A stretch of 64,000 bases of DNA from Planctomycetota bacterium (GTDB lineage Bacteria > Planctomycetota > Phycisphaerae > Phycisphaerales > UBA1924), in contig JAJRPN010000027.1 of the NCBI GenBank assembly GCA_024280755.1, positions 33,267-97,266 of the forward strand. The letters run 5' to 3'. A model generated the notes under the pieces. The model did not search any database and had not been told where the DNA came from. It saw only the letters and a list, made by a program, of their open reading frames with translations. Shown here in pieces: positions 1-64,000 of this stretch. How positions within the stretch are numbered: position 1 is the first letter of the stretch; every line of letters starts with the position of its first letter. Both the position numbers and the translations under genes were made by a program.

Positions 1-21
1 CGCAACTGGCCTGGCCAGAAC

Positions 22-588
22 ATGAATGATCCGGCGCGTATTGATGAGATGGCGCTGTCGCTCAAGGATTTCTCTGAAAAGCAGATCTTTGATTCGATGG
101 GGTCGCCTCAGGTCGCGGTTTCGGAGGTTTCTGGCGCGTTGCAGGGTGCATATTATTCGGGCTTGATGGTGGGGAATATCGATGTGTTTAATGCACAGTG
201 GGCATATGCCCGCAGTGCCCACGCGTACTTTTTCTCCGAGCAGTTCAGCATTGTTGTCGCAGCATCTGACAAGGCGCGGATGGAGTATATGGACCGAGAT
301 TTTCCGTTCTTGGCGGGTAACTTCTTTGTCAATGTGCTGACATCATTGGGCCCAGCAGAAGCTGAAATTCTCTACGGCAATGCACCCAACGATCTTCGCC
401 AATATGCCTACGACGCGTTGCGAACTCGGTTTAAGGGCTTTGTCGATCAGCTCGAAGCGAATGGTGATTCTGAGCCGTTTGATCTCATCTTCCCGGTGCC
501 AGATGGTATGGAAGAGTTTCGGATTGCGTACGAGCGCAAACTCGAAGCCCGCCAAGCGCAGGGCGACGAAGGCGTGATGAAAAAATAA
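22..588 (+). CDS. hypothetical protein (possibly 5'-truncated by the window edge)
   Basis: 188-aa ORF. The reading frame is open from nt 1, so the true start may lie upstream of the window. I recognise no motif. Confidence 0.4.
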   Translation: MNDPARIDEMALSLKDFSEKQIFDSMGSPQVAVSEVSGALQGAYYSGLMVGNIDVFNAQWAYARSAHAYFFSEQFSIVVAASDKARMEYMDRDFPFLAGNFFVNVLTSLGPAEAEILYGNAPNDLRQYAYDALRTRFKGFVDQLEANGDSEPFDLIFPVPDGMEEFRIAYERKLEARQAQGDEGVMKK

Positions 589-644
589 CGACCTCCCGGC
601 CGTTATGTATTCGATGGTTGAGGCTCATCTCTTAAAGGTTGCTG

Positions 645-1853
645 TTAGAGCGTCTGCCCGATGAGCTGATCGCGGGCTTGCGTATATCGATTGAGTGTGC
701 CGAGCAGCACGCTGTCTGGCAATGTCGGGCCTGGAGGCGTTTTATCCCAGGCACCCGAGTTGACCAGCGTTTCGAGATGCTCACGAACAAACTGCTTGTC
801 GAAGCTTTTTTGGGCGCGCCCTGGTTTATAATCATCAGCCGGCCAGAACCGCGAAGAATCTGGTGTGAGCGCTTCGTCAATCAAAATCGGATCATTGCTG
901 ATGACATTGCCGTCCTCGTCAATCGGGACCCCGAACTCGAACTTGGTGTCTGCAAGGATGATGCCGTGATCTTTGGCGTATGCGCTGGCAGCAACATAAA
1001 TGTTCAATGAGCGTTCGCGGAGGGTTTCCATCAGTGCTCGCCCGCCGATATCAGCGACATGCTCGCAGGCTTGGTCGAACCCGATGTTTTCATCATGCCC
1101 TTCGTCGGCTTTGGTCGCAGGAGTGAAGATCGGTTCCGGGAGTTTGTCACACTGAACGAGCCCCTCGGGCAATGGCACATTGCAAACAGAGCCTGTTTTT
1201 TGATACTCTTTGAGCCCTGATCCTTCAAGGTAGCCACGAACAACGCATTCGACAGGGATGACCTTACAGAGCCGACCGATCGTGGTTCGTCCTTCGAGCA
1301 TCGCGCGGGTGGTCGCTTTGGTGAATGCCTCGTCGGGGATCAGATCGAGTTCTGTGGTGATCAGGTGGGTAGGCGAGAGGTTCTGGTCTTCGATCCACCG
1401 GAGCCAAAAAGTGGCGATTTGGGTCAGTAGTCGACCTTTTGAGGGGATCGGGGTGGGCAAAATGACATCAAATGCTGAGATCCGATCGCTGGCAATAATG
1501 ACCAGCCGAGGGGGGATTCGTTGGCCGTCCATATCGGTATGGGCGGGGATTGTGTAGGTGTCGCGGACCTTGCCTGCGCGTTTGTTAGGCAGCGCGAGAT
1601 CCGTCTTGAAAACCGGGGCTCCAAAATCCGACAAAGTCCCATTGGTCGAGTCACAAGCCGAGTCGGCACGATCTGAAGTGGGATGGTTTGTATGCACAAT
1701 CGGAGGATAGCACGCCCGCTGGGGAGAGGTGGATGGTTGTAAACCAAAAGTGTGGCGATTGAGAGCGGTTGCTATGAGAGGGGGGGATAAATCGGAACGA
1801 ATCCGGGGTATTGGGTCGCCCGACGGTGCCTCTTCCCATATCCTTCCATACAA
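645..1853 (-). CDS. purC: phosphoribosylaminoimidazole-succinocarboxamide (SAICAR) synthase
   Basis: Motifs GKVRDTY, IIASDRISAFDV, LADTKFEFG and FDKQFVREHL. The ATG at 1853 adds about 70 aa of low-complexity N-terminus. In-frame GTG (1697) or TTG (1634) are more plausible starts. Confidence 0.85.
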   Translation of the reverse strand: MYGRIWEEAPSGDPIPRIRSDLSPPLIATALNRHTFGLQPSTSPQRACYPPIVHTNHPTSDRADSACDSTNGTLSDFGAPVFKTDLALPNKRAGKVRDTYTIPAHTDMDGQRIPPRLVIIASDRISAFDVILPTPIPSKGRLLTQIATFWLRWIEDQNLSPTHLITTELDLIPDEAFTKATTRAMLEGRTTIGRLCKVIPVECVVRGYLEGSGLKEYQKTGSVCNVPLPEGLVQCDKLPEPIFTPATKADEGHDENIGFDQACEHVADIGGRALMETLRERSLNIYVAASAYAKDHGIILADTKFEFGVPIDEDGNVISNDPILIDEALTPDSSRFWPADDYKPGRAQKSFDKQFVREHLETLVNSGAWDKTPPGPTLPDSVLLGTLNRYTQARDQLIGQTL

Positions 1854-1941
1854 TGAACGGATGATATCTGATCAGATTCTGAGACGGGCAGCGTTTTCTG
1901 CGGCTGTCGATGAGGATCCAATGAGGAGTTGATAGTCCCCG

Positions 1942-3675
1942 ATGCTGCGATTTGTTACCCCAGATAAATCTTCCGAGTTGTCATTGCAGGTCTTGCCCGG
2001 CGCCTACCTCCTTGGCCCAGACTCGGTCCCTATCGCGGGGGAAGTGGTTGTTGAGGGTGGTGTGATTCGGTGTGAAAAAGGGACCCGCGAAGCCGCATCG
2101 CTGGCGTTGCAAGTCGACCTCGACGAAGCTCGGCTTGCCAAGAGCTCTCCCCGTGCGACCCGCAAACCAATAATTGATGATATCGAGCTTAAGCCACTGG
2201 GTACCTGGACGCTTCAGACCTGCCTGCTTCCCGATCGAGACCACCCCTATATTTTGGCGCTCGAACTCGCTCGCCATCGGATCATGCTGTTTTTGACCAA
2301 ACTCGAAGACTGGCAAGCATTCGATATCGATCCCGATTCTCAAGCGATGAGGCTCTTTGATGCTGCTCGTGAAGTATTCACCAAAGCACTCGTCGCATCG
2401 AGCGAGCATACTGGCGATGTCGAAGAGGCATCGAGGCTCGGGTTCTTGTCGCTCTGGATCGCGCTTGAGGCCTCCGAGCGTTTGGCGTTGTTGGTCACCG
2501 ATCGAGACTTTGGCGATCGGATGAATGGGCAGTTATATCTTTCGGTTTCGGAAGAGCATGGGATCACCAAAAAAGCGGTGCCGGTGCTTCATCCAAACCG
2601 AGGCGGGGTTGTATTGCCAACCAAACCTGCCATCGGCGCATTGGTTTCACCGAGTATGCTCAACGAGCAGACCAAAGCCGCAGCCGTCAAAGCGTGTGAT
2701 TTCATATCTCTGCCTATGCGATGGGTCGAGATGGAACCACTCGAAGGCGAGTACGCCTATACCCCAACCGACAAATGGATCGAGTGGGCAATTCGCTCTG
2801 CGAAGATGCCCGTCGTTGCTGGGCCAGTCATCGATTTTCGCCCGCAGAGTGTTCCCGAATGGTTGTACATTTGGGAGAACGATTACGAAACGCTCCGCGA
2901 GTTGGTCTATGAACATCTCAAAGCGATCGTCACACGCTATCGCCGAACCGTGAGCCGATGGACGGTGTGTTCTGGTCTCCATTGTGGCGAGCATTTCAAG
3001 CTTGATTTCCAGCAGATGATCGACCTGACCCGTATCTGTGTGTTAGTTGTTCGTAAACTCCATCCGCGAGCAAAGGTGCAGGTCGAGATTGTTGAGCCTT
3101 GGGGCGAGTATCACACGAGTGATCGAAAATCGCTCCCGCCTTTGTTGTATGCAGAGATGCTGACACAGTCGGGGATTCCGATCGATACCTTCTCGCTGCG
3201 TGTGCAGATGGGCTCGTATGAATCGGGCTTATCCTCGCGCGATCTGATGGCCTTCTCTGCGATGCTCGATCAATATGCGATGCTCGACCGTCCGATCGCG
3301 ATCTCGGCATTTGGTGCGCCATCTGGGCGTTTGATCCCGTCGGGCGATGAAGACACCAGGCCACAAGCCGGGCATTGGCGTCAGCATTGGACAGAAAAGG
3401 GACAGGCCGATTGGATGTCCACCTTTGGCGCGATCGCGCTCGCCAAGCCGTTCGTAGAATCGATCTGCTGGCACGAGCTTGCCGATCCAAACGGCGCGAC
3501 CGAGATGCGTACCGGCGGGTTGTTGAACCGCCGAGCCGAGCCCCGCGAGGTACTCGATCGGGTCGTCGAACTCCGCCAAGCGGTTGAATCTTGCACATTG
3601 CCTCAACGGTTTATGGCCGACAACTTCCTGCACTTTGAGAATGATCAAGCACCAGCCAGCGAGATCGGGTCGTGA
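1942..3675 (+). CDS. hypothetical protein, possible GH10-like TIM-barrel fold
   Basis: 577-aa ORF. The segment MRWVEMEPLEGEYAYTPTDKWIEWA...VPEWLY...LKAIVTRYRRTVSRWTVCSG resembles the GH10 pattern W..EP..G.....D....A...P.W......Y.G.I..WDVVNE. The NE acid/base position reads SG. Confidence 0.35.
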   Translation: MLRFVTPDKSSELSLQVLPGAYLLGPDSVPIAGEVVVEGGVIRCEKGTREAASLALQVDLDEARLAKSSPRATRKPIIDDIELKPLGTWTLQTCLLPDRDHPYILALELARHRIMLFLTKLEDWQAFDIDPDSQAMRLFDAAREVFTKALVASSEHTGDVEEASRLGFLSLWIALEASERLALLVTDRDFGDRMNGQLYLSVSEEHGITKKAVPVLHPNRGGVVLPTKPAIGALVSPSMLNEQTKAAAVKACDFISLPMRWVEMEPLEGEYAYTPTDKWIEWAIRSAKMPVVAGPVIDFRPQSVPEWLYIWENDYETLRELVYEHLKAIVTRYRRTVSRWTVCSGLHCGEHFKLDFQQMIDLTRICVLVVRKLHPRAKVQVEIVEPWGEYHTSDRKSLPPLLYAEMLTQSGIPIDTFSLRVQMGSYESGLSSRDLMAFSAMLDQYAMLDRPIAISAFGAPSGRLIPSGDEDTRPQAGHWRQHWTEKGQADWMSTFGAIALAKPFVESICWHELADPNGATEMRTGGLLNRRAEPREVLDRVVELRQAVESCTLPQRFMADNFLHFENDQAPASEIGS

Positions 3676-4088
3676 CCCGGTCGGTCGGCTCAAAGCGATT
3701 CGTACCCCCAAAATCAACAGATGCAGATTGGACACGCACGCCTGCGGCTCTCTTTGCGAGCATTGTCCTCGGGTGCGCTTCGATTGGTGGGTTGGCATGG
3801 TCGATGACACGAACAATTGAGCGTGACGCGTTGGTGATGACGCAAATCGAAACGATCGAAGCTGGTGAACCATTGCCAAGCGCGATCGTGCAGATCGAGA
3901 TCAACTCGGCCAATGCTGCCCAGCTCGATCTGCTCCCCGCGATTGGACCAAAGCTGGCATTACGAATCGTCGAAGACCGCGTAGCGAATGGGCGGTTTGA
4001 AACATTCAACGATCTCGATCGTGTACATGGGATCGGGCCGAAGACACTCGAAAAGATCCGCCCGCGCGTGGTAATCGCAGACAAATAA
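3672..4088 (+). CDS. comEA: ComEA-like helix-hairpin-helix DNA-binding protein (membrane anchored)
   Basis: N-terminal hydrophobic helix, then INSANAAQLDLLPAIGPKLALRIVEDRVANGRFETFNDLDRVHGIGPKTLEKI (tandem HhH). GTGA start/stop overlap with the upstream ORF. Confidence 0.75.
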   Translation: MTRSVGSKRFVPPKSTDADWTRTPAALFASIVLGCASIGGLAWSMTRTIERDALVMTQIETIEAGEPLPSAIVQIEINSANAAQLDLLPAIGPKLALRIVEDRVANGRFETFNDLDRVHGIGPKTLEKIRPRVVIADK

Positions 4089-4194
4089 ACCCAAGCACTT
4101 GGGCCAAGCGCATCCGCTGGCAACAGCGGGTACACTTATTGAAACCAACTCACCCGCATTGGCTGATCGGTCCGCCCGATGATCCAAGGCCCGC

Positions 4195-7100
4195 GTGTGC
4201 GCTGCGCGTACAGAAAGAACACCCGTGAACCTGCTCATACCAATCATCGCCGACGCCGCATTTAAAGCCTTTGCCAAAGGGCTCGACGCGGGGCATCGCA
4301 CCATCGCGACGGGTTCTGTTGGATCGTCGATCTCGTTGGTTTCGATTGCGTTGAGCAAACAGATCAAACGCCCGGTGCTGATTGTGTGTGCGCATCTCGA
4401 CGAGGCAGAGGATATCTATGCCGAGATTAACACGGTGCAACCAAACACAGGTGCGGTGTTCCCCGCATTAGAACTCGCGCCGGGTGAATCGAGCGTGAGT
4501 GCAGAGCTCTTCGCTCAGCGGGCAGCAATGATCGCTCAGTTCCGGGTTGGGCAGGTGCCTGATGTTCTGATCGCACCGATCTCTGCGCTCATGCAGCCGG
4601 TGCCAAGCGAGCAGCGGATCAACGCATTGGTGCGCGAGGTTCGAGAGGCGAGCGAAGTTGCGCCTGGCAAGTTGATCGAATGGATGAGCAACGCCGGGTA
4701 TGAACGCGTCGACACGATCGAGTATCCAGGGCAGTTCACATCGAGAGGAGGGATCATCGATGTCTTCCCACCGACCGGGCCAACAAGCAACGCGGGCGGC
4801 TCGCCGATCCCAGTCCGTATCGATTTCTTTGGCGATGAGATCGATTCGATTTCAGAAATTGACATCGACACAATGGGTTCAGATCGAAAGATCAGTTCGG
4901 TTTTACTTGGAGCCGTTGGGGATGCTCAGCTCGCTGGCGCGCGTGATGATCAATCGGTGTTGGAATATTTGCCGAAGGATTCGGTGGTGTTGTTGGCCGA
5001 GACCTTTGAGGTTGTTGAGCAAGGGCGAGGCTACTTTGAGCGGATCAGCGACGGGCGAGCGATCTATGGCCCGCCCGCGGCCTTGAAGATTCTCGAAACC
5101 AGATTCCACGCGCTCGCCGAGGTGAACCAGTTTTCTGCGGGTAAGGCAGGTGCCGATGCGTTGGTTGGCTTGCCCGTGGGCACGCTGCCGCCGTTCGATC
5201 GAGAGGTTTCTGGAGCGATTCGGGAACTTGGCGAACTCAAAGAGCAGGTCGATACCGTTGTGCTCGCATGTGGCTCCGATGGCGAGTTTGCTCGGCTCGG
5301 CGAGTTACTCACACTTCATTTGCCCGGTGTAGTTGTCCGCCGAGAGATCCTTGATATCCGCCGAGGGTTTATCTGGGAGGCATCCGATACGGGTGCGGGG
5401 ATCGGTCGGTTTGCGATAGTTCCTGCGGGCGAGTTGCTGCATCGTTCGAGCGTTCGTAGGCGGATCCAAAAAATCCGCGCCGGGCGGACGATGGATACAT
5501 TTCTTGATATCCAGATCGACGACTATGTCGTGCATGCCGAGCATGGCATTGCTAAGTTTGTCGGCATGTCGATCATGGACGCATCGGGCACCGCCAAACA
5601 ACGCCGACAGTTTGATTCAAGTGTGGGCCCCAAAGCCAAGAAACGAAAAGAAGATCAAGAGGAGTATCTCACCCTCGAGTTCGCCGGGCGGAGTCGATTG
5701 CATGTGCCGTGCTCGCAGATCGGACTTGTGCAGAAGTATGTTGGTGGGTTTAAGGGCAAGCCGCCGTTGAGTTCGATTGGTGGTAAGAAGTGGAAAGCGC
5801 AGAAGGAACGGGTGAGCGAGTCGGTCAAGGACCTGGCATCCGAGATGCTGCGCGTGCGTGCTGCCCGCGAGCATGTACCCGGTTTCTCATACCCGAGCGA
5901 TACAGATTTGTTCAAAGAGTTCGAAGCCGAGTTTCCCTATGACGAGACCGAAGATCAGCTTAGCTCGATGATTGAGATCAAGAAGGACATGCAATCATCG
6001 CGCCCGATGGATCGGTTGATCTGCGGCGATGTCGGGTTTGGCAAGACCGAGCTCGCGATTCGGGCAGCATTTAAAGCGGTCGAAGCCGGGCGACAGGTGG
6101 CGATTCTTGTCCCGACAACCGTGCTTGCAGAGCAGCACGAACGAACATTCCGTCAGCGATTTGCCGACTATCCATTCCGGGTGGAATCGCTCTCGCGGTT
6201 TAAATCGACCAAAGAGATTAAACGAACAATCGAAGATCTCAAACTCGGGCGCGTCGATGTGGTTGTCGGCACGCATCGATTGTTGTCGAAAGACATTCGA
6301 TTCGCCGAGCTTGGGATGGTGGTGATCGATGAGGAACAACGCTTTGGTGTTGAGCACAAAGAGGCCTTGCTCCGATTGCGATTGACCGTCGATGTTCTCA
6401 CGCTGAGCGCAACGCCGATCCCTCGAACGCTGCATATGTCGATGCTTGGGTTGCGCGATATTTCGAGCTTGACGACGCCGCCGGTGGATCGAAGATCGAT
6501 TGTGACCGAGGTGATCCCGTACAACACGCATCGGATCGCACGGGCGATTCAGCGCGAGCTTGCGCGTGAAGGCCAGGTGTATTATGTGCATAATCGAGTT
6601 CATAATATCGAGTCGGTGGCGGACACTATCCGCAAGCTCGTGCCCGGTGCCAAGGTGATTATTGGGCACGGGCAGATGGCGGGGAATGATCTTGAGAAGG
6701 TCATGCACCAGTTCATGTCGCGCAAGGCGGACATTTTGGTTTCGACGACGATCATCGAATCAGGAATCGATATCCCGACCGCCAATACAATGATTATTAA
6801 TGATGCCGATCGATTTGGGTTGTCCGAGCTTCATCAGCTACGCGGGCGCGTTGGGCGTTCGCACCATCGGGCGTATTGCTATTTGCTTTTGCCAGAAGAT
6901 CGAACTGTCAAAGAGGTCGCCCAAAAACGGCTCAAGGCGATCGAAGAATATTCGATGCTTGGTGCAGGTTTCAAGATCGCGATGCGCGATCTTGAGATTC
7001 GCGGCGCGGGTAACTTGTTGGGCGCAGAACAATCCGGGCACATCGCAACGGTGGGGTATGAGATGTATTGCCAGTTGTTGGATCAATCGGTTCACCAACT

Positions 7101-7590
7101 GACAGAATCTGGCTCGCCCGAGCAGGTGACGCACACCTCGGTCGATATCGGTATCTTTGGCTACATTCCCAAAGCCTATATCCCAAGCGATGCGCGGCGT
7201 ATCGAAGCGTATCGAAGATTGGGCACCGCGAGTTCGCAGAAAGCGATTGATCAAGTGGTTGAAGATTTAACAAGCGCGTATTCGGATCCGCCAGAGCTTG
7301 TCCGTAGGCTGGTGCTTCGGGCAAGGGTGCGGGCAGCGTATCAGGCGTTGTTTGTACGCGGGGTCAGCCAGCGCGGCGAGGATGTCGTGTTTCTCACGGC
7401 AACACCAAGTCTTGTGGTTGATCAACTTGCCAATGCACCCGTCGAGATCCGGGTTCTCGAAGGCGATCTCGCACAGACCAACGCCCGGACAAACGCGGGC
7501 GAACAACTCGCCGAGGTCTGGACACGCCCACGAACAACACACAAATCACTCATGCAAGGCGCCAAGGCCATCCTTGCGTGGGTTTCCTAA
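4195..7590 (+). CDS. mfd: transcription-repair coupling factor
   Basis: 1131 aa. Helicase motifs GDVGFGKTE, DEEQRFGV, TATPIPRT, QLRGRVGR. Overall Mfd-type length and order. GTG start, with an alternative GTG at 4225. Confidence 0.95.
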   Translation: MCAARTERTPVNLLIPIIADAAFKAFAKGLDAGHRTIATGSVGSSISLVSIALSKQIKRPVLIVCAHLDEAEDIYAEINTVQPNTGAVFPALELAPGESSVSAELFAQRAAMIAQFRVGQVPDVLIAPISALMQPVPSEQRINALVREVREASEVAPGKLIEWMSNAGYERVDTIEYPGQFTSRGGIIDVFPPTGPTSNAGGSPIPVRIDFFGDEIDSISEIDIDTMGSDRKISSVLLGAVGDAQLAGARDDQSVLEYLPKDSVVLLAETFEVVEQGRGYFERISDGRAIYGPPAALKILETRFHALAEVNQFSAGKAGADALVGLPVGTLPPFDREVSGAIRELGELKEQVDTVVLACGSDGEFARLGELLTLHLPGVVVRREILDIRRGFIWEASDTGAGIGRFAIVPAGELLHRSSVRRRIQKIRAGRTMDTFLDIQIDDYVVHAEHGIAKFVGMSIMDASGTAKQRRQFDSSVGPKAKKRKEDQEEYLTLEFAGRSRLHVPCSQIGLVQKYVGGFKGKPPLSSIGGKKWKAQKERVSESVKDLASEMLRVRAAREHVPGFSYPSDTDLFKEFEAEFPYDETEDQLSSMIEIKKDMQSSRPMDRLICGDVGFGKTELAIRAAFKAVEAGRQVAILVPTTVLAEQHERTFRQRFADYPFRVESLSRFKSTKEIKRTIEDLKLGRVDVVVGTHRLLSKDIRFAELGMVVIDEEQRFGVEHKEALLRLRLTVDVLTLSATPIPRTLHMSMLGLRDISSLTTPPVDRRSIVTEVIPYNTHRIARAIQRELAREGQVYYVHNRVHNIESVADTIRKLVPGAKVIIGHGQMAGNDLEKVMHQFMSRKADILVSTTIIESGIDIPTANTMIINDADRFGLSELHQLRGRVGRSHHRAYCYLLLPEDRTVKEVAQKRLKAIEEYSMLGAGFKIAMRDLEIRGAGNLLGAEQSGHIATVGYEMYCQLLDQSVHQLTESGSPEQVTHTSVDIGIFGYIPKAYIPSDARRIEAYRRLGTASSQKAIDQVVEDLTSAYSDPPELVRRLVLRARVRAAYQALFVRGVSQRGEDVVFLTATPSLVVDQLANAPVEIRVLEGDLAQTNARTNAGEQLAEVWTRPRTTHKSLMQGAKAILAWVS

Positions 7591-7679
7591 CACAGGTTTC
7601 ACACAAACTCAACGCATCGACAAGCTCGATGTGATAGACTCTTTTACGAACAACCGCGGAACACGACAGGACCTGACCC

Positions 7680-8411
7680 ATGCCAGAATCGAACGATACA
7701 TCCTTTGAATCCAGCCCAATCCAGCGTGTCGGCGGGGAAACCCAGCTTGATCAGCAACTCGCCTCTCTTCGCCGAAGGCTGATTCGCGAGGCTTCGCAAG
7801 CGGTCGATCTGCTCTCCCAATCAATCGAAGTTCTCTGGACCGCCGATCGCGAAGGCGCCAAAGAGGTCAAGCGGATCGAAAAGCAGATCGATATCGAAGA
7901 GGTTCGCATCGAGCAAGAGTGCTTCCGAATCCTTGCACTCCAAACACCGTTCGGGGCAGATTTTCGGCTGATCACTTTCAGTCTCAAAGCAAACTCAGAT
8001 ATCGAACGCCTCGCCGATCATGCCTCTTCGATCGCCAAGATCAGCAAGCGTTTCGAAGCTGAGTCTCCAGATTGGCCAGAGTCATTGCGTGAGATGGGCG
8101 AGCGGGTGCCGATGATGTGCCAAGAGTTATTGCGCGCAGTGATTAGTGCTGACATCAATGCAGCCAAAGAGGTTGTTAAGCGAGACAAGATCATCGATCG
8201 GCTCGACAAACAGACCTTCAAAGAACTCACACAGAAGATTGAATCCAACCCATCATTCGCATCAGACTACATGTTGATGTACCGCATCTCGCGAGAACTC
8301 GAACGAGTGGGGGATCTGCTTGGCAATATCGCCGAAGATATTGTATACTTGGTGACGGGTGACATTGTGCGTCATGCGCCTAAGCCTAAGAAGAAGAAAG
8401 CCGAGCAATAG
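7680..8411 (+). CDS. phoU: phosphate signalling complex protein PhoU
   Basis: Two PhoU repeats ending ...ERLADHASSIAK and ...ERVGDLLGNIAEDIVY. No pst genes are adjacent. Confidence 0.85.
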   Translation: MPESNDTSFESSPIQRVGGETQLDQQLASLRRRLIREASQAVDLLSQSIEVLWTADREGAKEVKRIEKQIDIEEVRIEQECFRILALQTPFGADFRLITFSLKANSDIERLADHASSIAKISKRFEAESPDWPESLREMGERVPMMCQELLRAVISADINAAKEVVKRDKIIDRLDKQTFKELTQKIESNPSFASDYMLMYRISRELERVGDLLGNIAEDIVYLVTGDIVRHAPKPKKKKAEQ

Positions 8412-8440
8412 ACCAACAATGGGAATGAACAAAGGGAAAC

Positions 8441-10088
8441 ATGCCTCAGATCATCATAACCATTGGAGCCTTGCTCTTACTCGTCGGCCTTGCCGCGATG
8501 GTCAGATCAATCAAGGGGCATTTGATTGCAACGCCACCACTTTGCCGAAAGTGTAAGTACGATCTGTCCGGGCTCGAAATTTCGGTTGATGGGCACTGCC
8601 CTGAGCGCGGGCGAACGGTTCTCGATGGCACACGATCGGTACGCCGAAGCCAGCGGAAGTTTCGCTTAGGGTTGCTCCTGTGTTCACTCTTGATGATCAG
8701 CACGGGTTCGATCGGCCTTGCGTTTCCAAAGATCATGGGGATGCCGGCGTTTGATCGTGTTGATTTGTACAGCAGCCGATCGGAGATATCGCTCATGGTC
8801 TTCGAGCGTGTTGGTGATGAGCGGGCGGAAATAGTTCTCTATCAGAAGCTCATGCGGGGCGAACTCTCAGACCGCGGTGTTGATCGGCTGACCAAACTCG
8901 CGATCAAGAAATATCAAACAGAGCAGGCCGGTTCTCTTCACAGTAGATGGAATCATGTGATGTCACTCGCCATGCTCGAACATCGGCTCAGCGACGAGCA
9001 ACTCCATGCCTTCATCGAGCATCAGGTAACTACCAAGTTCAAGATTAGAACCGAGATCCATCCCGATGATCCAGAGGTCTTCGCGATTGTCTGGATTGAT
9101 GAGCCGGGGTTTGTTTCTCGGACAAACTTCGCCCGGGTTCCATGGCGGAAACGCCAAGGGATGCCGATAGATGTTCGGTTTGAATCGCCGTTTACACTTG
9201 GAGGCAAAGTCTTTGTTGAGGTGATCTCTGGAAATCATACCAGCCGCCAAGAAATCGGCTCAATCACATCGCCCATTTTGGGAGCACATTAGAAAGCCAC
9301 TCAAAGCCCGGATCTCGGCGCCGATCGATTCAGGAATCTTCAATGTTCATTTCGAATACCAGTTCGAGGTGATGGAGGGCGACACGCTTATTCATGCGTG
9401 GACACAACGCGAGGTGGTCACTGTACAAAGATCGCAAGCCGACGGTTTCGTGTATGCGCAACCGATCGACGATGTACCCGTGATCCAAAGTATGATCAGT
9501 CGGCTGAGCTTTCACGCGGTGAAGGTTTCAACCAAGCGTGAAGAGGCCCGACAGTTCGACGGCACTAACGGCAATGAGATCGCCCAACCTGTTGTCCGAC
9601 TGAAAAGCTATCAGATCTTCGATCATTCACTCCTAGGCGATATCCGAATCCGAATTGGTGACACCGAGATTTCGTACGATCCAATCGTCTGGAAAGTCAA
9701 GCCACATCCGCAAAGCCCCAGGGGGATGTCCGTCGATTACGACGGCTGGGGTTGGGCCGGGCCAAGCGATTTTGATCAGGTGCTCGACTATTTGGACGAA
9801 CACGCCGAGTTCTGGGCGAGGGCATTGGAAGTCGGCAAGGTCGATGTACTGATCGTTCCCAATGCCGAACTTGCCAGAGAGAATCCGGGGGTTGAATCGT
9901 TCGTGAACCGAACAATCATCTTCCGCGATGTCCCGATTCATGGGCTCGAGCCGTTGTACAGATCGGGCATCGGGAGCACCGGCCATCCCTACTACATCAT
10001 GCGTTGGCAGCCGATCGGCGGGCATGAGCAGTTCAAATCCAAGCCCCGAACCCAGCCAGTGATGGCCGAGATTCTTGAGACAGAATAA
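8441..10088 (+). pseudogene. array copy 1 of the TM/zinc-ribbon/TM paralogue family, disrupted by a frameshift
   Basis: ORF 8441-9292 matches the N-terminal half of the family and ORF 9369-10088 the C-terminal half. The second frame is already open from 9225, so the two frames overlap at 9225-9292. The shift is +1. The ribbon motif reads CPERG instead of CPECG. Confidence 0.7.
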
Positions 10089-10134
10089 GCCAAACGCCGA
10101 GTTTGCATTTGAATAATGTTATATACTCATCTCC

Positions 10135-11790
10135 ATGATCATCATCGGAATCGCTTTATGCACGCTCGGAATATTCACCCTCTTTCTTGCCCTTCGCGGT
10201 CGGCTGATATCAAACAACCCACACTGCCATGGCTGCAAGCTCGATCTCATTGGACTCGAACTCAATCAAGATTCCATCTGCCCAGAGTGCGGCAAGTCGA
10301 TCGTTCCAGACACACCCACAATCCAGATCGGGCTACGCAAACGCCGACCACTCATTGCTGCGCTCGCACTCATGCTCATCTTCGCCGGCGGCGTGGGGAT
10401 AGCTTGGCCCAAGATTTCACAGATGCCTTCGATCAAGAACATCGATTGGTACGCCAAGTTCCCCGAACCCATACTCCTCAAACTCGAAGCCAGAAGCGAC
10501 AAGAAAGCCCTCCAAACACTCCACGACCGACTCATCCCCGGTACGCTGAGCGACGATGGTTTGCAAACCCTCATCACCCGATCATTCGCCATGATCGATG
10601 ACGAAACAAACGCATGGGACGAGCGGTGGGGGGATGTGCTGATCTATGCGTTGCTCTCTGAGAAGATGACGCAAGAGCAAGTCCATCAGTACTTCGAGAG
10701 AGCGTTTGAAGTCAAGGTCGATTTCTATTCGGAGATCGGCCACGATGTCGAGCAGACCAGCTACATGACGCATGTCGGCGGGGCGGATCGCGGGGGAAGT
10801 GAAACGAACTTCCGGTATGATTGGGCGCGAACAAGGAATGCGAACGGGATGTGGGGCGAACTTGATTCGCCGTACCAGCACAAGGTAGAGAGCAACTTAC
10901 CCTATAAGCCAGGGCTTGACGCAAAATCGGGAGGCGCGGGCATGTCTGGAAACATTGATTTGAACGAGGATATGCAGTGGATTCCATATTCACAAAATAG
11001 CACAGGTACAGGATCGAGCATACCTCTCGACCTTGAGATGGACGAGTTTGATTTCGTATTCAGTTTCACCATCGAGATCTATAAAAATCGTGAACTTTAT
11101 CACGAGTGGACTAAGCGAATAGTGCATCATGTCACGCGGGTTGATCATCCCCAATATCAGCAGTTCGCTGATGACCCCACAGAAGTGAAGATTCTGGTCG
11201 AATCAATGTCGATGAGCCCGATTCAGATTCCTACAAATCTAGAAGAAGCGTTTTTGCATGAGGATTTACTCAGCCGAAGGCCATCGCTGAGTGCAATCAA
11301 CACAACGCTTGATTCAGAGCATGGATTACTTGGTGAGTTATTTTTCCGAGTCGGCGATCAAGAACTCATTTTTCAGAAAGTAAGATTTACTGGTAAGCCC
11401 AACTGGAGCATGGCTTTAACTTCCACCTCGTCCGGCTGGACGCGTGAAAACTCCTGGCTCAACTACTTCACGGACTCCCAAGCGTTCTGGAAGCAGGTGC
11501 TCGAAGCAGGCAAAGTTGATGTGATCTATCGACCAAGACCAGAAGACGGCATCGATGCGCCAGCGATCAAATCGATGGTCAATGTCCCGATCATCTTCCG
11601 CGATGTGCCTGTGATTAAAATCATCCCCAAGAAAGCAACCTACACCGACAGAGCCACCGGCGAAGAGTATCAAGAGTGGAGGTTCAGACCTGAGCATGAA
11701 AGGCAGTTTGGTATGAGTTACACTCAAGCACAGTTGAAGCAGTTCTCGAATCCCAAGCCGGTCGCAGGCGAACTACTCGAAGAAGACTAA
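10135..11790 (+). CDS. array copy 2, TM/zinc-ribbon/TM membrane protein of unknown function
   Basis: MIIIGIALCTLGIFTLFLALRGR..CHGCKLDLIGL..CPECG, a second hydrophobic helix, ERWGDVL, and a C-terminal FWKQVLEAGKVDVIYRP...IIFRDVP. Homologous to the other five copies. Confidence 0.85.
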   Translation: MIIIGIALCTLGIFTLFLALRGRLISNNPHCHGCKLDLIGLELNQDSICPECGKSIVPDTPTIQIGLRKRRPLIAALALMLIFAGGVGIAWPKISQMPSIKNIDWYAKFPEPILLKLEARSDKKALQTLHDRLIPGTLSDDGLQTLITRSFAMIDDETNAWDERWGDVLIYALLSEKMTQEQVHQYFERAFEVKVDFYSEIGHDVEQTSYMTHVGGADRGGSETNFRYDWARTRNANGMWGELDSPYQHKVESNLPYKPGLDAKSGGAGMSGNIDLNEDMQWIPYSQNSTGTGSSIPLDLEMDEFDFVFSFTIEIYKNRELYHEWTKRIVHHVTRVDHPQYQQFADDPTEVKILVESMSMSPIQIPTNLEEAFLHEDLLSRRPSLSAINTTLDSEHGLLGELFFRVGDQELIFQKVRFTGKPNWSMALTSTSSGWTRENSWLNYFTDSQAFWKQVLEAGKVDVIYRPRPEDGIDAPAIKSMVNVPIIFRDVPVIKIIPKKATYTDRATGEEYQEWRFRPEHERQFGMSYTQAQLKQFSNPKPVAGELLEED

Positions 11791-11808
11791 TCCCCAAGGC
11801 ATACTTCC

Positions 11809-13296
11809 ATGATCATCATCGGCTCCATCTTCTGTACCCTCGCATTGCTCATCCTTCCCTTTGCATGGAGAGGCCGAGTCATCGCTCGCGGCCAGTTCTG
11901 CCGAAAGTGTAAGTTTGATCTCGCAGGGTTGGACATAGAACATCATGAATCCAAGTGCCCAGAGTGCGGCGGCGGGGTTGAGTCTGATTCGAGCCGACGG
12001 GTGCTGCTCCGCAAGTCTTCGGCGGCCGGCTTGGTCTTGGGCATGGTCTTGCTTGTTTCAGGGGCCGGGAGTTTGGGCATTGGTACCACAGGCAAAACGA
12101 GCGTGCTCTTGGGTGTGCTTCCCGACAACGCGGTCTTCTGGCTTCATGATCTGGGTGTAGATGAAGCGCTCGATGAAATCGTCGCGCGTGTCTCGCTCGT
12201 CCCGATCACGCTGGCCGAGAATTTACAAGCCAAGGCGATTAAGGGTGGGCTGGCACACCAGGCCGACACCACGCAGATTTGGGACCCTCGCTGGGGCGAG
12301 GTGCTTGCCGTGATGTCAGGCTATCCGAGCATGAGCCAAGAGCAGATTGCCCAGTACATCGGCAACGGGATCAACATTCAAGCCCAGATTCGAGATCGAG
12401 TATATCAGGGCGCGGGCAGCGTTGATTTTACACTGACCACATCGCAAGGCCGAATAACATCTCTCAACTTCATGGATACAGGGTTTTTCATATCTCAAAA
12501 ACCAACTCAGACGGGTATAGTGGGGGAAGACCCCGAGGTCTATCCAAAAAATGCGGGTATTGCCACCAACCTGACTGTATCAAACTCTGGAGGGATGGTC
12601 ATGCCTTGGAAAGGGAAGATCACTCCAGCTACGGGCGGGTTCGATGTCGAGCCCGGGACAAGCGTGCAGGTGTTCGTCGAGTATGAACTGAGATACTGGC
12701 CCCGAGGCGGCAAGGGATTCAGCGCCGGCAAGCACCGTCTTGAGCAATCAGTGCTGGTGCTTGCTCACGAAGATCAGATCGTGCCTTTGTTTAAGGATCA
12801 GGAACTTGCACAACAGATCTGCCAGGCGATCTCGATTTCAACGGTCCGTGTACTCAAAGAGATCCCGGATGTTGATCCGATGCGTGGGCATTCGGTGTTG
12901 GCGATCAGAACACAGTTCGAGCCACTGCCGGCAACAACCGCCTTCGATGTATTCTTTCGCTTTGATGGCGGCGAAGAGTTTCAATTCGGCAGCCTGATCA
13001 ACCATGACCCAGACCAAAGACGGCGCGGGGGCATTCTGACATGGCCCCGGGGGATCTTTATTGAGGAAGTTCGAGCCCCGACTGGCCCGCTCGTCGCACG
13101 ATTAGTCGCCCAAGGCAAGGTCGATGTCATCATGCGACCAAACGCATCATTGGCCGACACTATTCCGAGGATCGAGCGAGTGCTTGATGTCTCGCTCGAG
13201 TTCCTTGATGTCCCCGTTGAGATCGTTGATAAAGGGTTTGGATTGCAGAAAACCGCAAACAAGCCCGAGCTTCTGCACGCAGGGCAGTGCCCGTAA
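11809..13296 (+). CDS. array copy 3, TM/zinc-ribbon/TM membrane protein of unknown function
   Basis: RGRVIARGQFCRKCKFDLAGL..KCPECG, DPRWGEVL, QGKVDVIMRPN...LEFLDVPVEIV. Confidence 0.85.
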   Translation: MIIIGSIFCTLALLILPFAWRGRVIARGQFCRKCKFDLAGLDIEHHESKCPECGGGVESDSSRRVLLRKSSAAGLVLGMVLLVSGAGSLGIGTTGKTSVLLGVLPDNAVFWLHDLGVDEALDEIVARVSLVPITLAENLQAKAIKGGLAHQADTTQIWDPRWGEVLAVMSGYPSMSQEQIAQYIGNGINIQAQIRDRVYQGAGSVDFTLTTSQGRITSLNFMDTGFFISQKPTQTGIVGEDPEVYPKNAGIATNLTVSNSGGMVMPWKGKITPATGGFDVEPGTSVQVFVEYELRYWPRGGKGFSAGKHRLEQSVLVLAHEDQIVPLFKDQELAQQICQAISISTVRVLKEIPDVDPMRGHSVLAIRTQFEPLPATTAFDVFFRFDGGEEFQFGSLINHDPDQRRRGGILTWPRGIFIEEVRAPTGPLVARLVAQGKVDVIMRPNASLADTIPRIERVLDVSLEFLDVPVEIVDKGFGLQKTANKPELLHAGQCP

Positions 13297-13353
13297 GAGA
13301 TAAATATACATCAGAACTGAACCGCGAATGGATGGTTTCTGTATACTGATATA

Positions 13354-14898
13354 ATGATTATCATTGGAATCGCATTATGTATCGTCGGCTTATTCGTTCT
13401 CCTTTTCTCATGGCGCGGACGAATCGTCGCCCGCGGGCAGTTCTGCCGAAAGTGTAAGTTTGATCTCGCAGGGCTCGATCTTGAGAGCGATCAAGCCAAG
13501 TGCCCAGAGTGCGGCAATGAGGTTCATCAAGAATCCGCCCGCCGAACACTACTCCGCCGACGATCCCGACTCGGTCTTACAGTTGCAACATTGATGCTCA
13601 TCGCCAGCATCACGACCCTCGGCGTCTGGTCATCAGGAAACGCCAGCGTCATCCTCGGCGTCATGCCCGATTCGATCATCCTCCAACTCGCCGACATGGA
13701 TATGGACGCAGCACTCGACGAGCTAGTAATCCGTGTCTCGCGGGTGCCCAATCCGATGACACCGAGCCAGATCAACAGAGCAACAAAGATGGGACTTGCA
13801 CATCAGGCCAATCTGCTCGTTGGTTTCGATCCTCGATGGGGCGAAGTGCTCTATCTCGCCTGTGCGCAGAATCAGATGAGCGATGAACAAATCAGTGCAT
13901 ATCTGCTCGCCGGTATCCAAATCGACATGCTCATGCGAGATCGTGTACATCAAGGAGCCGACAAGCTTGATTGCTTCATGGAAATTTCTCCTGGGAGATT
14001 CGAAGCATTGACAGGTGGCCAAGTTGGATACACAGTTCAAGCCAAGTGGGTAGCCGATGGTATTGTCGGCGAACCTACAAGGAAATACTCAGAGTCAGGA
14101 GCAATAGCCGCCCAAGTCCGCGCACCGAGCGGGGGCTGGTGGTCGACCGGAGCGCCGTACCCGATTCACCCAACAGGAGCCGGTTTCGATCAACCAATCG
14201 GGACAAAGGTGCGTGCGTATCTTCAATATGACTTTATTATTGAGTATGTCGGCGATCGGTATGGCAACGCAGGCGCGATCGGGCTTCGTGAAGATGAGCC
14301 CAGCGATGGCAAGATCATCTTAGACCGGATCACCGTTGAGCAAGATGTCGAGATCATCGATCCAGCCGAACCTATTGTGGAAACCATCGAAGATCCAAAG
14401 ATTGCCAAGTTGGCGGCTGAGTCACTTTCGATGAGTTCGATCAGGGTAAAGAAAACGCTTCCGGAACCTGAGTATCAGAACTTCCTCATCCCTCTCTCGA
14501 TCAGTAGAGAATCAAGATCACTCCCCGAGTCGATCTCTCTTCGTGTCTACATTCGGCTAAAAAATGGCCAAGAGGTCGAGATCGGCAGTTGGGTCAACCA
14601 AGACCCGTCGGGCGGACAGCACGGCTCTGGGCTGATGTGGCGGGTCAACCCCAAGGAGAAAGGCCAAGAAGAGCTTGAGCGTATTCAGGAAATCATAGAT
14701 GAGCTGATCGAGGCCGGCAAGGCGGATCTGATACTCCGAACCGATCCCGATCTGGCTCGGGGTAATCCAAGAATTAAACAGGTGATCGGGTTCTCGATGA
14801 TCATCGAGGATGTCGCCGTCAAGGTTGTTGAAGATCAGACGAGCATTTACAGCTCTCAATCGGGCGATTGGTTCAAAGGCAAGGTGCTCAATGAGTAA
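13354..14898 (+). CDS. array copy 4, TM/zinc-ribbon/TM membrane protein of unknown function
   Basis: RGRIVARGQFCRKCKFDLAGL..KCPECG, DPRWGEVL, AGKADLILRTD...IIEDVAVKVV. Confidence 0.85.
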   Translation: MIIIGIALCIVGLFVLLFSWRGRIVARGQFCRKCKFDLAGLDLESDQAKCPECGNEVHQESARRTLLRRRSRLGLTVATLMLIASITTLGVWSSGNASVILGVMPDSIILQLADMDMDAALDELVIRVSRVPNPMTPSQINRATKMGLAHQANLLVGFDPRWGEVLYLACAQNQMSDEQISAYLLAGIQIDMLMRDRVHQGADKLDCFMEISPGRFEALTGGQVGYTVQAKWVADGIVGEPTRKYSESGAIAAQVRAPSGGWWSTGAPYPIHPTGAGFDQPIGTKVRAYLQYDFIIEYVGDRYGNAGAIGLREDEPSDGKIILDRITVEQDVEIIDPAEPIVETIEDPKIAKLAAESLSMSSIRVKKTLPEPEYQNFLIPLSISRESRSLPESISLRVYIRLKNGQEVEIGSWVNQDPSGGQHGSGLMWRVNPKEKGQEELERIQEIIDELIEAGKADLILRTDPDLARGNPRIKQVIGFSMIIEDVAVKVVEDQTSIYSSQSGDWFKGKVLNE

Positions 14899-14970
14899 TC
14901 CATCAGATACATATGAGGCGGATACTTCTGACCCAACCCATCGCCCAAAGGGCATGTTTGAGAGACTGAC

Positions 14971-16527
14971 ATGATGATATTGGGTGGAATCGCAATCTGT
15001 ATAACCGGGATCGTCGGCTTCGCCCTCGCAATGCGTGGGCGAGTCGTAGCCCGTGGCCAGTTCTGCCGAAAGTGTAAGTTCGCCCTTGCAGGGATTCCAA
15101 TTGAGTCGCCAGAAACCAGATGCCCAGAGTGCGGGCGCGAGGTTCATAATCCTGCCCGCCGGCGAGCCAAACTCCGTAAAAAATCAAAGCTCGGGTTCGG
15201 CATTGCCGTCTTCCTGTTCTTCTCAGGCTTTGGGTTCATCGGAGTCAGTATAACGAACCAAACAAGCGTGTTCATATCAGCAATGCCTGATGGAATGGTT
15301 CTCCAACTCACCGATTGGGGCCTAGACGAAGCCCTCGATGAACTGGTCGTTCGTACATCTGCCGTGCCGATGACCATGTCAAAGACACACCAAGATCGAG
15401 CAATTAAGCTCGGACTTGAGAACCAATCCAATCTCGATGTCGAGTTTGATCCACGCTGGGGCGAGGTGCTCTATCTCTCCTGTGCTGATGGGCGAATGTC
15501 CCATGATCAAGCGGGGCAATACATTGCCAATCTTGATGATGTGAAGATCACCATGCGAGATCGAGTGCATGCAGGATCACGATGGATAAAGGTCAAGATG
15601 GCCGTGCAATCAGTGCGGAATATCTCACTTACCGGCGGCAGCCTTCCGTATCAACGAACGATCCGTGTTTCACGGGCTGGTATCGTTGGGCATGAAGAAA
15701 TTAAATCACGAAACGGTGGAGGGATGAGGCTTCCTGTAAGCATACAAGTAATCAAAATTGACTGGATGAACACATTACTGAGATATTCGATCAGCCTCAA
15801 ACGCGATGGACAACTCCCAACGGTCGGCGAGCTGCTCGACTTTGGTTTGGAATATACGATAGAGGTTCGGCCCAAAGGTGAAGACCAGGTGATCTACACC
15901 AAAACGATGAGTGTTGATCATCAGATCCAGGTCATTGATCCCAATGAACCCATCGTGCCAGTATTTGTGAATCGTGAACTTGCTCAACAAGTTGCTCAAT
16001 CACTCTCGATCAAACCCATTCAGGTAACCAAAGCGTTTCCCGACAAGGACAAGTTCCAAAGCACGGTGCCAACACTTTCCATCACCCGCCAAGAACAGAA
16101 CCTTCAAGAAACGATATCGTTTCGAGTCTTTCTCCGATTGAATGATCCTGAGCAGGATCATCACGAGGAGATAGAGATCGGGAAGTGGGTCGCGCCCGGC
16201 ACTCACAACCCCCCCCAAAATAGTCTGAATCATTCACAAATGGAATGGCGGGTAGATCCGAAGGATGCAATCAAGGTTGCCTATGCCCGAGAAACAGTTG
16301 ATCGGATGATTCAACTCGGCAAGGCCGATGTGATACTCCGAACCGATGCTTCACTGGCAGAGGATGATTCGGAGATTGACCAGGTTATTGATCTGGTGAT
16401 GATCTTTGAGGATGTGCCTCTAGAGATTGTCGAATCGATTTCAGGTTTCTGGAACTCGGGTTCGAGCGATTGGATCGCAGGTCAATATATCGATACGCCC
16501 GCCAGCGATGCCTCGAACCAACCTTGA
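14971..16527 (+). CDS. array copy 5, TM/zinc-ribbon/TM membrane protein of unknown function
   Basis: RGRVVARGQFCRKCKFALAGI..RCPECG, DPRWGEVL, LGKADVILRTD...MIFEDVPLEIV. Confidence 0.85.
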   Translation: MMILGGIAICITGIVGFALAMRGRVVARGQFCRKCKFALAGIPIESPETRCPECGREVHNPARRRAKLRKKSKLGFGIAVFLFFSGFGFIGVSITNQTSVFISAMPDGMVLQLTDWGLDEALDELVVRTSAVPMTMSKTHQDRAIKLGLENQSNLDVEFDPRWGEVLYLSCADGRMSHDQAGQYIANLDDVKITMRDRVHAGSRWIKVKMAVQSVRNISLTGGSLPYQRTIRVSRAGIVGHEEIKSRNGGGMRLPVSIQVIKIDWMNTLLRYSISLKRDGQLPTVGELLDFGLEYTIEVRPKGEDQVIYTKTMSVDHQIQVIDPNEPIVPVFVNRELAQQVAQSLSIKPIQVTKAFPDKDKFQSTVPTLSITRQEQNLQETISFRVFLRLNDPEQDHHEEIEIGKWVAPGTHNPPQNSLNHSQMEWRVDPKDAIKVAYARETVDRMIQLGKADVILRTDASLAEDDSEIDQVIDLVMIFEDVPLEIVESISGFWNSGSSDWIAGQYIDTPASDASNQP

Positions 16528-16553
16528 CCTGCCGGTTTTGGTACACTTTATCC

Positions 16554-18152
16554 ATGATTATCATCGGCATCGTTCTTCTGAGTGTTGGTTTACTCGTTTC
16601 TCTGCTTGCTTTTCGTGGGCGGGTAGTTGCGCGGGGACAGTTTTGTCGGAAATGCCGGTTCGACCTCGTGGGGTTGGATATTGATTCGCCCCAGGCCAAG
16701 TGCCCAGAGTGCGGCAGCGAAACCCACCAAGATTCCGCCCGCCGACCCTTGCTCCGTAAACGATCGCGGGTCGGATTGGGTGTTGCTTTGATCATCATGC
16801 TCGCAGGCGGAGCCGGTATCTGGGCTGGAGCAGCCGGCAAGACAGGTTCGATCATCACCGCCATGCCCGATCCGATTGTGCTGTGGCTGACGGATTGGGG
16901 CGTGGATGAAGCCCTCGATGAGCTGGTGGTGCGGACATCCAAGGTGCCCAATACGATGTCGGCGAAGAGCTGGGACGATGCGATCGAGCAGGGGCTGGCG
17001 TTTCAGGCGGATACGGCGATGGTGTGGGATGTGCGGTGGGGGGAGGTTTTGTTAATTGCGATGCTTGAGAGACGCCTTGCAGGCGATGCCTTATACAAGT
17101 TTGTAGAGTCCTCGCTCATTGCTGAGTTTGAAACGAGGCAAATCATTCGAGATGAGGATCAGATGGTTTACTACCGTCTCATTGTGAAGGGCAATCCTCG
17201 GGGGACATCTGCAGCAATCCCATTCTTGAGGACACCCAAGTCAAGAGTTTTGAATAAATGGATGAAATCCCAGGGAACAGAATCACCGTTTCAGATCAAT
17301 ATCGAGTTTGAGCGTGACTGGATAGATAAACCATTCCCTATTCAAATCAGCGGCGGACAGGTGTGGCTCAGAGAATGGGCTCCTGTCGCGGGAAACCATG
17401 TCGATTTTCTGCGATGGATTCCAGTTCCAACGGATTCTCACGATGAGATCACACTACATTCAAGAGCGGATTTTGCATTGTTGGTAGATGGTCAAGAGGT
17501 TCATGCCTGGTCTTTGCAACTCGAGAAAACAATCCAAAGATCAGCCGAAGCGATTGAGTACGCACAGGCGGTATCGAATGAGAATATCGTCAATCAGTTT
17601 GTGGATGGATTGTCAGTTGGCTATGTCCAGCTTCCCACTAAACGATCGTTGGGTCGAATGCACTTTGGGACTCGAGATGGTAGTAATGCAAGAACTATCC
17701 GAGTCCATTATCGAGGGGAAGTATTTCCAGCCGGGATAGCGATGCTCTTTGATGCTTCAGTGGCAATAGAAGGAGTTGAAATTGAGTATGCAGGCTTGTT
17801 TACAGACGCTCCAAACGCACTGAATTTCAAACGAGGATGGAGACAAGGGAAAAATATGCTCGACTACTTTGATCAGCACGAAGAGTTCTGGCAGACCGCA
17901 TTGGAACGAGGGAATGTCGATCTCATTTTACGACCCAACTCTGAGTATGCCAAATATGACCCAAGGTTCACGGCTTATCTCGAGGCAAAGGTGATCTTTC
18001 GAAATGTGCCGTTGATGGTACTTGTGCCTAAAGATACCGGAGATATCTGGGAAGAGACAGGCGAGCCCCAGTGGCGGTGGGTTCAAGAGAAACAACAAAG
18101 TTATCCATCTACCCTTGCTGAGATTCTTATCGAGGGTGATGATGAGGAATAA
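16554..18152 (+). CDS. array copy 6, TM/zinc-ribbon/TM membrane protein of unknown function (mosaic)
   Basis: The ATG at 16554 gives MIIIGIVLLSVG..., matching the start of the other copies. The track start at 16470 overlaps copy 5 and is probably spurious. RGRVVARGQFCRKCRFDLVGL..KCPECG. C-terminal FWQTALERGNVDLILRPN...VIFRNVP. Confidence 0.85.
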   Translation: MIIIGIVLLSVGLLVSLLAFRGRVVARGQFCRKCRFDLVGLDIDSPQAKCPECGSETHQDSARRPLLRKRSRVGLGVALIIMLAGGAGIWAGAAGKTGSIITAMPDPIVLWLTDWGVDEALDELVVRTSKVPNTMSAKSWDDAIEQGLAFQADTAMVWDVRWGEVLLIAMLERRLAGDALYKFVESSLIAEFETRQIIRDEDQMVYYRLIVKGNPRGTSAAIPFLRTPKSRVLNKWMKSQGTESPFQINIEFERDWIDKPFPIQISGGQVWLREWAPVAGNHVDFLRWIPVPTDSHDEITLHSRADFALLVDGQEVHAWSLQLEKTIQRSAEAIEYAQAVSNENIVNQFVDGLSVGYVQLPTKRSLGRMHFGTRDGSNARTIRVHYRGEVFPAGIAMLFDASVAIEGVEIEYAGLFTDAPNALNFKRGWRQGKNMLDYFDQHEEFWQTALERGNVDLILRPNSEYAKYDPRFTAYLEAKVIFRNVPLMVLVPKDTGDIWEETGEPQWRWVQEKQQSYPSTLAEILIEGDDEE

Positions 18153-18201
18153 TGTCTAGGGTACTTCAGAAGGCGATGGTGGGGGATTATGTGTGCGCAC
18201 G

Positions 18202-18231
18202 AAAAAGCCTGCTCGTGAGAACAGGCTTTTT
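18202..18231. terminator. bidirectional stem-loop terminator between the array and the 16S gene
   Basis: AAAAAGCCTG-ctcgtgagaa-CAGGCTTTTT. The GC stem is flanked by an A-run on one side and a T-run on the other, so it is usable from either strand. It lies 50 nt after the copy 6 stop. Confidence 0.6.
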
Positions 18232-18438
18232 GCGACGGTCTTTGACCGGCAAACAGTTGGGTCCATCTTCATTACTCATTACTGAGTGATTATTCGTCAC
18301 TGATCTCGTAAAAGAACAGTTGTATGACGAACGAGAAAGTGCTCATAGTCTTGATTCGGTTCGCACCGAGATGAACACCATTTTGATTCCCTAAAAGGGT
18401 CTCATGGGGGTATTCATACGATCAAGTCTAAGGAAATC

Positions 18439-19926
<1,488 letters not shown>

Positions 19927-20116
19927 ATATTTTTTGCACGACTCAAAGACTTGCGTCTAAGAACCGATATGCATCAAAAGAAGCCGATCCGACTAACCTA
20001 CCCGTGCTTCCGAAGAAGGCGTGATAGGCCGGTCTACATGCCCAAGTCCGAAGACTCAAACATGTCCGAGGTGGCAAGACCTCGGAAAAGCTATTACACT
20101 CTTTAGTGTTAAAATT

Positions 20117-20151
20117 CCAAATATTAATATTTGGGGCTTCCACTTGCACAA
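20117..20151 (-). promoter_or_regulatory. candidate sigma-70-type promoter and palindrome upstream of 16S
   Basis: The minus strand reads TTGTGC-16 nt-TATTAA. The -10 sits inside the perfect 18-bp palindrome CCAAATATTAATATTTGG (20117-20134) in a local AT-rich patch about 190 nt upstream of the mature 5' end. Confidence 0.3.
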
Positions 20152-20432
20152 GAATGTAATGGCAAACAAGTGTGACCTTGTCGCCAACTTTATATAAAAC
20201 AGCCAATACTCCGTCAAGAGCCCGATATGCTTCGGTTTATGGCGTCTCACATTCTCGTGGTGGACCCAACTGTTCACTTGTCAAAGAGGCCGACGGTGTC
20301 TGCATCAAGCAGTCGTTTGTCGTTGCCAACCAGTCTTGGTGGCGGGGAAGAGTATAGGCCGCATCATTTGGTTGTCAAACTGTGAAGCCAATACTCTTGA
20401 TCAATTTCTTCACATTCCTTCGCTCATCTGCT

Positions 20433-21350
20433 TCAAAGATCCAACTGACGATCACGCCGATCAGATTCGCTCGCGACTCCGATGCAAGCTGCCCAGATTT
20501 CAATATGCTCCTGAAGGGTAGAATTAGTGCGTAATTCATCCTGAATCGCCATTTTGAGCGTCTTGCTCGCTGCGACAAAGGTTGCTCCGGTGGTGCGGAC
20601 ATCATCAATCAGAATGAAAACCCGCTGATCTTGCGCCATGATTTTTTTCATCATCCGTCTGTCTTTGCTCGAAAAGAAAAAAGCATCTTTGATATTTTCT
20701 GCTCTGGCAGTCATCGAAAGCCCAACTTGCTCGGGTCGCCATTGCGATGATAAGGCCTGGTGAACTTGGCAGCCGCTGGTTTGGGCTGCTCCGCGAGCAA
20801 TCACCAGCGTGTGATCGACCCCGCGAGCGATCCGCCGGAATCGGTGCATCGGGATTGGGACCAGCACCGCTTGATCCGGTCGGATCTGGGCATGTTCGAG
20901 TTGAGCGAGGATCGCGTGCCCCAAATGAAGCCCAAGCCCGGTGCCTGTGGGGCGCCAATGGGCAAACTTGAGCGATAGGATCTCTTCGCGGAGCTTGGCG
21001 CCATATTTTCCGAGCCGGATCGCTCGATCCCAATGCAGTTTCTTCTCTCGACAGCTCGCGCACCCTTCGCCATCGCTTTCATACAGCCCGATGCCCGACC
21101 CACAACGCCAGCAATAGTCTGATGTCTCATCGCGGGTCCAACCCGTTTGCATTGCCCATCGATCAAACGCCAACGAGGTTCGTCCAAGCAGGTGCGTTTC
21201 GATGGATTCGATCATTCGGCTCGGGAGCCGAATCTGGATCGGAGCTTTCCTTATGGAACGCTCTGGTTCGGGCTCTTGAGGCGGCCAAGTAAATGCACCC
21301 TGTTGTTTTTGTACGCGGGGCTGCTCGGTTTGCTCGTCAATATGCGACAT
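20433..21350 (-). CDS. comF: ComF family protein (phosphoribosyltransferase domain with N-terminal zinc ribbon)
   Basis: CWRCGSG..CASC ribbon, VPIPMHRFRRIARGVDH, and the PRPP motif VFILIDDVRTTGAT. The start overlaps the mcsB stop by 1 nt (TGATG). Confidence 0.8.
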   Translation of the reverse strand: MSHIDEQTEQPRVQKQQGAFTWPPQEPEPERSIRKAPIQIRLPSRMIESIETHLLGRTSLAFDRWAMQTGWTRDETSDYCWRCGSGIGLYESDGEGCASCREKKLHWDRAIRLGKYGAKLREEILSLKFAHWRPTGTGLGLHLGHAILAQLEHAQIRPDQAVLVPIPMHRFRRIARGVDHTLVIARGAAQTSGCQVHQALSSQWRPEQVGLSMTARAENIKDAFFFSSKDRRMMKKIMAQDQRVFILIDDVRTTGATFVAASKTLKMAIQDELRTNSTLQEHIEIWAACIGVASESDRRDRQLDL

Positions 21351-22504
21351 CAGTGTGGACCGGCGTCTGGGGTCTTGCTTGATGAGCCAAGTGTGGCGCT
21401 GATATGTGCTGCGCGAGCGGCTCGGCGTTGTGATTGGGTCAGCACTTCGTCGAGGATCTTCTGGAGATGGATCGGCTGGGTGCTGAGCAATAAACCATGC
21501 ACCTGCTCGAGCGTGATCCCCTCAAGAATCCCGGTTAACACACCAAGCCGAACAAGGCTCAACAAATCGAGCGCCTCGTCCACCTTGATCAGTTTGGCAT
21601 ATCGAAGCGTGCCCAATGCTCGGGAGATCTGATCTTCGATCAGTTCTTTGCGATTGCTCAATAGGTTTTTGCGAGCATGGCGTTCATATCCAACCACCCG
21701 AGGCACAATTTCGTGTTCCATCTCACGCAACAGCATCTCATCAGATTTGCCCAGCGTGGTCTGGTTCGAGAGCTGATAAAACTCGCCTGAAGACTCAGAG
21801 CCTTCACCATGAAACCCACGAACCGCGAGACCCATGTCGTTGGCTGCTCGCTTGACCTTATCAAGCTCGCCCGTGAGTTTGAGGGCGGGGAGGTGGAGCA
21901 TGACGGAGAGTCTTAGCCCGGTGCCCACATTGGTTGGGCATGCGGTGAGGTATCCAAAGCGGGGGTGATAGGCATAGTCCATGCCCGCTTCGATCATGTC
22001 GTCAAGCTCGTTTGCCTCTGCTAAACAAGCACCAAGTGCTAATCCAGAGTGAATGGTTTGGATACGAAGATGATCTTCTTCGTTGATCATAATGCTTACG
22101 CGTTCATCGGGGACAAGCACCGCGACGCCTCTGGGTTCTTCGAGCCCGCCCTTGCCCGTGCTGAGCTTGCCCTTTGCGTGCTGGCGAGACATCAGTTGAC
22201 GCTCGACAAGCAGGTTCCGATCTTCGCGACCGGCACGGTGCAAATCGATCCACATAAACTGCGACGCCGACCCGGTGGTCATGCCAAGAATACGATGCTT
22301 GCACGCTTCGAGGATCTGCGTTCGATCAATCCGCGATGCCTGAGGCGTAAACGGGAACCCCGCGATATTTCGCGCCAAACGAACACGCGATGACATCACG
22401 ACATCGCTCGATTCGCCCAACCCACGAAGCCACTCGGCACGCTTGGAAAACGCTTGCTCGCGCAGTGGGTTTGATCCTTGAGGCGTATCGTCGGCTGCCT
22501 GCAT
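21350..22504 (-). CDS. mcsB: protein arginine kinase (ATP:guanido phosphotransferase)
   Basis: VMSSRVRLARNIAGFPF, NEEDHLRIQ, GYLTACPTNVGTGLRLSVM. Confidence 0.85.
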   Translation of the reverse strand: MQAADDTPQGSNPLREQAFSKRAEWLRGLGESSDVVMSSRVRLARNIAGFPFTPQASRIDRTQILEACKHRILGMTTGSASQFMWIDLHRAGREDRNLLVERQLMSRQHAKGKLSTGKGGLEEPRGVAVLVPDERVSIMINEEDHLRIQTIHSGLALGACLAEANELDDMIEAGMDYAYHPRFGYLTACPTNVGTGLRLSVMLHLPALKLTGELDKVKRAANDMGLAVRGFHGEGSESSGEFYQLSNQTTLGKSDEMLLREMEHEIVPRVVGYERHARKNLLSNRKELIEDQISRALGTLRYAKLIKVDEALDLLSLVRLGVLTGILEGITLEQVHGLLLSTQPIHLQKILDEVLTQSQRRAARAAHISATLGSSSKTPDAGPH

Positions 22505-22569
22505 CGTTAGGGCTCCAGGGGAGTGGTGGATTCGCCTTCAGTTGAGACAACATCACACAATTGACAACA

Positions 22570-23268
22570 TTAGGAGGAGGCGGGGGCAGAATCAGAAGCG
22601 GAAGAGGTTCGTGCTGGTGATACTTCAACTTGAGACGAGACCTGGGACGATGCCAACGAGGTCAGCCGGGTAAGCTCATCGCGCAACATCGCAGCTTGTT
22701 CATACTCTTCATCATGGATCGATTTGGCCAATCGTCCACGCAACGCTTCAAGCCGCTCTTCTCGCTGGCGGATATCACCCAGAAGCGATTCAATGCGTGA
22801 GGTATCATTGGCTGTTTTGCTCTCGCAAAGTGCTCGCTTGGGCACCTTACCCACATGGCTGCACCCGCCTTCGTGGGCGCGTTCGATCATCGGGCCGATG
22901 CGGTCTTCAAAGGTTTGGTAGCAGCTTGGGCATCCGAGCAAGCCGCTCTTTTTGAACCCGGAAAAACTCAATCCGCATCCGATACACGCGGTGGGGGAGG
23001 TCTTTGTTTTGATCGTAGGGCGAGGCTTGATCGTTTGATCAGCATGGTCGATAAAACCATCGCCTGGTGAAGCGTCTTCATCTGTAATCACCTGCCCCAT
23101 TATATAGCTCGAACTTGAAATAAGTTGGCTAATAGGGATGTAGGGGTCCGAACTGACACCCTGTTCGCGTGCGCACTGCTCGCAAAGGTGCCTCTCGACC
23201 TTTTTCTTGTTTTTGGTGATGATCACTTCGTGGATCGTCGCTTCATATTGACCACATTCACAGAGCAT
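22570..23268 (-). CDS. mcsA: McsA-like activator (two zinc-finger motifs plus a UVR domain)
   Basis: CECG..CEQC and CIGCG..CPSC motifs. UVR-like AIHDEEYEQAAMLRDEL. Sits directly upstream of mcsB. Confidence 0.7.
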   Translation of the reverse strand: MLCECGQYEATIHEVIITKNKKKVERHLCEQCAREQGVSSDPYIPISQLISSSSYIMGQVITDEDASPGDGFIDHADQTIKPRPTIKTKTSPTACIGCGLSFSGFKKSGLLGCPSCYQTFEDRIGPMIERAHEGGCSHVGKVPKRALCESKTANDTSRIESLLGDIRQREERLEALRGRLAKSIHDEEYEQAAMLRDELTRLTSLASSQVSSQVEVSPARTSSASDSAPASS

Positions 23269-23330
23269 CCGTTGCCCTCCAGTATTTCAATCCATTGGCT
23301 GAACCTGCTGAGTATACAGGATTTGCAGCA

Positions 23331-23368
23331 AAAACAAAAGAGCCCACACGCAATGTTGTGGGCTTTTA
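23331..23368 (-). terminator. rho-independent terminator after rpmB
   Basis: AGCCCACA-cgcaatgt-TGTGGGCT stem, extended by A/T pairs. On the minus strand it is followed by CTTTTGTTTT. Confidence 0.6.
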
Positions 23369-23440
23369 ATGGGATATTTTGTAGAGACCGAAATCGCAAA
23401 CACCCTCAAACAAGGGGTAAGTGGTGACTCGGCAGGCCAT

Positions 23441-23737
23441 TTAGCCCTCTGCAGCAGCAAGTTTCTGCTGGCGAGTGTAGCCATATTTCCGCTTGAGTGG
23501 CTTGATCAACAACCCCGAGCGGATCGCATGAGCCGAGGCATAGATACGCTTGGTGCGCTTTGAGCCATCATTGTTGGTGAGCTCAGCGGTGACCTTCTGA
23601 AGGTTTGGCTTAAACTTTCGGCGTGACTTGCCGGTGGTTTGGAGACCAAAACCACCCTTTGAGATCTTGGCACCGCCGTAGGCTTTTCTGTTGCCGTAGG
23701 TTGTCTTTTTTCCGGTGTAGTGGCATTCAAATGGCAT
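23441..23737 (-). CDS. rpmB: 50S ribosomal protein L28
   Basis: The internal ATG at 23737 gives MPFECHYTGKKTTYGNRKA...RRKFKPNLQKV. A GAGG-like SD lies upstream. The longer track ORF is probably an over-extension. Confidence 0.75.
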   Translation of the reverse strand: MPFECHYTGKKTTYGNRKAYGGAKISKGGFGLQTTGKSRRKFKPNLQKVTAELTNNDGSKRTKRIYASAHAIRSGLLIKPLKRKYGYTRQQKLAAAEG

Positions 23738-23960
23738 AGTTCTAACCTCAGTCTGGTCCATAAGGACATATCGGTGCCCACCTTGGGCGTTGGGTCGTGA
23801 TAATAGGCGTGGGAAACGGGAAATCAATAGATCAGCGGAGCAGCAAAGCAGCAAATGGGGAGAAGGATAGATATGAAAGGGGTTTGTTTAGGTAATTTGA
23901 GTTAAACAGGGCACCCGGCGCTGGGGGGGAAAATAGGCGGATTGGCTTTCTGGCAATGAA

Positions 23961-24674
23961 TCAATTCCATTTGGCCTTGTTTTCAATCATTGGAGCTTTG
24001 GAATCATAAAAATTATTTTTGTCAGCAGCGATGCTCAAATTTCTCATGATTTCGCCATGCTGCGATGCCCATGAAGATGCAGTTAACTTGTTGTAGACCC
24101 GCTGGTTTATCTGAAATGTTTTTTTTGCCCCGTCCAGCCATGTAATCTGTTCTGGTGGGAATGACTTTGGCGAAGCATTGTATGCCGTTTCTACGCCTAC
24201 TCCGTATGACCCTGAAACAATGCTATAGCTGAACTGTGACCGTGATGAATCATACGACCATGTGATAGGGATTACCATTGCAAAGTATGTTCCTGCAACC
24301 GAGTTGACGGTAATCACTTTTCCTTGTCCTACAGATTCGAGCAAATAATATCTAGTATTTCCAGCTCTTGATACCCAAACCCCACCCATGTCTCCAATAC
24401 CAACTGCAACTTGATTAAGATCCGCAAAATCTGACCGCCGCCCATTTGAGGCAGTTGAATTGTTCATGCCATAATTGTCCCCGTAACCCATAAAACTATC
24501 CGATGAACCTTGAGGCTCTGGCTCAATCCGCTGTTCTTGAGGTTCATGAGTGATAATTGCCGCGGCTGCCGCAGTAGTGTACAGCATCTCCAACTCTGTA
24601 CATCCAGGCAGAGCCAACAAACTAAAAATGCTTGCGGTCAAGATAGTTACATTGCTTTTGTTATTCATACTCAA
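23961..24674 (-). CDS. putative lipoprotein, unknown function (AT-rich gene)
   Basis: Signal peptide with lipobox LLALPGC. The hand-counted 60-nt line 24001-24060 has 21/60 G+C, far below neighbouring genes. Confidence 0.6.
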   Translation of the reverse strand: MSMNNKSNVTILTASIFSLLALPGCTELEMLYTTAAAAAIITHEPQEQRIEPEPQGSSDSFMGYGDNYGMNNSTASNGRRSDFADLNQVAVGIGDMGGVWVSRAGNTRYYLLESVGQGKVITVNSVAGTYFAMVIPITWSYDSSRSQFSYSIVSGSYGVGVETAYNASPKSFPPEQITWLDGAKKTFQINQRVYNKLTASSWASQHGEIMRNLSIAADKNNFYDSKAPMIENKAKWN

Positions 24675-24895
24675 GTATCCTTCGTGTTGTCGTCATATTC
24701 ACGATTAAGCTATTGAAGCCTCTGACCAGTTCAAAGATTCTACCTTGATACTATAGCCTAAATCAAGTGTGGCCGCAGGGTGCCATGCTGGTGGCGTTTT
24801 CGGCTCGTGCATGTCTTCTCTTGATACCCTCCGCGATCCCCAAGACATATGGAGGAGACTTTTTATCACCTCCATGGCACCCGATCGGTTCTTAT

Positions 24896-25038
24896 CGCCT
24901 CCCCCGGGCTTCCGGGGGAGGTGCCGAACGCAGTGAGGCGGAGGTTTGGTATTTCTTTTCTTGCCGGCTCATGAAGATCAAGAAAAAGCCCCCTCCGTCG
25001 GCTTCGCCGCCACCTCCCCCGGAAGCCCGGGGGAGGCG
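24896..25038. repeat. nested palindromic intergenic element, copy A
   Basis: Terminal hairpins CCTCCCCCGG-GCTT-CCGGGGGAGG at both ends. Inner arms end in GGAGG.../...CCCCCTCC. The whole element is an imperfect palindrome. Confidence 0.8.
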
Positions 25039-25194
25039 TAAGAAAGAAAAGCACTGGCTTTTCTTTCATTGCCTATTGCCGGGTGCCATGCTTACGGCGA
25101 AGCCTTAAGCATGATCTTTGTAGAATCCCTGACAGAAGAACCTGCTTACGCGCAGCTTGAGCAGGGCATCCAGAGAAGACACGGCTTGCCGAAG

Positions 25195-25307
25195 ACGGTC
25201 AAGCCGTGGCACCCATCGGGAAAGAGGAAGCCGTGGCACCCGGCGTAAGAAGGACACCGAGGATGAAGGCACGGGTCAAGCCGTGGCACCCGGCGGGAAA
25301 GAGGAAG
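25195..25307 (+). repeat. direct repeats (36/37-nt units plus one partial unit) carrying TGGCACCC
   Basis: ACGG(G)TCAAGCCGTGGCACCC[ATC/GGC]GGGAAAGAGGAAG at 25195-25230 and 25271-25307. A partial unit AAGCCGTGGCACCCGGCGTAAGAAGGA lies at 25228-25254. Confidence 0.8.
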
Positions 25308-25365
25308 ACACCCCTCCGTCTCGCTTTGCTCGACACCTCCCCGCGGGGCGCAGGGAGGTGCAAGA
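25303..25365. repeat. solo half-copy (one arm) of the palindromic element, copy B
   Basis: 62/63 nt identical to the right arm of copy E (47217-47279). Confidence 0.8.
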
Positions 25366-25463
25366 TTTCAAAACGGCAGCCGCCCGAGGAGCCGGATGAC
25401 TCTTCGGGCGGCGATTATCCTTGGTGGATTTGCCAGTGTGGGTCGTGTCTGATGACAGCCGGT

Positions 25464-26399
25464 TTAGTTGCTCGAAGCGACTGAACCCTCGATTTCGACC
25501 TCTTCCGGGGTGATTTCGATGATGGTTGGTTCGATGTTGAACAACTCGGGTTGGATCTCGAAGTTCTGAACTCGGCCTTCTTGGTCGATGAGGAACTTGG
25601 CTTCATCAGCGTAGTCGCGGTCCTGATCTCGTCCTGCGATCGCTTCGAGGCGAGCACGCTGTTCGGTGCGGATGTTGCTCAGGCGGCTGTTGAGTTGGTC
25701 GAGCGAGTTGGCCTGGAATCGGCTATGGGCATCGATCGTGTCTTGGCGATCTTCCATCATCTCAATGAGACGATCATTTCGAGCAATGGTGTCGATCTGG
25801 GCATCAAGCTGGAAGAGCTTGGCTTGGAACTCTGATTGCTCACCAACAAGGCGTTCGAGCAGATCTGCGAGCTGGGATTCCTGGTCGCTCAGGTAGCCGA
25901 GATCGATGTTGAGATCTTGAGCACGGGTGTTGTAGAGGTTCTGTGTTTGCTCGATTTGCTGACGCTTGGCGTAGGCATCTTCGAGGTCTACAGGCTTGTT
26001 GTTAAAGCTGATCCGTACGATTGCACCCGGATTTGCACTCTGGGTGACGCGTGCCTGGGAAATCTGTGAATCGACCACATTGAGATCGTTGCTTGCGAGT
26101 GCGACAACTTTGGTGGCGATCTGCATTTCGCGCTGAAGCTGGGCGATTTGGGTCTGAACTTCACTCAGATCGGAGCGGACCTCTGCAATTTTGCCTGGGT
26201 ACTGTGCTTCGAGCTTCTTGACCTGTGCCCGGAGCAAGATCGGATCTTCGATGTTGCTGTCGATGACGGAGATGATTCCGCCTCGGGTTTGATTGAACAT
26301 TGCGTGTGCCCGTTGTGGACCTGCGACCGCAACAAGGACACCACCGGCGAGGGCGGTGATCACGACGCCGCGTACTACTGTTTTACCAATGCATCCCAT
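25464..26399 (-). CDS. membrane-anchored coiled-coil protein, unknown function
   Basis: The ATG at 26399 gives MGCIGKTVVRGVVITALAGGVLVAVAG (TM helix). Long heptad-like Q/E/L-rich sequence follows. The track start at 26561 is probably an over-extension. Confidence 0.55.
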   Translation of the reverse strand: MGCIGKTVVRGVVITALAGGVLVAVAGPQRAHAMFNQTRGGIISVIDSNIEDPILLRAQVKKLEAQYPGKIAEVRSDLSEVQTQIAQLQREMQIATKVVALASNDLNVVDSQISQARVTQSANPGAIVRISFNNKPVDLEDAYAKRQQIEQTQNLYNTRAQDLNIDLGYLSDQESQLADLLERLVGEQSEFQAKLFQLDAQIDTIARNDRLIEMMEDRQDTIDAHSRFQANSLDQLNSRLSNIRTEQRARLEAIAGRDQDRDYADEAKFLIDQEGRVQNFEIQPELFNIEPTIIEITPEEVEIEGSVASSN

Positions 26400-26768
26400 T
26401 GTATTTCTCCAAACTAGATGTCGATCTTCCTGAGCATCGACTGGGTTTTGTGTTCCCGATCGAAGTGGATCGGGGTTGGTTTCGTGTGTGTCAAGCGGGT
26501 GCTCGACACCTGATATCTGGGAATCTGGGTTGTTGAATTTCATCGTCAGCCAGAAAAACACAAGAAAATCATCTCCAATGGGGCAACTGTGTGTTCTCGG
26601 ACAGTCAAAATTCGCTTTTATGCACCCTTAGACGGGATATTCGGGTATCCTGATAGGAGGCGTTCATATGAAACTCGGACGCGGAATTTCCTAAGAATGC
26701 TGATCCCGCTGCCGGTCTCGCTGGTAGAACGGATGTCCGGTCTCAAGTGTTTCGATGAAAGAGGGTCC

Positions 26769-27554
26769 ATGCTTACCAATATGACGACTAGTTTTATCGC
26801 CCGGTTGCGTGCCAACGACGAAGCCGCCTGGTTTGAACTCTGGGAAACCTTCGGGCCGGTAATTCGCATCCAGCTTTCGCGCTGGGGGCGTGGGCGCATC
26901 GGGGTCGAGACTGTGCGGGATCTTTCGCAAGAAACACTCGCAGCGTTGTCGAACTCTATAGATAGGTATGACCCTGCGCGCGGGGCTCGTTTCTCGACCT
27001 GGTTGTTGGCGATCGCCAAGCATGTGCTGGGCGATGAGATTGATCGAAGGATGGCCCTCAAACGCGGCGGGGGCAAAGCCAACGCGCAGTTTGATGAGAC
27101 TTGGATGAAAGCAGATGCGACCCAAGGCGTCGATGAAATCTACGAGGCCTCCATCTTCTGTGCCAAGGTCGAAGCAGCGATTAAAATGGTCGAGCGAGAG
27201 ACCGATTTTACGGACTTTACGATCTATCGGATGCGTGTGCTTGATGGGCAATCTGGTAAAGAGGTTGCGGTGGCGATCGGGGTGTCTGAGCCAACGATTA
27301 GTCGACGGCTGGCCAAGGTCCGAGGCGTATTACGGGTTCGTCTGAGCGAGGTCATCGCGACTTATTCGTTTACATCTGATGAACTGTCCGAAGCGGAGCG
27401 AAATGGATTGACGCTGAATCCCAAGAATGAGGGCAGCGGGGAGGTCGGCCCTGCGGATAAAGCCGCCGATGTCATGTTTGATGACGCGATCGCGGAAATC
27501 TACCACCGGCAAATGTTGCTGCGAGCCGAGGATGAACAAGCCCTTTTGGGTTGA
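26769..27554 (+). CDS. ECF-type RNA polymerase sigma factor with C-terminal extension
   Basis: Region 2: VRDLSQETLAALSNSIDRYDPARGARFSTWLLAIAKH. Region 4 HTH: GQSGKEVAVAIGVSEPTISRRLAKVRGVLR. About 70 aa follow region 4. The start was chosen at the ATG at 26769. Confidence 0.8.
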   Translation: MLTNMTTSFIARLRANDEAAWFELWETFGPVIRIQLSRWGRGRIGVETVRDLSQETLAALSNSIDRYDPARGARFSTWLLAIAKHVLGDEIDRRMALKRGGGKANAQFDETWMKADATQGVDEIYEASIFCAKVEAAIKMVERETDFTDFTIYRMRVLDGQSGKEVAVAIGVSEPTISRRLAKVRGVLRVRLSEVIATYSFTSDELSEAERNGLTLNPKNEGSGEVGPADKAADVMFDDAIAEIYHRQMLLRAEDEQALLG

Positions 27555-27590
27555 TCACCATCGGTAACCAGCCAACAGGGGCAGAGGATT

Positions 27591-30050
27591 ATGTCAATCG
27601 TCACCATACTCACGATCATCGCAGCCACTATTCTCAGTGCCATCGGATTGGCAGCGGTGACTTTTTTGTTATCAAAGCTCTTCGGCATCACCCTTCTGGT
27701 GCTTCGCAATATCTTCCGATTCATCGGCGAAGAGGTCACCGATACGCTCCGGCTCGTCGGGGCGGTTCTCGCATCGATCCTCTTCGCGCCATTGGTTGTG
27801 CTGAGCGTAGTCATCGGGCGTTGGTCAGCATCGAAGCACTACAGCGGTGCATTGATGGGCGAACTTCGTGCAGCGACGCGATGTGTGTACCGGATTTGTA
27901 TCGGCAACATCGCTCGTCTCTTTGGTGTGTCCAAGGCACTCGAAGGCGTTGAGCAACGAGTTCCTGATATGATGGCTGCAGCACCAACGCGCGACAAGCC
28001 ATCAAAGAAGCGTGTAGGCATCTTCGAAGGCTATACCATCGTGGGATCGCTCAAGGGCGGCGGCTCGGGCGGGAAGCTGTACATCGCTGAGCCAGATGAT
28101 GTGAAACGAGCCGTATTTGCCAAGCGCAAGCTCGGCGAGGTTGATCAGGTTGTCATCAAGGTGTTTTCGCTCAAGGACGGCTCGAGTTTGCCTCAGATCG
28201 TGCGGGAGAGCCGGGCGCTCGATGCGGCTCGCTCATTGGGCTTGGTGCTTGAGCACGAGATGGCACCAGAGCGTTTCTTCTATGTCATGCGCTATGTGCC
28301 GGGCGAATCGCTCTCGGTGGTGACACAACGCTTGCACTCATTGAGCGGCATCTCTGGACTCGAAAACGATCATCTCAAATCAGTGATGAGCTACTCAGAA
28401 GATCTTTTGGTCGCGCTCGATACCTATCACCACGCCGAGCTTTGGCATAAGGATGTCAAGCCCGACAACATCATTGTTGATGGGCATGATCAAGACGCCA
28501 GGGCGCACTTGGTCGATTTCGGGCTGATTACTCCGATGCGATCAGCGATGACGCTCACCACACATGGTACAGAATATTTCCGCGATCCAGAACTCGTCCG
28601 CCAGGCATTGCGCGGCGTGAAGGTGCATCAGATCGACGGCTCAAAGTTTGATATCTATGGCGCTGGTGCGGTGCTGTTTTCGATGATCGAGAACTCGTTC
28701 CCTGCGCATGGCGGGTTGTCACAACTCACCAAGCGATGCCCAGAAGCCCTGCGTTGGATCGTGCGTCGCTCGATGGCTGAGTATGATCGTCGTTATCCGA
28801 GCGCAGCGGTCATGCTCGCAGATTTGCGTGTAGTGTTGGCTGCCGAAGATCCGTTCACGGTCAAGCCGATTGATTTGCCGAGTGTTTCGCAGGGTGATGT
28901 CGCAGCCGCCGAGCAGGTTCAGAGCATTTCTGCGCCTGAGTTTGAGATGCCTGTAAGCTTTGGGCGTTCGCCGGTGCCGCCTGCCCAAGCTGCCCCACAA
29001 GCCAATCCACATGGCGGCTCGCCTGTTGGTGTGCCCGCGGGAGCGCGTGTTGGTCGACCCAAAGCGGTGCTTTCGAGCTGGTGGTCGGGTAAGTATAATG
29101 TTCAAGGCAGCGCCAGCGGGGCTCAACGCGTCGCTGACGAGCCGGCATTGCGTGGTATGGGAAATGTTCACAGAGCCAAGGCGAATGTGCAGGCTCATGT
29201 TGATCGCGTCGCGCCGCCTTTGCGTGATGTAACCGATCGCAAGCCTGCTGCCCAGCAGGTGAAGGATGCTCGCAAGCGTGCGCACCAGATGCGCAATCGT
29301 GCCGGTAAGCGGACGAGTTCAAATCGTAAGCGGAAAAACGACTACTCGAACACACCCGGGGCAGCGGTTGTGTTTGCAGGGTTGCTTGGGATGGCTGTGC
29401 TGTTTGCTGGAACAGTCGTTGGCTTTGCGATGTTTACGCCAGTATTCCATTCTCAGAATGCACAGGCGACCGCTGTAAGCCCTACGCCACCAATGGCGCC
29501 GATGAATCCTGATGATGAGCAAGATTCAATCTCGATCGGGAACATCAAGATTAGTTTCGGTGATGATGGTGTGGTTACTTTGAATACCCATGACGAAGAT
29601 GAGCATGTTGATATCGAGTGTTCGATTGATGGCTTGGGCATGGTCGATGCCAAGGTGTTGATGGTGCCGATGCTTGCTCAGCCGATCGAGCCTGAGGTGC
29701 TCACACAGCTTCAAGAGGGTTTGGGTCAACTCAGATCAAAGGGGATGACGATCTTGGGTGATCTGATTTTAGATGAAGAGGACGAGTTTGTGATCGAGCA
29801 AACCGCCGAACTCGCCAATGCAATCGGTTCGATACCGGTTGATTCACCTGAGTACATCATCAAGGTTCAGCAATGGCTCAAGAATAAGTCATTCGATGGT
29901 GTCTTGGTACTGGGCGCAGAGCCAGGGCATGCTGATACCCAGACCGCGATGCTGGTGATGGATGAGTTTCATACCATCGTGCCGATCTCAGAGCGGGCGG
30001 TGCATGATCTGCTGCTCGTACTCCATAACAACGGCTACTGCGGCGAATAA
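27591..30050 (+). CDS. membrane-bound Ser/Thr protein kinase
   Basis: Hanks motifs VIKVF, HKDVKPDNIIV, DFGLI, FRDPE. N-terminal hydrophobic helices. Pro/Ala-rich linker. Another TM helix (AAVVFAGLLGMAVLFAGTVVGFAMF), then about 200 aa of C-terminal domain. Confidence 0.85.
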   Translation: MSIVTILTIIAATILSAIGLAAVTFLLSKLFGITLLVLRNIFRFIGEEVTDTLRLVGAVLASILFAPLVVLSVVIGRWSASKHYSGALMGELRAATRCVYRICIGNIARLFGVSKALEGVEQRVPDMMAAAPTRDKPSKKRVGIFEGYTIVGSLKGGGSGGKLYIAEPDDVKRAVFAKRKLGEVDQVVIKVFSLKDGSSLPQIVRESRALDAARSLGLVLEHEMAPERFFYVMRYVPGESLSVVTQRLHSLSGISGLENDHLKSVMSYSEDLLVALDTYHHAELWHKDVKPDNIIVDGHDQDARAHLVDFGLITPMRSAMTLTTHGTEYFRDPELVRQALRGVKVHQIDGSKFDIYGAGAVLFSMIENSFPAHGGLSQLTKRCPEALRWIVRRSMAEYDRRYPSAAVMLADLRVVLAAEDPFTVKPIDLPSVSQGDVAAAEQVQSISAPEFEMPVSFGRSPVPPAQAAPQANPHGGSPVGVPAGARVGRPKAVLSSWWSGKYNVQGSASGAQRVADEPALRGMGNVHRAKANVQAHVDRVAPPLRDVTDRKPAAQQVKDARKRAHQMRNRAGKRTSSNRKRKNDYSNTPGAAVVFAGLLGMAVLFAGTVVGFAMFTPVFHSQNAQATAVSPTPPMAPMNPDDEQDSISIGNIKISFGDDGVVTLNTHDEDEHVDIECSIDGLGMVDAKVLMVPMLAQPIEPEVLTQLQEGLGQLRSKGMTILGDLILDEEDEFVIEQTAELANAIGSIPVDSPEYIIKVQQWLKNKSFDGVLVLGAEPGHADTQTAMLVMDEFHTIVPISERAVHDLLLVLHNNGYCGE

Positions 30051-30064
30051 AGAATCATTTGAGT

Positions 30065-31147
30065 TTAAGCATGCGACACTTCGATCAGCCGATCGAGTGT
30101 CGTTTTGGCATATCCGCCTTGGATAGAAGCACGAGCGAGTTCGATACCCGATGCAAAGTCTTCACACGCATCAGCGACAAGCAACGCGCCGGCGGTCGTG
30201 AGAATCACCATGTCGGCGTAGGGGCTTGGGTTGCCTGCGAAGATATCGGTGATGATCTCTGCGCTGTGTTCGACGCTCGAGGCTTGGAGTTGCCCGAGCG
30301 TGGCGCGTGCCAAACCCAGATCAATAGCATCTATGGTTTCTTCTTGCAGCACACCATCACGGACATGCATGATACGCGTAGGAGCGGTGGTGGTGAGTTC
30401 ATCGAGTCCGTCGTGAGCGTGGACGATCATGGCTCGTTTGGCGCCCAGATTGGCAAGGGTCTGGGCCATCGGCTCGACGAGGGCGTTGTCATACACCCCA
30501 ATAAGCTGACGATCGGCACCCGCCGGGTTAGTCAACGGGCCGAGCGCATTGAAGATGGTCGGGAACCCGAGCGATCGGCGTGGGCCCATCGCATGCTTCA
30601 TCGCAGGGTGATGATGGATCGCAAAGCAGAAGCACACCCCGGCCTCTTTGAGGCATGTTGATTGCACCGCTGGCGAAGCGTCCACCTTGACGCCGAGGGT
30701 TTCGAGAACCTCGGCCGAGCCTCGTCCGGTGCGCGAACGGTTGCCATGCTTGGCGACGACGATTCGTGTGAGCGTAGAATCAGCAGGAAGTTGCACCCCC
30801 GCAGCAACGATGGCGGCCGCTGTGGAGACATTGAAGGATTTGGGTGCGCCGCCGGTGCCGCAGGTGTCGATCAGGACTTCGCCATCGGCACAGTTGTATT
30901 CAACCTTCTCGACATGTGCTCGCATGGCTTTTGCTGCCCCCGTGAGGGTTGGGGTGTTTGGAGGCATGGTTTGGATGAGCGACAAGATCGCGCCAGTTTG
31001 GGCCTGGTCGAGCTGGCCGTTGAGCAATGCGAGGAAGGTTTGCTCGGCGGCTGCCTCATCAAGCGGGGTGCGAGCGAGCAAATCGCGTAAAATCTGATGT
31101 ATTTGGTCTGGTTCCATACGATGAGAGGGTAGCAGAGTTGTACTCAT
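30065..31147 (-). CDS. trpD: anthranilate phosphoribosyltransferase
   Basis: DTCGTGG, NVSTAAAIVAA, AKHGNRS. No other trp genes are nearby. Confidence 0.9.
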   Translation of the reverse strand: MSTTLLPSHRMEPDQIHQILRDLLARTPLDEAAAEQTFLALLNGQLDQAQTGAILSLIQTMPPNTPTLTGAAKAMRAHVEKVEYNCADGEVLIDTCGTGGAPKSFNVSTAAAIVAAGVQLPADSTLTRIVVAKHGNRSRTGRGSAEVLETLGVKVDASPAVQSTCLKEAGVCFCFAIHHHPAMKHAMGPRRSLGFPTIFNALGPLTNPAGADRQLIGVYDNALVEPMAQTLANLGAKRAMIVHAHDGLDELTTTAPTRIMHVRDGVLQEETIDAIDLGLARATLGQLQASSVEHSAEIITDIFAGNPSPYADMVILTTAGALLVADACEDFASGIELARASIQGGYAKTTLDRLIEVSHA

Positions 31148-31184
31148 AAGGTTCTTTCTGATGGCTCGTGTTCTCTCACTAACT

Positions 31185-31335
31185 CTCCTCCTCCGGGCTT
31201 CCGGGGGAGGTGGCTGCGCAGCAGACGGAAGGGGTCTTTGGGGTGGCGTTGATGTTTAAATGAAGGGTAAAACTGAAGCAAGACCCCCTCCGCCTCACTT
31301 CGTTCGGCACCTCCCCCGGAGGCCCGGTGGAGGAG
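31185..31335. repeat. nested palindromic intergenic element, copy C
   Basis: CTCCTCCTCCGGGCTTCCGGGGGAGGTGGCTGCGCAGCAGACGGAAGGGGTCTT ... AAGACCCCCTCCGCCTCACTTCGTTCGGCACCTCCCCCGGAGGCCCGGTGGAGGAG. Confidence 0.8.
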
Positions 31336-31430
31336 AAAAAAAATTCAAAATGTGAGCCGCCAGGCACGACCTCACATGGGTTTGAACGCAAACGCACCTT
31401 GGGGCGTATGAAAGTTGTAGAATACAAACA

Positions 31431-33644
31431 ATGCCAAACCCGTCTCGTCAATCTCATCAAACCACGCGCAGCGTCGCCCACCGGGCCGGCGGGGTTGTCC
31501 ATCGTCGGCGGTTTGTCGATGCGATGGGGTATTGGCTCATTTGGACATTGGCTGGTGCGTCGGTGCTGATCCTGCTCTCGCGGTTGATCGGATGGGAGTT
31601 TGGTTTGGTATGGTGGGGGTGGTTGATCTTGGCGGCCGCGATCGCGTTGGTGCCGAGTTTGGTATCTGCGGGCAGGCATCGCATGACCCTTGCCCAAGGC
31701 GGCGGCGTACTCGACGATCGACTTGGACTCAACAGCCAACTCCGATCCGCGATTGAACTCGAATCCGATCAAGCATCCAAAGCCCAATCACCCGGATTCG
31801 TCGCCCTCGCCCAGAAGCATGCCGAGTCGGCAGCAGCCCAGGTCGAAATCGGTCAGGCATTTGATCCGATCGACCCCAAGCACTGGTGGCGGGCGGGGTT
31901 GGTGCTGGTGCTTGCGATTGTTGTTGGGGTCTGGATGCCGATGCGGGCGATTGGTGATCCCAAGATACAAACGGTGATTCCCGAGCAGGCGATTGCGAAG
32001 ATTGATGATGTTGAGGATTCGATCCGTGATCTGATTGATGACACACAGCCTGAATCGTCAGCGGTGCAAGACGCGATCGCCGATCTGGAATCGCTCAAAG
32101 AAGAACTCGCCCAAGGCGTCGATGATCCGAACCAAGCCAATACCCGGACGGCGGTCAAGCTTGAAGAACTCGCCGACGCGCTCGATGACCAAGCCGAGCA
32201 AGAGCAAACTCAAGCGAACGAACTGAGCGACCGGATCGCCGAGGCTCAGAACCAGTTTGATGATCAAGATGGTTGGGATGAACAACTCGACGACTTTGCC
32301 GATGCGATCAAGGAGCAGGAATACGAAGAGGCCCAGCAGAAACTCGATGAGTTGCGAGAACAGGCCGAGCAGATGAGCGATGCCCAGCGAGAAGCGTTAG
32401 CTGATCAACTCGAAGATCTCGCTGATGCGGTCGAACCGGATTCGTTTGAGGATGAGCCAGCGGACGAATCAATGCCCGAGCCATCGCAAGAACTTGCGGA
32501 TTCGATCCGTGAGGAGGCCGAGGATATCCGTGAGCCTCCTGAGGCGGAATCGGAACAAGAATCAGCGCAAGATGAACCTGAAGATTCAGCCGACGACGAA
32601 ACCGAAGGCGAGGAACCCGGGCAAGAGCAAACAGAAGAAGAGCAATCTGAGGAAGAGCAATCAGGGGATGGGGAATCTCAAGGGCCGAGCGAAGACCAGG
32701 GCGAAGAACCTGCACAAGGAGAATCAGAACAGAACAAGGCAGGTGAAGAAGGCGAGTCCGCTAGCCAAGAGAGCGATGAACCCGGCAAGGAATCTGAAGC
32801 ACAAGAGCAGCAAGGCAAGCCGAATGAAGACCAATCGCAAGTGGGCGATGAATCTGGTCAGGAATCGGAACAAGTTACAGAGCAAGAAGGTGCCCAAGAA
32901 CAACAGGACCAAGAAAAAGGCGATGAGCAAGATCGTCAACAAGGTGAAGGTGACAAACCAGAACAATCAGAGTCTGAATCATCTGAAGGTGAACAGCAAA
33001 ACCAAGATCAGCCTGAGCCTGAGTCTGATGGTGAACAGGGCGAAGCCGGGCAAGAGCAACGCGAGGGTCGGCGTTCGCTTGATGAATCACTCGAAGAGAT
33101 GGAAAAACGCAAGGAGCGATCCCAGCGTAGCCAAGAGCAAGCCGATGATGTGCGCGAGCAGGCGAGGAAGCTGATCGATCCGAATGAATCACAAGAGCCG
33201 TCCGAAGGCGAATCGCAAGGCGTCCGACCCAACGAGAATCAACAAGACCAACGCGGCAGCGCAGGCGATGAGCCTCGCGATAAGGATGATGATTCTGTAG
33301 AGTCAGATCCTGATGCGGCGCGTGATTTCGTGCCCGTTGACGCGAGTGATCCCAGTGCGTCAGACAACGCTCAGCCGGTCGGCAAGTGGTACGCGCCCGA
33401 TGGCGAAGCGGTTGAGCCAAGCAGCGCCAAGCAGGCGGCTCAACGGTTCCGCGAAGCGTCAGGAAAAGCTCAGCGAGCGATCGAAGATCAGCAGGTGCCT
33501 CGCAAATATCGCCGAGTGGTGCGCGAAGCATTCAAACGCATGAACGACCGTGCCAACAGTCTCGAATCGGGCGGCAAGGTTGCGCCTCAGGGCAAAGATG
33601 CAACGCCCAAATCAAGTACCAAAGACGCTGGCGGCGACGAGTGA
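31431..33644 (+). CDS. membrane protein with a very long acidic low-complexity region
   Basis: N-terminal hydrophobic helices, then about 440 aa dominated by D/E/Q/S (about nt 32030-33350). The stop overlaps the next start (ATGA-type overlap at 33641-33644). Confidence 0.6.
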   Translation: MPNPSRQSHQTTRSVAHRAGGVVHRRRFVDAMGYWLIWTLAGASVLILLSRLIGWEFGLVWWGWLILAAAIALVPSLVSAGRHRMTLAQGGGVLDDRLGLNSQLRSAIELESDQASKAQSPGFVALAQKHAESAAAQVEIGQAFDPIDPKHWWRAGLVLVLAIVVGVWMPMRAIGDPKIQTVIPEQAIAKIDDVEDSIRDLIDDTQPESSAVQDAIADLESLKEELAQGVDDPNQANTRTAVKLEELADALDDQAEQEQTQANELSDRIAEAQNQFDDQDGWDEQLDDFADAIKEQEYEEAQQKLDELREQAEQMSDAQREALADQLEDLADAVEPDSFEDEPADESMPEPSQELADSIREEAEDIREPPEAESEQESAQDEPEDSADDETEGEEPGQEQTEEEQSEEEQSGDGESQGPSEDQGEEPAQGESEQNKAGEEGESASQESDEPGKESEAQEQQGKPNEDQSQVGDESGQESEQVTEQEGAQEQQDQEKGDEQDRQQGEGDKPEQSESESSEGEQQNQDQPEPESDGEQGEAGQEQREGRRSLDESLEEMEKRKERSQRSQEQADDVREQARKLIDPNESQEPSEGESQGVRPNENQQDQRGSAGDEPRDKDDDSVESDPDAARDFVPVDASDPSASDNAQPVGKWYAPDGEAVEPSSAKQAAQRFREASGKAQRAIEDQQVPRKYRRVVREAFKRMNDRANSLESGGKVAPQGKDATPKSSTKDAGGDE

Positions 33645-36556
33645 ATATAGCGATCGACCAACCGTGGTGGCTCATGCTCTCGCTCGTTGGAGTGGTTTCT
33701 GGTGCGCTCGGATGGCGATGGATGCGGGGGATTCCAAGGTCCAGACGGGCAACCGCGGTGATGATCCGTGTCGTGCTGTTTGTTGTTCTCGGTATCGCCA
33801 TGAGCGGCGTCTACCGCGTTGAAACCGCCAATGATCTCGCGGTCATCGCGGTGGTCGATACCTCGATGTCCGTCCAGAGCTTCGCATCATTTGGTAACGA
33901 TGAACTCGGAGTGCCAATCACCATCGACCGAGCAACCCGAGGCTTCCTCGCTGGCGCAAGTGCCAATCGCCTCTCTGATGATCGGCTTGGGATTGTTGCC
34001 TTCGACGGACGATCACAAACCATCGCCCTGCCCACCAAAGCGAAGGTGCTCGACCGTGCGATCGAGATCGATCCAATCGAAGGGTCTGATCTTGTCGGCG
34101 CGATCCAAAGCGCACGGACGCAACTCCCCCCCGATGCCAATGCACGCATTATCGTGATTTCTGACGGTCGATCGACGACCACCGGGCTCGATCAGATTCC
34201 GAGTGACATCCCGATCGATGTCGTGCCGATCCGGTATGCGGTGCATGAAGAGGTGATTGTCGAATCGGTCGAGTTGCCCGCGCGTTCGTTGCCCGAATCA
34301 ATTGTTGATGTGCGTGTGGTGCTTCGGAGTTTGGGAGAATCGGCTGGCGAGTTGCTGTTGACCTACAACGCCGAACCCGTCGATATCAACGGCGATCGTC
34401 CGGGTTTGCTCCGCCCAGTCCAGCTCGAATCTGGGCAACGGGTGCTTGTTGTGCCGGTGCAACTCGGGACAGGGCGTGTGCATCGCTTTGAGGCGCGGTA
34501 TATCCCAACACCAATCGGGGACACTCGATACAGCGGCGATACAAGCCTAGGAAACAACCAGGCCGGCGGCGTGACGATGACTTCGGGCAAAGGACGCGTG
34601 CTTGTTGTCGCCGAGCAAGATGACACAGGTGTTTCGCAAGCGTTGCATCTGGTGAACACATTGCAGCGGGCGAAGTGGAAAGTTGATGCGGTATTGCCGA
34701 GCCAGTTTCCGTCTGATCTACTTGAGCTCGAAGCGTACGACCTGGTGGTGATGGTCAATACACCCCGTGATGCGATTGAACTCGAAGCCGACGCGTTGAT
34801 CAATGCGTATGTTCAAGATCTCGGCGGCGGGGTTTTGTTTGTCGGCGGGCGCGAAGCGCTGGGCGCGGGCGGCTGGCAAGGCTCGGCGATCGAAAATGTT
34901 TTACCTGTAAAACTTGATGTTGCAGATGATCTGATCGTGCCCGCGGTCGCGGTGGTGTTGGTGCTCGATTCATCAGGTTCGATGCGCAACAAGGTGATGG
35001 GGTCGTCGCGTTCACAACAAGCGGTGGCCAACGATGCAGCTGCGGGGGCGATTGATATCCTTGACGAAAAAGACATCATTGGTGTCGTTTCATTCTCGAA
35101 TACCGCAAGGCGAGTCGTGCAGATTGGACCAAATAATCAACCAGAAACAACACGCTCGCAGATCGCATCAATCTCAAGTTCCGGCGGCACAAACATGGGT
35201 CCGGCGATGCAGATGGCTGGCGATATGCTCCGCTCGGTTGATGCAGGTACAAAGCACATTATTTTACTCTCCGATGGCGAATCGCAACACCCAGAAACAT
35301 TGCCCGCCATCGCGACAGAGCTTGGGCAACTCGGAATCAAAGTCTCGACGATCGCGGTGGGGGACGGCGCGGATGAAAAAACAATGCGTGATATTGCTCG
35401 GCTTTCGCAGGGTGTGTATTACCGTGTGCGGAACCCAAGCGTGCTCCCGCGGGTGTTTCTCAAAGCCATTCGTGTCGTGCGCACGCCGATGGTTCGAGAG
35501 GGTGTAGTCTCACCAATCGTCGTCGAAAACGATACGCCCGCGACTGGTTTCCTTGGGCGGTTGCCCGAGCTTGCGGGCTTGGTGATTACCGAAGAGATCA
35601 AGGATGACCCGCGCGTTTCGACGCCGATTGTTTCATCGCAAGGCGAGCCCATCTTTGCGTTTCATCAGGTCGAACTTGGACGCGTCGCGGTGTTTACTTC
35701 TGATGTCTCGCGGTGGTCGCGTCAATGGATCGAGTCGGATGTGTTCGCATCGTTTTGGACCAACGCCGCGAGTTGGACCATGCGGAGCGATCAAGATGAG
35801 CCCGGCGAGCTGTCATTGATTGTGCGCAACAACCAAGCCGAGATCGAGTACAACGCAATCGATCCCAACGGCGTGCCGATCGACGGCTTAGATGTCTCGG
35901 TGCAGGTCTTTGATGCTTCAGGACAAGCGCGGTCGGTCAGTCTTGTACAGGTCGGGTCGGGTCAATACAAAGGCAGCATCGACGAGCTTGGCGCTGGCGT
36001 GCATGTTGTGATCGCGAGTCCGCATCAAGCGGGCCAACCATTGCAGCCGACCATTGCAGGACTACAAGTGACCGGCGTAGATGAGTTCAAACACCTGAGC
36101 GCAGACTCCCAAGCACTCATCGCACTCGCCAATCGCACCGGCGGGCGCGTCTTTGATCTTGGTGATCCAGCATCGGCCAACCTATTCGATCGAACGGGGT
36201 TAGTCGAACGCCAATCCTTGCAGCCGATCTGGACGCTGTTGCTCATCATCGCGTTTGTATTGTTCATACTCGATCTCGGCGCTCGGCGAGTCGCCTTCGA
36301 TCGCTGGATCGCCCAGGCAAGAGATGAAACCATCGCCGTCTCGCGAGTAGTGCGAGCCGAGCAGGTCGAACATCTCAGAGTATCGAAAGCCGAAAACCAA
36401 GACCGCAAGCCAGTCGCCCCCGATATCGATCGGTCTCCTATGCAATCAATGAAGAAAGATGCGGCAGAAAATCCTACAGATACAGAGCCAACTGATAATT
36501 CCAACCCACTCCTCGCCGCCAAACGCCGAGCGCGTGAACGGATGGATGAGGATTAG
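33641..36556 (+). CDS. BatA-like / von Willebrand factor A domain membrane protein
   Basis: N-terminus PWWLMLSLVGV...RSRRATAVMIRVVLFVVL is BatA-type. Two VWA MIDAS-like segments (AVVDTSMSV, VLVLDSSGSM). The central GRVLVVAEQDD...GGGVLFVGG segment resembles the GATase1-like domain seen in such proteins. C-terminal TM helix. Confidence 0.7.
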   Translation: MNIAIDQPWWLMLSLVGVVSGALGWRWMRGIPRSRRATAVMIRVVLFVVLGIAMSGVYRVETANDLAVIAVVDTSMSVQSFASFGNDELGVPITIDRATRGFLAGASANRLSDDRLGIVAFDGRSQTIALPTKAKVLDRAIEIDPIEGSDLVGAIQSARTQLPPDANARIIVISDGRSTTTGLDQIPSDIPIDVVPIRYAVHEEVIVESVELPARSLPESIVDVRVVLRSLGESAGELLLTYNAEPVDINGDRPGLLRPVQLESGQRVLVVPVQLGTGRVHRFEARYIPTPIGDTRYSGDTSLGNNQAGGVTMTSGKGRVLVVAEQDDTGVSQALHLVNTLQRAKWKVDAVLPSQFPSDLLELEAYDLVVMVNTPRDAIELEADALINAYVQDLGGGVLFVGGREALGAGGWQGSAIENVLPVKLDVADDLIVPAVAVVLVLDSSGSMRNKVMGSSRSQQAVANDAAAGAIDILDEKDIIGVVSFSNTARRVVQIGPNNQPETTRSQIASISSSGGTNMGPAMQMAGDMLRSVDAGTKHIILLSDGESQHPETLPAIATELGQLGIKVSTIAVGDGADEKTMRDIARLSQGVYYRVRNPSVLPRVFLKAIRVVRTPMVREGVVSPIVVENDTPATGFLGRLPELAGLVITEEIKDDPRVSTPIVSSQGEPIFAFHQVELGRVAVFTSDVSRWSRQWIESDVFASFWTNAASWTMRSDQDEPGELSLIVRNNQAEIEYNAIDPNGVPIDGLDVSVQVFDASGQARSVSLVQVGSGQYKGSIDELGAGVHVVIASPHQAGQPLQPTIAGLQVTGVDEFKHLSADSQALIALANRTGGRVFDLGDPASANLFDRTGLVERQSLQPIWTLLLIIAFVLFILDLGARRVAFDRWIAQARDETIAVSRVVRAEQVEHLRVSKAENQDRKPVAPDIDRSPMQSMKKDAAENPTDTEPTDNSNPLLAAKRRARERMDED

Positions 36557-36557
36557 T

Positions 36558-37175
36558 CTATAAATCGAGAGTTGGAGCATTGCTGATATAGAAAGTGATC
36601 GAATCTTTGACAGAATCATAGATTGCAAATCGCGGTTTCTTGAGGCCATCGCGAGGATACCCGACAGCACCAGGACAGATTACAGTTCGACTGTTCGAGT
36701 TGAGTTGAACAGGTGTTCCATATTCAAAGTTGACTTTGGAGGCATGCCCGGTAGTCATTCCTGAGTCGGTATATATCGCTGCGATATGAGAATCTCCAAC
36801 AAATACACGGGTGTACAGAGTTTCATCAAATACGCGCCAAGCTTCGTAGGCGTTAGCAATTTTTCGCGGTGGATCAGCGGGCGATTCATGCGTGTACACC
36901 GTGAGTTTTTCAATGATGTGGACAGGTAAGCTCGTCAGCCATTGTTCATTGGATTGCGACAGAACAACATCGTGGTCTTCGTCATGATTGCCGAGAATGC
37001 AGGAAATGTTGTGTTCACGGAGCGTATCGCAAACCCAATCATTCTCAGGACCGCCTTCAACGACATCGCCAAGACAAACGATACTGTCGTGACCAACTCG
37101 GATTATATCTTTGAGTACAGCACGCAGCGCTTCGCCGTTGCCGTGAATATCACTGATGAGTGCAATGCGTGGCAT
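36558..37175 (-). CDS. metallophosphoesterase (YfcE/MJ0936-like)
   Basis: SDIHGN, CLGDVV, GNHDED. Starts 1 nt after the miaB stop. Confidence 0.75.
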   Translation of the reverse strand: MPRIALISDIHGNGEALRAVLKDIIRVGHDSIVCLGDVVEGGPENDWVCDTLREHNISCILGNHDEDHDVVLSQSNEQWLTSLPVHIIEKLTVYTHESPADPPRKIANAYEAWRVFDETLYTRVFVGDSHIAAIYTDSGMTTGHASKVNFEYGTPVQLNSNSRTVICPGAVGYPRDGLKKPRFAIYDSVKDSITFYISNAPTLDL

Positions 37176-37176
37176 C

Positions 37177-38871
37177 TTACTCTACCAACTCGCCAGCCAA
37201 CATCAGTTTGTCCGCCCCCGTAATTTTCGCCCGCACAATCTTCCCAATGTAGTCACTGGGCGATTGCAAACCAACCGTTGGCACATCGAAGAACACGATC
37301 AGATCGCCATCGGTTCTGCCGGAGAGTTGAACGGTTGGGCCTTGGGTTGCCGGGTCGATCACGGCTGTTGGTGCTTGCGGGGCGGAGCCGCCGATGGTGA
37401 TGCCGACCATTCCCGATCCAGGTTTGGTGTCGGTGCCTCGTTTTTTGTGTTCGTGTCGGGAGAGCCCTTCGACGATGATACCGAACTCGCCTCCGACTTG
37501 TTCTTGGGCGATCGAGTCGGAGATTTCGGTCTGCAATGTAAGCAACTCATTGTTGCGAATCTTCTTCACGCTGTCGGGGATGTCATCAGGAATCTTGTCA
37601 TACGACACCGTGCCCGGGCGAGGCGAGTATTTGAAGATGTAGCAGTTCTTGTATCGGCTTCGGGTGAGTAGCTGCTTGGTCAGCTCATGATCTTCATCGG
37701 TTTCGGTGGGGAAGCCGACGATGATGTCGCCGCCAAGCATGAGTGGGCGTCCGATCTCAGGCTGGTGCAAAAACTCATTGCATCGCGCGATGAACTCGTA
37801 GTATGTTTCGATATCATGCCCGCGGTTCATCATTTTGAGCATGCGATTCGATCCGGTCTGGGCGGGCACATGGATGAATCGGCAGATGCGCGGGCAGTCA
37901 CGGATGACCTGCAATACATCATCACCAAAGTCGCGAGGGTAGCTCGTCAAGAACCGCAAGCGTTTGATCGCGGGGACTTCTTCGTGGATGCGGTAGAGCA
38001 GATCAGCGAAGGTCGTGGTGTTTGCGCCGGCAAAGGCATCGCGGTTGTGCGATCCTTTATAAGTCCGCCCCTTCTGAGGCTGGACGATCCCATCAACCGT
38101 TACCGCCTGGTCATGCTCGAATCGATAGTGATTCACGGTTTGACCAAGAAGCGTAATCTCGATGATGCCTTGGTCGGCGAGTGCTTTGATCTCGTCGATG
38201 ATGTTCTCAGGCGGGCGATGGATCTCGGCTCCACGCGTATGAGGGACGACGCAGTAGGTGCAAAACTTGTTGCACCCACGCGTGATACGGACATAGGCAG
38301 AGCGTCGGCCATCAAAATCTACAGGCGAGATCATCCGCCCAAGATCGAGCGATTCGAGCGAGTCGCCCGCAGCCGCCAGTGTCGAAGATCGACGCGAGGC
38401 ATTGCCCTGAAGCGCAACTTGTTTGGCCGACCGACGGATGGCGATCTCTGGATCATTGACGGCCAGCGATGTTTTCGTACGAACCGCGTTATCCACAAGC
38501 TCGGGGAGTTTGTCGAGTTCGGACGGCCCGCACATAATGTCGACGACGGGCATCCGAGCGATGAGATCTTGTCCATCGCGTTCGGCCATACAGCCCAAAA
38601 CCCCAACGACGAGATCGGGTTGTTTGAGTTTGCGTTTACGCATCTCGCCGAGCCGAGACCAGACCTTCTGCTCGGCCCGTTCACGCACCGAGCAAGTGTT
38701 GTACAGCACAATGTCCGCTTCGTCGGCATTGCTCGTAAAGCGATACCCAATCGCGCCCAATGATCCGGCAACGAGTTCAGAATCAAGCTCGTTCATCTGG
38801 CACCCAAAGGTTTCGAGATAGATAGCCTTCGCAGGAGGATTGTCGGTATTGGCGCTGGCATTGCTGGTCAT
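37177..38871 (-). CDS. miaB: tRNA-2-methylthio-N6-dimethylallyladenosine synthase (radical SAM methylthiotransferase)
   Basis: IYLETFGCQMNELDSE, YNTCSVRE, RGCNKFCTYCVVPHTRG, C-terminal TRAM-like region. The ATG at 38871 (MTSNASANTDN) fits. The 172-codon upstream extension in the track overlaps the divergent kinase gene. Confidence 0.85.
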   Translation of the reverse strand: MTSNASANTDNPPAKAIYLETFGCQMNELDSELVAGSLGAIGYRFTSNADEADIVLYNTCSVRERAEQKVWSRLGEMRKRKLKQPDLVVGVLGCMAERDGQDLIARMPVVDIMCGPSELDKLPELVDNAVRTKTSLAVNDPEIAIRRSAKQVALQGNASRRSSTLAAAGDSLESLDLGRMISPVDFDGRRSAYVRITRGCNKFCTYCVVPHTRGAEIHRPPENIIDEIKALADQGIIEITLLGQTVNHYRFEHDQAVTVDGIVQPQKGRTYKGSHNRDAFAGANTTTFADLLYRIHEEVPAIKRLRFLTSYPRDFGDDVLQVIRDCPRICRFIHVPAQTGSNRMLKMMNRGHDIETYYEFIARCNEFLHQPEIGRPLMLGGDIIVGFPTETDEDHELTKQLLTRSRYKNCYIFKYSPRPGTVSYDKIPDDIPDSVKKIRNNELLTLQTEISDSIAQEQVGGEFGIIVEGLSRHEHKKRGTDTKPGSGMVGITIGGSAPQAPTAVIDPATQGPTVQLSGRTDGDLIVFFDVPTVGLQSPSDYIGKIVRAKITGADKLMLAGELVE

Positions 38872-38940
38872 AGGGTTCAAGTGTACGCCCATTGACCCAG
38901 ATACCCAACACGAAACCCGATCTTGGGATAGACTCTGTCC

Positions 38941-40629
38941 GTGACAACGATCCACGATATCCAGTCTTGGTTTAAAGAGCTTTCGTTGGCGACGAAATGT
39001 CTGCTCTTGTTCGGTGGTGCCTCCGCCTTCATTATCACCATCGCCCTCTCGCTGCCATTGCTCCGAATGAACGGGCTTGTTGGTGCGGGCGAGCAGGAAC
39101 TTTCGCGGACGGTGTACGCCACATGGGCGGCTTCTGAATCGCCGGGTTCCAAAACCAAGGAGTTCGCTGCTGGTGGTGCGACCATCCGCCCGCTCACGCG
39201 AAACCAGATAGACGCAACCGTCGCGGACGATCGTTTTCTTGCCAACGCGATGCGTAAGTTTAATCGCTCGACCACCCGTGTCGAATATTTCGATGCCGAC
39301 TGGTCGGGTTGGAATCGGATCTATCTCTATGCCCGCGCGACGCGCGATGCCAATGCTCAGATCACCCATGTGGTTGTTTTGGAGCATCGCGCCGACGGTG
39401 CCGGGTGGCTGTTGGTCGTCAACTTGCTCTATGTCCTCGCTGCCGGTTCGGTGGTTTTGGCGGTCGCGTTGGTGGTGTATGCGACGATCATCAATCGGTT
39501 GATTCTTGGCCCGGTAGAAGCCCTCCAGAAAACCGCCGAGCTTGTCCGCGATGGCGATCTCGATACTCGTTCACAAATCGAAACAGGTGACGAGTTCGAA
39601 GAGCTTTCCGAAACAATCAATCTGATGCTCGCAGGGCTCAGTCGACAGCGGGATCAGCTCCGTGATGCTAACAAAGCGATGGACATTAAGCTCACAGAAC
39701 TTTCCGAAGCCAATATCGCATTGTTCGAATCTGCTCGGCTCAAAGGCGAGTTCTTGGCGAGTGTCTCGCACGAGCTGCGCACGCCGCTCAATGCGATTAT
39801 CGGCTTTGCCGAACTGCTCCTCGAAATCGCACGCAAGGAAGTGGCAATCAACGCCGAGTGCGAAGGCGAGCCGGTGTACGATCCCAACGAACTGAACAAA
39901 CGCGAGCGGTACCTCGTCAATATTGTTTCTGCCGGGCGAACCCTGCTCGAAATGATCGAATCACTCTTAGAGATGGCCAAGATCGAAGCCGGGCGTGTCG
40001 AGCTCAACATCACCCCGATGAACCTCGCGGAGAACTGTCAGGCATTGGTCGGGTTGATCCATCCCCTTGCCCGCAAGAAAGGCATCACGGTCAAGCTCGA
40101 TATCGCACCTGATCTGCCGATCATTGAGACTGATCCAAAGAAGTTTCATCAGATCATTTTCAATCTGCTCTCGAATGCAGTCAAGTTCACGGGCAATGGT
40201 TCCCAAGACACCACGGGCGAGATCATCCTGCGGGCAGAACCGATCCATGATGATAACACGGGTACTGATCAGATCAGGATCTCCGTCATTGACAACGGCG
40301 AGGGAATCGCCACAGATGATCAAGAACGGATCTTCGATAAGTTTCAACAAGTCGATTCTTCGCATACCCGCTCGCACACAGGCACCGGGCTTGGCTTGGC
40401 GATCGTGCTCGAACTCACAAGGCTCTTGCAAGGCGAGATCCAAGTGGTCTCAGAACTCGGTGCCGGCTCGATGTTCTCGGTCATGATCCCGACAACAATC
40501 AACCAGGTCACCTTCGAAGAAGCAAAGCTCGAAGCCAAGTTCAGAGGCTCGCTCCGCCCGCCAAAGCCAGACGAAAACTCGTCAGCCAACGAAGACCCCG
40601 CCGAAGCATCCCAAGAGTTTACAGGCTAA
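38941..40629 (+). CDS. sensor histidine kinase (TM-HAMP-HisKA-HATPase), no adjacent response regulator
   Basis: H-box FLASVSHELRTPLNAI, N-box LLSNAVKFT, G-boxes DNGEGI and GTGLGLAIV. GTG start. Confidence 0.85.
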   Translation: MTTIHDIQSWFKELSLATKCLLLFGGASAFIITIALSLPLLRMNGLVGAGEQELSRTVYATWAASESPGSKTKEFAAGGATIRPLTRNQIDATVADDRFLANAMRKFNRSTTRVEYFDADWSGWNRIYLYARATRDANAQITHVVVLEHRADGAGWLLVVNLLYVLAAGSVVLAVALVVYATIINRLILGPVEALQKTAELVRDGDLDTRSQIETGDEFEELSETINLMLAGLSRQRDQLRDANKAMDIKLTELSEANIALFESARLKGEFLASVSHELRTPLNAIIGFAELLLEIARKEVAINAECEGEPVYDPNELNKRERYLVNIVSAGRTLLEMIESLLEMAKIEAGRVELNITPMNLAENCQALVGLIHPLARKKGITVKLDIAPDLPIIETDPKKFHQIIFNLLSNAVKFTGNGSQDTTGEIILRAEPIHDDNTGTDQIRISVIDNGEGIATDDQERIFDKFQQVDSSHTRSHTGTGLGLAIVLELTRLLQGEIQVVSELGAGSMFSVMIPTTINQVTFEEAKLEAKFRGSLRPPKPDENSSANEDPAEASQEFTG

Positions 40630-40685
40630 GTTCGTTCTCTAGGTCGTGTCTGCCGGCTCGGTTCCATACAAGAACGCCATCCTTT

Positions 40686-40848
40686 TCTCCTCCCCCGGGC
40701 CTCCGGGGGAGGTGGCTGCGCAGCAGACGGAGGGGGTCTTGAAGAAGGCAATGGGCAATGGGGAATAGGCAATGGGGAAGAGAAGAAAGAGAAGCCCCCC
40801 TCCGCCTCACTTCGATCGGCACCTCCCCCGGAAGCTCGGGGGAGGAGA
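40686..40848. repeat. nested palindromic intergenic element, copy D
   Basis: TCTCCTCCCCCGGGCCTCCGGGGGAGGTGGCTGCGCAGCAGACGGAGGGGGTCTT ... AAGCCCCCCTCCGCCTCACTTCGATCGGCACCTCCCCCGGAAGCTCGGGGGAGGAGA. The spacer holds GGCAATGGG-like mini repeats. Confidence 0.85.
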
Positions 40849-40881
40849 GTATGCGATCAAACACGAGCCGTCAGACACGGC

Positions 40882-41304
40882 CTAAGCACCGACCGCAGAT
40901 TCATAGTGCCGAATGGCAATCGGGTCTGTCTGATCAATCGTAAACTCGACTGCGATCACATCGATCCGGATACGCTTGCCTCGGCAATCATCCCGAGCAG
41001 CAATCCCCTTGGCCAATGTACGAAGTTTGCGTTTTTTGGCTGCGGTAATGCTCGCTTCAGGCGCAGGCGTCGCTGCCGACTTGCGTGTCCGGGCTTTGAC
41101 CTCAACAACAATCACGCTGTTGGTCTTTGGGTCGAGGCAGAGGATATCGATCTCGCCCATTTTGAGCCGAAGGTTTCGGGCAAGAATCTGATAGCCCTTT
41201 TTCTTCATATGCTTTGTCGCCGCGTCTTCGCCTCGGACCCAAACTGATTTCGGTTTGCCTACGCGAAACCGGAGTAACCGAGCGAGTTTAGTCCTCAAAC
41301 GCAT
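40882..41304 (-). CDS. yraN: YraN family endonuclease (UPF0102)
   Basis: KGYQILARNLRLKMGEIDILCLD...VVVEVKAR. Confidence 0.75.
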   Translation of the reverse strand: MRLRTKLARLLRFRVGKPKSVWVRGEDAATKHMKKKGYQILARNLRLKMGEIDILCLDPKTNSVIVVEVKARTRKSAATPAPEASITAAKKRKLRTLAKGIAARDDCRGKRIRIDVIAVEFTIDQTDPIAIRHYESAVGA

Positions 41305-41307
41305 GGC

Positions 41308-42606
41308 TCAACCCTGTGGGCCATAGCGTTGTTCTGCGATTTCGAGCAATCTCATCAGCACTTCGTCTCTGCTCGAGACCTTTGCTCGTTCGATCAATCG
41401 AGCAAGATAATCATTCCGTGCCTTTGTGCGTCGCTCATATGTTAGGTCGCGTTGAATCTGAAGCTGGGCATCATAAAGCGAAACAGAATCTTGCTTGATC
41501 TCGATGAGTTTAACCCAATACACCGTCGAACTCAGATTGATCGGGCCTGCAACTTGTCCGGTCGAAAGCTGTTGGGTTTGTTCGTTGAGTGCATCAGATC
41601 CAAAGAAGTTGGTGGTTTCGAAGCTCTCTTCGATCACTACGCTGTGCAAGCCTTGGGTTTCGGTGTTGTAGTTGTTAAGTTTGCCCGCTGCCATCGCGAC
41701 AAAGTCTTCGCCAGCATCGATCTTGGTTTGGATGGTTGCGATTTTCTCGGCGTCATCGCTAAATGCACGGACTACACGGAAGATCGCTGTCGGCGGCGGG
41801 GAATATGTATCAATGTCATGCTCATACCGCTGCTTGATATCGCGCCAAGACACATTCACCCGCTTGTTCACCTCTTGGATGAGTGTGAGTTGAACAAGCG
41901 TGTCGATCTCTTTTTGCTGCAATGCTTGATCAAGGGTTACACCTTGCTCTTGCTGAATGCGTCGGCTCGCAAGCTGCGAGCTTCCCAGGTTCTTCGAGAG
42001 TAGGTCATTTCGGAAGTTGCTTAAAAACGCCTGAAGCCCAACCCGCTGGGTTGGGGTCAGCGAGGTCAAAGCTTCTGATCGGAGCAGCTCGTCGGTGATG
42101 ATTCCGTTGAGCCGATTGAGGATCAGTTTGTGTGCGCTTCTGAGCCATTGATCCCCCGGAAGTCGGGAGGCCTCGGTAAGAAGCCGATCCTCGATCGGTT
42201 CAAAGAACGAGTTGGTAAAAATCGGCTTGCCATTCACATCGCCAATTTTGGCATCAAGAAGCTCTAGCGAACTGTTCGCTGAAGAATGCACAGGTGAAAT
42301 GCCCGTTGTCGGTTCAGTCGTCGGCTCAAATGATGGTGGACGAGCAGTCAGTGTGATCCCGTCGCTCGAAATCTCCCGGATTGCAGGCATTTCTTCTGTT
42401 GCCGGCGAAGTTCTCTGAGTTGAACTTGCAGCTTGCTCGGTTGTGTTCTCGCTGACAAAGTCATGGAGTCTTACATGTTCGAGGTTCTTAGATCGTGGGC
42501 CTTTGACCTTTGAGCCGGTACACCCAGCAAGCAGCATCGACGCGCATAAGAACGAAGAGCAAACACAGACGGATTTCATTGCGATTGGGTACGGTTTGGT
42601 CTTCAT
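41308..42606 (-). CDS. putative periplasmic chaperone-like lipoprotein (SurA/PpiD-like)
   Basis: The ATG at 42606 gives MKTKPYPIAMKSVCVCSSFLCASMLLAGC (lipobox). The helical N-domain and degenerate parvulin-like segment are only weakly recognisable. Confidence 0.4.
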   Translation of the reverse strand: MKTKPYPIAMKSVCVCSSFLCASMLLAGCTGSKVKGPRSKNLEHVRLHDFVSENTTEQAASSTQRTSPATEEMPAIREISSDGITLTARPPSFEPTTEPTTGISPVHSSANSSLELLDAKIGDVNGKPIFTNSFFEPIEDRLLTEASRLPGDQWLRSAHKLILNRLNGIITDELLRSEALTSLTPTQRVGLQAFLSNFRNDLLSKNLGSSQLASRRIQQEQGVTLDQALQQKEIDTLVQLTLIQEVNKRVNVSWRDIKQRYEHDIDTYSPPPTAIFRVVRAFSDDAEKIATIQTKIDAGEDFVAMAAGKLNNYNTETQGLHSVVIEESFETTNFFGSDALNEQTQQLSTGQVAGPINLSSTVYWVKLIEIKQDSVSLYDAQLQIQRDLTYERRTKARNDYLARLIERAKVSSRDEVLMRLLEIAEQRYGPQG

Positions 42607-42653
42607 TGTGTGTTCTCTGAATCGGATAGGAGCTAGAATGTATACTACACCAA

Positions 42654-43139
42654 ATGGAGCCACATATGTCTGAACCTGATGCCCCGAAACTGATTATCGA
42701 CGATGATTGGAAATCCTCCGCACAAGCCGAGAAAGAAAAACTCGTCGCGGCGGAGAAAGAAAAAGCCGAGCAAGATGCCCAAGCAACCCCCGGAGGGCTC
42801 CCAGAGGTCATCGGGTTCAAAGAACTCTTGAGCCTCTTCGCTACCCAAGCATTGATGTATATGGGGGCGATCCCCGATCAATCAGGGCGTGCGATGGTCT
42901 CGCTTGAGGTCGCCAAGCTCAATATTGACCTGTTGGCTGTCGTTCAAGACAAAACCAAAGGCAATCTGACTGCTGAAGAGCAAGAGATGATCGATGGCAC
43001 CGTCTCCGAGCTGCGGATGCAGTTTGTCGAGGTCACCAAAGCCGTCGCTCAGGCTGCCCAAGACGGGACGCTTGAGCAAATGCAGGTGGATCCCAACAAT
43101 CCAATGGGCCCGGGCTCTGGCCCGTCCCTGAGTATTTAA
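42654..43139 (+). CDS. DUF1844 domain protein
   Basis: FKELLSLFATQALMYMGAIPD...AKLNIDLLAVVQDKTKGNLTAEEQEMI matches my recollection of the DUF1844 consensus. Alternative ATG at 42666. Confidence 0.6.
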   Translation: MEPHMSEPDAPKLIIDDDWKSSAQAEKEKLVAAEKEKAEQDAQATPGGLPEVIGFKELLSLFATQALMYMGAIPDQSGRAMVSLEVAKLNIDLLAVVQDKTKGNLTAEEQEMIDGTVSELRMQFVEVTKAVAQAAQDGTLEQMQVDPNNPMGPGSGPSLSI

Positions 43140-43240
43140 GTTGTACACCGGCACGCATCAATGTGCCGATAGAAAACCGAATAGATAAGTTTTACCAGAG
43201 AACACATCGGAGTATACAGGTGAGTGAAAACGCAGATTCC

Positions 43241-44065
43241 ATGCAAAACCGCCACTTCCTTTTGCGTCGGCTACATTCCCTCTCGGGCATCGTCCCCGTT
43301 GGGGTGTTCCTGATCGTTCACCTTGTCACCAACTCCACCATCGCGTGGGGCGGGCTCAACTCACGGGTGGATCAAGAAGGGTTCGGTTGGTTTGATCGTT
43401 CGATCGCAACCTTCCAGCATGAAGTGAGCTTCATCAACAACATGCCTTTGCTGTTGCTGATCGAGATCACGCTCTGGTCAGCGATCGGGTTCCACTCCAT
43501 TTTGGGTGTGTACTACGCCATGAGCGGCAAAGGGAACACAGGTTCCTACAAGTATGGTGGCAACCTCCGCTATGCTCTCCAACGCACCACCGGATACTTC
43601 GGCATCTTCTTCATCTTCTACCATGTCGCCACCTTGCGGTGGGGTTGGACATGGCTTGTTCCCGGTGGCGTCGAATGGTCGCATGAGCACGCCTCATCAA
43701 CATTTGCCGCGGCACTCCAAGGCTCAACCGATGGATTTACCGCGGTCGGTTTTTTGGTCGCGTGTTTTTACTTCCTCGGTGTGAGTGCACTCGTATTCCA
43801 CTTCGCCAACGGCTTGTGGTCGGCAGCCATCACCTGGGGCATCACTGTCTCGCGTCCAGCACAAAAGCGGTGGGGGATCATGTGTGCCGGGCTCGGTGCA
43901 GGGCTGATGTTCCTCGCGTGGGTATCGGTCATCGGATTCGCCACACTTGATTACGATCAAGCACGCGAAGTCGAAGATCAACTGCTCGGCGAAAGCATCC
44001 ATATGAATGTTGATGACGCACACGATGCCGTCACCTTGACCGGGCACGATGATATCGATGGCTAA
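43241..44065 (+). CDS. sdhC: succinate dehydrogenase cytochrome b subunit (b558-type)
   Basis: FLLRRLHSLSGIVPVGVFLIVHL and multiple TM helices. Directly upstream of sdhA. The start is ambiguous (GTG 43163, ATG 43241). Confidence 0.75.
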   Translation: MQNRHFLLRRLHSLSGIVPVGVFLIVHLVTNSTIAWGGLNSRVDQEGFGWFDRSIATFQHEVSFINNMPLLLLIEITLWSAIGFHSILGVYYAMSGKGNTGSYKYGGNLRYALQRTTGYFGIFFIFYHVATLRWGWTWLVPGGVEWSHEHASSTFAAALQGSTDGFTAVGFLVACFYFLGVSALVFHFANGLWSAAITWGITVSRPAQKRWGIMCAGLGAGLMFLAWVSVIGFATLDYDQAREVEDQLLGESIHMNVDDAHDAVTLTGHDDIDG

Positions 44066-44159
44066 ATGATGGCTGAATGCTTCAATAAAGCTGCGTAGAA
44101 CAAACTCAATCAAACTCAGCGTCACACACAACGACGCACAGAGATGAAGAAGAATACAA

Positions 44160-46130
44160 ATGGCTGATCAAAAACGAGTGATTGTTGTCGGAGGCGGGCT
44201 CGCAGGGCTCGCAGCAAGTATCCGGGTCGCCGAAGCCGGGATGGCGGTCGATCTGTTCTCGATGGTGCCCGTCAAGCGATCACACTCGGTGTGCGCACAA
44301 GGCGGGATCAACGCATGCAACGATGTCGCACGCCAGCAAGGCTATTCCGAGTATCAGCATTTCGATGAAACCCTCATCGGGGGCGATTTCCTCAACGATC
44401 AGCACCCGGTGCTTGAGATGACCAACTGGGCACCCAAGATCATCGACCTGCTCGATCGCATGGGCGTGCCTTTTAACCGCTCAAACGAGGGGTTCCGCGA
44501 TCTGCGTCTCTTTGGTGGTTCGCTCTTCAAACGAACCCATTTCGCAGGCGCAACCACCGGCCAACAACTGCTTTATGCACTCGACGAGCAAACCAGAAGG
44601 TTTGCGGCTGAGGGCAAGGTCAATATGAAAGAGTTCTGGGAGTTCCTCTGGCCGATTATTGAAGGCGAAGGAGAGGATGCTCGATGTGTCGGGATTGTCG
44701 CCCAGGACATGCGCACCATGCAGATCCAGTCCTTCCGCGCTGATGCCGTGATTATGGCGACCGGCGGGTGTGGATTGGTCTTTGGGAAATCAACCAACTC
44801 GGTCATCTGCACCGGCGGCGCTGCATCGCGGTGCTACCAAGCCGGTGCATGGTATGGCAATGCCGAGATGATCCAGGTCCACCCGACCGCGATCCCCGGT
44901 GCCGATAAGTGTCGATTGATGTCCGAGTCTGCGCGTGGCGAGGGCGGACGAGTCTGGGTACCCGCCAAGAAGGGCGATACCCGTAAGCCTAAAGACATTC
45001 CAGAAAACGAACGGTACTACATCCTCGAAGAACGGTATCCAAAGTACGGCAACTTGGTGCCTCGCGATATTGCGACGCGCGAGATCTTCGATGTCTGTGT
45101 CAATGAAGGCATGGGGATCAACGGGACGAATCAAGTCTATCTCGATCTGACCCATATGGACCCGGATTACCTCACCGAAAAACTCGGTGGCATCCTCGAT
45201 ATCTACGAGAAGTTCGTCGGCGATGACCCCCGGTTCACCCCGATGCGGATCTTCCCCGCGGTGCATTATTCGATGGGTGGCTTGTGGACGACCTACACCG
45301 CTGGCGATTATCAGCCAGACGCGCCGATCTCTGGGTTTAAACCCGGCGATGCGATCCCCGTTGGTACCGAGCCGGGACAAGGTATGGAAGTGGGGGCGCA
45401 CAACAATGCGATGACCAATATCACTGGTCTCTATGCCTTTGGCGAAGTGAACTTTGCCTATCACGGCGCAACGCGACTCGGTGCCAATGCACTGCTCAGT
45501 TGTATCTTTGACGGCCTATGCAACGGCGTGTCGGTCGTGAACTATGTCCGCGAAGCTGGACACACGCCCGCAGCCGAGATCGACCAATCAGTATTCGATG
45601 CAGCGGTTAAGCAAGAGCAAGACAAGCACGACAACCTGCTCAAATCGACCAGCAATGGCACGGGCGATCGCAAGCTCAACCCATACCAGATCGCGTTTGA
45701 GCTTGGCGAAGAAATGAACTCCGCTTCGACGGTTGTGAAGACCGGGTCGGGGCTCGAAAAATGCTTGAGCAAACTCGAAGAGCTCAAAGATCGCTACAGC
45801 AAGGTCGAACTCGGTGATGGCGCGATGTGGACCAATCAATCACTGAGCTTTACCCGCTCGGTGGGCGACATGATCATCATCGGCGAAGCAATCGCCAAAG
45901 CGGGTCTGCTCCGCGAGGAATCCCGAGGCAGCCACTACCGCACCGACTTCCCCGAGCGTGACGATGACAAGTTCTGGAAGGCATCAGTTGCCAAGTTTAA
46001 CGCAAGTTCAGGCAAGAGCGATGTCGAGTTTGTCGATGTCAAGGCTGGGCTCGTCAAGCTTCGCCCACGAGACTACGGCAAGACCGAATCGAGTGCTGGA
46101 GCGAAGAAAGAACCAGTCGGCGCATCATAA
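44160..46130 (+). CDS. sdhA: succinate dehydrogenase / fumarate reductase flavoprotein subunit
   Basis: VVGGGLAGLAA FAD fold, HSVCAQGGI, HPTA, RGSHYR. Confidence 0.95.
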   Translation: MADQKRVIVVGGGLAGLAASIRVAEAGMAVDLFSMVPVKRSHSVCAQGGINACNDVARQQGYSEYQHFDETLIGGDFLNDQHPVLEMTNWAPKIIDLLDRMGVPFNRSNEGFRDLRLFGGSLFKRTHFAGATTGQQLLYALDEQTRRFAAEGKVNMKEFWEFLWPIIEGEGEDARCVGIVAQDMRTMQIQSFRADAVIMATGGCGLVFGKSTNSVICTGGAASRCYQAGAWYGNAEMIQVHPTAIPGADKCRLMSESARGEGGRVWVPAKKGDTRKPKDIPENERYYILEERYPKYGNLVPRDIATREIFDVCVNEGMGINGTNQVYLDLTHMDPDYLTEKLGGILDIYEKFVGDDPRFTPMRIFPAVHYSMGGLWTTYTAGDYQPDAPISGFKPGDAIPVGTEPGQGMEVGAHNNAMTNITGLYAFGEVNFAYHGATRLGANALLSCIFDGLCNGVSVVNYVREAGHTPAAEIDQSVFDAAVKQEQDKHDNLLKSTSNGTGDRKLNPYQIAFELGEEMNSASTVVKTGSGLEKCLSKLEELKDRYSKVELGDGAMWTNQSLSFTRSVGDMIIIGEAIAKAGLLREESRGSHYRTDFPERDDDKFWKASVAKFNASSGKSDVEFVDVKAGLVKLRPRDYGKTESSAGAKKEPVGAS

Positions 46131-46209
46131 TGAGATTGGTAGACGAGCCGAGTGATCAAAGAGAAAGAATCAGGAACGACTCCAACTGGACCTGTAAAGG
46201 ATACGAGCA

Positions 46210-47061
46210 ATGAGTGAAGCAGAAGCCTACTCCTACGACGCAGACATGCGAAAAGCCAACCGCAAACAAGCGGTCGAGGGGCGAAGCGTGATCTTCAAGA
46301 TCAAACGCTGCGATGGTCCTGGCAAATCGACCCGGTGGGAATCTTTCAAGATCCCCATCGAGACCGGCGCCAATGTGATCTCGTCGCTTAACTGGATCGC
46401 AGCGAATCCTGTCACGGTCGAAGGCACCAAGACCACGCCTGTGGTTTGGGACTCGAGCTGCCTCGAAGAGGTCTGCGGCGCATGCACGATGGTCATCAAC
46501 GGCCGAGTCCGCCAATCATGCTCGTGCTTGATCGATGAATACGCACCCAAAGACGGCGATGTCATGACGCTCGAACCAATGAGCAAGTTCCCCGTTATCC
46601 GAGATCTGTGGGTTGATCGCCAACGCTTGTTTAGCAACCTCACCCGCGTCAAAGGATGGGTACCGATCGACGGCACCTACAACATGGGCGCAGGACCCAA
46701 GGAATCGCACGAACAACAGCAGATGCGCTATGCACTTTCTGAGTGCATGAGCTGCGGGTGTTGTCTTGAAGCGTGCCCGCAGTTTACCAAAGAAGAAGAT
46801 GAATCCCAATGGGATTCGAGCTTCGTTGGTGCCCACGCGATCTCGCAGGCTCGGTACTTCAACGAACATGAGACCGGCAAGCAGCTCAAGGACGAACGCA
46901 TGGATGCACTCTCAGGTGCGGGCGGGATCAACGACTGTGGCAACGCACAGAACTGTGTCAAGGTATGTCCAAAGGGCATCCCGCTGACTGAATCCATCGG
47001 GGCGATCGGACGCAGTGCGACCATGCACGCGATCAAGCAGTTCTTCCAAGGCAAGAAGTAA
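46210..47061 (+). CDS. sdhB: succinate dehydrogenase iron-sulfur subunit
   Basis: Cys clusters SCLEEVCGAC, CMSCGCCLEACP, CGNAQNCVKVCP. Confidence 0.9.
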   Translation: MSEAEAYSYDADMRKANRKQAVEGRSVIFKIKRCDGPGKSTRWESFKIPIETGANVISSLNWIAANPVTVEGTKTTPVVWDSSCLEEVCGACTMVINGRVRQSCSCLIDEYAPKDGDVMTLEPMSKFPVIRDLWVDRQRLFSNLTRVKGWVPIDGTYNMGAGPKESHEQQQMRYALSECMSCGCCLEACPQFTKEEDESQWDSSFVGAHAISQARYFNEHETGKQLKDERMDALSGAGGINDCGNAQNCVKVCPKGIPLTESIGAIGRSATMHAIKQFFQGKK

Positions 47062-47083
47062 AATTATAGTTTGGAATTTTGAT

Positions 47084-47107
47084 AGCTCGGTGAGCCGAGT
47101 TTTTTTC
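47084..47107 (+). terminator. candidate terminator after sdhB
   Basis: AGCTCGG-tga-GCCGAGT followed by TTTTTT. The stem is short, so this call is weak. Confidence 0.4.
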
Positions 47108-47128
47108 AATGGACACCCGGTCTTTTTT

Positions 47129-47279
47129 CTTGCTTCTCCCTGCGCCCCGCGGGGAGGTGTCCCGATGAAGTCGGGTCGGAGGGGTGTCTTGAGAGATTGT
47201 TTAATTGATGTAGATTCGGAAGACACCCCTCCGTCTCGCTTTGCTCGACACCTCCCCGCGGGGCGCAGGGAGGGGCAAG
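47129..47279. repeat. nested palindromic intergenic element, copy E (CCCCGCGGGG variant)
   Basis: CTTGCTTCTCCCTGCGCCCCGCGGGGAGGTGTCCCGATGAAGTCGGGTCGGAGGGGTGTCTT ... AAGACACCCCTCCGTCTCGCTTTGCTCGACACCTCCCCGCGGGGCGCAGGGAGGGGCAAG. Confidence 0.8.
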
Positions 47280-47332
47280 AATCCGGCGCGGCGAGCCGGA
47301 CCACCGAAGGCTCGCGTTTTTTATAGAACAGA

Positions 47333-47626
47333 TTATGCGTTGAGATCGAGCCGCTTGGGGCGATCTTGGAGTGCCCGTTGATACGCCGGATATCCAGTCT
47401 GGTGCTCCTGGCGATCTCCCTTGGCGTCTTCCTGGTCTGCGTCGGCTAAGTTTCGCACCGCGTCGATGTGTTCGACCTCTTCGACCTTCGCGTTGTACTC
47501 ATCTTTGATAAGCTTGCGTTTGTAGGTGGCCTTGAATGTTTCTTCAGCCTTTGCCTTTGAAGCAGCCGCCGAGGACACGGGGGCACCCGAAAGGCTTGCA
47601 GCTAAGTTGTTTATAGCACCAGTCAT
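47333..47626 (-). CDS. small hypothetical protein
   Basis: 97-aa ORF in an otherwise empty interval. Charged and helical-looking. I recognise no motif. Confidence 0.4.
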   Translation of the reverse strand: MTGAINNLAASLSGAPVSSAAASKAKAEETFKATYKRKLIKDEYNAKVEEVEHIDAVRNLADADQEDAKGDRQEHQTGYPAYQRALQDRPKRLDLNA

Positions 47627-47748
47627 ACCCTATATATCGGATACACCACGCACTTTACGCCAGTCGATGCGCAAGAAAAACATAGTTTATTTGTAGTTTG
47701 ATCGGGTCGAGTGACGATTCTGGCCACCTGATCCGGGTGTGATATTGA

Positions 47749-48531
47749 TCAGGTGCCCATGATATTGACGCCGCAGTCTACATAGATGTTCTCGCCGGTG
47801 ACGCCACTGGCGAGATCGGAGACGAGGTAGACAGCGGTTTTGCCGACTTCACTGCCATCAATGTTGCGTCGCAATGGTGCAGCGACTTCAATCGCTTCTT
47901 CGATCCGAGTAATCCCACCAACCGCCGAGCTTGCCAGCGTGCGGAGGAATCCGCCAGAGATCGTATTGACGCGGATACTGTCTTCACCGAGTTCGTACGA
48001 GAGATAGCGCGTGGTCGCTTCGAGACAGGCTTTGGCGACCCCCATGATGTTGTATCCGGGGATGACTTTCTCTGAGCCATAGTAGGACATGGCAATGAGC
48101 GAGCCCCCGCCATGGGTTTTCATGATGTCTTGTGCGCGTCCTGCCATCGCTGAGAAGCTGTAGGCGGAGATATCGATGGCTTCTAGGTACGCTTTTCTCG
48201 GTGTTTTTGAGAAGTTTCCGATCTTGAGCCATTCACGATCGGCGTAGGCGATCGAGTGGATCAAAAAATCCATCCGATCGTGATCCTTTGAATAGTTCTC
48301 GAAGAGCGCATCGAGCGCTTCATCTGAGCCTGCATCGCATTCGTAGAGCTTTGGATTGTCGTGGATTTTGGAGACTGCTCGCTCGGTTCGGCGTGCGTTT
48401 TTCTCGCCTGGGATGTGTGCATAGGAACACTGGGCACCGTTTTCGGTGAGCGCCTTGGCGATGTGCCAGGCGTATGAACGGTCGTTGGCAACACCAACCA
48501 CTAGACCAACTTTGCCAGCCAACAAACTCAT
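47749..48531 (-). CDS. fabI: enoyl-[acyl-carrier-protein] reductase (NADH)
   Basis: MSLLAGKVGLVVGVANDRSYAWHIAKAL, SYYGSEKVIPGYNIMGVAKA (Tyr/Lys catalytic region). Start at ATG 48531 or 48537. Confidence 0.85.
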   Translation of the reverse strand: MSLLAGKVGLVVGVANDRSYAWHIAKALTENGAQCSYAHIPGEKNARRTERAVSKIHDNPKLYECDAGSDEALDALFENYSKDHDRMDFLIHSIAYADREWLKIGNFSKTPRKAYLEAIDISAYSFSAMAGRAQDIMKTHGGGSLIAMSYYGSEKVIPGYNIMGVAKACLEATTRYLSYELGEDSIRVNTISGGFLRTLASSAVGGITRIEEAIEVAAPLRRNIDGSEVGKTAVYLVSDLASGVTGENIYVDCGVNIMGT

Positions 48532-48611
48532 ATGCATACCTTTCAATCTCAGATCCCGAATCTCTCTTTCATTATAGTAGGGCCAATGGATCGGGTGGGG
48601 TACGATTCGGG

Positions 48612-49565
48612 ATGGAACGAGCCGACACACATGCAAAACAACAAGATCTCAACACGCTGACATTACCCGAGTTTGCCAATTTTCTTCGCCAATCCGGGTA
48701 CACCGGCAGGCTGATCGATCTCGCACGCGATGAAGACCTCGGTGAGCCGACGCATGACTGGACGGGGGAACTGATGTTTGCTCCTGATGATCGGTCGTCT
48801 GTGCTGATGCGATCGCGGGAAACCGGGATAGTTGCAGGGCTTGCATTCCTCAACGATCTTGTCGATGCGTTTGACGGGATCGGGGAGATCCGGTGGACTG
48901 CCAAGGTGAATGATGGTGATCGAGTTGAGCCCGGGACGGTGCTGGCGGAGTTTTCGGGAAATGCCCGAGCGTTGGTCGCGCTCGAACGAACCATGCTCAA
49001 TCTCATCTCTCGGCTCAGCGGCATCGCTGCCCGGACGAACCTGTTCGTTCAACTCGTTGAGTCGACCAATACCAAAATCTGCGACACCCGCAAAACGACT
49101 CCTGGGCTTCGCGCATTCGAAAAATATGCAGTTCGTTGTGGCGGGGGCACGACCCATCGGATGGGGCTCTACGATGCGGTTCTGATCAAGGATAATCACC
49201 TTGCAGGGATTGAAGGCAAAGACCTTGCAACAAAGATCGAATCGGTTGCGCACAAGATAGATAAGGAAGGCACTAAGCTCTGGTTTGTGCAGGTCGAAGT
49301 GGACACGCTTGATCAGTTCAAAGAAGTGCTTCGTGCCAAGGCAGGCGTTGTGGAGATCGTGCTGTTGGACAATATGACGACGCAGCAACTGAGCCAAGCG
49401 GTCAAGCTGCGTGATGAGTCTGGATCGGGTATTTTGCTCGAAGCCTCGGGGGGGGTATCGCATGATACGGTTGCTCAGATCGCGCGCACTGGCGTCGATC
49501 GGATCAGTATCGGCGGATTGACCCATCAAGCCCAGAGCCTTGATATCGGGCTCGATTCGGTGTGA
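48612..49565 (+). CDS. nadC: nicotinate-nucleotide pyrophosphorylase (carboxylating)
   Basis: CDTRKTTPGLRAFEKYAVRCGGGTTHRMGLYDAVLIKDNH. The ATG at 48612 was chosen to avoid overlap with fabI. Confidence 0.85.
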   Translation: MERADTHAKQQDLNTLTLPEFANFLRQSGYTGRLIDLARDEDLGEPTHDWTGELMFAPDDRSSVLMRSRETGIVAGLAFLNDLVDAFDGIGEIRWTAKVNDGDRVEPGTVLAEFSGNARALVALERTMLNLISRLSGIAARTNLFVQLVESTNTKICDTRKTTPGLRAFEKYAVRCGGGTTHRMGLYDAVLIKDNHLAGIEGKDLATKIESVAHKIDKEGTKLWFVQVEVDTLDQFKEVLRAKAGVVEIVLLDNMTTQQLSQAVKLRDESGSGILLEASGGVSHDTVAQIARTGVDRISIGGLTHQAQSLDIGLDSV

Positions 49566-49593
49566 TGGAGAAACGGAAAAAGGCACGCATTAC

Positions 49594-50403
49594 ATGATCA
49601 CAACAGGGCGCGAAGACATCTCGAAATGGGCATCACGGATTGACACCGTGATCGCCAACACGCCACAGTGTTGTGTGAATCGGGTGGTGGTGGTCGAATC
49701 GACACCAAGCACAATGGATGCTGCCCAAGCGTTTGCTGGTGAAAGCTGTGGCGTGCTGCTTGTCGCATCGCAACAAACAAGCGGTCGAGGTCAGCGTGGG
49801 CGGGTGTGGCAAGACGGAGATCGGTGTACGCTGCCTTGTACCTTCGTGCTCGATACGAGTGGGGTTGACCCGGTGATGCTTTCTGCGATGATCGGGTGCG
49901 CGGTTCACGAAACTATCCGCGATGTCGCGCCGTCTTCAAGCGATTTGATGATCAAATGGCCGAACGATATTGTTATTCGCGAGCAAGGCAAGGATGAGCA
50001 TGTTGATCTGAAAATTGCGGGTATCTTAATCGAACAGCGAGAACGGATGACTTCTATTGGCATCGGGATTAACTGTGTTCAAGGGCAGGGGGATTGGGGA
50101 GCGGATATACAATCCAAAGCGACATCGCTTTCACAGATCGGAGCCCAAATCTCTCGGCTTGATCTTGTGTGTAGCTTGGTCGAACACCTGAGCTATTGGC
50201 TTGGAGCTCAAGATCGGGCTGGGGCGCGAAGCTACTACCAAGCGAACGATGCGATGGTCCATACACGCCGATCGTTTCAGTATGACAATCGAAACTTTGA
50301 AGGCGTGGTCGAATGTATTGATCCGTTGGATTGCATCGTGCTTCAAACCCCGACCGGCACGCATCGTTTACCGATCGCACAAACCCAGCATGTCCGAAAA
50401 TGA
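49594..50403 (+). CDS. birA: biotin--[acetyl-CoA-carboxylase] ligase (no N-terminal HTH)
   Basis: SGRGQRGRVWQ, KWPNDIV. Confidence 0.75.
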   Translation: MITTGREDISKWASRIDTVIANTPQCCVNRVVVVESTPSTMDAAQAFAGESCGVLLVASQQTSGRGQRGRVWQDGDRCTLPCTFVLDTSGVDPVMLSAMIGCAVHETIRDVAPSSSDLMIKWPNDIVIREQGKDEHVDLKIAGILIEQRERMTSIGIGINCVQGQGDWGADIQSKATSLSQIGAQISRLDLVCSLVEHLSYWLGAQDRAGARSYYQANDAMVHTRRSFQYDNRNFEGVVECIDPLDCIVLQTPTGTHRLPIAQTQHVRK

Positions 50404-50416
50404 ACTCGTGAAAGGA

Positions 50417-50869
50417 TCAGAGCAGGCGTTTGATGTGCTTGCCCAGTTCTAGTGCTTCTTCTGGGGTGAGCGTGCCTGGGTTCCAGTTGAGTTCTAAGCC
50501 CGGCCCGTTTTTAAATGATGGGCTGCCTTGAACATTCTCGCCCCGGTCTTTGAATCGTGGGATGATGTGGAAGTGAACATGGGGGACTGCTTGGCCGGCG
50601 TCCTTGCCGTTGTTTTGAAGGATGTTGATCGAACTGGCGCCGGTTACTTTTTTGATCGCCCGAGTAATTCTTGGCAGCACCCGCCCGAGGGCAGCAGCGT
50701 GATTATCAGAGAGTTCGTCGATGGTGACCGCGGGCTCTTTGGGAATAACGAGGGCATGCCCCTCGGAGAGCGGGCCAATATCGAGGATGGCGATGACGAA
50801 ATCATCCTCATAGATTTTATGAGAATCGATTTCGCCTCGGATGATTTTGGAAAAGATGGAGTCGGTCAT
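50417..50869 (-). CDS. HIT family hydrolase
   Basis: Histidine triad HVHFHIIPR. Confidence 0.85.
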   Translation of the reverse strand: MTDSIFSKIIRGEIDSHKIYEDDFVIAILDIGPLSEGHALVIPKEPAVTIDELSDNHAAALGRVLPRITRAIKKVTGASSINILQNNGKDAGQAVPHVHFHIIPRFKDRGENVQGSPSFKNGPGLELNWNPGTLTPEEALELGKHIKRLL

Positions 50870-50988
50870 GTCTAAATCCTAGCGAGTAAACCGGGTTCAT
50901 GTTCTCGAAGGGCGGTGTTTTTCGGAATGATCTTGATGGTGCCAAATACGCCCGCCCTGACACGGTTTTGAGGCGTACGATTCATCGA

Positions 50989-52884
50989 ATGTCTCCAACT
51001 CAATCCACTATCCAGATCCGAAAACTCTCGCCTTTGCTCGTCAACCAGATCGCAGCGGGCGAGGTGATCGAACGCCCCGCATCGGTGCTCAAGGAACTCG
51101 TCGAGAACTCAATCGACGCGGGCGCGACGCGGATCACCGTCGAGCTTGAGCAGGGAGGCATTGAGCGGATCAGTATCGCCGATGACGGGCACGGGATCGC
51201 ACCCGATCAGATGACCCTGGCATTGACCCCTCACGCGACGAGTAAGATTCGTGAGTCGGAAGATTTAGATCGGATCGGCACGATGGGATTCCGAGGCGAA
51301 GCCCTCGCATCCATCGCTTCGATCTCGCGACTGTCAATTCGATCACGCAGCGCGGAGTTCGATGAGGGGCGAATCATCGAAGCCGAGGGCGATGTCGTCA
51401 GCGAACCCAAGCCCATCGGGTGCCCGGTGGGAACGACGATCGAAGTCAAGAACCTGTTCTTTAACACCCCTGCCCGGCGCAAGTTCTTGCGAACATCAAC
51501 CACTGAGCAAACCCGATGCTTGGAATGGCTGCGAGATCTGGCGATGGCCAACCCGGCGATTGGTGTGCGGTGTGTGGGCGATGGCAAGGTCAAGCTTGAT
51601 TTGCCGATTAATCAAACGCCAAGACAACGCGTGGTGGCGATCTTGGGCAAGGAACTCGAAGAGCAGCTCATCGAGGTGAGCGTCGATCAGTTCGATGACA
51701 CCCGAGGCATTTTGGTGTGGGGATTGGTGGGCTTGCCTGCGATTGCACGGGCAACAAGCAAGGCCCAGCATGTTTTTCTCAATGGACGGACCATTCGAGA
51801 TCGAACCATTTCGCATGCGATCCGCGAGGCGTTTCGCGGGTTGATTGAACCTGGAAAGCATCCGACTGCCGTGTTGATGATCGAGATGTCGCCGACCGCG
51901 GTCGATGTGAATGTGCATCCTGCCAAGCTCGAAGTCCGGTTCCGTGATCAATCGATGGTGCATCGTGCGATCTATCATGGCGTGAAGGACGCGATCGGGC
52001 GGGCCGATGTGACGCCGACGCTGTTGCAACGCTTGCCCGGAGCAGGCTTTGATTCGGGCAGTGCGATCATGCCGGGTGTCTCGCCTGAGCAGATCAGCCA
52101 ACAGCTTGATCATCAGGTAGACAAAATCGTCGAATACCTTGAGGCCAAGCCGCAGGGTTCTGGGCAGGCGTCCATGCCGAGTTCATATCGCCAAGAACTC
52201 AAGCAAGTGCTCGCACAAACACCGATGGCGAGTTTCGCATCGAGTATACCAAGCTTTGCACCAACACTGAATCAACAGGTCGGCGAGCTGCCAACCGTGC
52301 AGCGGGTCGATAAGGTGCTGCAAGTGCATTCGAGCTATCTTATCTCACAAGATGAACATGGCGTTCTGATTATCGATCAGCACGCATTGCATGAACGGGT
52401 GATGTTCAACAAACTCCTTGCGCGTGTGACGGGCAATGGCTCGCTCGAACAACAAGCCCTGCTCATGCCCATCGTGCTCGATGTTCCAAGCACCGTGATT
52501 GATAAGTTTGACGAACTCGACGCATTGCTCGAACGCATCGGCGTGCAGGCTGCGCCGATGGGGCCACGCTCTGTCGGGATTCATGCGGTACCAAGCTTCT
52601 TGCATTCACGCAATGTCCAGGCCGAGCCGTTCCTTGCCGAGCTATTCGAGAAAATCGATCACGGAGGGTTCGTGCCCACCTCCGAAGAAGCACTCCATGA
52701 GATCCTCGATATGATGTCATGCAAAGCTGCGATTAAGGCTGGTGATGTGCTCAGCGACAATGAACTCAATGCGATCATGGCCTTGCGTGAGACTACCGAA
52801 CGAGCAGCATCGTGCCCGCATGGCCGCCCAACGACCGTTCGGTTGACGATTGAAGAACTCGAAAAGTTGTTCGATCGACGATAA
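50989..52884 (+). CDS. mutL: DNA mismatch repair protein MutL
   Basis: IRKLSPLLVNQIAAGEVIERPASVLKELVENSIDAG, GFRGEAL, C-terminal dimerisation region ending ASCPHGRPT. Confidence 0.9.
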   Translation: MSPTQSTIQIRKLSPLLVNQIAAGEVIERPASVLKELVENSIDAGATRITVELEQGGIERISIADDGHGIAPDQMTLALTPHATSKIRESEDLDRIGTMGFRGEALASIASISRLSIRSRSAEFDEGRIIEAEGDVVSEPKPIGCPVGTTIEVKNLFFNTPARRKFLRTSTTEQTRCLEWLRDLAMANPAIGVRCVGDGKVKLDLPINQTPRQRVVAILGKELEEQLIEVSVDQFDDTRGILVWGLVGLPAIARATSKAQHVFLNGRTIRDRTISHAIREAFRGLIEPGKHPTAVLMIEMSPTAVDVNVHPAKLEVRFRDQSMVHRAIYHGVKDAIGRADVTPTLLQRLPGAGFDSGSAIMPGVSPEQISQQLDHQVDKIVEYLEAKPQGSGQASMPSSYRQELKQVLAQTPMASFASSIPSFAPTLNQQVGELPTVQRVDKVLQVHSSYLISQDEHGVLIIDQHALHERVMFNKLLARVTGNGSLEQQALLMPIVLDVPSTVIDKFDELDALLERIGVQAAPMGPRSVGIHAVPSFLHSRNVQAEPFLAELFEKIDHGGFVPTSEEALHEILDMMSCKAAIKAGDVLSDNELNAIMALRETTERAASCPHGRPTTVRLTIEELEKLFDRR

Positions 52885-52897
52885 GTAGTTGTGTTGT

Positions 52898-54103
52898 TTA
52901 GACATCATCAAGCAGGTCAACGGCTTTGAAGCGTTTGCCTTCGAGCATCTCAAGGCTCGCGCCGCCGCCGGTGGAGACATGGGAGATGCGGTTGGCAACG
53001 CCGAAGATCTCGGCAGCTGCGGCAGAGTCGCCGCCGCCGACGATTGAAGTTGCACCGGCATCGGTTGCATTAGCGACCGCTTCTGCGACGAGCTTGGTGC
53101 CCATCATAAATGGCTTCCACTCGAACACGCCCATTGGGCCGTTCCAGACGATGGTCTTCGATGCCTTGATGATCTGTGAATAGCGTGCTGCGGTTTTGGG
53201 ACCAATGTCGAGTCCCATGAATCCGTTGTCGATTTGGTCATCGAAGACTTGGATGTCGCCAGCCTTTTCTGCGAAGATCGTCGAGCAGATATGATCTTCG
53301 GGGAAGTGGAGATCCGTCTTGGATTCCGCAGCGAGTTCGATGATCCGCTTGGCTTCGCCGACCATGTCGTCTTCGACAATCGATGTGCCTACATTGTGCC
53401 CAAGTGCCTGGAGGAAGGTGTAGGCCATCGCGCCGCCGACGATGATATGGTCGGCCTTGGGGAGTAGGTGCTCGATCGCGGGGAGCTTGTCGGAAACTTT
53501 GGCACCGCCAAGGATCACTGTGAACGGGCGCGTTGGATCGGCGAGGGTTTCGGTGAGGTAGGCGATTTCTTTTTCGACCAGGAACCCGGCGACCTTGGGC
53601 TTGTTGCCCATCGCGCTGGGCACGCCGACCATCGAGGTGTGATTGCGATGGCAAGTGCCAAAGGCATCGTTGACATAGATATCACCAAGGTCGGCGAGCT
53701 GATTGGCAAAGTCGGATTCGTTTCGTTTTTCGCACCCGTGGAAGCGCAGATTTTCGAGCAGGATCACATCGCCGTCGTTCATCGCGTCGACAGCGACTTT
53801 GATCGCAGGAGACTTGCAGTTCTCAGCAGGGATATTCACTTCCTTGTTGAGCAACTCGCTCAAGCGTTTGGCGATTGGTGCCATTGAGTAGGCGGCTTCG
53901 TATCCCTTGCCCGCAGGGCGTCCAAGGTGAGACATCAAAATCGCCTTGCCACCACGCGAGATGACCGAGTTGATCGTTGGGAGGGCGGCTTGGATTCGTC
54001 GGTCATCGGTGATGGTCGAGCCATCGAGGGGGACATTAAAATCGACACGAATCAAGACTCGTTTTCCTGCGACATCGATGTTTGCGATTGTTTGCTTAGC
54101 CAT
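52898..54103 (-). CDS. pgk: phosphoglycerate kinase
   Basis: KRVLIRVDFNVPL, MSHLGRP, GGGDSAAA. Confidence 0.95.
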   Translation of the reverse strand: MAKQTIANIDVAGKRVLIRVDFNVPLDGSTITDDRRIQAALPTINSVISRGGKAILMSHLGRPAGKGYEAAYSMAPIAKRLSELLNKEVNIPAENCKSPAIKVAVDAMNDGDVILLENLRFHGCEKRNESDFANQLADLGDIYVNDAFGTCHRNHTSMVGVPSAMGNKPKVAGFLVEKEIAYLTETLADPTRPFTVILGGAKVSDKLPAIEHLLPKADHIIVGGAMAYTFLQALGHNVGTSIVEDDMVGEAKRIIELAAESKTDLHFPEDHICSTIFAEKAGDIQVFDDQIDNGFMGLDIGPKTAARYSQIIKASKTIVWNGPMGVFEWKPFMMGTKLVAEAVANATDAGATSIVGGGDSAAAAEIFGVANRISHVSTGGGASLEMLEGKRFKAVDLLDDV

Positions 54104-54160
54104 GTCGATCTACCTATGTGATGATGGTCAATATCCATCATATTGTACGCGTGCAGCCGC

Positions 54161-54187
54161 AAAAAAACGGGCAAAAAGCCCGTTTGG
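54161..54187 (-). terminator. rho-independent terminator after atpH
   Basis: The minus strand reads AAACGGGC-ttttt-GCCCGTTT followed by TTTTT. It lies 22 nt after the atpH stop. Confidence 0.7.
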
Positions 54188-54208
54188 AAGATCGTGTTTT
54201 TGATTGGA

Positions 54209-54817
54209 TTAGTCTTGGAGCATGTCGCCTGAACGCCCGCGAACCTCGGCGCTGCCGGTGTCAAGAAGCCCGTCTCGCATTTTGCGGAGTTGGGCCTGGA
54301 TCGATGCGTCGATGAGCTGATCGCCCATACGAAGTTTGATCCCCCCGAGCATGGAAGAATCAGTATATGGGTGCATGATGACATCTTTGCCCAGTGACGC
54401 AGACAACTGGGCACGGACCGATTCGAGCTCGCCGGTGCTGATTGGAGTCGCGGTAAAGACATCGACTTCGATGCGTCCGAACTGGTCTTGGACGAGTGCA
54501 TCCATTGCGACAGCGATCTGCGAAAGGTTCGCCAAGCGTCCCTTGCGGTTGAGTTGGCGGAGGAACTTGAGGGTGATGTCCGAGACCTTGCCGGCGAACA
54601 TGCGTTCGAGTGATGCGTCGCGTTTGCCCGAATCAATCAGGCGTGATGCGAGCAACTCAGAGAAGGCACGGTTGCTGCGAGCGAGTTCGACGATGTCTTC
54701 GAGTTCTGCGAGGATGGACTCGGCGTTTTCTTGCCCGCCGTGCTGCTGGGCAACCTCGAAGAGGCTCTTGGCGTACACCTTGGCGAGTGCGCTTGGTTGT
54801 GCTTCGATCAATGGCAT
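54209..54817 (-). CDS. atpH: ATP synthase F1 subunit delta (OSCP)
   Basis: Length, position after atpF, and OSCP-like sequence (AKVYAKSLFEVA...). Confidence 0.8.
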   Translation of the reverse strand: MPLIEAQPSALAKVYAKSLFEVAQQHGGQENAESILAELEDIVELARSNRAFSELLASRLIDSGKRDASLERMFAGKVSDITLKFLRQLNRKGRLANLSQIAVAMDALVQDQFGRIEVDVFTATPISTGELESVRAQLSASLGKDVIMHPYTDSSMLGGIKLRMGDQLIDASIQAQLRKMRDGLLDTGSAEVRGRSGDMLQD

Positions 54818-54868
54818 TGGGTATCTCCCGGCTTCAGCAGTTCTATGCGCTGAAGCGGTGGTGTTCGT

Positions 54869-55447
54869 TTAGCAGTTGACCGACTTCATCTCGGCGAGCG
54901 ATTCATCCATCAGCTTTTGCTGATCATCAACAGTTACTTCGCGAGCAAGGATCTTGCCGGCCATGACGGTTGCGAGGTTGACCGACTCGTTGTAGAGTTC
55001 GCTGAGTGCTTGCTTCTTGGCGGCGTCGATGTCGGCGACAGCCTTCTCACGCATGGCGGAGAGTTCTGCGTTGGCGGTTGCCTTGAGGTTTGCAGCCAAT
55101 GATGCCTGTTGAGCCTTGGTATCTTCGAGCATCTTCTGTGATTCAGCGCGAGCGTCTGAAAGGTTCTGCTCGTACTGGGCGAGTGCTTCCTTGGCCTGCT
55201 TGCGTGCGTCCTCGGCTGCAGCGATCTCGCCAACGATCTTTTCGTTGCGTTCATCAAGCCCGGCCACGATCTTGGGCCAGATCATCGCCGCTGAGATGCC
55301 CGCGACGATCAAGAAAAGGATGATCGCGGTCATGCCAGGGATAATGCCAGCGCTTGGTTTTTCAATAACCGAAGCCTTCTCGGCTGCGAGTGCAACTGAG
55401 CTCATCACCGAGAGAGCAAGGATTGTCGTGAATGTGAAACGCTTCAT
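54869..55447 (-). CDS. atpF: ATP synthase F0 subunit b
   Basis: The ATG at 55447 gives a signal-like helix, a TM helix, then a long charged A/E/K-rich helix. Confidence 0.8.
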   Translation of the reverse strand: MKRFTFTTILALSVMSSVALAAEKASVIEKPSAGIIPGMTAIILFLIVAGISAAMIWPKIVAGLDERNEKIVGEIAAAEDARKQAKEALAQYEQNLSDARAESQKMLEDTKAQQASLAANLKATANAELSAMREKAVADIDAAKKQALSELYNESVNLATVMAGKILAREVTVDDQQKLMDESLAEMKSVNC

Positions 55448-55544
55448 AAGAAGTTCTCCGATTAAGAGTCCCATCGTGGGATCTTTGATTTCGTGTACAA
55501 AGCCAACCCAGAGCATGTTTCAGCTCTGGGTTGGTGAAGTTTGA

Positions 55545-55889
<345 letters not shown>

Positions 55890-56025
55890 TCAGAGGCCGA
55901 TTCTTTTGTATACGACCTGAACCTTGGAAATGCGGGAAGAATCCACTGTCGATCCAACTCCGGATCGCAATGGCCTTGGGTGCCCCTCCCGCGGTGCCCC
56001 AGGCCCAACTATTGTTAAAAACGGA

Positions 56026-56931
56026 TCACGCGTGGGCGGGTGCCCCTTCGTGATCATGATCGTGTTCACCATGATGCGCCAGAAGCGAGATGAACACGGT
56101 CGTGAGGAACATAAATACGAATGCCTGCAAGAAGGAGACAAACAACTCGAGGAAGTAAATCGCGATCACCGCGATACTTGAGATAATACCGACAGGCAAA
56201 CCGATGACGCCCAGGTTGCTAAACCCTTGAGCCGCAAAGCCCAGAAGCACCGCGACCAAGATATGACCAGCGGTCATGTTGGCGAACAAACGAATCGACA
56301 ATGCGATTGGTTTAATAAAGGTACCGAGAATTTCGATCGGGATAATGATTGGCCAAACAAAGACGGGTGCGCCAGCGGTCAGATGCTTGAGGTACCCAGC
56401 AACACCGAGTTCTTTGAGCCCCGCATAGTTGATCATCAAACCAGCGAGCAACGAGAGGGCAGCAGTGATATAGATACTTTGGGTAGCGGTACCACCAATG
56501 AACGCACGGTGCTCGGCGAGCATCTCCGGTGCAAACTGACCAGCCATCAGGTTCTGAAAATCAAGCAAAGGCACCAAGCCAAGCAGGTTGTTGATAAGGA
56601 TAAAGAAGAAGATCGTCCAAAGGAATGGCATGAACCTGTTTGTGCGCTCATGAAGCAGCGGGCGAACCGTGTTCTCGCGGAGATAGCCACAGATCACTTC
56701 AATCATATGTGCAAAGCGTGATTTGGTCACCCAGCGATGATGTCCGTCAGTTTCGGCTCCGGTGGAAACTGCTTTGGCAACAAAGAGCCCACCAAAGATC
56801 ATGATGAGCGAGGTGATGACCATGTTGGTCTGGGCCGAAGACCAGATCCACCATCCGCCTTCAGAAATGATGAACGGATGATTAATGACATGAGCTACCG
56901 GATCGGCAGCAGCGAGTGTGAAAGTCGACAT
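56026..56931 (-). CDS. atpB: ATP synthase F0 subunit a
   Basis: LSIRLFANMTAGH motif and a multi-TM profile. Confidence 0.9.
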   Translation of the reverse strand: MSTFTLAAADPVAHVINHPFIISEGGWWIWSSAQTNMVITSLIMIFGGLFVAKAVSTGAETDGHHRWVTKSRFAHMIEVICGYLRENTVRPLLHERTNRFMPFLWTIFFFILINNLLGLVPLLDFQNLMAGQFAPEMLAEHRAFIGGTATQSIYITAALSLLAGLMINYAGLKELGVAGYLKHLTAGAPVFVWPIIIPIEILGTFIKPIALSIRLFANMTAGHILVAVLLGFAAQGFSNLGVIGLPVGIISSIAVIAIYFLELFVSFLQAFVFMFLTTVFISLLAHHGEHDHDHEGAPAHA

Positions 56932-57377
56932 CAGGAAATACCCTCCGCATCAACCGCTGGCGTCATGCCCGGCGTGTGCTTCTGGATCAAAGATAAAACG
57001 GATGCAACATCAATGGTCAGCGTGATCATCAATGCGGTAAGCATGGTCAGAAAGAAAACAACGCGATCAGGCGAGGCAATCATATAGATCGCCACACCAA
57101 TGGTCAGCACGGTCAATGCACGGATCATGGTGCCGGCAAGCACAGGAACGCTCCACTCGGGTGCGTTCTTGGCCGGCATCATGAGCAAGATTCCCATCGG
57201 GATCAAGACCCCAGGAATAGTTGCGAGCATCGACCAGAGTCCATCACTCATCACGCCTCCGCGTTGTTGGGCGATCATGCCGCCAGCAAATGCGATGACG
57301 ACACAAATCACCAGAGCGATCAATCCGGTTCGGATCAAAGGCAGCTTAACCTCGTTGGGCGTGGTTTGATTGGTCAT
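56931..57377 (-). CDS. atpI: ATP synthase protein I-like membrane protein
   Basis: 148 aa, about 4 TM helices. Its stop overlaps the atpB start by 1 nt. Called from position. Confidence 0.5.
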   Translation of the reverse strand: MTNQTTPNEVKLPLIRTGLIALVICVVIAFAGGMIAQQRGGVMSDGLWSMLATIPGVLIPMGILLMMPAKNAPEWSVPVLAGTMIRALTVLTIGVAIYMIASPDRVVFFLTMLTALMITLTIDVASVLSLIQKHTPGMTPAVDAEGIS

Positions 57378-57585
57378 GTGCGGTGCGTGTGTTGATTCAG
57401 ACTCTATATAAATAGTTGGAGATCATACGAGAACTCCAATCCTGCCGGGCGAGAAGGATAGGGGGCATGAACCCAATCGGCGAGTCAAAAAGAGACCATT
57501 TTGCACCCTTTCTTGACAAGTTTTCAAGTTGGTTTTCGCGTGGCAGAAATCTGGATCAAATGAGTCCTCAATTGAACAGATTTCA

Positions 57586-57855
57586 TCAGGTTTCTGGGTC
57601 GCCATCAGTTCTTGGTGAGGCTTTGGTCTGTTCCTTATTCAGATCCATCGCTTCACGAACGAACCTATAAAACCCAACCACAAGCCCTGTAATCGCCAAG
57701 ATAATCGTCCAGAGCATGCCAGTATTGGCGAAATGGTCGATGGCATAGCCGATCAGTCCCAGCCCGATCATGCCATAGACCGGATCGAGCGCGATGCTCC
57801 ATGCTTTGGCTTGGCGGGCGCGATCGCCTCGGGATGTGTTGTCATTTGGGCTCAT
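57586..57855 (-). CDS. atpZ: AtpZ/AtpR-like small membrane protein
   Basis: 89 aa, two TM helices (VYGMIGLGLIGYAIDHF...LWTIILAITGLVVGFYRF). Sits at the head of the atp cluster. Confidence 0.55.
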   Translation of the reverse strand: MSPNDNTSRGDRARQAKAWSIALDPVYGMIGLGLIGYAIDHFANTGMLWTIILAITGLVVGFYRFVREAMDLNKEQTKASPRTDGDPET

Positions 57856-57903
57856 CTATCAGATCCTCTTAGAAACTCGTTGGTATCGGCTTGGCCGAGT
57901 TGG

Positions 57904-60798
57904 TTAAAGGATCTTCCCGAATGCGAAGGTTCTCGCGTGTGTGGTTGCTTCTTTGAACTTTGAGATATCCGAGCCTGAGCCTTGGGCGTTGTCCGGTCGC
58001 CCGCCGCCCTTGCCACCCATGATCCCCGCGACTTCACGAATCCAATCGCCCGCCTTGAGCCCTTTGTCGATCTGCCCCGCAGGTACGACAGCCATCAGTG
58101 CAACACGCCCCGCGCCTTCATCAAGGCTCATCAGCATCACCGCTTTGTTTGGGCAGGCGCTCGTGATGGTTTTGAGCGCAGCTTCGAGGGCTTTGCGATC
58201 TGAACCAAGTTCGAGCGATGCGATGACCACTTCTTCGGGTGATCCTGCAGCCGACTCGGCAATTCCAGCAGCCAATGCTTGTGCTTTCTTTGCATTCTCC
58301 GCTGCTGCCGCCTTGCCGGCATTCTTGAGCTTCTTCTGGATTTGTGCCAGCTTGACACGAATCGCGTTCTTACCAGGAGCCGGCAAGGTTTCTTGTTCGA
58401 GAACCAAAACAAGCTCTTGGTGTTTGGTTGCCAACTCGCCGGGCGATGTTGTGTCGAGTGCGTCAGCCATTGCCAGCAGTTCTGCTGAACGGGCCTGAGC
58501 AGCAATCGCGTCTTGCCCGGTAATCGCTGTGATTCGACGGATGCCTTTGGCGATGCCTTCTTCGCTCAAGAGCGCAAAGCGTTTGGCAACGCCGGTCGAT
58601 TCGATGTGGGTGCCGCCGCAGAACTCGATCGACGCTGTTTTCCAAGCGTCATTCTCAGGGTTCGACATGAGTTGTCCGACCTCAATCCCGATCGAAACCA
58701 CCCGGACAGGATCTGGGTATGCCTCGCCAAAGACCGCACGCAAGCCGCTGATTTTTTGTGCATCCTCAAGCGGTGCAAGCTCGGCATAGACCGTAAGGTT
58801 CTGGTTGATCTCGTGATTCACGATCGATTCGACCTTGGCAACTTCCTCGGCAGTCACCGGCTGAGTGTGGGTAAAATCGAACCGAAGTTTCTCGTCGTTG
58901 ACGAGTGAACCCCGTTGATCGATCCCATCGCCAAGCACTTCACGCAGCGCAAAGTTCAAGAGATGCGTTGTGGTGTGGTTCGACGAGACCTTCGCCCGGT
59001 GTACATTCTTTTGATGGCACATGACATCATCGCCGGTCGTAATTTTTCCCTTGGTGATTCGCCCGATGTGCAAGACATAGCCGCCGAAGGATTGGGTGTC
59101 TTCTACACGGAAGTGTGCGCCAGCCTTGATGCACTGAAGCTCGCCAAGATCTGCAACTTGCCCGCCCATCTCGCTATAGAAGTTGGTTTTGTTGAGCACG
59201 ATCCCGACGCGCCGGGTTCCAGCGGTGGTTGAGTCGGCATGGTTATCGAAGTTGTGCCCGTTCCAGATCGCCTTGACTGTTGCGTTGATATCGCGCACCG
59301 CAAACTTAGCCGAGTCATCGGTTGGTTTGATGTTCAGATGCGAGAGCTTGGCGATTTGTTCGGCGCGAAGCTCGATCTTCTGCTCGCCACCTTCTTTGCG
59401 TCCGCCCTGGCGAGAGCGATCTTTCGCTTGCTCCATGGCCTTTGCAAAGCCCTCAAGATCAACAGCGAGCCCGCGTTCTTGCGCCATCAGATCGGTGAGA
59501 TCGACGGGGAAGCCGTAGGTGTCGTAGAGCTTGAAGGCGTCTTCGCCAGAGATCGTACCGGAATCAGTCGCTAACCCGTCGAACATCTTAATCCCACGAT
59601 CAAGCGTCTTGCCGAAGCTTGTTTCTTCATCTTCGATAATCCCAATCACCCGCTTTGGATCAATGCGCAGTTCTGGGAAGGCATCGCCCATCATTTCGAT
59701 CACGGTGGGGGCGAGATCGGCCAAGAAGCCTTGGGGGGCGCCGAGTTTCTGGCGGCCATACCGCACCGCACGACGCAAGATGCGCCGAAGCACATACCCG
59801 CGTCCTTCATTTGAAGGCATCCCGCCGTCGGTTATCGCAAAGACCAGCGTGCGGATGTGATCGCCGATCACGCGGTACGCCTCGTCCACACCATCGGAGT
59901 CGTCGGCTCCGAGCTTGCCTGCGTAGGTGCGAGCGCCAGTGAGTTTGACGAGTGCATCAAAGATCGGCATAAACACATCGGTGTCGTAGTTCGAGTTCTT
60001 ATCCTGAAGCACCGAAACAATTCGTTCGAGCCCAAGCCCGGTATCAACATGCTGGGCAGGCAGCGTACTCAGCTTGCCGCCTTCGAGCCGATCGTATTGG
60101 ATAAACACCAGGTTCCAAAGCTCGATCACTTCTGGATCGTCCGCGTTGACCAATGACGAAGCATCACGATTGCCCACGCGATCGTAATGCAGTTCTGAAC
60201 ATGGCCCGCAAGGCCCGGTGTCGCCCATCTCCCAGAAGTTGTCCTTCATATCAAAGGGCATCACGCGTTCTGGCGGGAGGAACTTTTCCCAGATTTGCTT
60301 GGCTTCAAGGTCTGGTTCGAGTCCGGCCTTTTCATCACCACCAAAGTAGGAAGCGTAGAAGCGATTTGGGTCAAGCCCAAAACACCCGTTCTCACGCGGC
60401 CCGGTCATCAACTCCCACGCCCACGCGATGGTCTCGGCTTTGAAGTAATCGCCAAACGACCAGTTGCCGAGCATCTCGAAGAAGGTATGGTGATAAGTAT
60501 CCTTGCCCACATCATCAAGGTCGTTGTGCTTGCCGCCCGCGCGGATGCACTTCTGTGTGTTGGTGGCTCGCTTGAGCCCTTGTAATGGCGAGTTGGGATC
60601 GAGCGTGCCTTGGAAGATAGGCTTGTATTGATTCATCCCCGCGTTGGCAAAGGTATCGCGCAGCGACGGATCGTTCGTCGGGCAGGTGGTTGACGAGGGC
60701 ACAAAGGTGTGTGCTTTATCGGTGAAGAACTTGATAAACGCGCTGCGGACTGCAGCGGCGGAGTTGATATCAGTCATGGCATTGGCACTCGTGGACAT
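57904..60798 (-). CDS. alaS: alanine--tRNA ligase
   Basis: 964 aa. FANAGMNQYKPIF, KHNDLDDVG, editing-domain HTTTHLLN, C-terminal DHHA1-like GGGRPD. Confidence 0.95.
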   Translation of the reverse strand: MSTSANAMTDINSAAAVRSAFIKFFTDKAHTFVPSSTTCPTNDPSLRDTFANAGMNQYKPIFQGTLDPNSPLQGLKRATNTQKCIRAGGKHNDLDDVGKDTYHHTFFEMLGNWSFGDYFKAETIAWAWELMTGPRENGCFGLDPNRFYASYFGGDEKAGLEPDLEAKQIWEKFLPPERVMPFDMKDNFWEMGDTGPCGPCSELHYDRVGNRDASSLVNADDPEVIELWNLVFIQYDRLEGGKLSTLPAQHVDTGLGLERIVSVLQDKNSNYDTDVFMPIFDALVKLTGARTYAGKLGADDSDGVDEAYRVIGDHIRTLVFAITDGGMPSNEGRGYVLRRILRRAVRYGRQKLGAPQGFLADLAPTVIEMMGDAFPELRIDPKRVIGIIEDEETSFGKTLDRGIKMFDGLATDSGTISGEDAFKLYDTYGFPVDLTDLMAQERGLAVDLEGFAKAMEQAKDRSRQGGRKEGGEQKIELRAEQIAKLSHLNIKPTDDSAKFAVRDINATVKAIWNGHNFDNHADSTTAGTRRVGIVLNKTNFYSEMGGQVADLGELQCIKAGAHFRVEDTQSFGGYVLHIGRITKGKITTGDDVMCHQKNVHRAKVSSNHTTTHLLNFALREVLGDGIDQRGSLVNDEKLRFDFTHTQPVTAEEVAKVESIVNHEINQNLTVYAELAPLEDAQKISGLRAVFGEAYPDPVRVVSIGIEVGQLMSNPENDAWKTASIEFCGGTHIESTGVAKRFALLSEEGIAKGIRRITAITGQDAIAAQARSAELLAMADALDTTSPGELATKHQELVLVLEQETLPAPGKNAIRVKLAQIQKKLKNAGKAAAAENAKKAQALAAGIAESAAGSPEEVVIASLELGSDRKALEAALKTITSACPNKAVMLMSLDEGAGRVALMAVVPAGQIDKGLKAGDWIREVAGIMGGKGGGRPDNAQGSGSDISKFKEATTHARTFAFGKIL

Positions 60799-61090
60799 AC
60801 GGGCGTTCCGTTTCTGTTCGGTGGTCTGGTCGGTCTCAAGTGATCGGCAGAATTGTGTCGGTAGAGATGTATCGGTGATGATAGGGGCGTGGCATTCGTG
60901 TTGTACTGCTCAAAGAGGTCCCAATATGGTACAAATTCACTCGGTTTGCTGGCGAGGTCCCGGTTTTGGGAGTCTGTTTAGACAGCAGCCCAGATATCGA
61001 TCGGTGGGGGCATTGCAGGATTGCTGAAAATTCGGTCTTTGAACCGTCAGTTGCCTTGTGATACGACATGTAAAAACAAGAGGAGCAGCA

Positions 61091-61975
61091 ATGCGTTATC
61101 CGTTTACAACCAAAGCCATTGTGCTCACTTCAGCACTCGTAGCGACCGCAAACGCAGGCGTTATCCGCCATGATGTCGACGACGCGCTCTACCAGCAACT
61201 CGGACAACAATCACAGTTCTCGCCTGTGGGACAGCTCGGGATTATCTTTAGTAACGGCAGCTCGGCGAGTTGTTCGGGCACGCTGATCAATGAAGAATGG
61301 ATCCTCACCGCGGCCCATTGTGTCGATCGAAATACTTCATCAATCACCTTTCTCAATGGTTCAGGGTTCGGGTTTGTCGAGGAGGTGGTGCTTCATCCAG
61401 ATTGGTCACCCGGGCAGTTTCTCGCTGGCGGCGATCTCGCGCTCCTCCGTATCTCAAGCCCGATCACCACAAGCCCAATTGCACAACTCAATACAGATCG
61501 AAACGAACTCGGAGCGGTCGGCACCATCGTCGGCTATGGGCGTACTGGCACCGGCGAAACCGGGGAGATCTTCGGCACCGGAGGCACACTGCGAGCAGGG
61601 CAAAATGTGATCGATGTGCTCGGGTCCGCACGCGGGTGGGACAGCCGAATCATGCTGACCGATTTCGATAATCCAAACGATCCAAGCGAGTCGCTCTATG
61701 GCAGCGACCAGCCTTTAGTGCTTGAATACTCGATTGCACCCGGAGATTCCGGCGGCGCACTCTTCGTCGAAACCCCCTTGGGCTGGAGACTCGCAGGCGT
61801 GAGTTCATTCATCAACTCCACCGACGGCACCCCCAACGGCGACTACGGCGACTCCAACGGCTTCACACGCGTCTCCGACTACGCCGCATGGATCAACTCC
61901 GTCATCCCAACCCCAAGCACGCTGCCGATGCTGGCGGGTGGATTGATGTTTGGTGCTCGCCGTCGACGCGGATGA
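61091..61975 (+). CDS. trypsin-like serine protease with PEP-CTERM anchor
   Basis: TAAHC, GDSGGALF. C-terminal PTPSTLPMLAGGLMFGARRRRG. AGGAG SD upstream of the ATG at 61091. Confidence 0.8.
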   Translation: MRYPFTTKAIVLTSALVATANAGVIRHDVDDALYQQLGQQSQFSPVGQLGIIFSNGSSASCSGTLINEEWILTAAHCVDRNTSSITFLNGSGFGFVEEVVLHPDWSPGQFLAGGDLALLRISSPITTSPIAQLNTDRNELGAVGTIVGYGRTGTGETGEIFGTGGTLRAGQNVIDVLGSARGWDSRIMLTDFDNPNDPSESLYGSDQPLVLEYSIAPGDSGGALFVETPLGWRLAGVSSFINSTDGTPNGDYGDSNGFTRVSDYAAWINSVIPTPSTLPMLAGGLMFGARRRRG

Positions 61976-62006
61976 TATGAATGACGCGTTTCCAATTTGA
62001 GATGAA

Positions 62007-62034
62007 TTGTGGATAAGTAGTTGTGCGTTATAAT
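62007..62034 (+). promoter_or_regulatory. candidate sigma-70-type promoter for the 62165 gene
   Basis: TTGTGG (62007-62012), 16-nt spacer, perfect TATAAT (62029-62034). An AGGAG SD follows at 62153. Confidence 0.3.
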
Positions 62035-62164
62035 CAGATGATGGGTTGTATGCTGTTTAGCAGAGTTATGTGAAAAAATCATATTTCCTTTGTGACGGTC
62101 TTGGTGAGTTGTGTATCTTCCTATGGTGCATGGTGCATGGTTGGACTCTTATTAGGAGAAAAGC

Positions 62165-63106
62165 ATGAAACAGGCAAGTGCTGTTTGGGTACTCATGGCG
62201 TTAGGTTTAATCAATATTTGCTCAGGGTATGTTTGGGCAGAGGAAAACTCCAATTCTGAAGTGATTTACACAATTTATGAGCAATCTGGATGGCATTTCT
62301 ATCCAGTGACGGCTCAGGGAGAATTTTTTGGTTTTTGGTCTATACCACTTGTGGAAACGAAGATCGGAAACATTCGGAGGCTGTGGTTTGAACATGATGA
62401 AGATACGAACTCTTGGGCAGTATATGCATTTGAGCCTCTCGATAAAGATGCATTTATGGAGAGTTTGATCACTGATGGAGCTGATGCGGACTCGTTTGGG
62501 TTTATTCAATTTGCGGAGTCGGAAGCAACCGATGATATTGGGAATGGATTTGTTTCCGGAGCAATTGCGTCTGGGCTTCTTGAGGGAGATCCCTTTGCTC
62601 CATTGGTGGACTCGCTCGAAGATCCTGAGGAAGTGTTGAACTTGCTCGCAGATGTTGGTTATCCAGTTGCTCCAATGATTTCTGGGGAAATGAGCGTTGG
62701 CGCTGGAGCAGCGGGAAATATGTCAGAGGCATTTAAACAGTCGTTGGATTGTTTGGCATTCGCCGGTGGAAGCAACTGCCAGTGGTGTACTTGCACAACG
62801 AACTATGGTACGCCAACTCCTACTCCGCCAGGAGGCCCGCACCCGTGGACAGGGGCGGCTGTCGGGGGAGGGGGTTCATTTGTGGATTGCGAGTACACTC
62901 GTCCTGCATCTGCACCCTATTGGCTCACCGGTAGAAAAACATTTTGCCCATCGTGTGCTAGCGGGAGTGCTGCAACACCGGCTGGATTAGCGCCGGGTGA
63001 AGAGGTTATTACGGTGAGGCGATTGGCTTCTGATGGGTGTGGTACAACACCTGGAGGCGGACTGCCTTCGGATGTTGCTCCACTCACCCCTGGATGGCGT
63101 CCGTAA
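62165..63106 (+). CDS. secreted protein, unknown function (AT-rich N-half, GC-rich Cys/Pro/Gly C-half)
   Basis: Signal peptide MKQASAVWVLMALGLINICSG. The C-terminal 120 aa hold 8 Cys and many P/G/T. Confidence 0.55.
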   Translation: MKQASAVWVLMALGLINICSGYVWAEENSNSEVIYTIYEQSGWHFYPVTAQGEFFGFWSIPLVETKIGNIRRLWFEHDEDTNSWAVYAFEPLDKDAFMESLITDGADADSFGFIQFAESEATDDIGNGFVSGAIASGLLEGDPFAPLVDSLEDPEEVLNLLADVGYPVAPMISGEMSVGAGAAGNMSEAFKQSLDCLAFAGGSNCQWCTCTTNYGTPTPTPPGGPHPWTGAAVGGGGSFVDCEYTRPASAPYWLTGRKTFCPSCASGSAATPAGLAPGEEVITVRRLASDGCGTTPGGGLPSDVAPLTPGWRP

Positions 63107-63118
63107 AGGTAGCACGCA

Positions 63119-63922
63119 TTGAAACCGTTGAAAGAAGTTTTGAAAAAATTGGCAATGGTCATAAGCATGATCATTGTCATTTATATCGCTAATTACACAG
63201 CGAAGTATTCTGCCTCTGTATTGCTTTCAACAAGACTGTCATCAGATGTTTGGCAACTTGGATCGTCAAGCAGTAGGCTTGTGCCTGACACCCCTCACTC
63301 ATATCGTTTTTATTCAAATCGAGGTACAAGTCCCACCGTATTTGGGAGGTCGGCAAGTGTGACCCTTCGGCCACACACATCGAATGCAATGGCACTGTTC
63401 GAGAGTCTTCCAAATCCACTGAAGAAGCCTATTTATTGGGAGTGTTCGCCCACTCGCTATTTAGGGGCTTATCTGTTCGTTTTGATCACAGTGGTTTTGT
63501 ATAAGATATTTTTGCAGGGCAATCGTGGGGGGGGTGTTTTACTCAAGAAAACAGTTATTGTTTTGTCATGCGTGCATATAGCAGGGATGGGCATGGTATA
63601 TCCCGCAATGAGATTGTTTTGGTCTGGTATGCAGGAGGCGTTAAAGCACAAGTACATATCGGGCACTCGTGAACTCGATTCGACTCGTCTGCTCTGGATG
63701 TCTTCAGAGATTCATAATACTCTCTACATTGGAATACTTGGAGCGATGGTCTGGTTAACCCTTCTCCTTTCAACCAAGGGCGATGGTATGCGATCTTCTG
63801 ATTTGAAGTTGAATAAATCGAAAGGGATGTATTTTATTCGAAATGTGATTGGTGTTGGGGCTGTTCTATTTTGCATTATGGCACCATTGTCTATGCCGTT
63901 GACGATCGGGTTGATTATTTGA
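63119..63922 (+). CDS. multi-pass membrane protein, unknown function
   Basis: 267-aa ORF with several hydrophobic helices. TTG start at 63119 or ATG at 63155. AT-rich. Confidence 0.45.
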   Translation: MKPLKEVLKKLAMVISMIIVIYIANYTAKYSASVLLSTRLSSDVWQLGSSSSRLVPDTPHSYRFYSNRGTSPTVFGRSASVTLRPHTSNAMALFESLPNPLKKPIYWECSPTRYLGAYLFVLITVVLYKIFLQGNRGGGVLLKKTVIVLSCVHIAGMGMVYPAMRLFWSGMQEALKHKYISGTRELDSTRLLWMSSEIHNTLYIGILGAMVWLTLLLSTKGDGMRSSDLKLNKSKGMYFIRNVIGVGAVLFCIMAPLSMPLTIGLII

Positions 63923-64000
63923 TTGCTGTGTTTCTTCAAAATTCAGATCTGTGAATCACTCTTGATGTTGACCTGCCCCCCAATAACTAGTCCATTCCTT

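Follow-up and report, generated by a model that had tools for sequence, protein, structure and literature searches.

A tandem array of hypothetical membrane proteins near dnaA belongs to an undescribed gene family of the Phycisphaerae

Positions 8441-18152 of the window, the 64,000-nucleotide stretch of a Planctomycetota genome that was analysed, carry tandem homologous genes on the plus strand, G2-G6 intact and G1 broken, of a family that is undescribed and, as far as seen, confined to the class Phycisphaerae (Planctomycetota). Each protein is a helical hairpin in the cytoplasmic membrane, with a very basic rubredoxin-type four-Cys ribbon as its predicted short cytoplasmic loop, followed by about 420 periplasmic residues that form a conserved helical domain and then two Ig/FnIII-like beta-sandwiches. 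The paralogues are old, related genomes carry their orthologues, and purifying selection acts on every domain. Nothing here points to a new system of diversification, defence or reception; the array behaves as ordinary old gene copies.

Results

The first-pass annotation had described seven homologous plus-strand ORFs as an array of six genes. The ORFs are present at the coordinates of Table 1 and align with one another at 22-40% pairwise identity; direct repeats in their DNA, with a period of 1545-1682 nt, follow the register of that alignment, and over their 5'-terminal 204 nt G3-G6 share 61-71% identity. The compact layout reported at the time also holds, as the array begins 29 bp after phoU, the intergenic spacers measure 18-72 bp (76 bp inside the split G1) and a bidirectional terminator, common to the array and the convergent 16S rRNA gene, lies at its end. 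The count of six is right for homologous tandem genes but not for intact ones. ORFs 8441-9292 and 9369-10088 are a single gene with a frameshift between about 9200 and 9315: in tblastn with G2 and L001_1, G1 matches in frame 3 and then in frame 1, homology resuming at about 9315, and homology to G2 in another frame extends upstream of the GTG in G1. As the ORF pair is one frameshifted gene, the array consists of five intact genes and one decaying copy. The fourth Cys of G1 is replaced (CPERG for CPECG), RWG reads RWN, and the closest intact relatives of this copy are the first copies after phoU in loci L005 and L010 (35-42% identity). Phase variation at the frameshift was rejected, a homopolymer or simple repeat being absent there.

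We place the start of G6 at ATG 16554 and not at TTG 16470, because of the conserved MIIIG start and the upstream TACACT. In the tree G2 groups with L001_1 and G5 branches beside the clade of G4, L001_3 and L004_1, G5 being without a one-to-one orthologue in close relatives; G3 groups with L001_2, L005_1, L006_1, L007_2 and L008_1 (neighbour-joining).

Table 1. Features of the array and its flanks, in window coordinates
Feature	Position	Strand	Basis or remark
phoU-like gene	7680..8411	+	two PhoU domains; Pfam PF01895, E 6e-32
G1, frameshifted decaying copy	8441..10088	+	ORFs 8441-9292 and 9369-10088
TATACT, candidate leaderless promoter of G2	10122..10127	+	-10-like hexamer, 7 nt before ATG
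G2, 551 aa, divergent subfamily (RGRLISNNPHCHGCKLDL)	10135..11790	+	ORF; domain plan as other copies
G3, 495 aa	11809..13296	+	ORF; in most widely conserved orthologous group
TATACT after TG, candidate leaderless promoter of G4	13342..13347	+	6 nt before ATG
G4, 514 aa, structural reference copy	13354..14898	+	AF2 model
G4 TM1	13357..13416	+	
G4 putative Zn ribbon loop	13417..13533	+	
G4 TM2	13567..13632	+	
G4 helical domain	13642..13914	+	
G4 beta-sandwich D1	13915..14388	+	
G4 beta-sandwich D2	14425..14829	+	
G5, 518 aa	14971..16527	+	ORF; nearest paralogue G4
TACACT after TGG, candidate leaderless promoter of G6	16542..16547	+	6 nt before ATG
G6, 532 aa from ATG 16554	16554..18152	+	orthologue of L004_2, 74% identity
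Bidirectional intrinsic terminator	18202..18231	.	AAAAAGCCTG-N10-CAGGCTTTTT = A5-GCCTG-loop10-CAGGC-T5, read from sequence
Stand-alone 16S rRNA gene	18445..19926	-	Rfam RF00177, 1485 bits; convergent with array

The short spacers, the closeness to phoU and the terminator had been taken to mean that the array is probably one transcription unit, a view that the sequences before the start codons do not support. A TAnnnT / TGnTATACT element stands 5-8 nt before the ATG in 37 of 63 copies, G2, G4 and G6 included, as compared with 1.8% of all ATGs, and a -10 element is usual for the first copy after phoU. This motif pattern suggests that most copies are probably transcribed separately, from leaderless promoters, rather than as one operon. 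A scan with consensus promoters and terminators found no excess of sites and missed both the leaderless -10 elements and the terminator at 18202-18231, the latter because its loop exceeds 8 nt.

All copies share one plan, a TM helix, a basic CxxC...CPECG ribbon loop, a second TM helix and about 420 extracytoplasmic residues. The TM / ribbon / TM arrangement already noted from the window was recovered: hydrophobic segments lie at residues ~1-25 and ~71-95, and in a 62-sequence alignment the four Cys (C31, C34, C50 and C53) and the RWG motif are invariant or nearly so, C31, C50, E52, C53 and G54 being invariant and C34 present in at least 90% of the sequences. In 40 distant members all four of these Cys are invariant. 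The two CxxC-type knuckles (CxxC ... CPxCG), about 15-20 residues apart, have the motif of a zinc ribbon or rubredoxin-type Cys4 site, and the loop between the hydrophobic segments holds 8-16 Lys and Arg against 4-7 Asp and Glu. The topology proposed earlier, with the ribbon cytoplasmic and the remainder outside the membrane, is supported, as is the domain layout. Mean pairwise identity is 78% at residues 21-40 (ribbon), about 50% in the helical region, where the motifs E..R, Q.D and W...WG recur, 15-28% in the mid-protein part and up to 38% near the C-terminus, giving a gradient of conservation from the ribbon through the helical domain and the C-terminus of D2 to D1. Some members (P0142 and P0171) carry the whole periplasmic module twice.

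The AF2 model of G4 has a pLDDT of 87.3 and a pTM of 0.75, with just 59-74 pLDDT in the ribbon part, and that of G2 (pLDDT 88.2) places TM1 at residues 2-21, the ribbon at 22-70, TM2 at 72-94, the helical domain at 98-190 and the beta domains at 191-336 and 358-519. In both models the poorly aligning core is predicted as two Ig-like beta-sandwiches of identical fold.

The family matches no known one, and the earlier remark that no catalytic motif or familiar family could be recognised agrees with negative searches of Pfam, NCBIfam, PADLOC and PDB sequences. All copies against Pfam, NCBIfam and PADLOC, and 40 distant members against Pfam, gave only sub-threshold Zn-knuckle noise; in Pfam the best DZR score (PF12773) was 17.2 bits against a gathering cutoff of 27.3 and the best Zn_ribbon_8 score (PF09723) 15.3 against 34.4, the PADLOC-DB defence models yielded only Zn-knuckle noise versus Cas12f (E 0.035-0.063), and the PDB sequence-profile search only C2H2/LIM zinc-finger noise. 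Foldseek with the G4 and G2 models returned only tandem beta-sandwiches of binding or scaffold type (RbmA, transglutaminase C-terminal barrels, PapD-like chaperones, pilins and arrestin/Vps26), all generic matches with TM-scores of at most 0.17 (query-normalised) and at most about 0.38 (target-normalised); with these two high-confidence models the helical domain and the hairpin had no significant match. A word-indexed homologue search with a distant-member profile added little (8 proteins only), a literature search on Phycisphaerae, zinc ribbons and membrane proteins found nothing relevant, and the family goes unmentioned in a metaproteome paper on a Phycisphaera bin.

The family comprises 1797 clusters at 50% identity, and its distant members are homologous along the whole length (hhalign probability 100%, 441 columns). 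That it is undescribed, as first suspected, is borne out by the named members, all of which are "hypothetical protein" from Phycisphaerae. Every Phycisphaerales genome examined has at least one copy, and the order mfd-phoU-[array]-16S rRNA-comF is kept in 23 Phycisphaerales MAGs with 1-5 copies each, L011, L015 and L023 being among those with a single copy. The locus is near dnaA, a position kept in relatives, and the 16S rRNA gene is the constant downstream neighbour, at the same position in related loci. Immediately upstream, phoU stands directly before the first copy in the loci of these 23 MAGs and also in L027, a more distant locus, where the adjacency is kept though the gene upstream of phoU differs. 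Distant members are without phoU nearby and adjoin genes for a family-9 glycosyltransferase, yidC, alanine dehydrogenase, a Ser/Thr kinase and a P-type ATPase.

We regard phoU as context for the array, not as a demonstrated functional partner. As an operon partner it was down-weighted, since synteny extends over the whole region, separate -10 elements stand before the first copies, and phoU is missing beside the distant members. The pst genes are absent from the locus (neighbours mfd, phoU, 16S and comF), which is thus not a Pst/PhoU phosphate-signalling operon.

A conserved anchor and tail around a divergent core had been read as the layout of a diversified receptor family. As paralogue dS is saturated at 22-40% amino-acid identity, dN/dS was computed for orthologue pairs from related MAGs. 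Pooled dN/dS over eight orthologous pairs was 0.14-0.31 across domains, 0.23 for D1 and 0.25 for D2, with all domains at or below 0.5, as compared with 0.01-0.16 for mfd and phoU; per pair the values were 0.17-0.32 for D1 and 0.13-0.32 for D2 in all eight, these being domain averages in which a few positively selected sites would escape detection. The core is less constrained, not diversifying, and together with its identical fold in G2 and G4 these values speak against the receptor layout.

The converse possibility, that relatives carry the same six orthologues under purifying selection, is right as to orthologues and selection but not as to a fixed set, as copy number ranges from 1 to 5-6 and some copies are chimeric, indicating birth-and-death evolution. 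In L004_1 residues 1-75 are 79% identical to L001_2 and the remainder is 84% identical to L001_3; such chimeras from MAG assemblies could in principle be artefacts, although collapse is unlikely at 60-80% DNA identity. Our data suggest that unequal crossing-over within the conserved 5' module, which encodes the hairpin, resizes the array, and that copies are also lost through pseudogenisation, as in G1. Recent gene conversion in the window was rejected, the 5' modules being only 61-71% identical in DNA. The array holds no near-identical template/variable repeat pairs, its DNA repeats being 60-90% identical over short stretches, and no reverse transcriptase occurs among the immediate neighbours scanned.

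Discussion

We tentatively propose, giving it slightly less than even credence, that these uncharacterised Phycisphaerae paralogues serve in the periplasm as non-enzymatic binding or scaffold proteins and dock via the ribbon hairpin to a common cytoplasmic or membrane partner. The hairpin and the helical domain, which are the most conserved parts, would form a common module by which every paralogue docks to a single shared partner or the paralogues dock to one another, and the less conserved beta-sandwiches would endow the individual paralogues with distinct, stable binding specificities in the periplasm. That they bind or act as scaffolds is our best guess from the predicted class of fold and from the lack of catalytic signatures; in the helical domain the conserved polar residues E123, R127, Q151, D159, R161, W162 and G163 could be the active site of an unrecognised enzyme.

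That conservation peaks in the cytoplasmic ribbon would suit a specific partner in the cytoplasm and, with the strongly basic loop, lends something to the unlikely alternative that the proteins are transmembrane signal transducers in which the beta-sandwiches sense a ligand and the Zn-ribbon loop binds or releases a cytoplasmic regulator. Such a system would resemble anti-sigma and ToxR-like one-component membrane systems, and the regulator might, doubtfully, be the PhoU-like neighbour, a sigma factor or a nucleic acid. That phoU adjoins the array in the 23 Phycisphaerales loci, and in L027 behind a different upstream gene, would favour this reading, but this adjacency is unspecific evidence because the whole mfd-phoU-array-16S-comF region is syntenic. 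Moreover, the copy next to phoU usually has a -10 element to itself, distant members adjoin unrelated genes with phoU absent nearby, both a ZAS motif and an adjacent sigma factor are absent (the nearest ECF sigma factor is 8 kb off, at 26589, and paired with a kinase), and the cytoplasmic part is just about 50 residues long.

The Phycisphaerae are a lineage without FtsZ and many canonical envelope and division proteins. We consider it rather improbable that the array encodes the structural subunits of an envelope complex. Such paralogues would co-assemble via the hairpin and helical module, in the manner of pilins with their conserved N-terminal helix, and would form or anchor a structure in the periplasm, e.g., an envelope spacer, a peptidoglycan or outer-membrane tether or a component of the FtsZ-less division machinery. 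By analogy, the tandem genes of pilin and pseudopilin clusters likewise combine a conserved anchor with varying globular domains, and the universality of the family in the Phycisphaerales examined, the near-dnaA position kept in relatives and the duplicated periplasmic module of P0142 and P0171 point the same way. However, oligomerisation is without support, a class III signal peptide is absent, the single copies of L011, L015 and L023 argue against an obligate hetero-oligomer of several paralogues, and the link to division is pure speculation. A long shot is a Phycisphaerae-specific envelope module in which the strictly conserved hairpin would act as a pilin-like assembly device or would couple events in the periplasm to a conserved cytoplasmic partner, e.g., the invariably adjacent PhoU-like protein; if true, the origin-proximal array would encode a class-specific machinery, hitherto unknown, that organises the envelope or signals.

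It is very improbable that the array is one of diversifying receptors or binding proteins, its core being under positive or diversifying selection for phage or predator interaction or surface variation: the core of the paralogues aligns poorly (13-23% identity), copy number differs between genomes, mosaic copies occur and overall dN/dS is 2-10 times that of mfd and phoU, but D1 and D2 stay at 0.13-0.32 in all eight orthologue pairs, orthologues are recognisable across genomes with 91-99% 16S identity to the window, the anchor is in the inner membrane and not at the cell surface, PADLOC matches, template/variable repeat pairs in the array and a reverse transcriptase among the neighbours scanned are absent, and the G1 frameshift lies in neither a homopolymer nor a simple repeat.

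The Phycisphaerae are abundant marine polymer degraders with unusual cell biology, and to our knowledge their lineage-specific membrane proteome is mostly unexplored. The family is large, class-specific and wholly unannotated (no Pfam or NCBIfam model), yet it occupies a conserved origin-proximal locus in the Phycisphaerales examined. The TM-Zn-ribbon-TM hairpin, the 'WxxxWG' helical domain and the two Ig-like domains offer annotators a domain model and experimenters a tractable target. In addition, the locus cleanly illustrates what appears to be tandem array resizing by unequal crossing-over in a conserved 5' module, as well as apparently leaderless promoters in Planctomycetota.

Comparison with known systems

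Like anti-sigma and ToxR-like transducers, the array proteins link a small, possibly metal-binding cytoplasmic element across the membrane to a periplasmic beta-rich domain, but they are without the HxxxCxxC ZAS motif or an HTH and have two TM segments instead of one. ZAS-type anti-sigma factors (Hx3Cx2C) were rejected, as zf-HC2 / RsrA-type matches are absent, and no cognate sigma or regulator gene stands beside the array, whose neighbours are phoU and 16S rRNA. A DGR-type or positively selected receptor array was likewise rejected in view of the missing near-identical repeats and the dN/dS of D1 and D2.

The pilin and pseudopilin clusters of type IV pili and T2SS share with the array tandem paralogues, a conserved hydrophobic N-terminal module and divergent periplasmic domains, and recombination in the conserved 5' part is known in pilins. 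The comparison is an analogy only: the array N-termini (MIIIGIALC...) have no leader, conserved Glu5, class III signal peptide or prepilin peptidase site, two helices form the anchor, a hairpin whose second TM follows the Zn ribbon, and no assembly ATPase or platform genes lie near the array.

Among folds, RbmA of Vibrio cholerae (PDB 4kkp, 4be6) was the best Foldseek match of both models (E 5e-7 for G4 against the PDB and 3e-5, probability 0.99-1.0), at 5-8% sequence identity, TM-scores of 0.14-0.16 (query) and 0.27-0.31 (target) and an rmsd of about 20 A; the match at E 5e-7 had TM-scores of just 0.16 and 0.30 at 19 A. RbmA has two FnIII/Ig-like sandwiches in succession, as predicted for the array proteins, and binds or acts as a scaffold without enzymatic activity, which for the array is our proposal, but it is a secreted biofilm-matrix scaffold without anchor, ribbon or helical domain; the resemblance is at the level of fold class only and the sequence family is not shared. 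An arrestin / Vps26 / Spo0M fold (Foldseek E 5e-6 to 3e-4, TM-score 0.12-0.14 query and at most 0.27 target; Pfam negative) and PapD-like periplasmic chaperones (generic Foldseek matches only, FimC E 1e-4; Pfam negative; usher and pilin genes absent from the locus) were rejected.

Widespread uncharacterised zinc_ribbon_2/DZR - TM - DUF4352 proteins of Firmicutes are likewise ribbon-anchored with an extracytoplasmic beta-sandwich. Their ribbon is an N-terminal domain before a single TM, whereas that of the array proteins is the loop of a TM-ribbon-TM hairpin, scores below the Pfam cutoff for DZR and is followed by a conserved helical domain before the sandwiches. Both lack a catalytic domain, both tie a cytoplasmic Cys4 ribbon to a membrane span and an external Ig-like sandwich, and both often occur as several paralogues.

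Organization and transcription of the array

The array consists of five intact genes (G2 to G6) and one pseudogene, as its first copy, G1, is decaying. The open reading frames listed in the first-pass annotation are all present and do form a homologous array; the first two ORFs are parts of one gene, G1, whose reading frame is broken by a shift somewhere from ~9200 to ~9315. In addition, G1 has lost the fourth cysteine of its ribbon (CPERG) and the invariant glycine of RWG. Full-length alignment of G2 to G6 gives 22-40% identity, and direct repeats in the DNA follow the same tandem register as the genes, with a period of 1545-1682 nt. The 29 bp gap after phoU and the bidirectional terminator at the end of the array were both found as noted earlier. 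Copies split, like G1, into an N-part and a C-part ORF also occur at four related loci (L016, L020, L022 and L025); these could be real pseudogenes or assembly or sequencing errors.

The array had been taken as probably a single transcription unit. In a consensus scan, neither promoters nor terminators were enriched within it. The spacers carry a conserved TAnnnT element, often TGnTATACT, 5-8 nt upstream of the ATG. Across 25 loci the element precedes 37 of 63 family copies (window and related loci) compared with 1.8% when every ATG of that DNA is counted (binomial p ~1e-47, with copies that are not independent). As a -10 element at this distance would have transcripts begin at the start codon, the spacing implies that the copies preceded by the element are probably leaderless and separately promoted. 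Judged from these putative elements before G2, G4 and G6, a single transcription unit appears doubtful, and so does obligatory co-transcription with phoU. The same arrangement is seen upstream of four unrelated genes of the window (starts 23091(-), 31431, 38941 and 42654), suggesting that leaderless placement of the -10 element is a widespread habit of this organism.

Coordinates of the array and of other features (window positions unless a locus or residues are named)
Feature	Position	Strand	Remark
G2	10135-11790	+	intact ORF
G3	11809-13296	+	intact ORF
G4	13354-14898	+	intact ORF
G5	14971-16527	+	intact ORF
G6	16554-18152	+	intact ORF
-10-like element before G2	10122-10127
-10-like element before G4	13342-13347
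-10-like element before G6	16542-16547
Bidirectional terminator	18202-18231		AAAAAGCCTG-N10-CAGGCTTTTT
16S rRNA gene	18445-19926	-	complete
ComF-like ORF	20433-21350	-	305 aa
mcsB	21350-22504
ORF upstream of mfd	1942-3675	+	577 aa
ECF-type sigma factor gene	26589-27554	+
Ser/Thr protein kinase gene	27591-30050	+	819 aa
ORF with skew outlier	31431-33644		737 aa
AT skew outlier, 2-kb profile	32001-34000		+0.29
GC outlier, 2-kb profile	62001-64000		0.46 vs ~0.54 elsewhere
All-helical domain	G4 residues 97-187		~90 residues; conserved E123..R127, Q151, D159-x-R-W-G163
Beta-sandwich D1	G4 residues 188-345		AlphaFold2 model
Beta-sandwich D2	G4 residues 358-492		AlphaFold2 model
Chimeric copy, L004	L004 9983-11536		compare L001 8442-11551
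Chimeric copy, L008	L008 9989-11500		compare L007 8430-11500
Split copy, L020	L020 11527-13031
Split copy, L022	L022 9932-11458

Protein architecture

The hairpin described earlier, two transmembrane helices flanking a ribbon, is borne out, with hydrophobic helices at residues ~1-25 from the start and ~71-95. As the loop between them carries 8-16 Lys and Arg against 4-7 Asp and Glu, it is assigned to the cytoplasm by the positive-inside rule. Among 62 close homologues the four cysteines of its CxxC...CPECG ribbon vary rarely or never, and in 40 distant ones they are invariant. The AlphaFold2 models of G4 (pLDDT 87.3, pTM 0.75) and of G2 (pLDDT 88.2), the copy that diverges most, are confident, were built on family alignments and follow one plan: TM1 leads into a small beta/knuckle ribbon and TM2, after which come an all-helical domain and two Ig/FnIII-like beta-sandwiches, D1 and D2. 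A membrane hairpin with a cytoplasmic Cys4 loop, and a periplasmic part made of the helical domain and two Ig-like domains, are thus strongly supported.

Mean pairwise identity peaks at 78% over residues 21-40, drops to ~50% across the helical domain and to 15-28% within D1 and D2, and rises to 38% for residues 461-480. From the domain layout of the models, the 200 residues that had been said barely to align correspond to D1 plus the N-terminal half of D2, and the conserved tail (GKVDVIxR ... IFxDVP) forms the last strands of D2. The sequence of this core has drifted, and yet the G2 and G4 models predict the same fold in each copy.

Distribution and genomic neighbourhood

A word-indexed search returned the 62 close homologues, all unannotated, the only named one coming from a Phycisphaerales MAG. 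When 1.84 billion cluster representatives were scanned exhaustively with HMMER, 1797 clusters matched at E<=1e-3, and 400 of them reached E<=1e-10. Distant members keep the whole plan (profile-profile alignment, 100% probability over 441 columns), and those with a source name are all hypothetical proteins from Phycisphaerae, Phycisphaerales or Phycisphaeraceae MAGs. A few, P0142 and P0171, have a doubled periplasmic module. Behind a single hairpin anchor, P0142 (838 aa), P0171 (802 aa), P0131 and P0184 show an internal duplication of either the whole periplasmic unit (helical domain and sandwiches) or the last sandwich only.

The order mfd, phoU, array, convergent 16S rRNA gene and comF-like gene, scored wherever the contig was long enough, is conserved at 23 loci from GTDB species representatives (all but three have Phycisphaerales or Phycisphaeraceae in the title), and also in three metagenome contigs. 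The 16S genes of the syntenic loci are 91-99% identical to that of the window. Most loci hold 2-4 copies, L007 five, and L011, L015 and L023 one. At the more distant L027, phoU precedes the family member, comF, mcsB, rpmB and dnaA follow it, and mfd is missing. Elsewhere the context of distant members is unrelated: three tandem copies adjoin a family-9 glycosyltransferase, and single copies adjoin a P-type ATPase, yidC, alanine dehydrogenase or a Ser/Thr kinase. As these contexts vary, no partner gene is constant across the family.

Transmembrane signalling through the ribbon, possibly to PhoU, is an alternative role that we consider unlikely; the phoU adjacency is inseparable from general synteny. 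Somewhat less likely again, we think, is that the proteins are subunits of a class-specific envelope structure.

The 16S rRNA gene of the window shares its terminator with the array and has no 23S or 5S gene next to it within the window, a stand-alone arrangement that recurs in essentially all related Phycisphaerales loci. The ORF downstream of it, kept in all relatives, shows, by eye, two CxxC pairs and a PRTase-like ILIDDVRTTGAT motif, hence ComF-like, and has no Pfam match at E<=1e-3; mcsB comes next. Upstream of mfd lies an ORF whose match to glycoside hydrolase family 10 is weak, only just above the cutoff (E 1.4e-5); relatives keep an unannotated 584-aa counterpart of this ORF. Further along, the sigma factor and kinase genes, 36 bp apart, may be a sigma-kinase pair.

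Evolution of the family

In a neighbour-joining tree of 36 full-length copies orthologous groups span genomes: L001_2, L005_1, L006_1, L007_2 and L008_1 cluster with G3, L001_3 and L004_1 with G4 and G5, L001_1 pairs with G2 and L004_2 with G6. The closest relatives of G1 are the first copies at L005 and L010, both of them intact. Domain-pooled NG86 dN/dS, calculated from eight orthologue pairs sharing 68-89% identity, was 0.31 for the hairpin, 0.14 for the helical domain, 0.23 for D1 and 0.25 for D2, never exceeding 0.5 in any domain of any pair, compared with 0.01-0.16 for mfd and phoU of the same genome pairs. The family outpaces housekeeping genes, yet it is under purifying selection throughout. 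With such values in D1 and D2 the core does not appear to be diversifying, and the receptor array suggested by its divergence is very improbable.

Two copies appear chimeric, the ~75 5' codons stemming from one paralogue and the remainder from the adjacent one, at loci that have one copy fewer. In L004_1, residues 1-75 are 79% identical to L001_2 and the remainder 84% identical to L001_3, L004 having one copy fewer than L001; the first helix of L008_1 resembles that of L007_1. The array therefore likely shrinks and grows by unequal crossing-over within the conserved 5' module, and chimerism accounts for the high hairpin dN of some nominally orthologous pairs. Synonymous divergence within a single gene pair differs up to five-fold from domain to domain, in keeping with mosaic histories. 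In the window itself, DNA identity among the 5' modules is only 61-71%, indicating no recent conversion. That the paralogues are old, under purifying selection and variable in copy number is strongly supported, and the results point to a membrane-protein family that is ordinary, specific to its lineage and expanded there, with birth-and-death evolution. The first-pass annotation had ranked the array as its best candidate for an undescribed system; these results do not suggest a new diversifying or defence-like one.

Proposed role and relation to known families

No copy matched Pfam, NCBIfam or PADLOC above threshold, sub-threshold zinc-knuckle matches aside; the 40 distant members likewise had no domain match, and a PDB sequence profile search gave zinc-finger noise only. 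The array is genuine, and its family undescribed. Conserved polar residues cluster in the helical domain and may have an unrecognised enzymatic role; the modelled fold class points to binding or scaffolding rather than catalysis, and assigns no family. We propose, with moderate to low confidence, that the family members act in the periplasm as binding or scaffold proteins, not as enzymes, in which the hairpin and helical domain would be a common module touching a shared partner or other paralogues, and the sandwiches would confer on each paralogue a specificity stable over time.

The family merits its own definition and experimental study. Foldseek found no significant match for the helical domain or hairpin and, for the G4 and G2 models, generic tandem Ig/FnIII sandwiches (TM-scores 0.12-0.17 on query, at most about 0.38 on target), RbmA being the best (E 5e-7 and 3e-5 for the two models), followed by transglutaminase C-terminal barrels, Vps26/arrestin, PapD-like chaperones, Gram-positive pilins and Spo0M. 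We rate the family among zinc-ribbon-tethered membrane proteins with Ig-like ectodomains.
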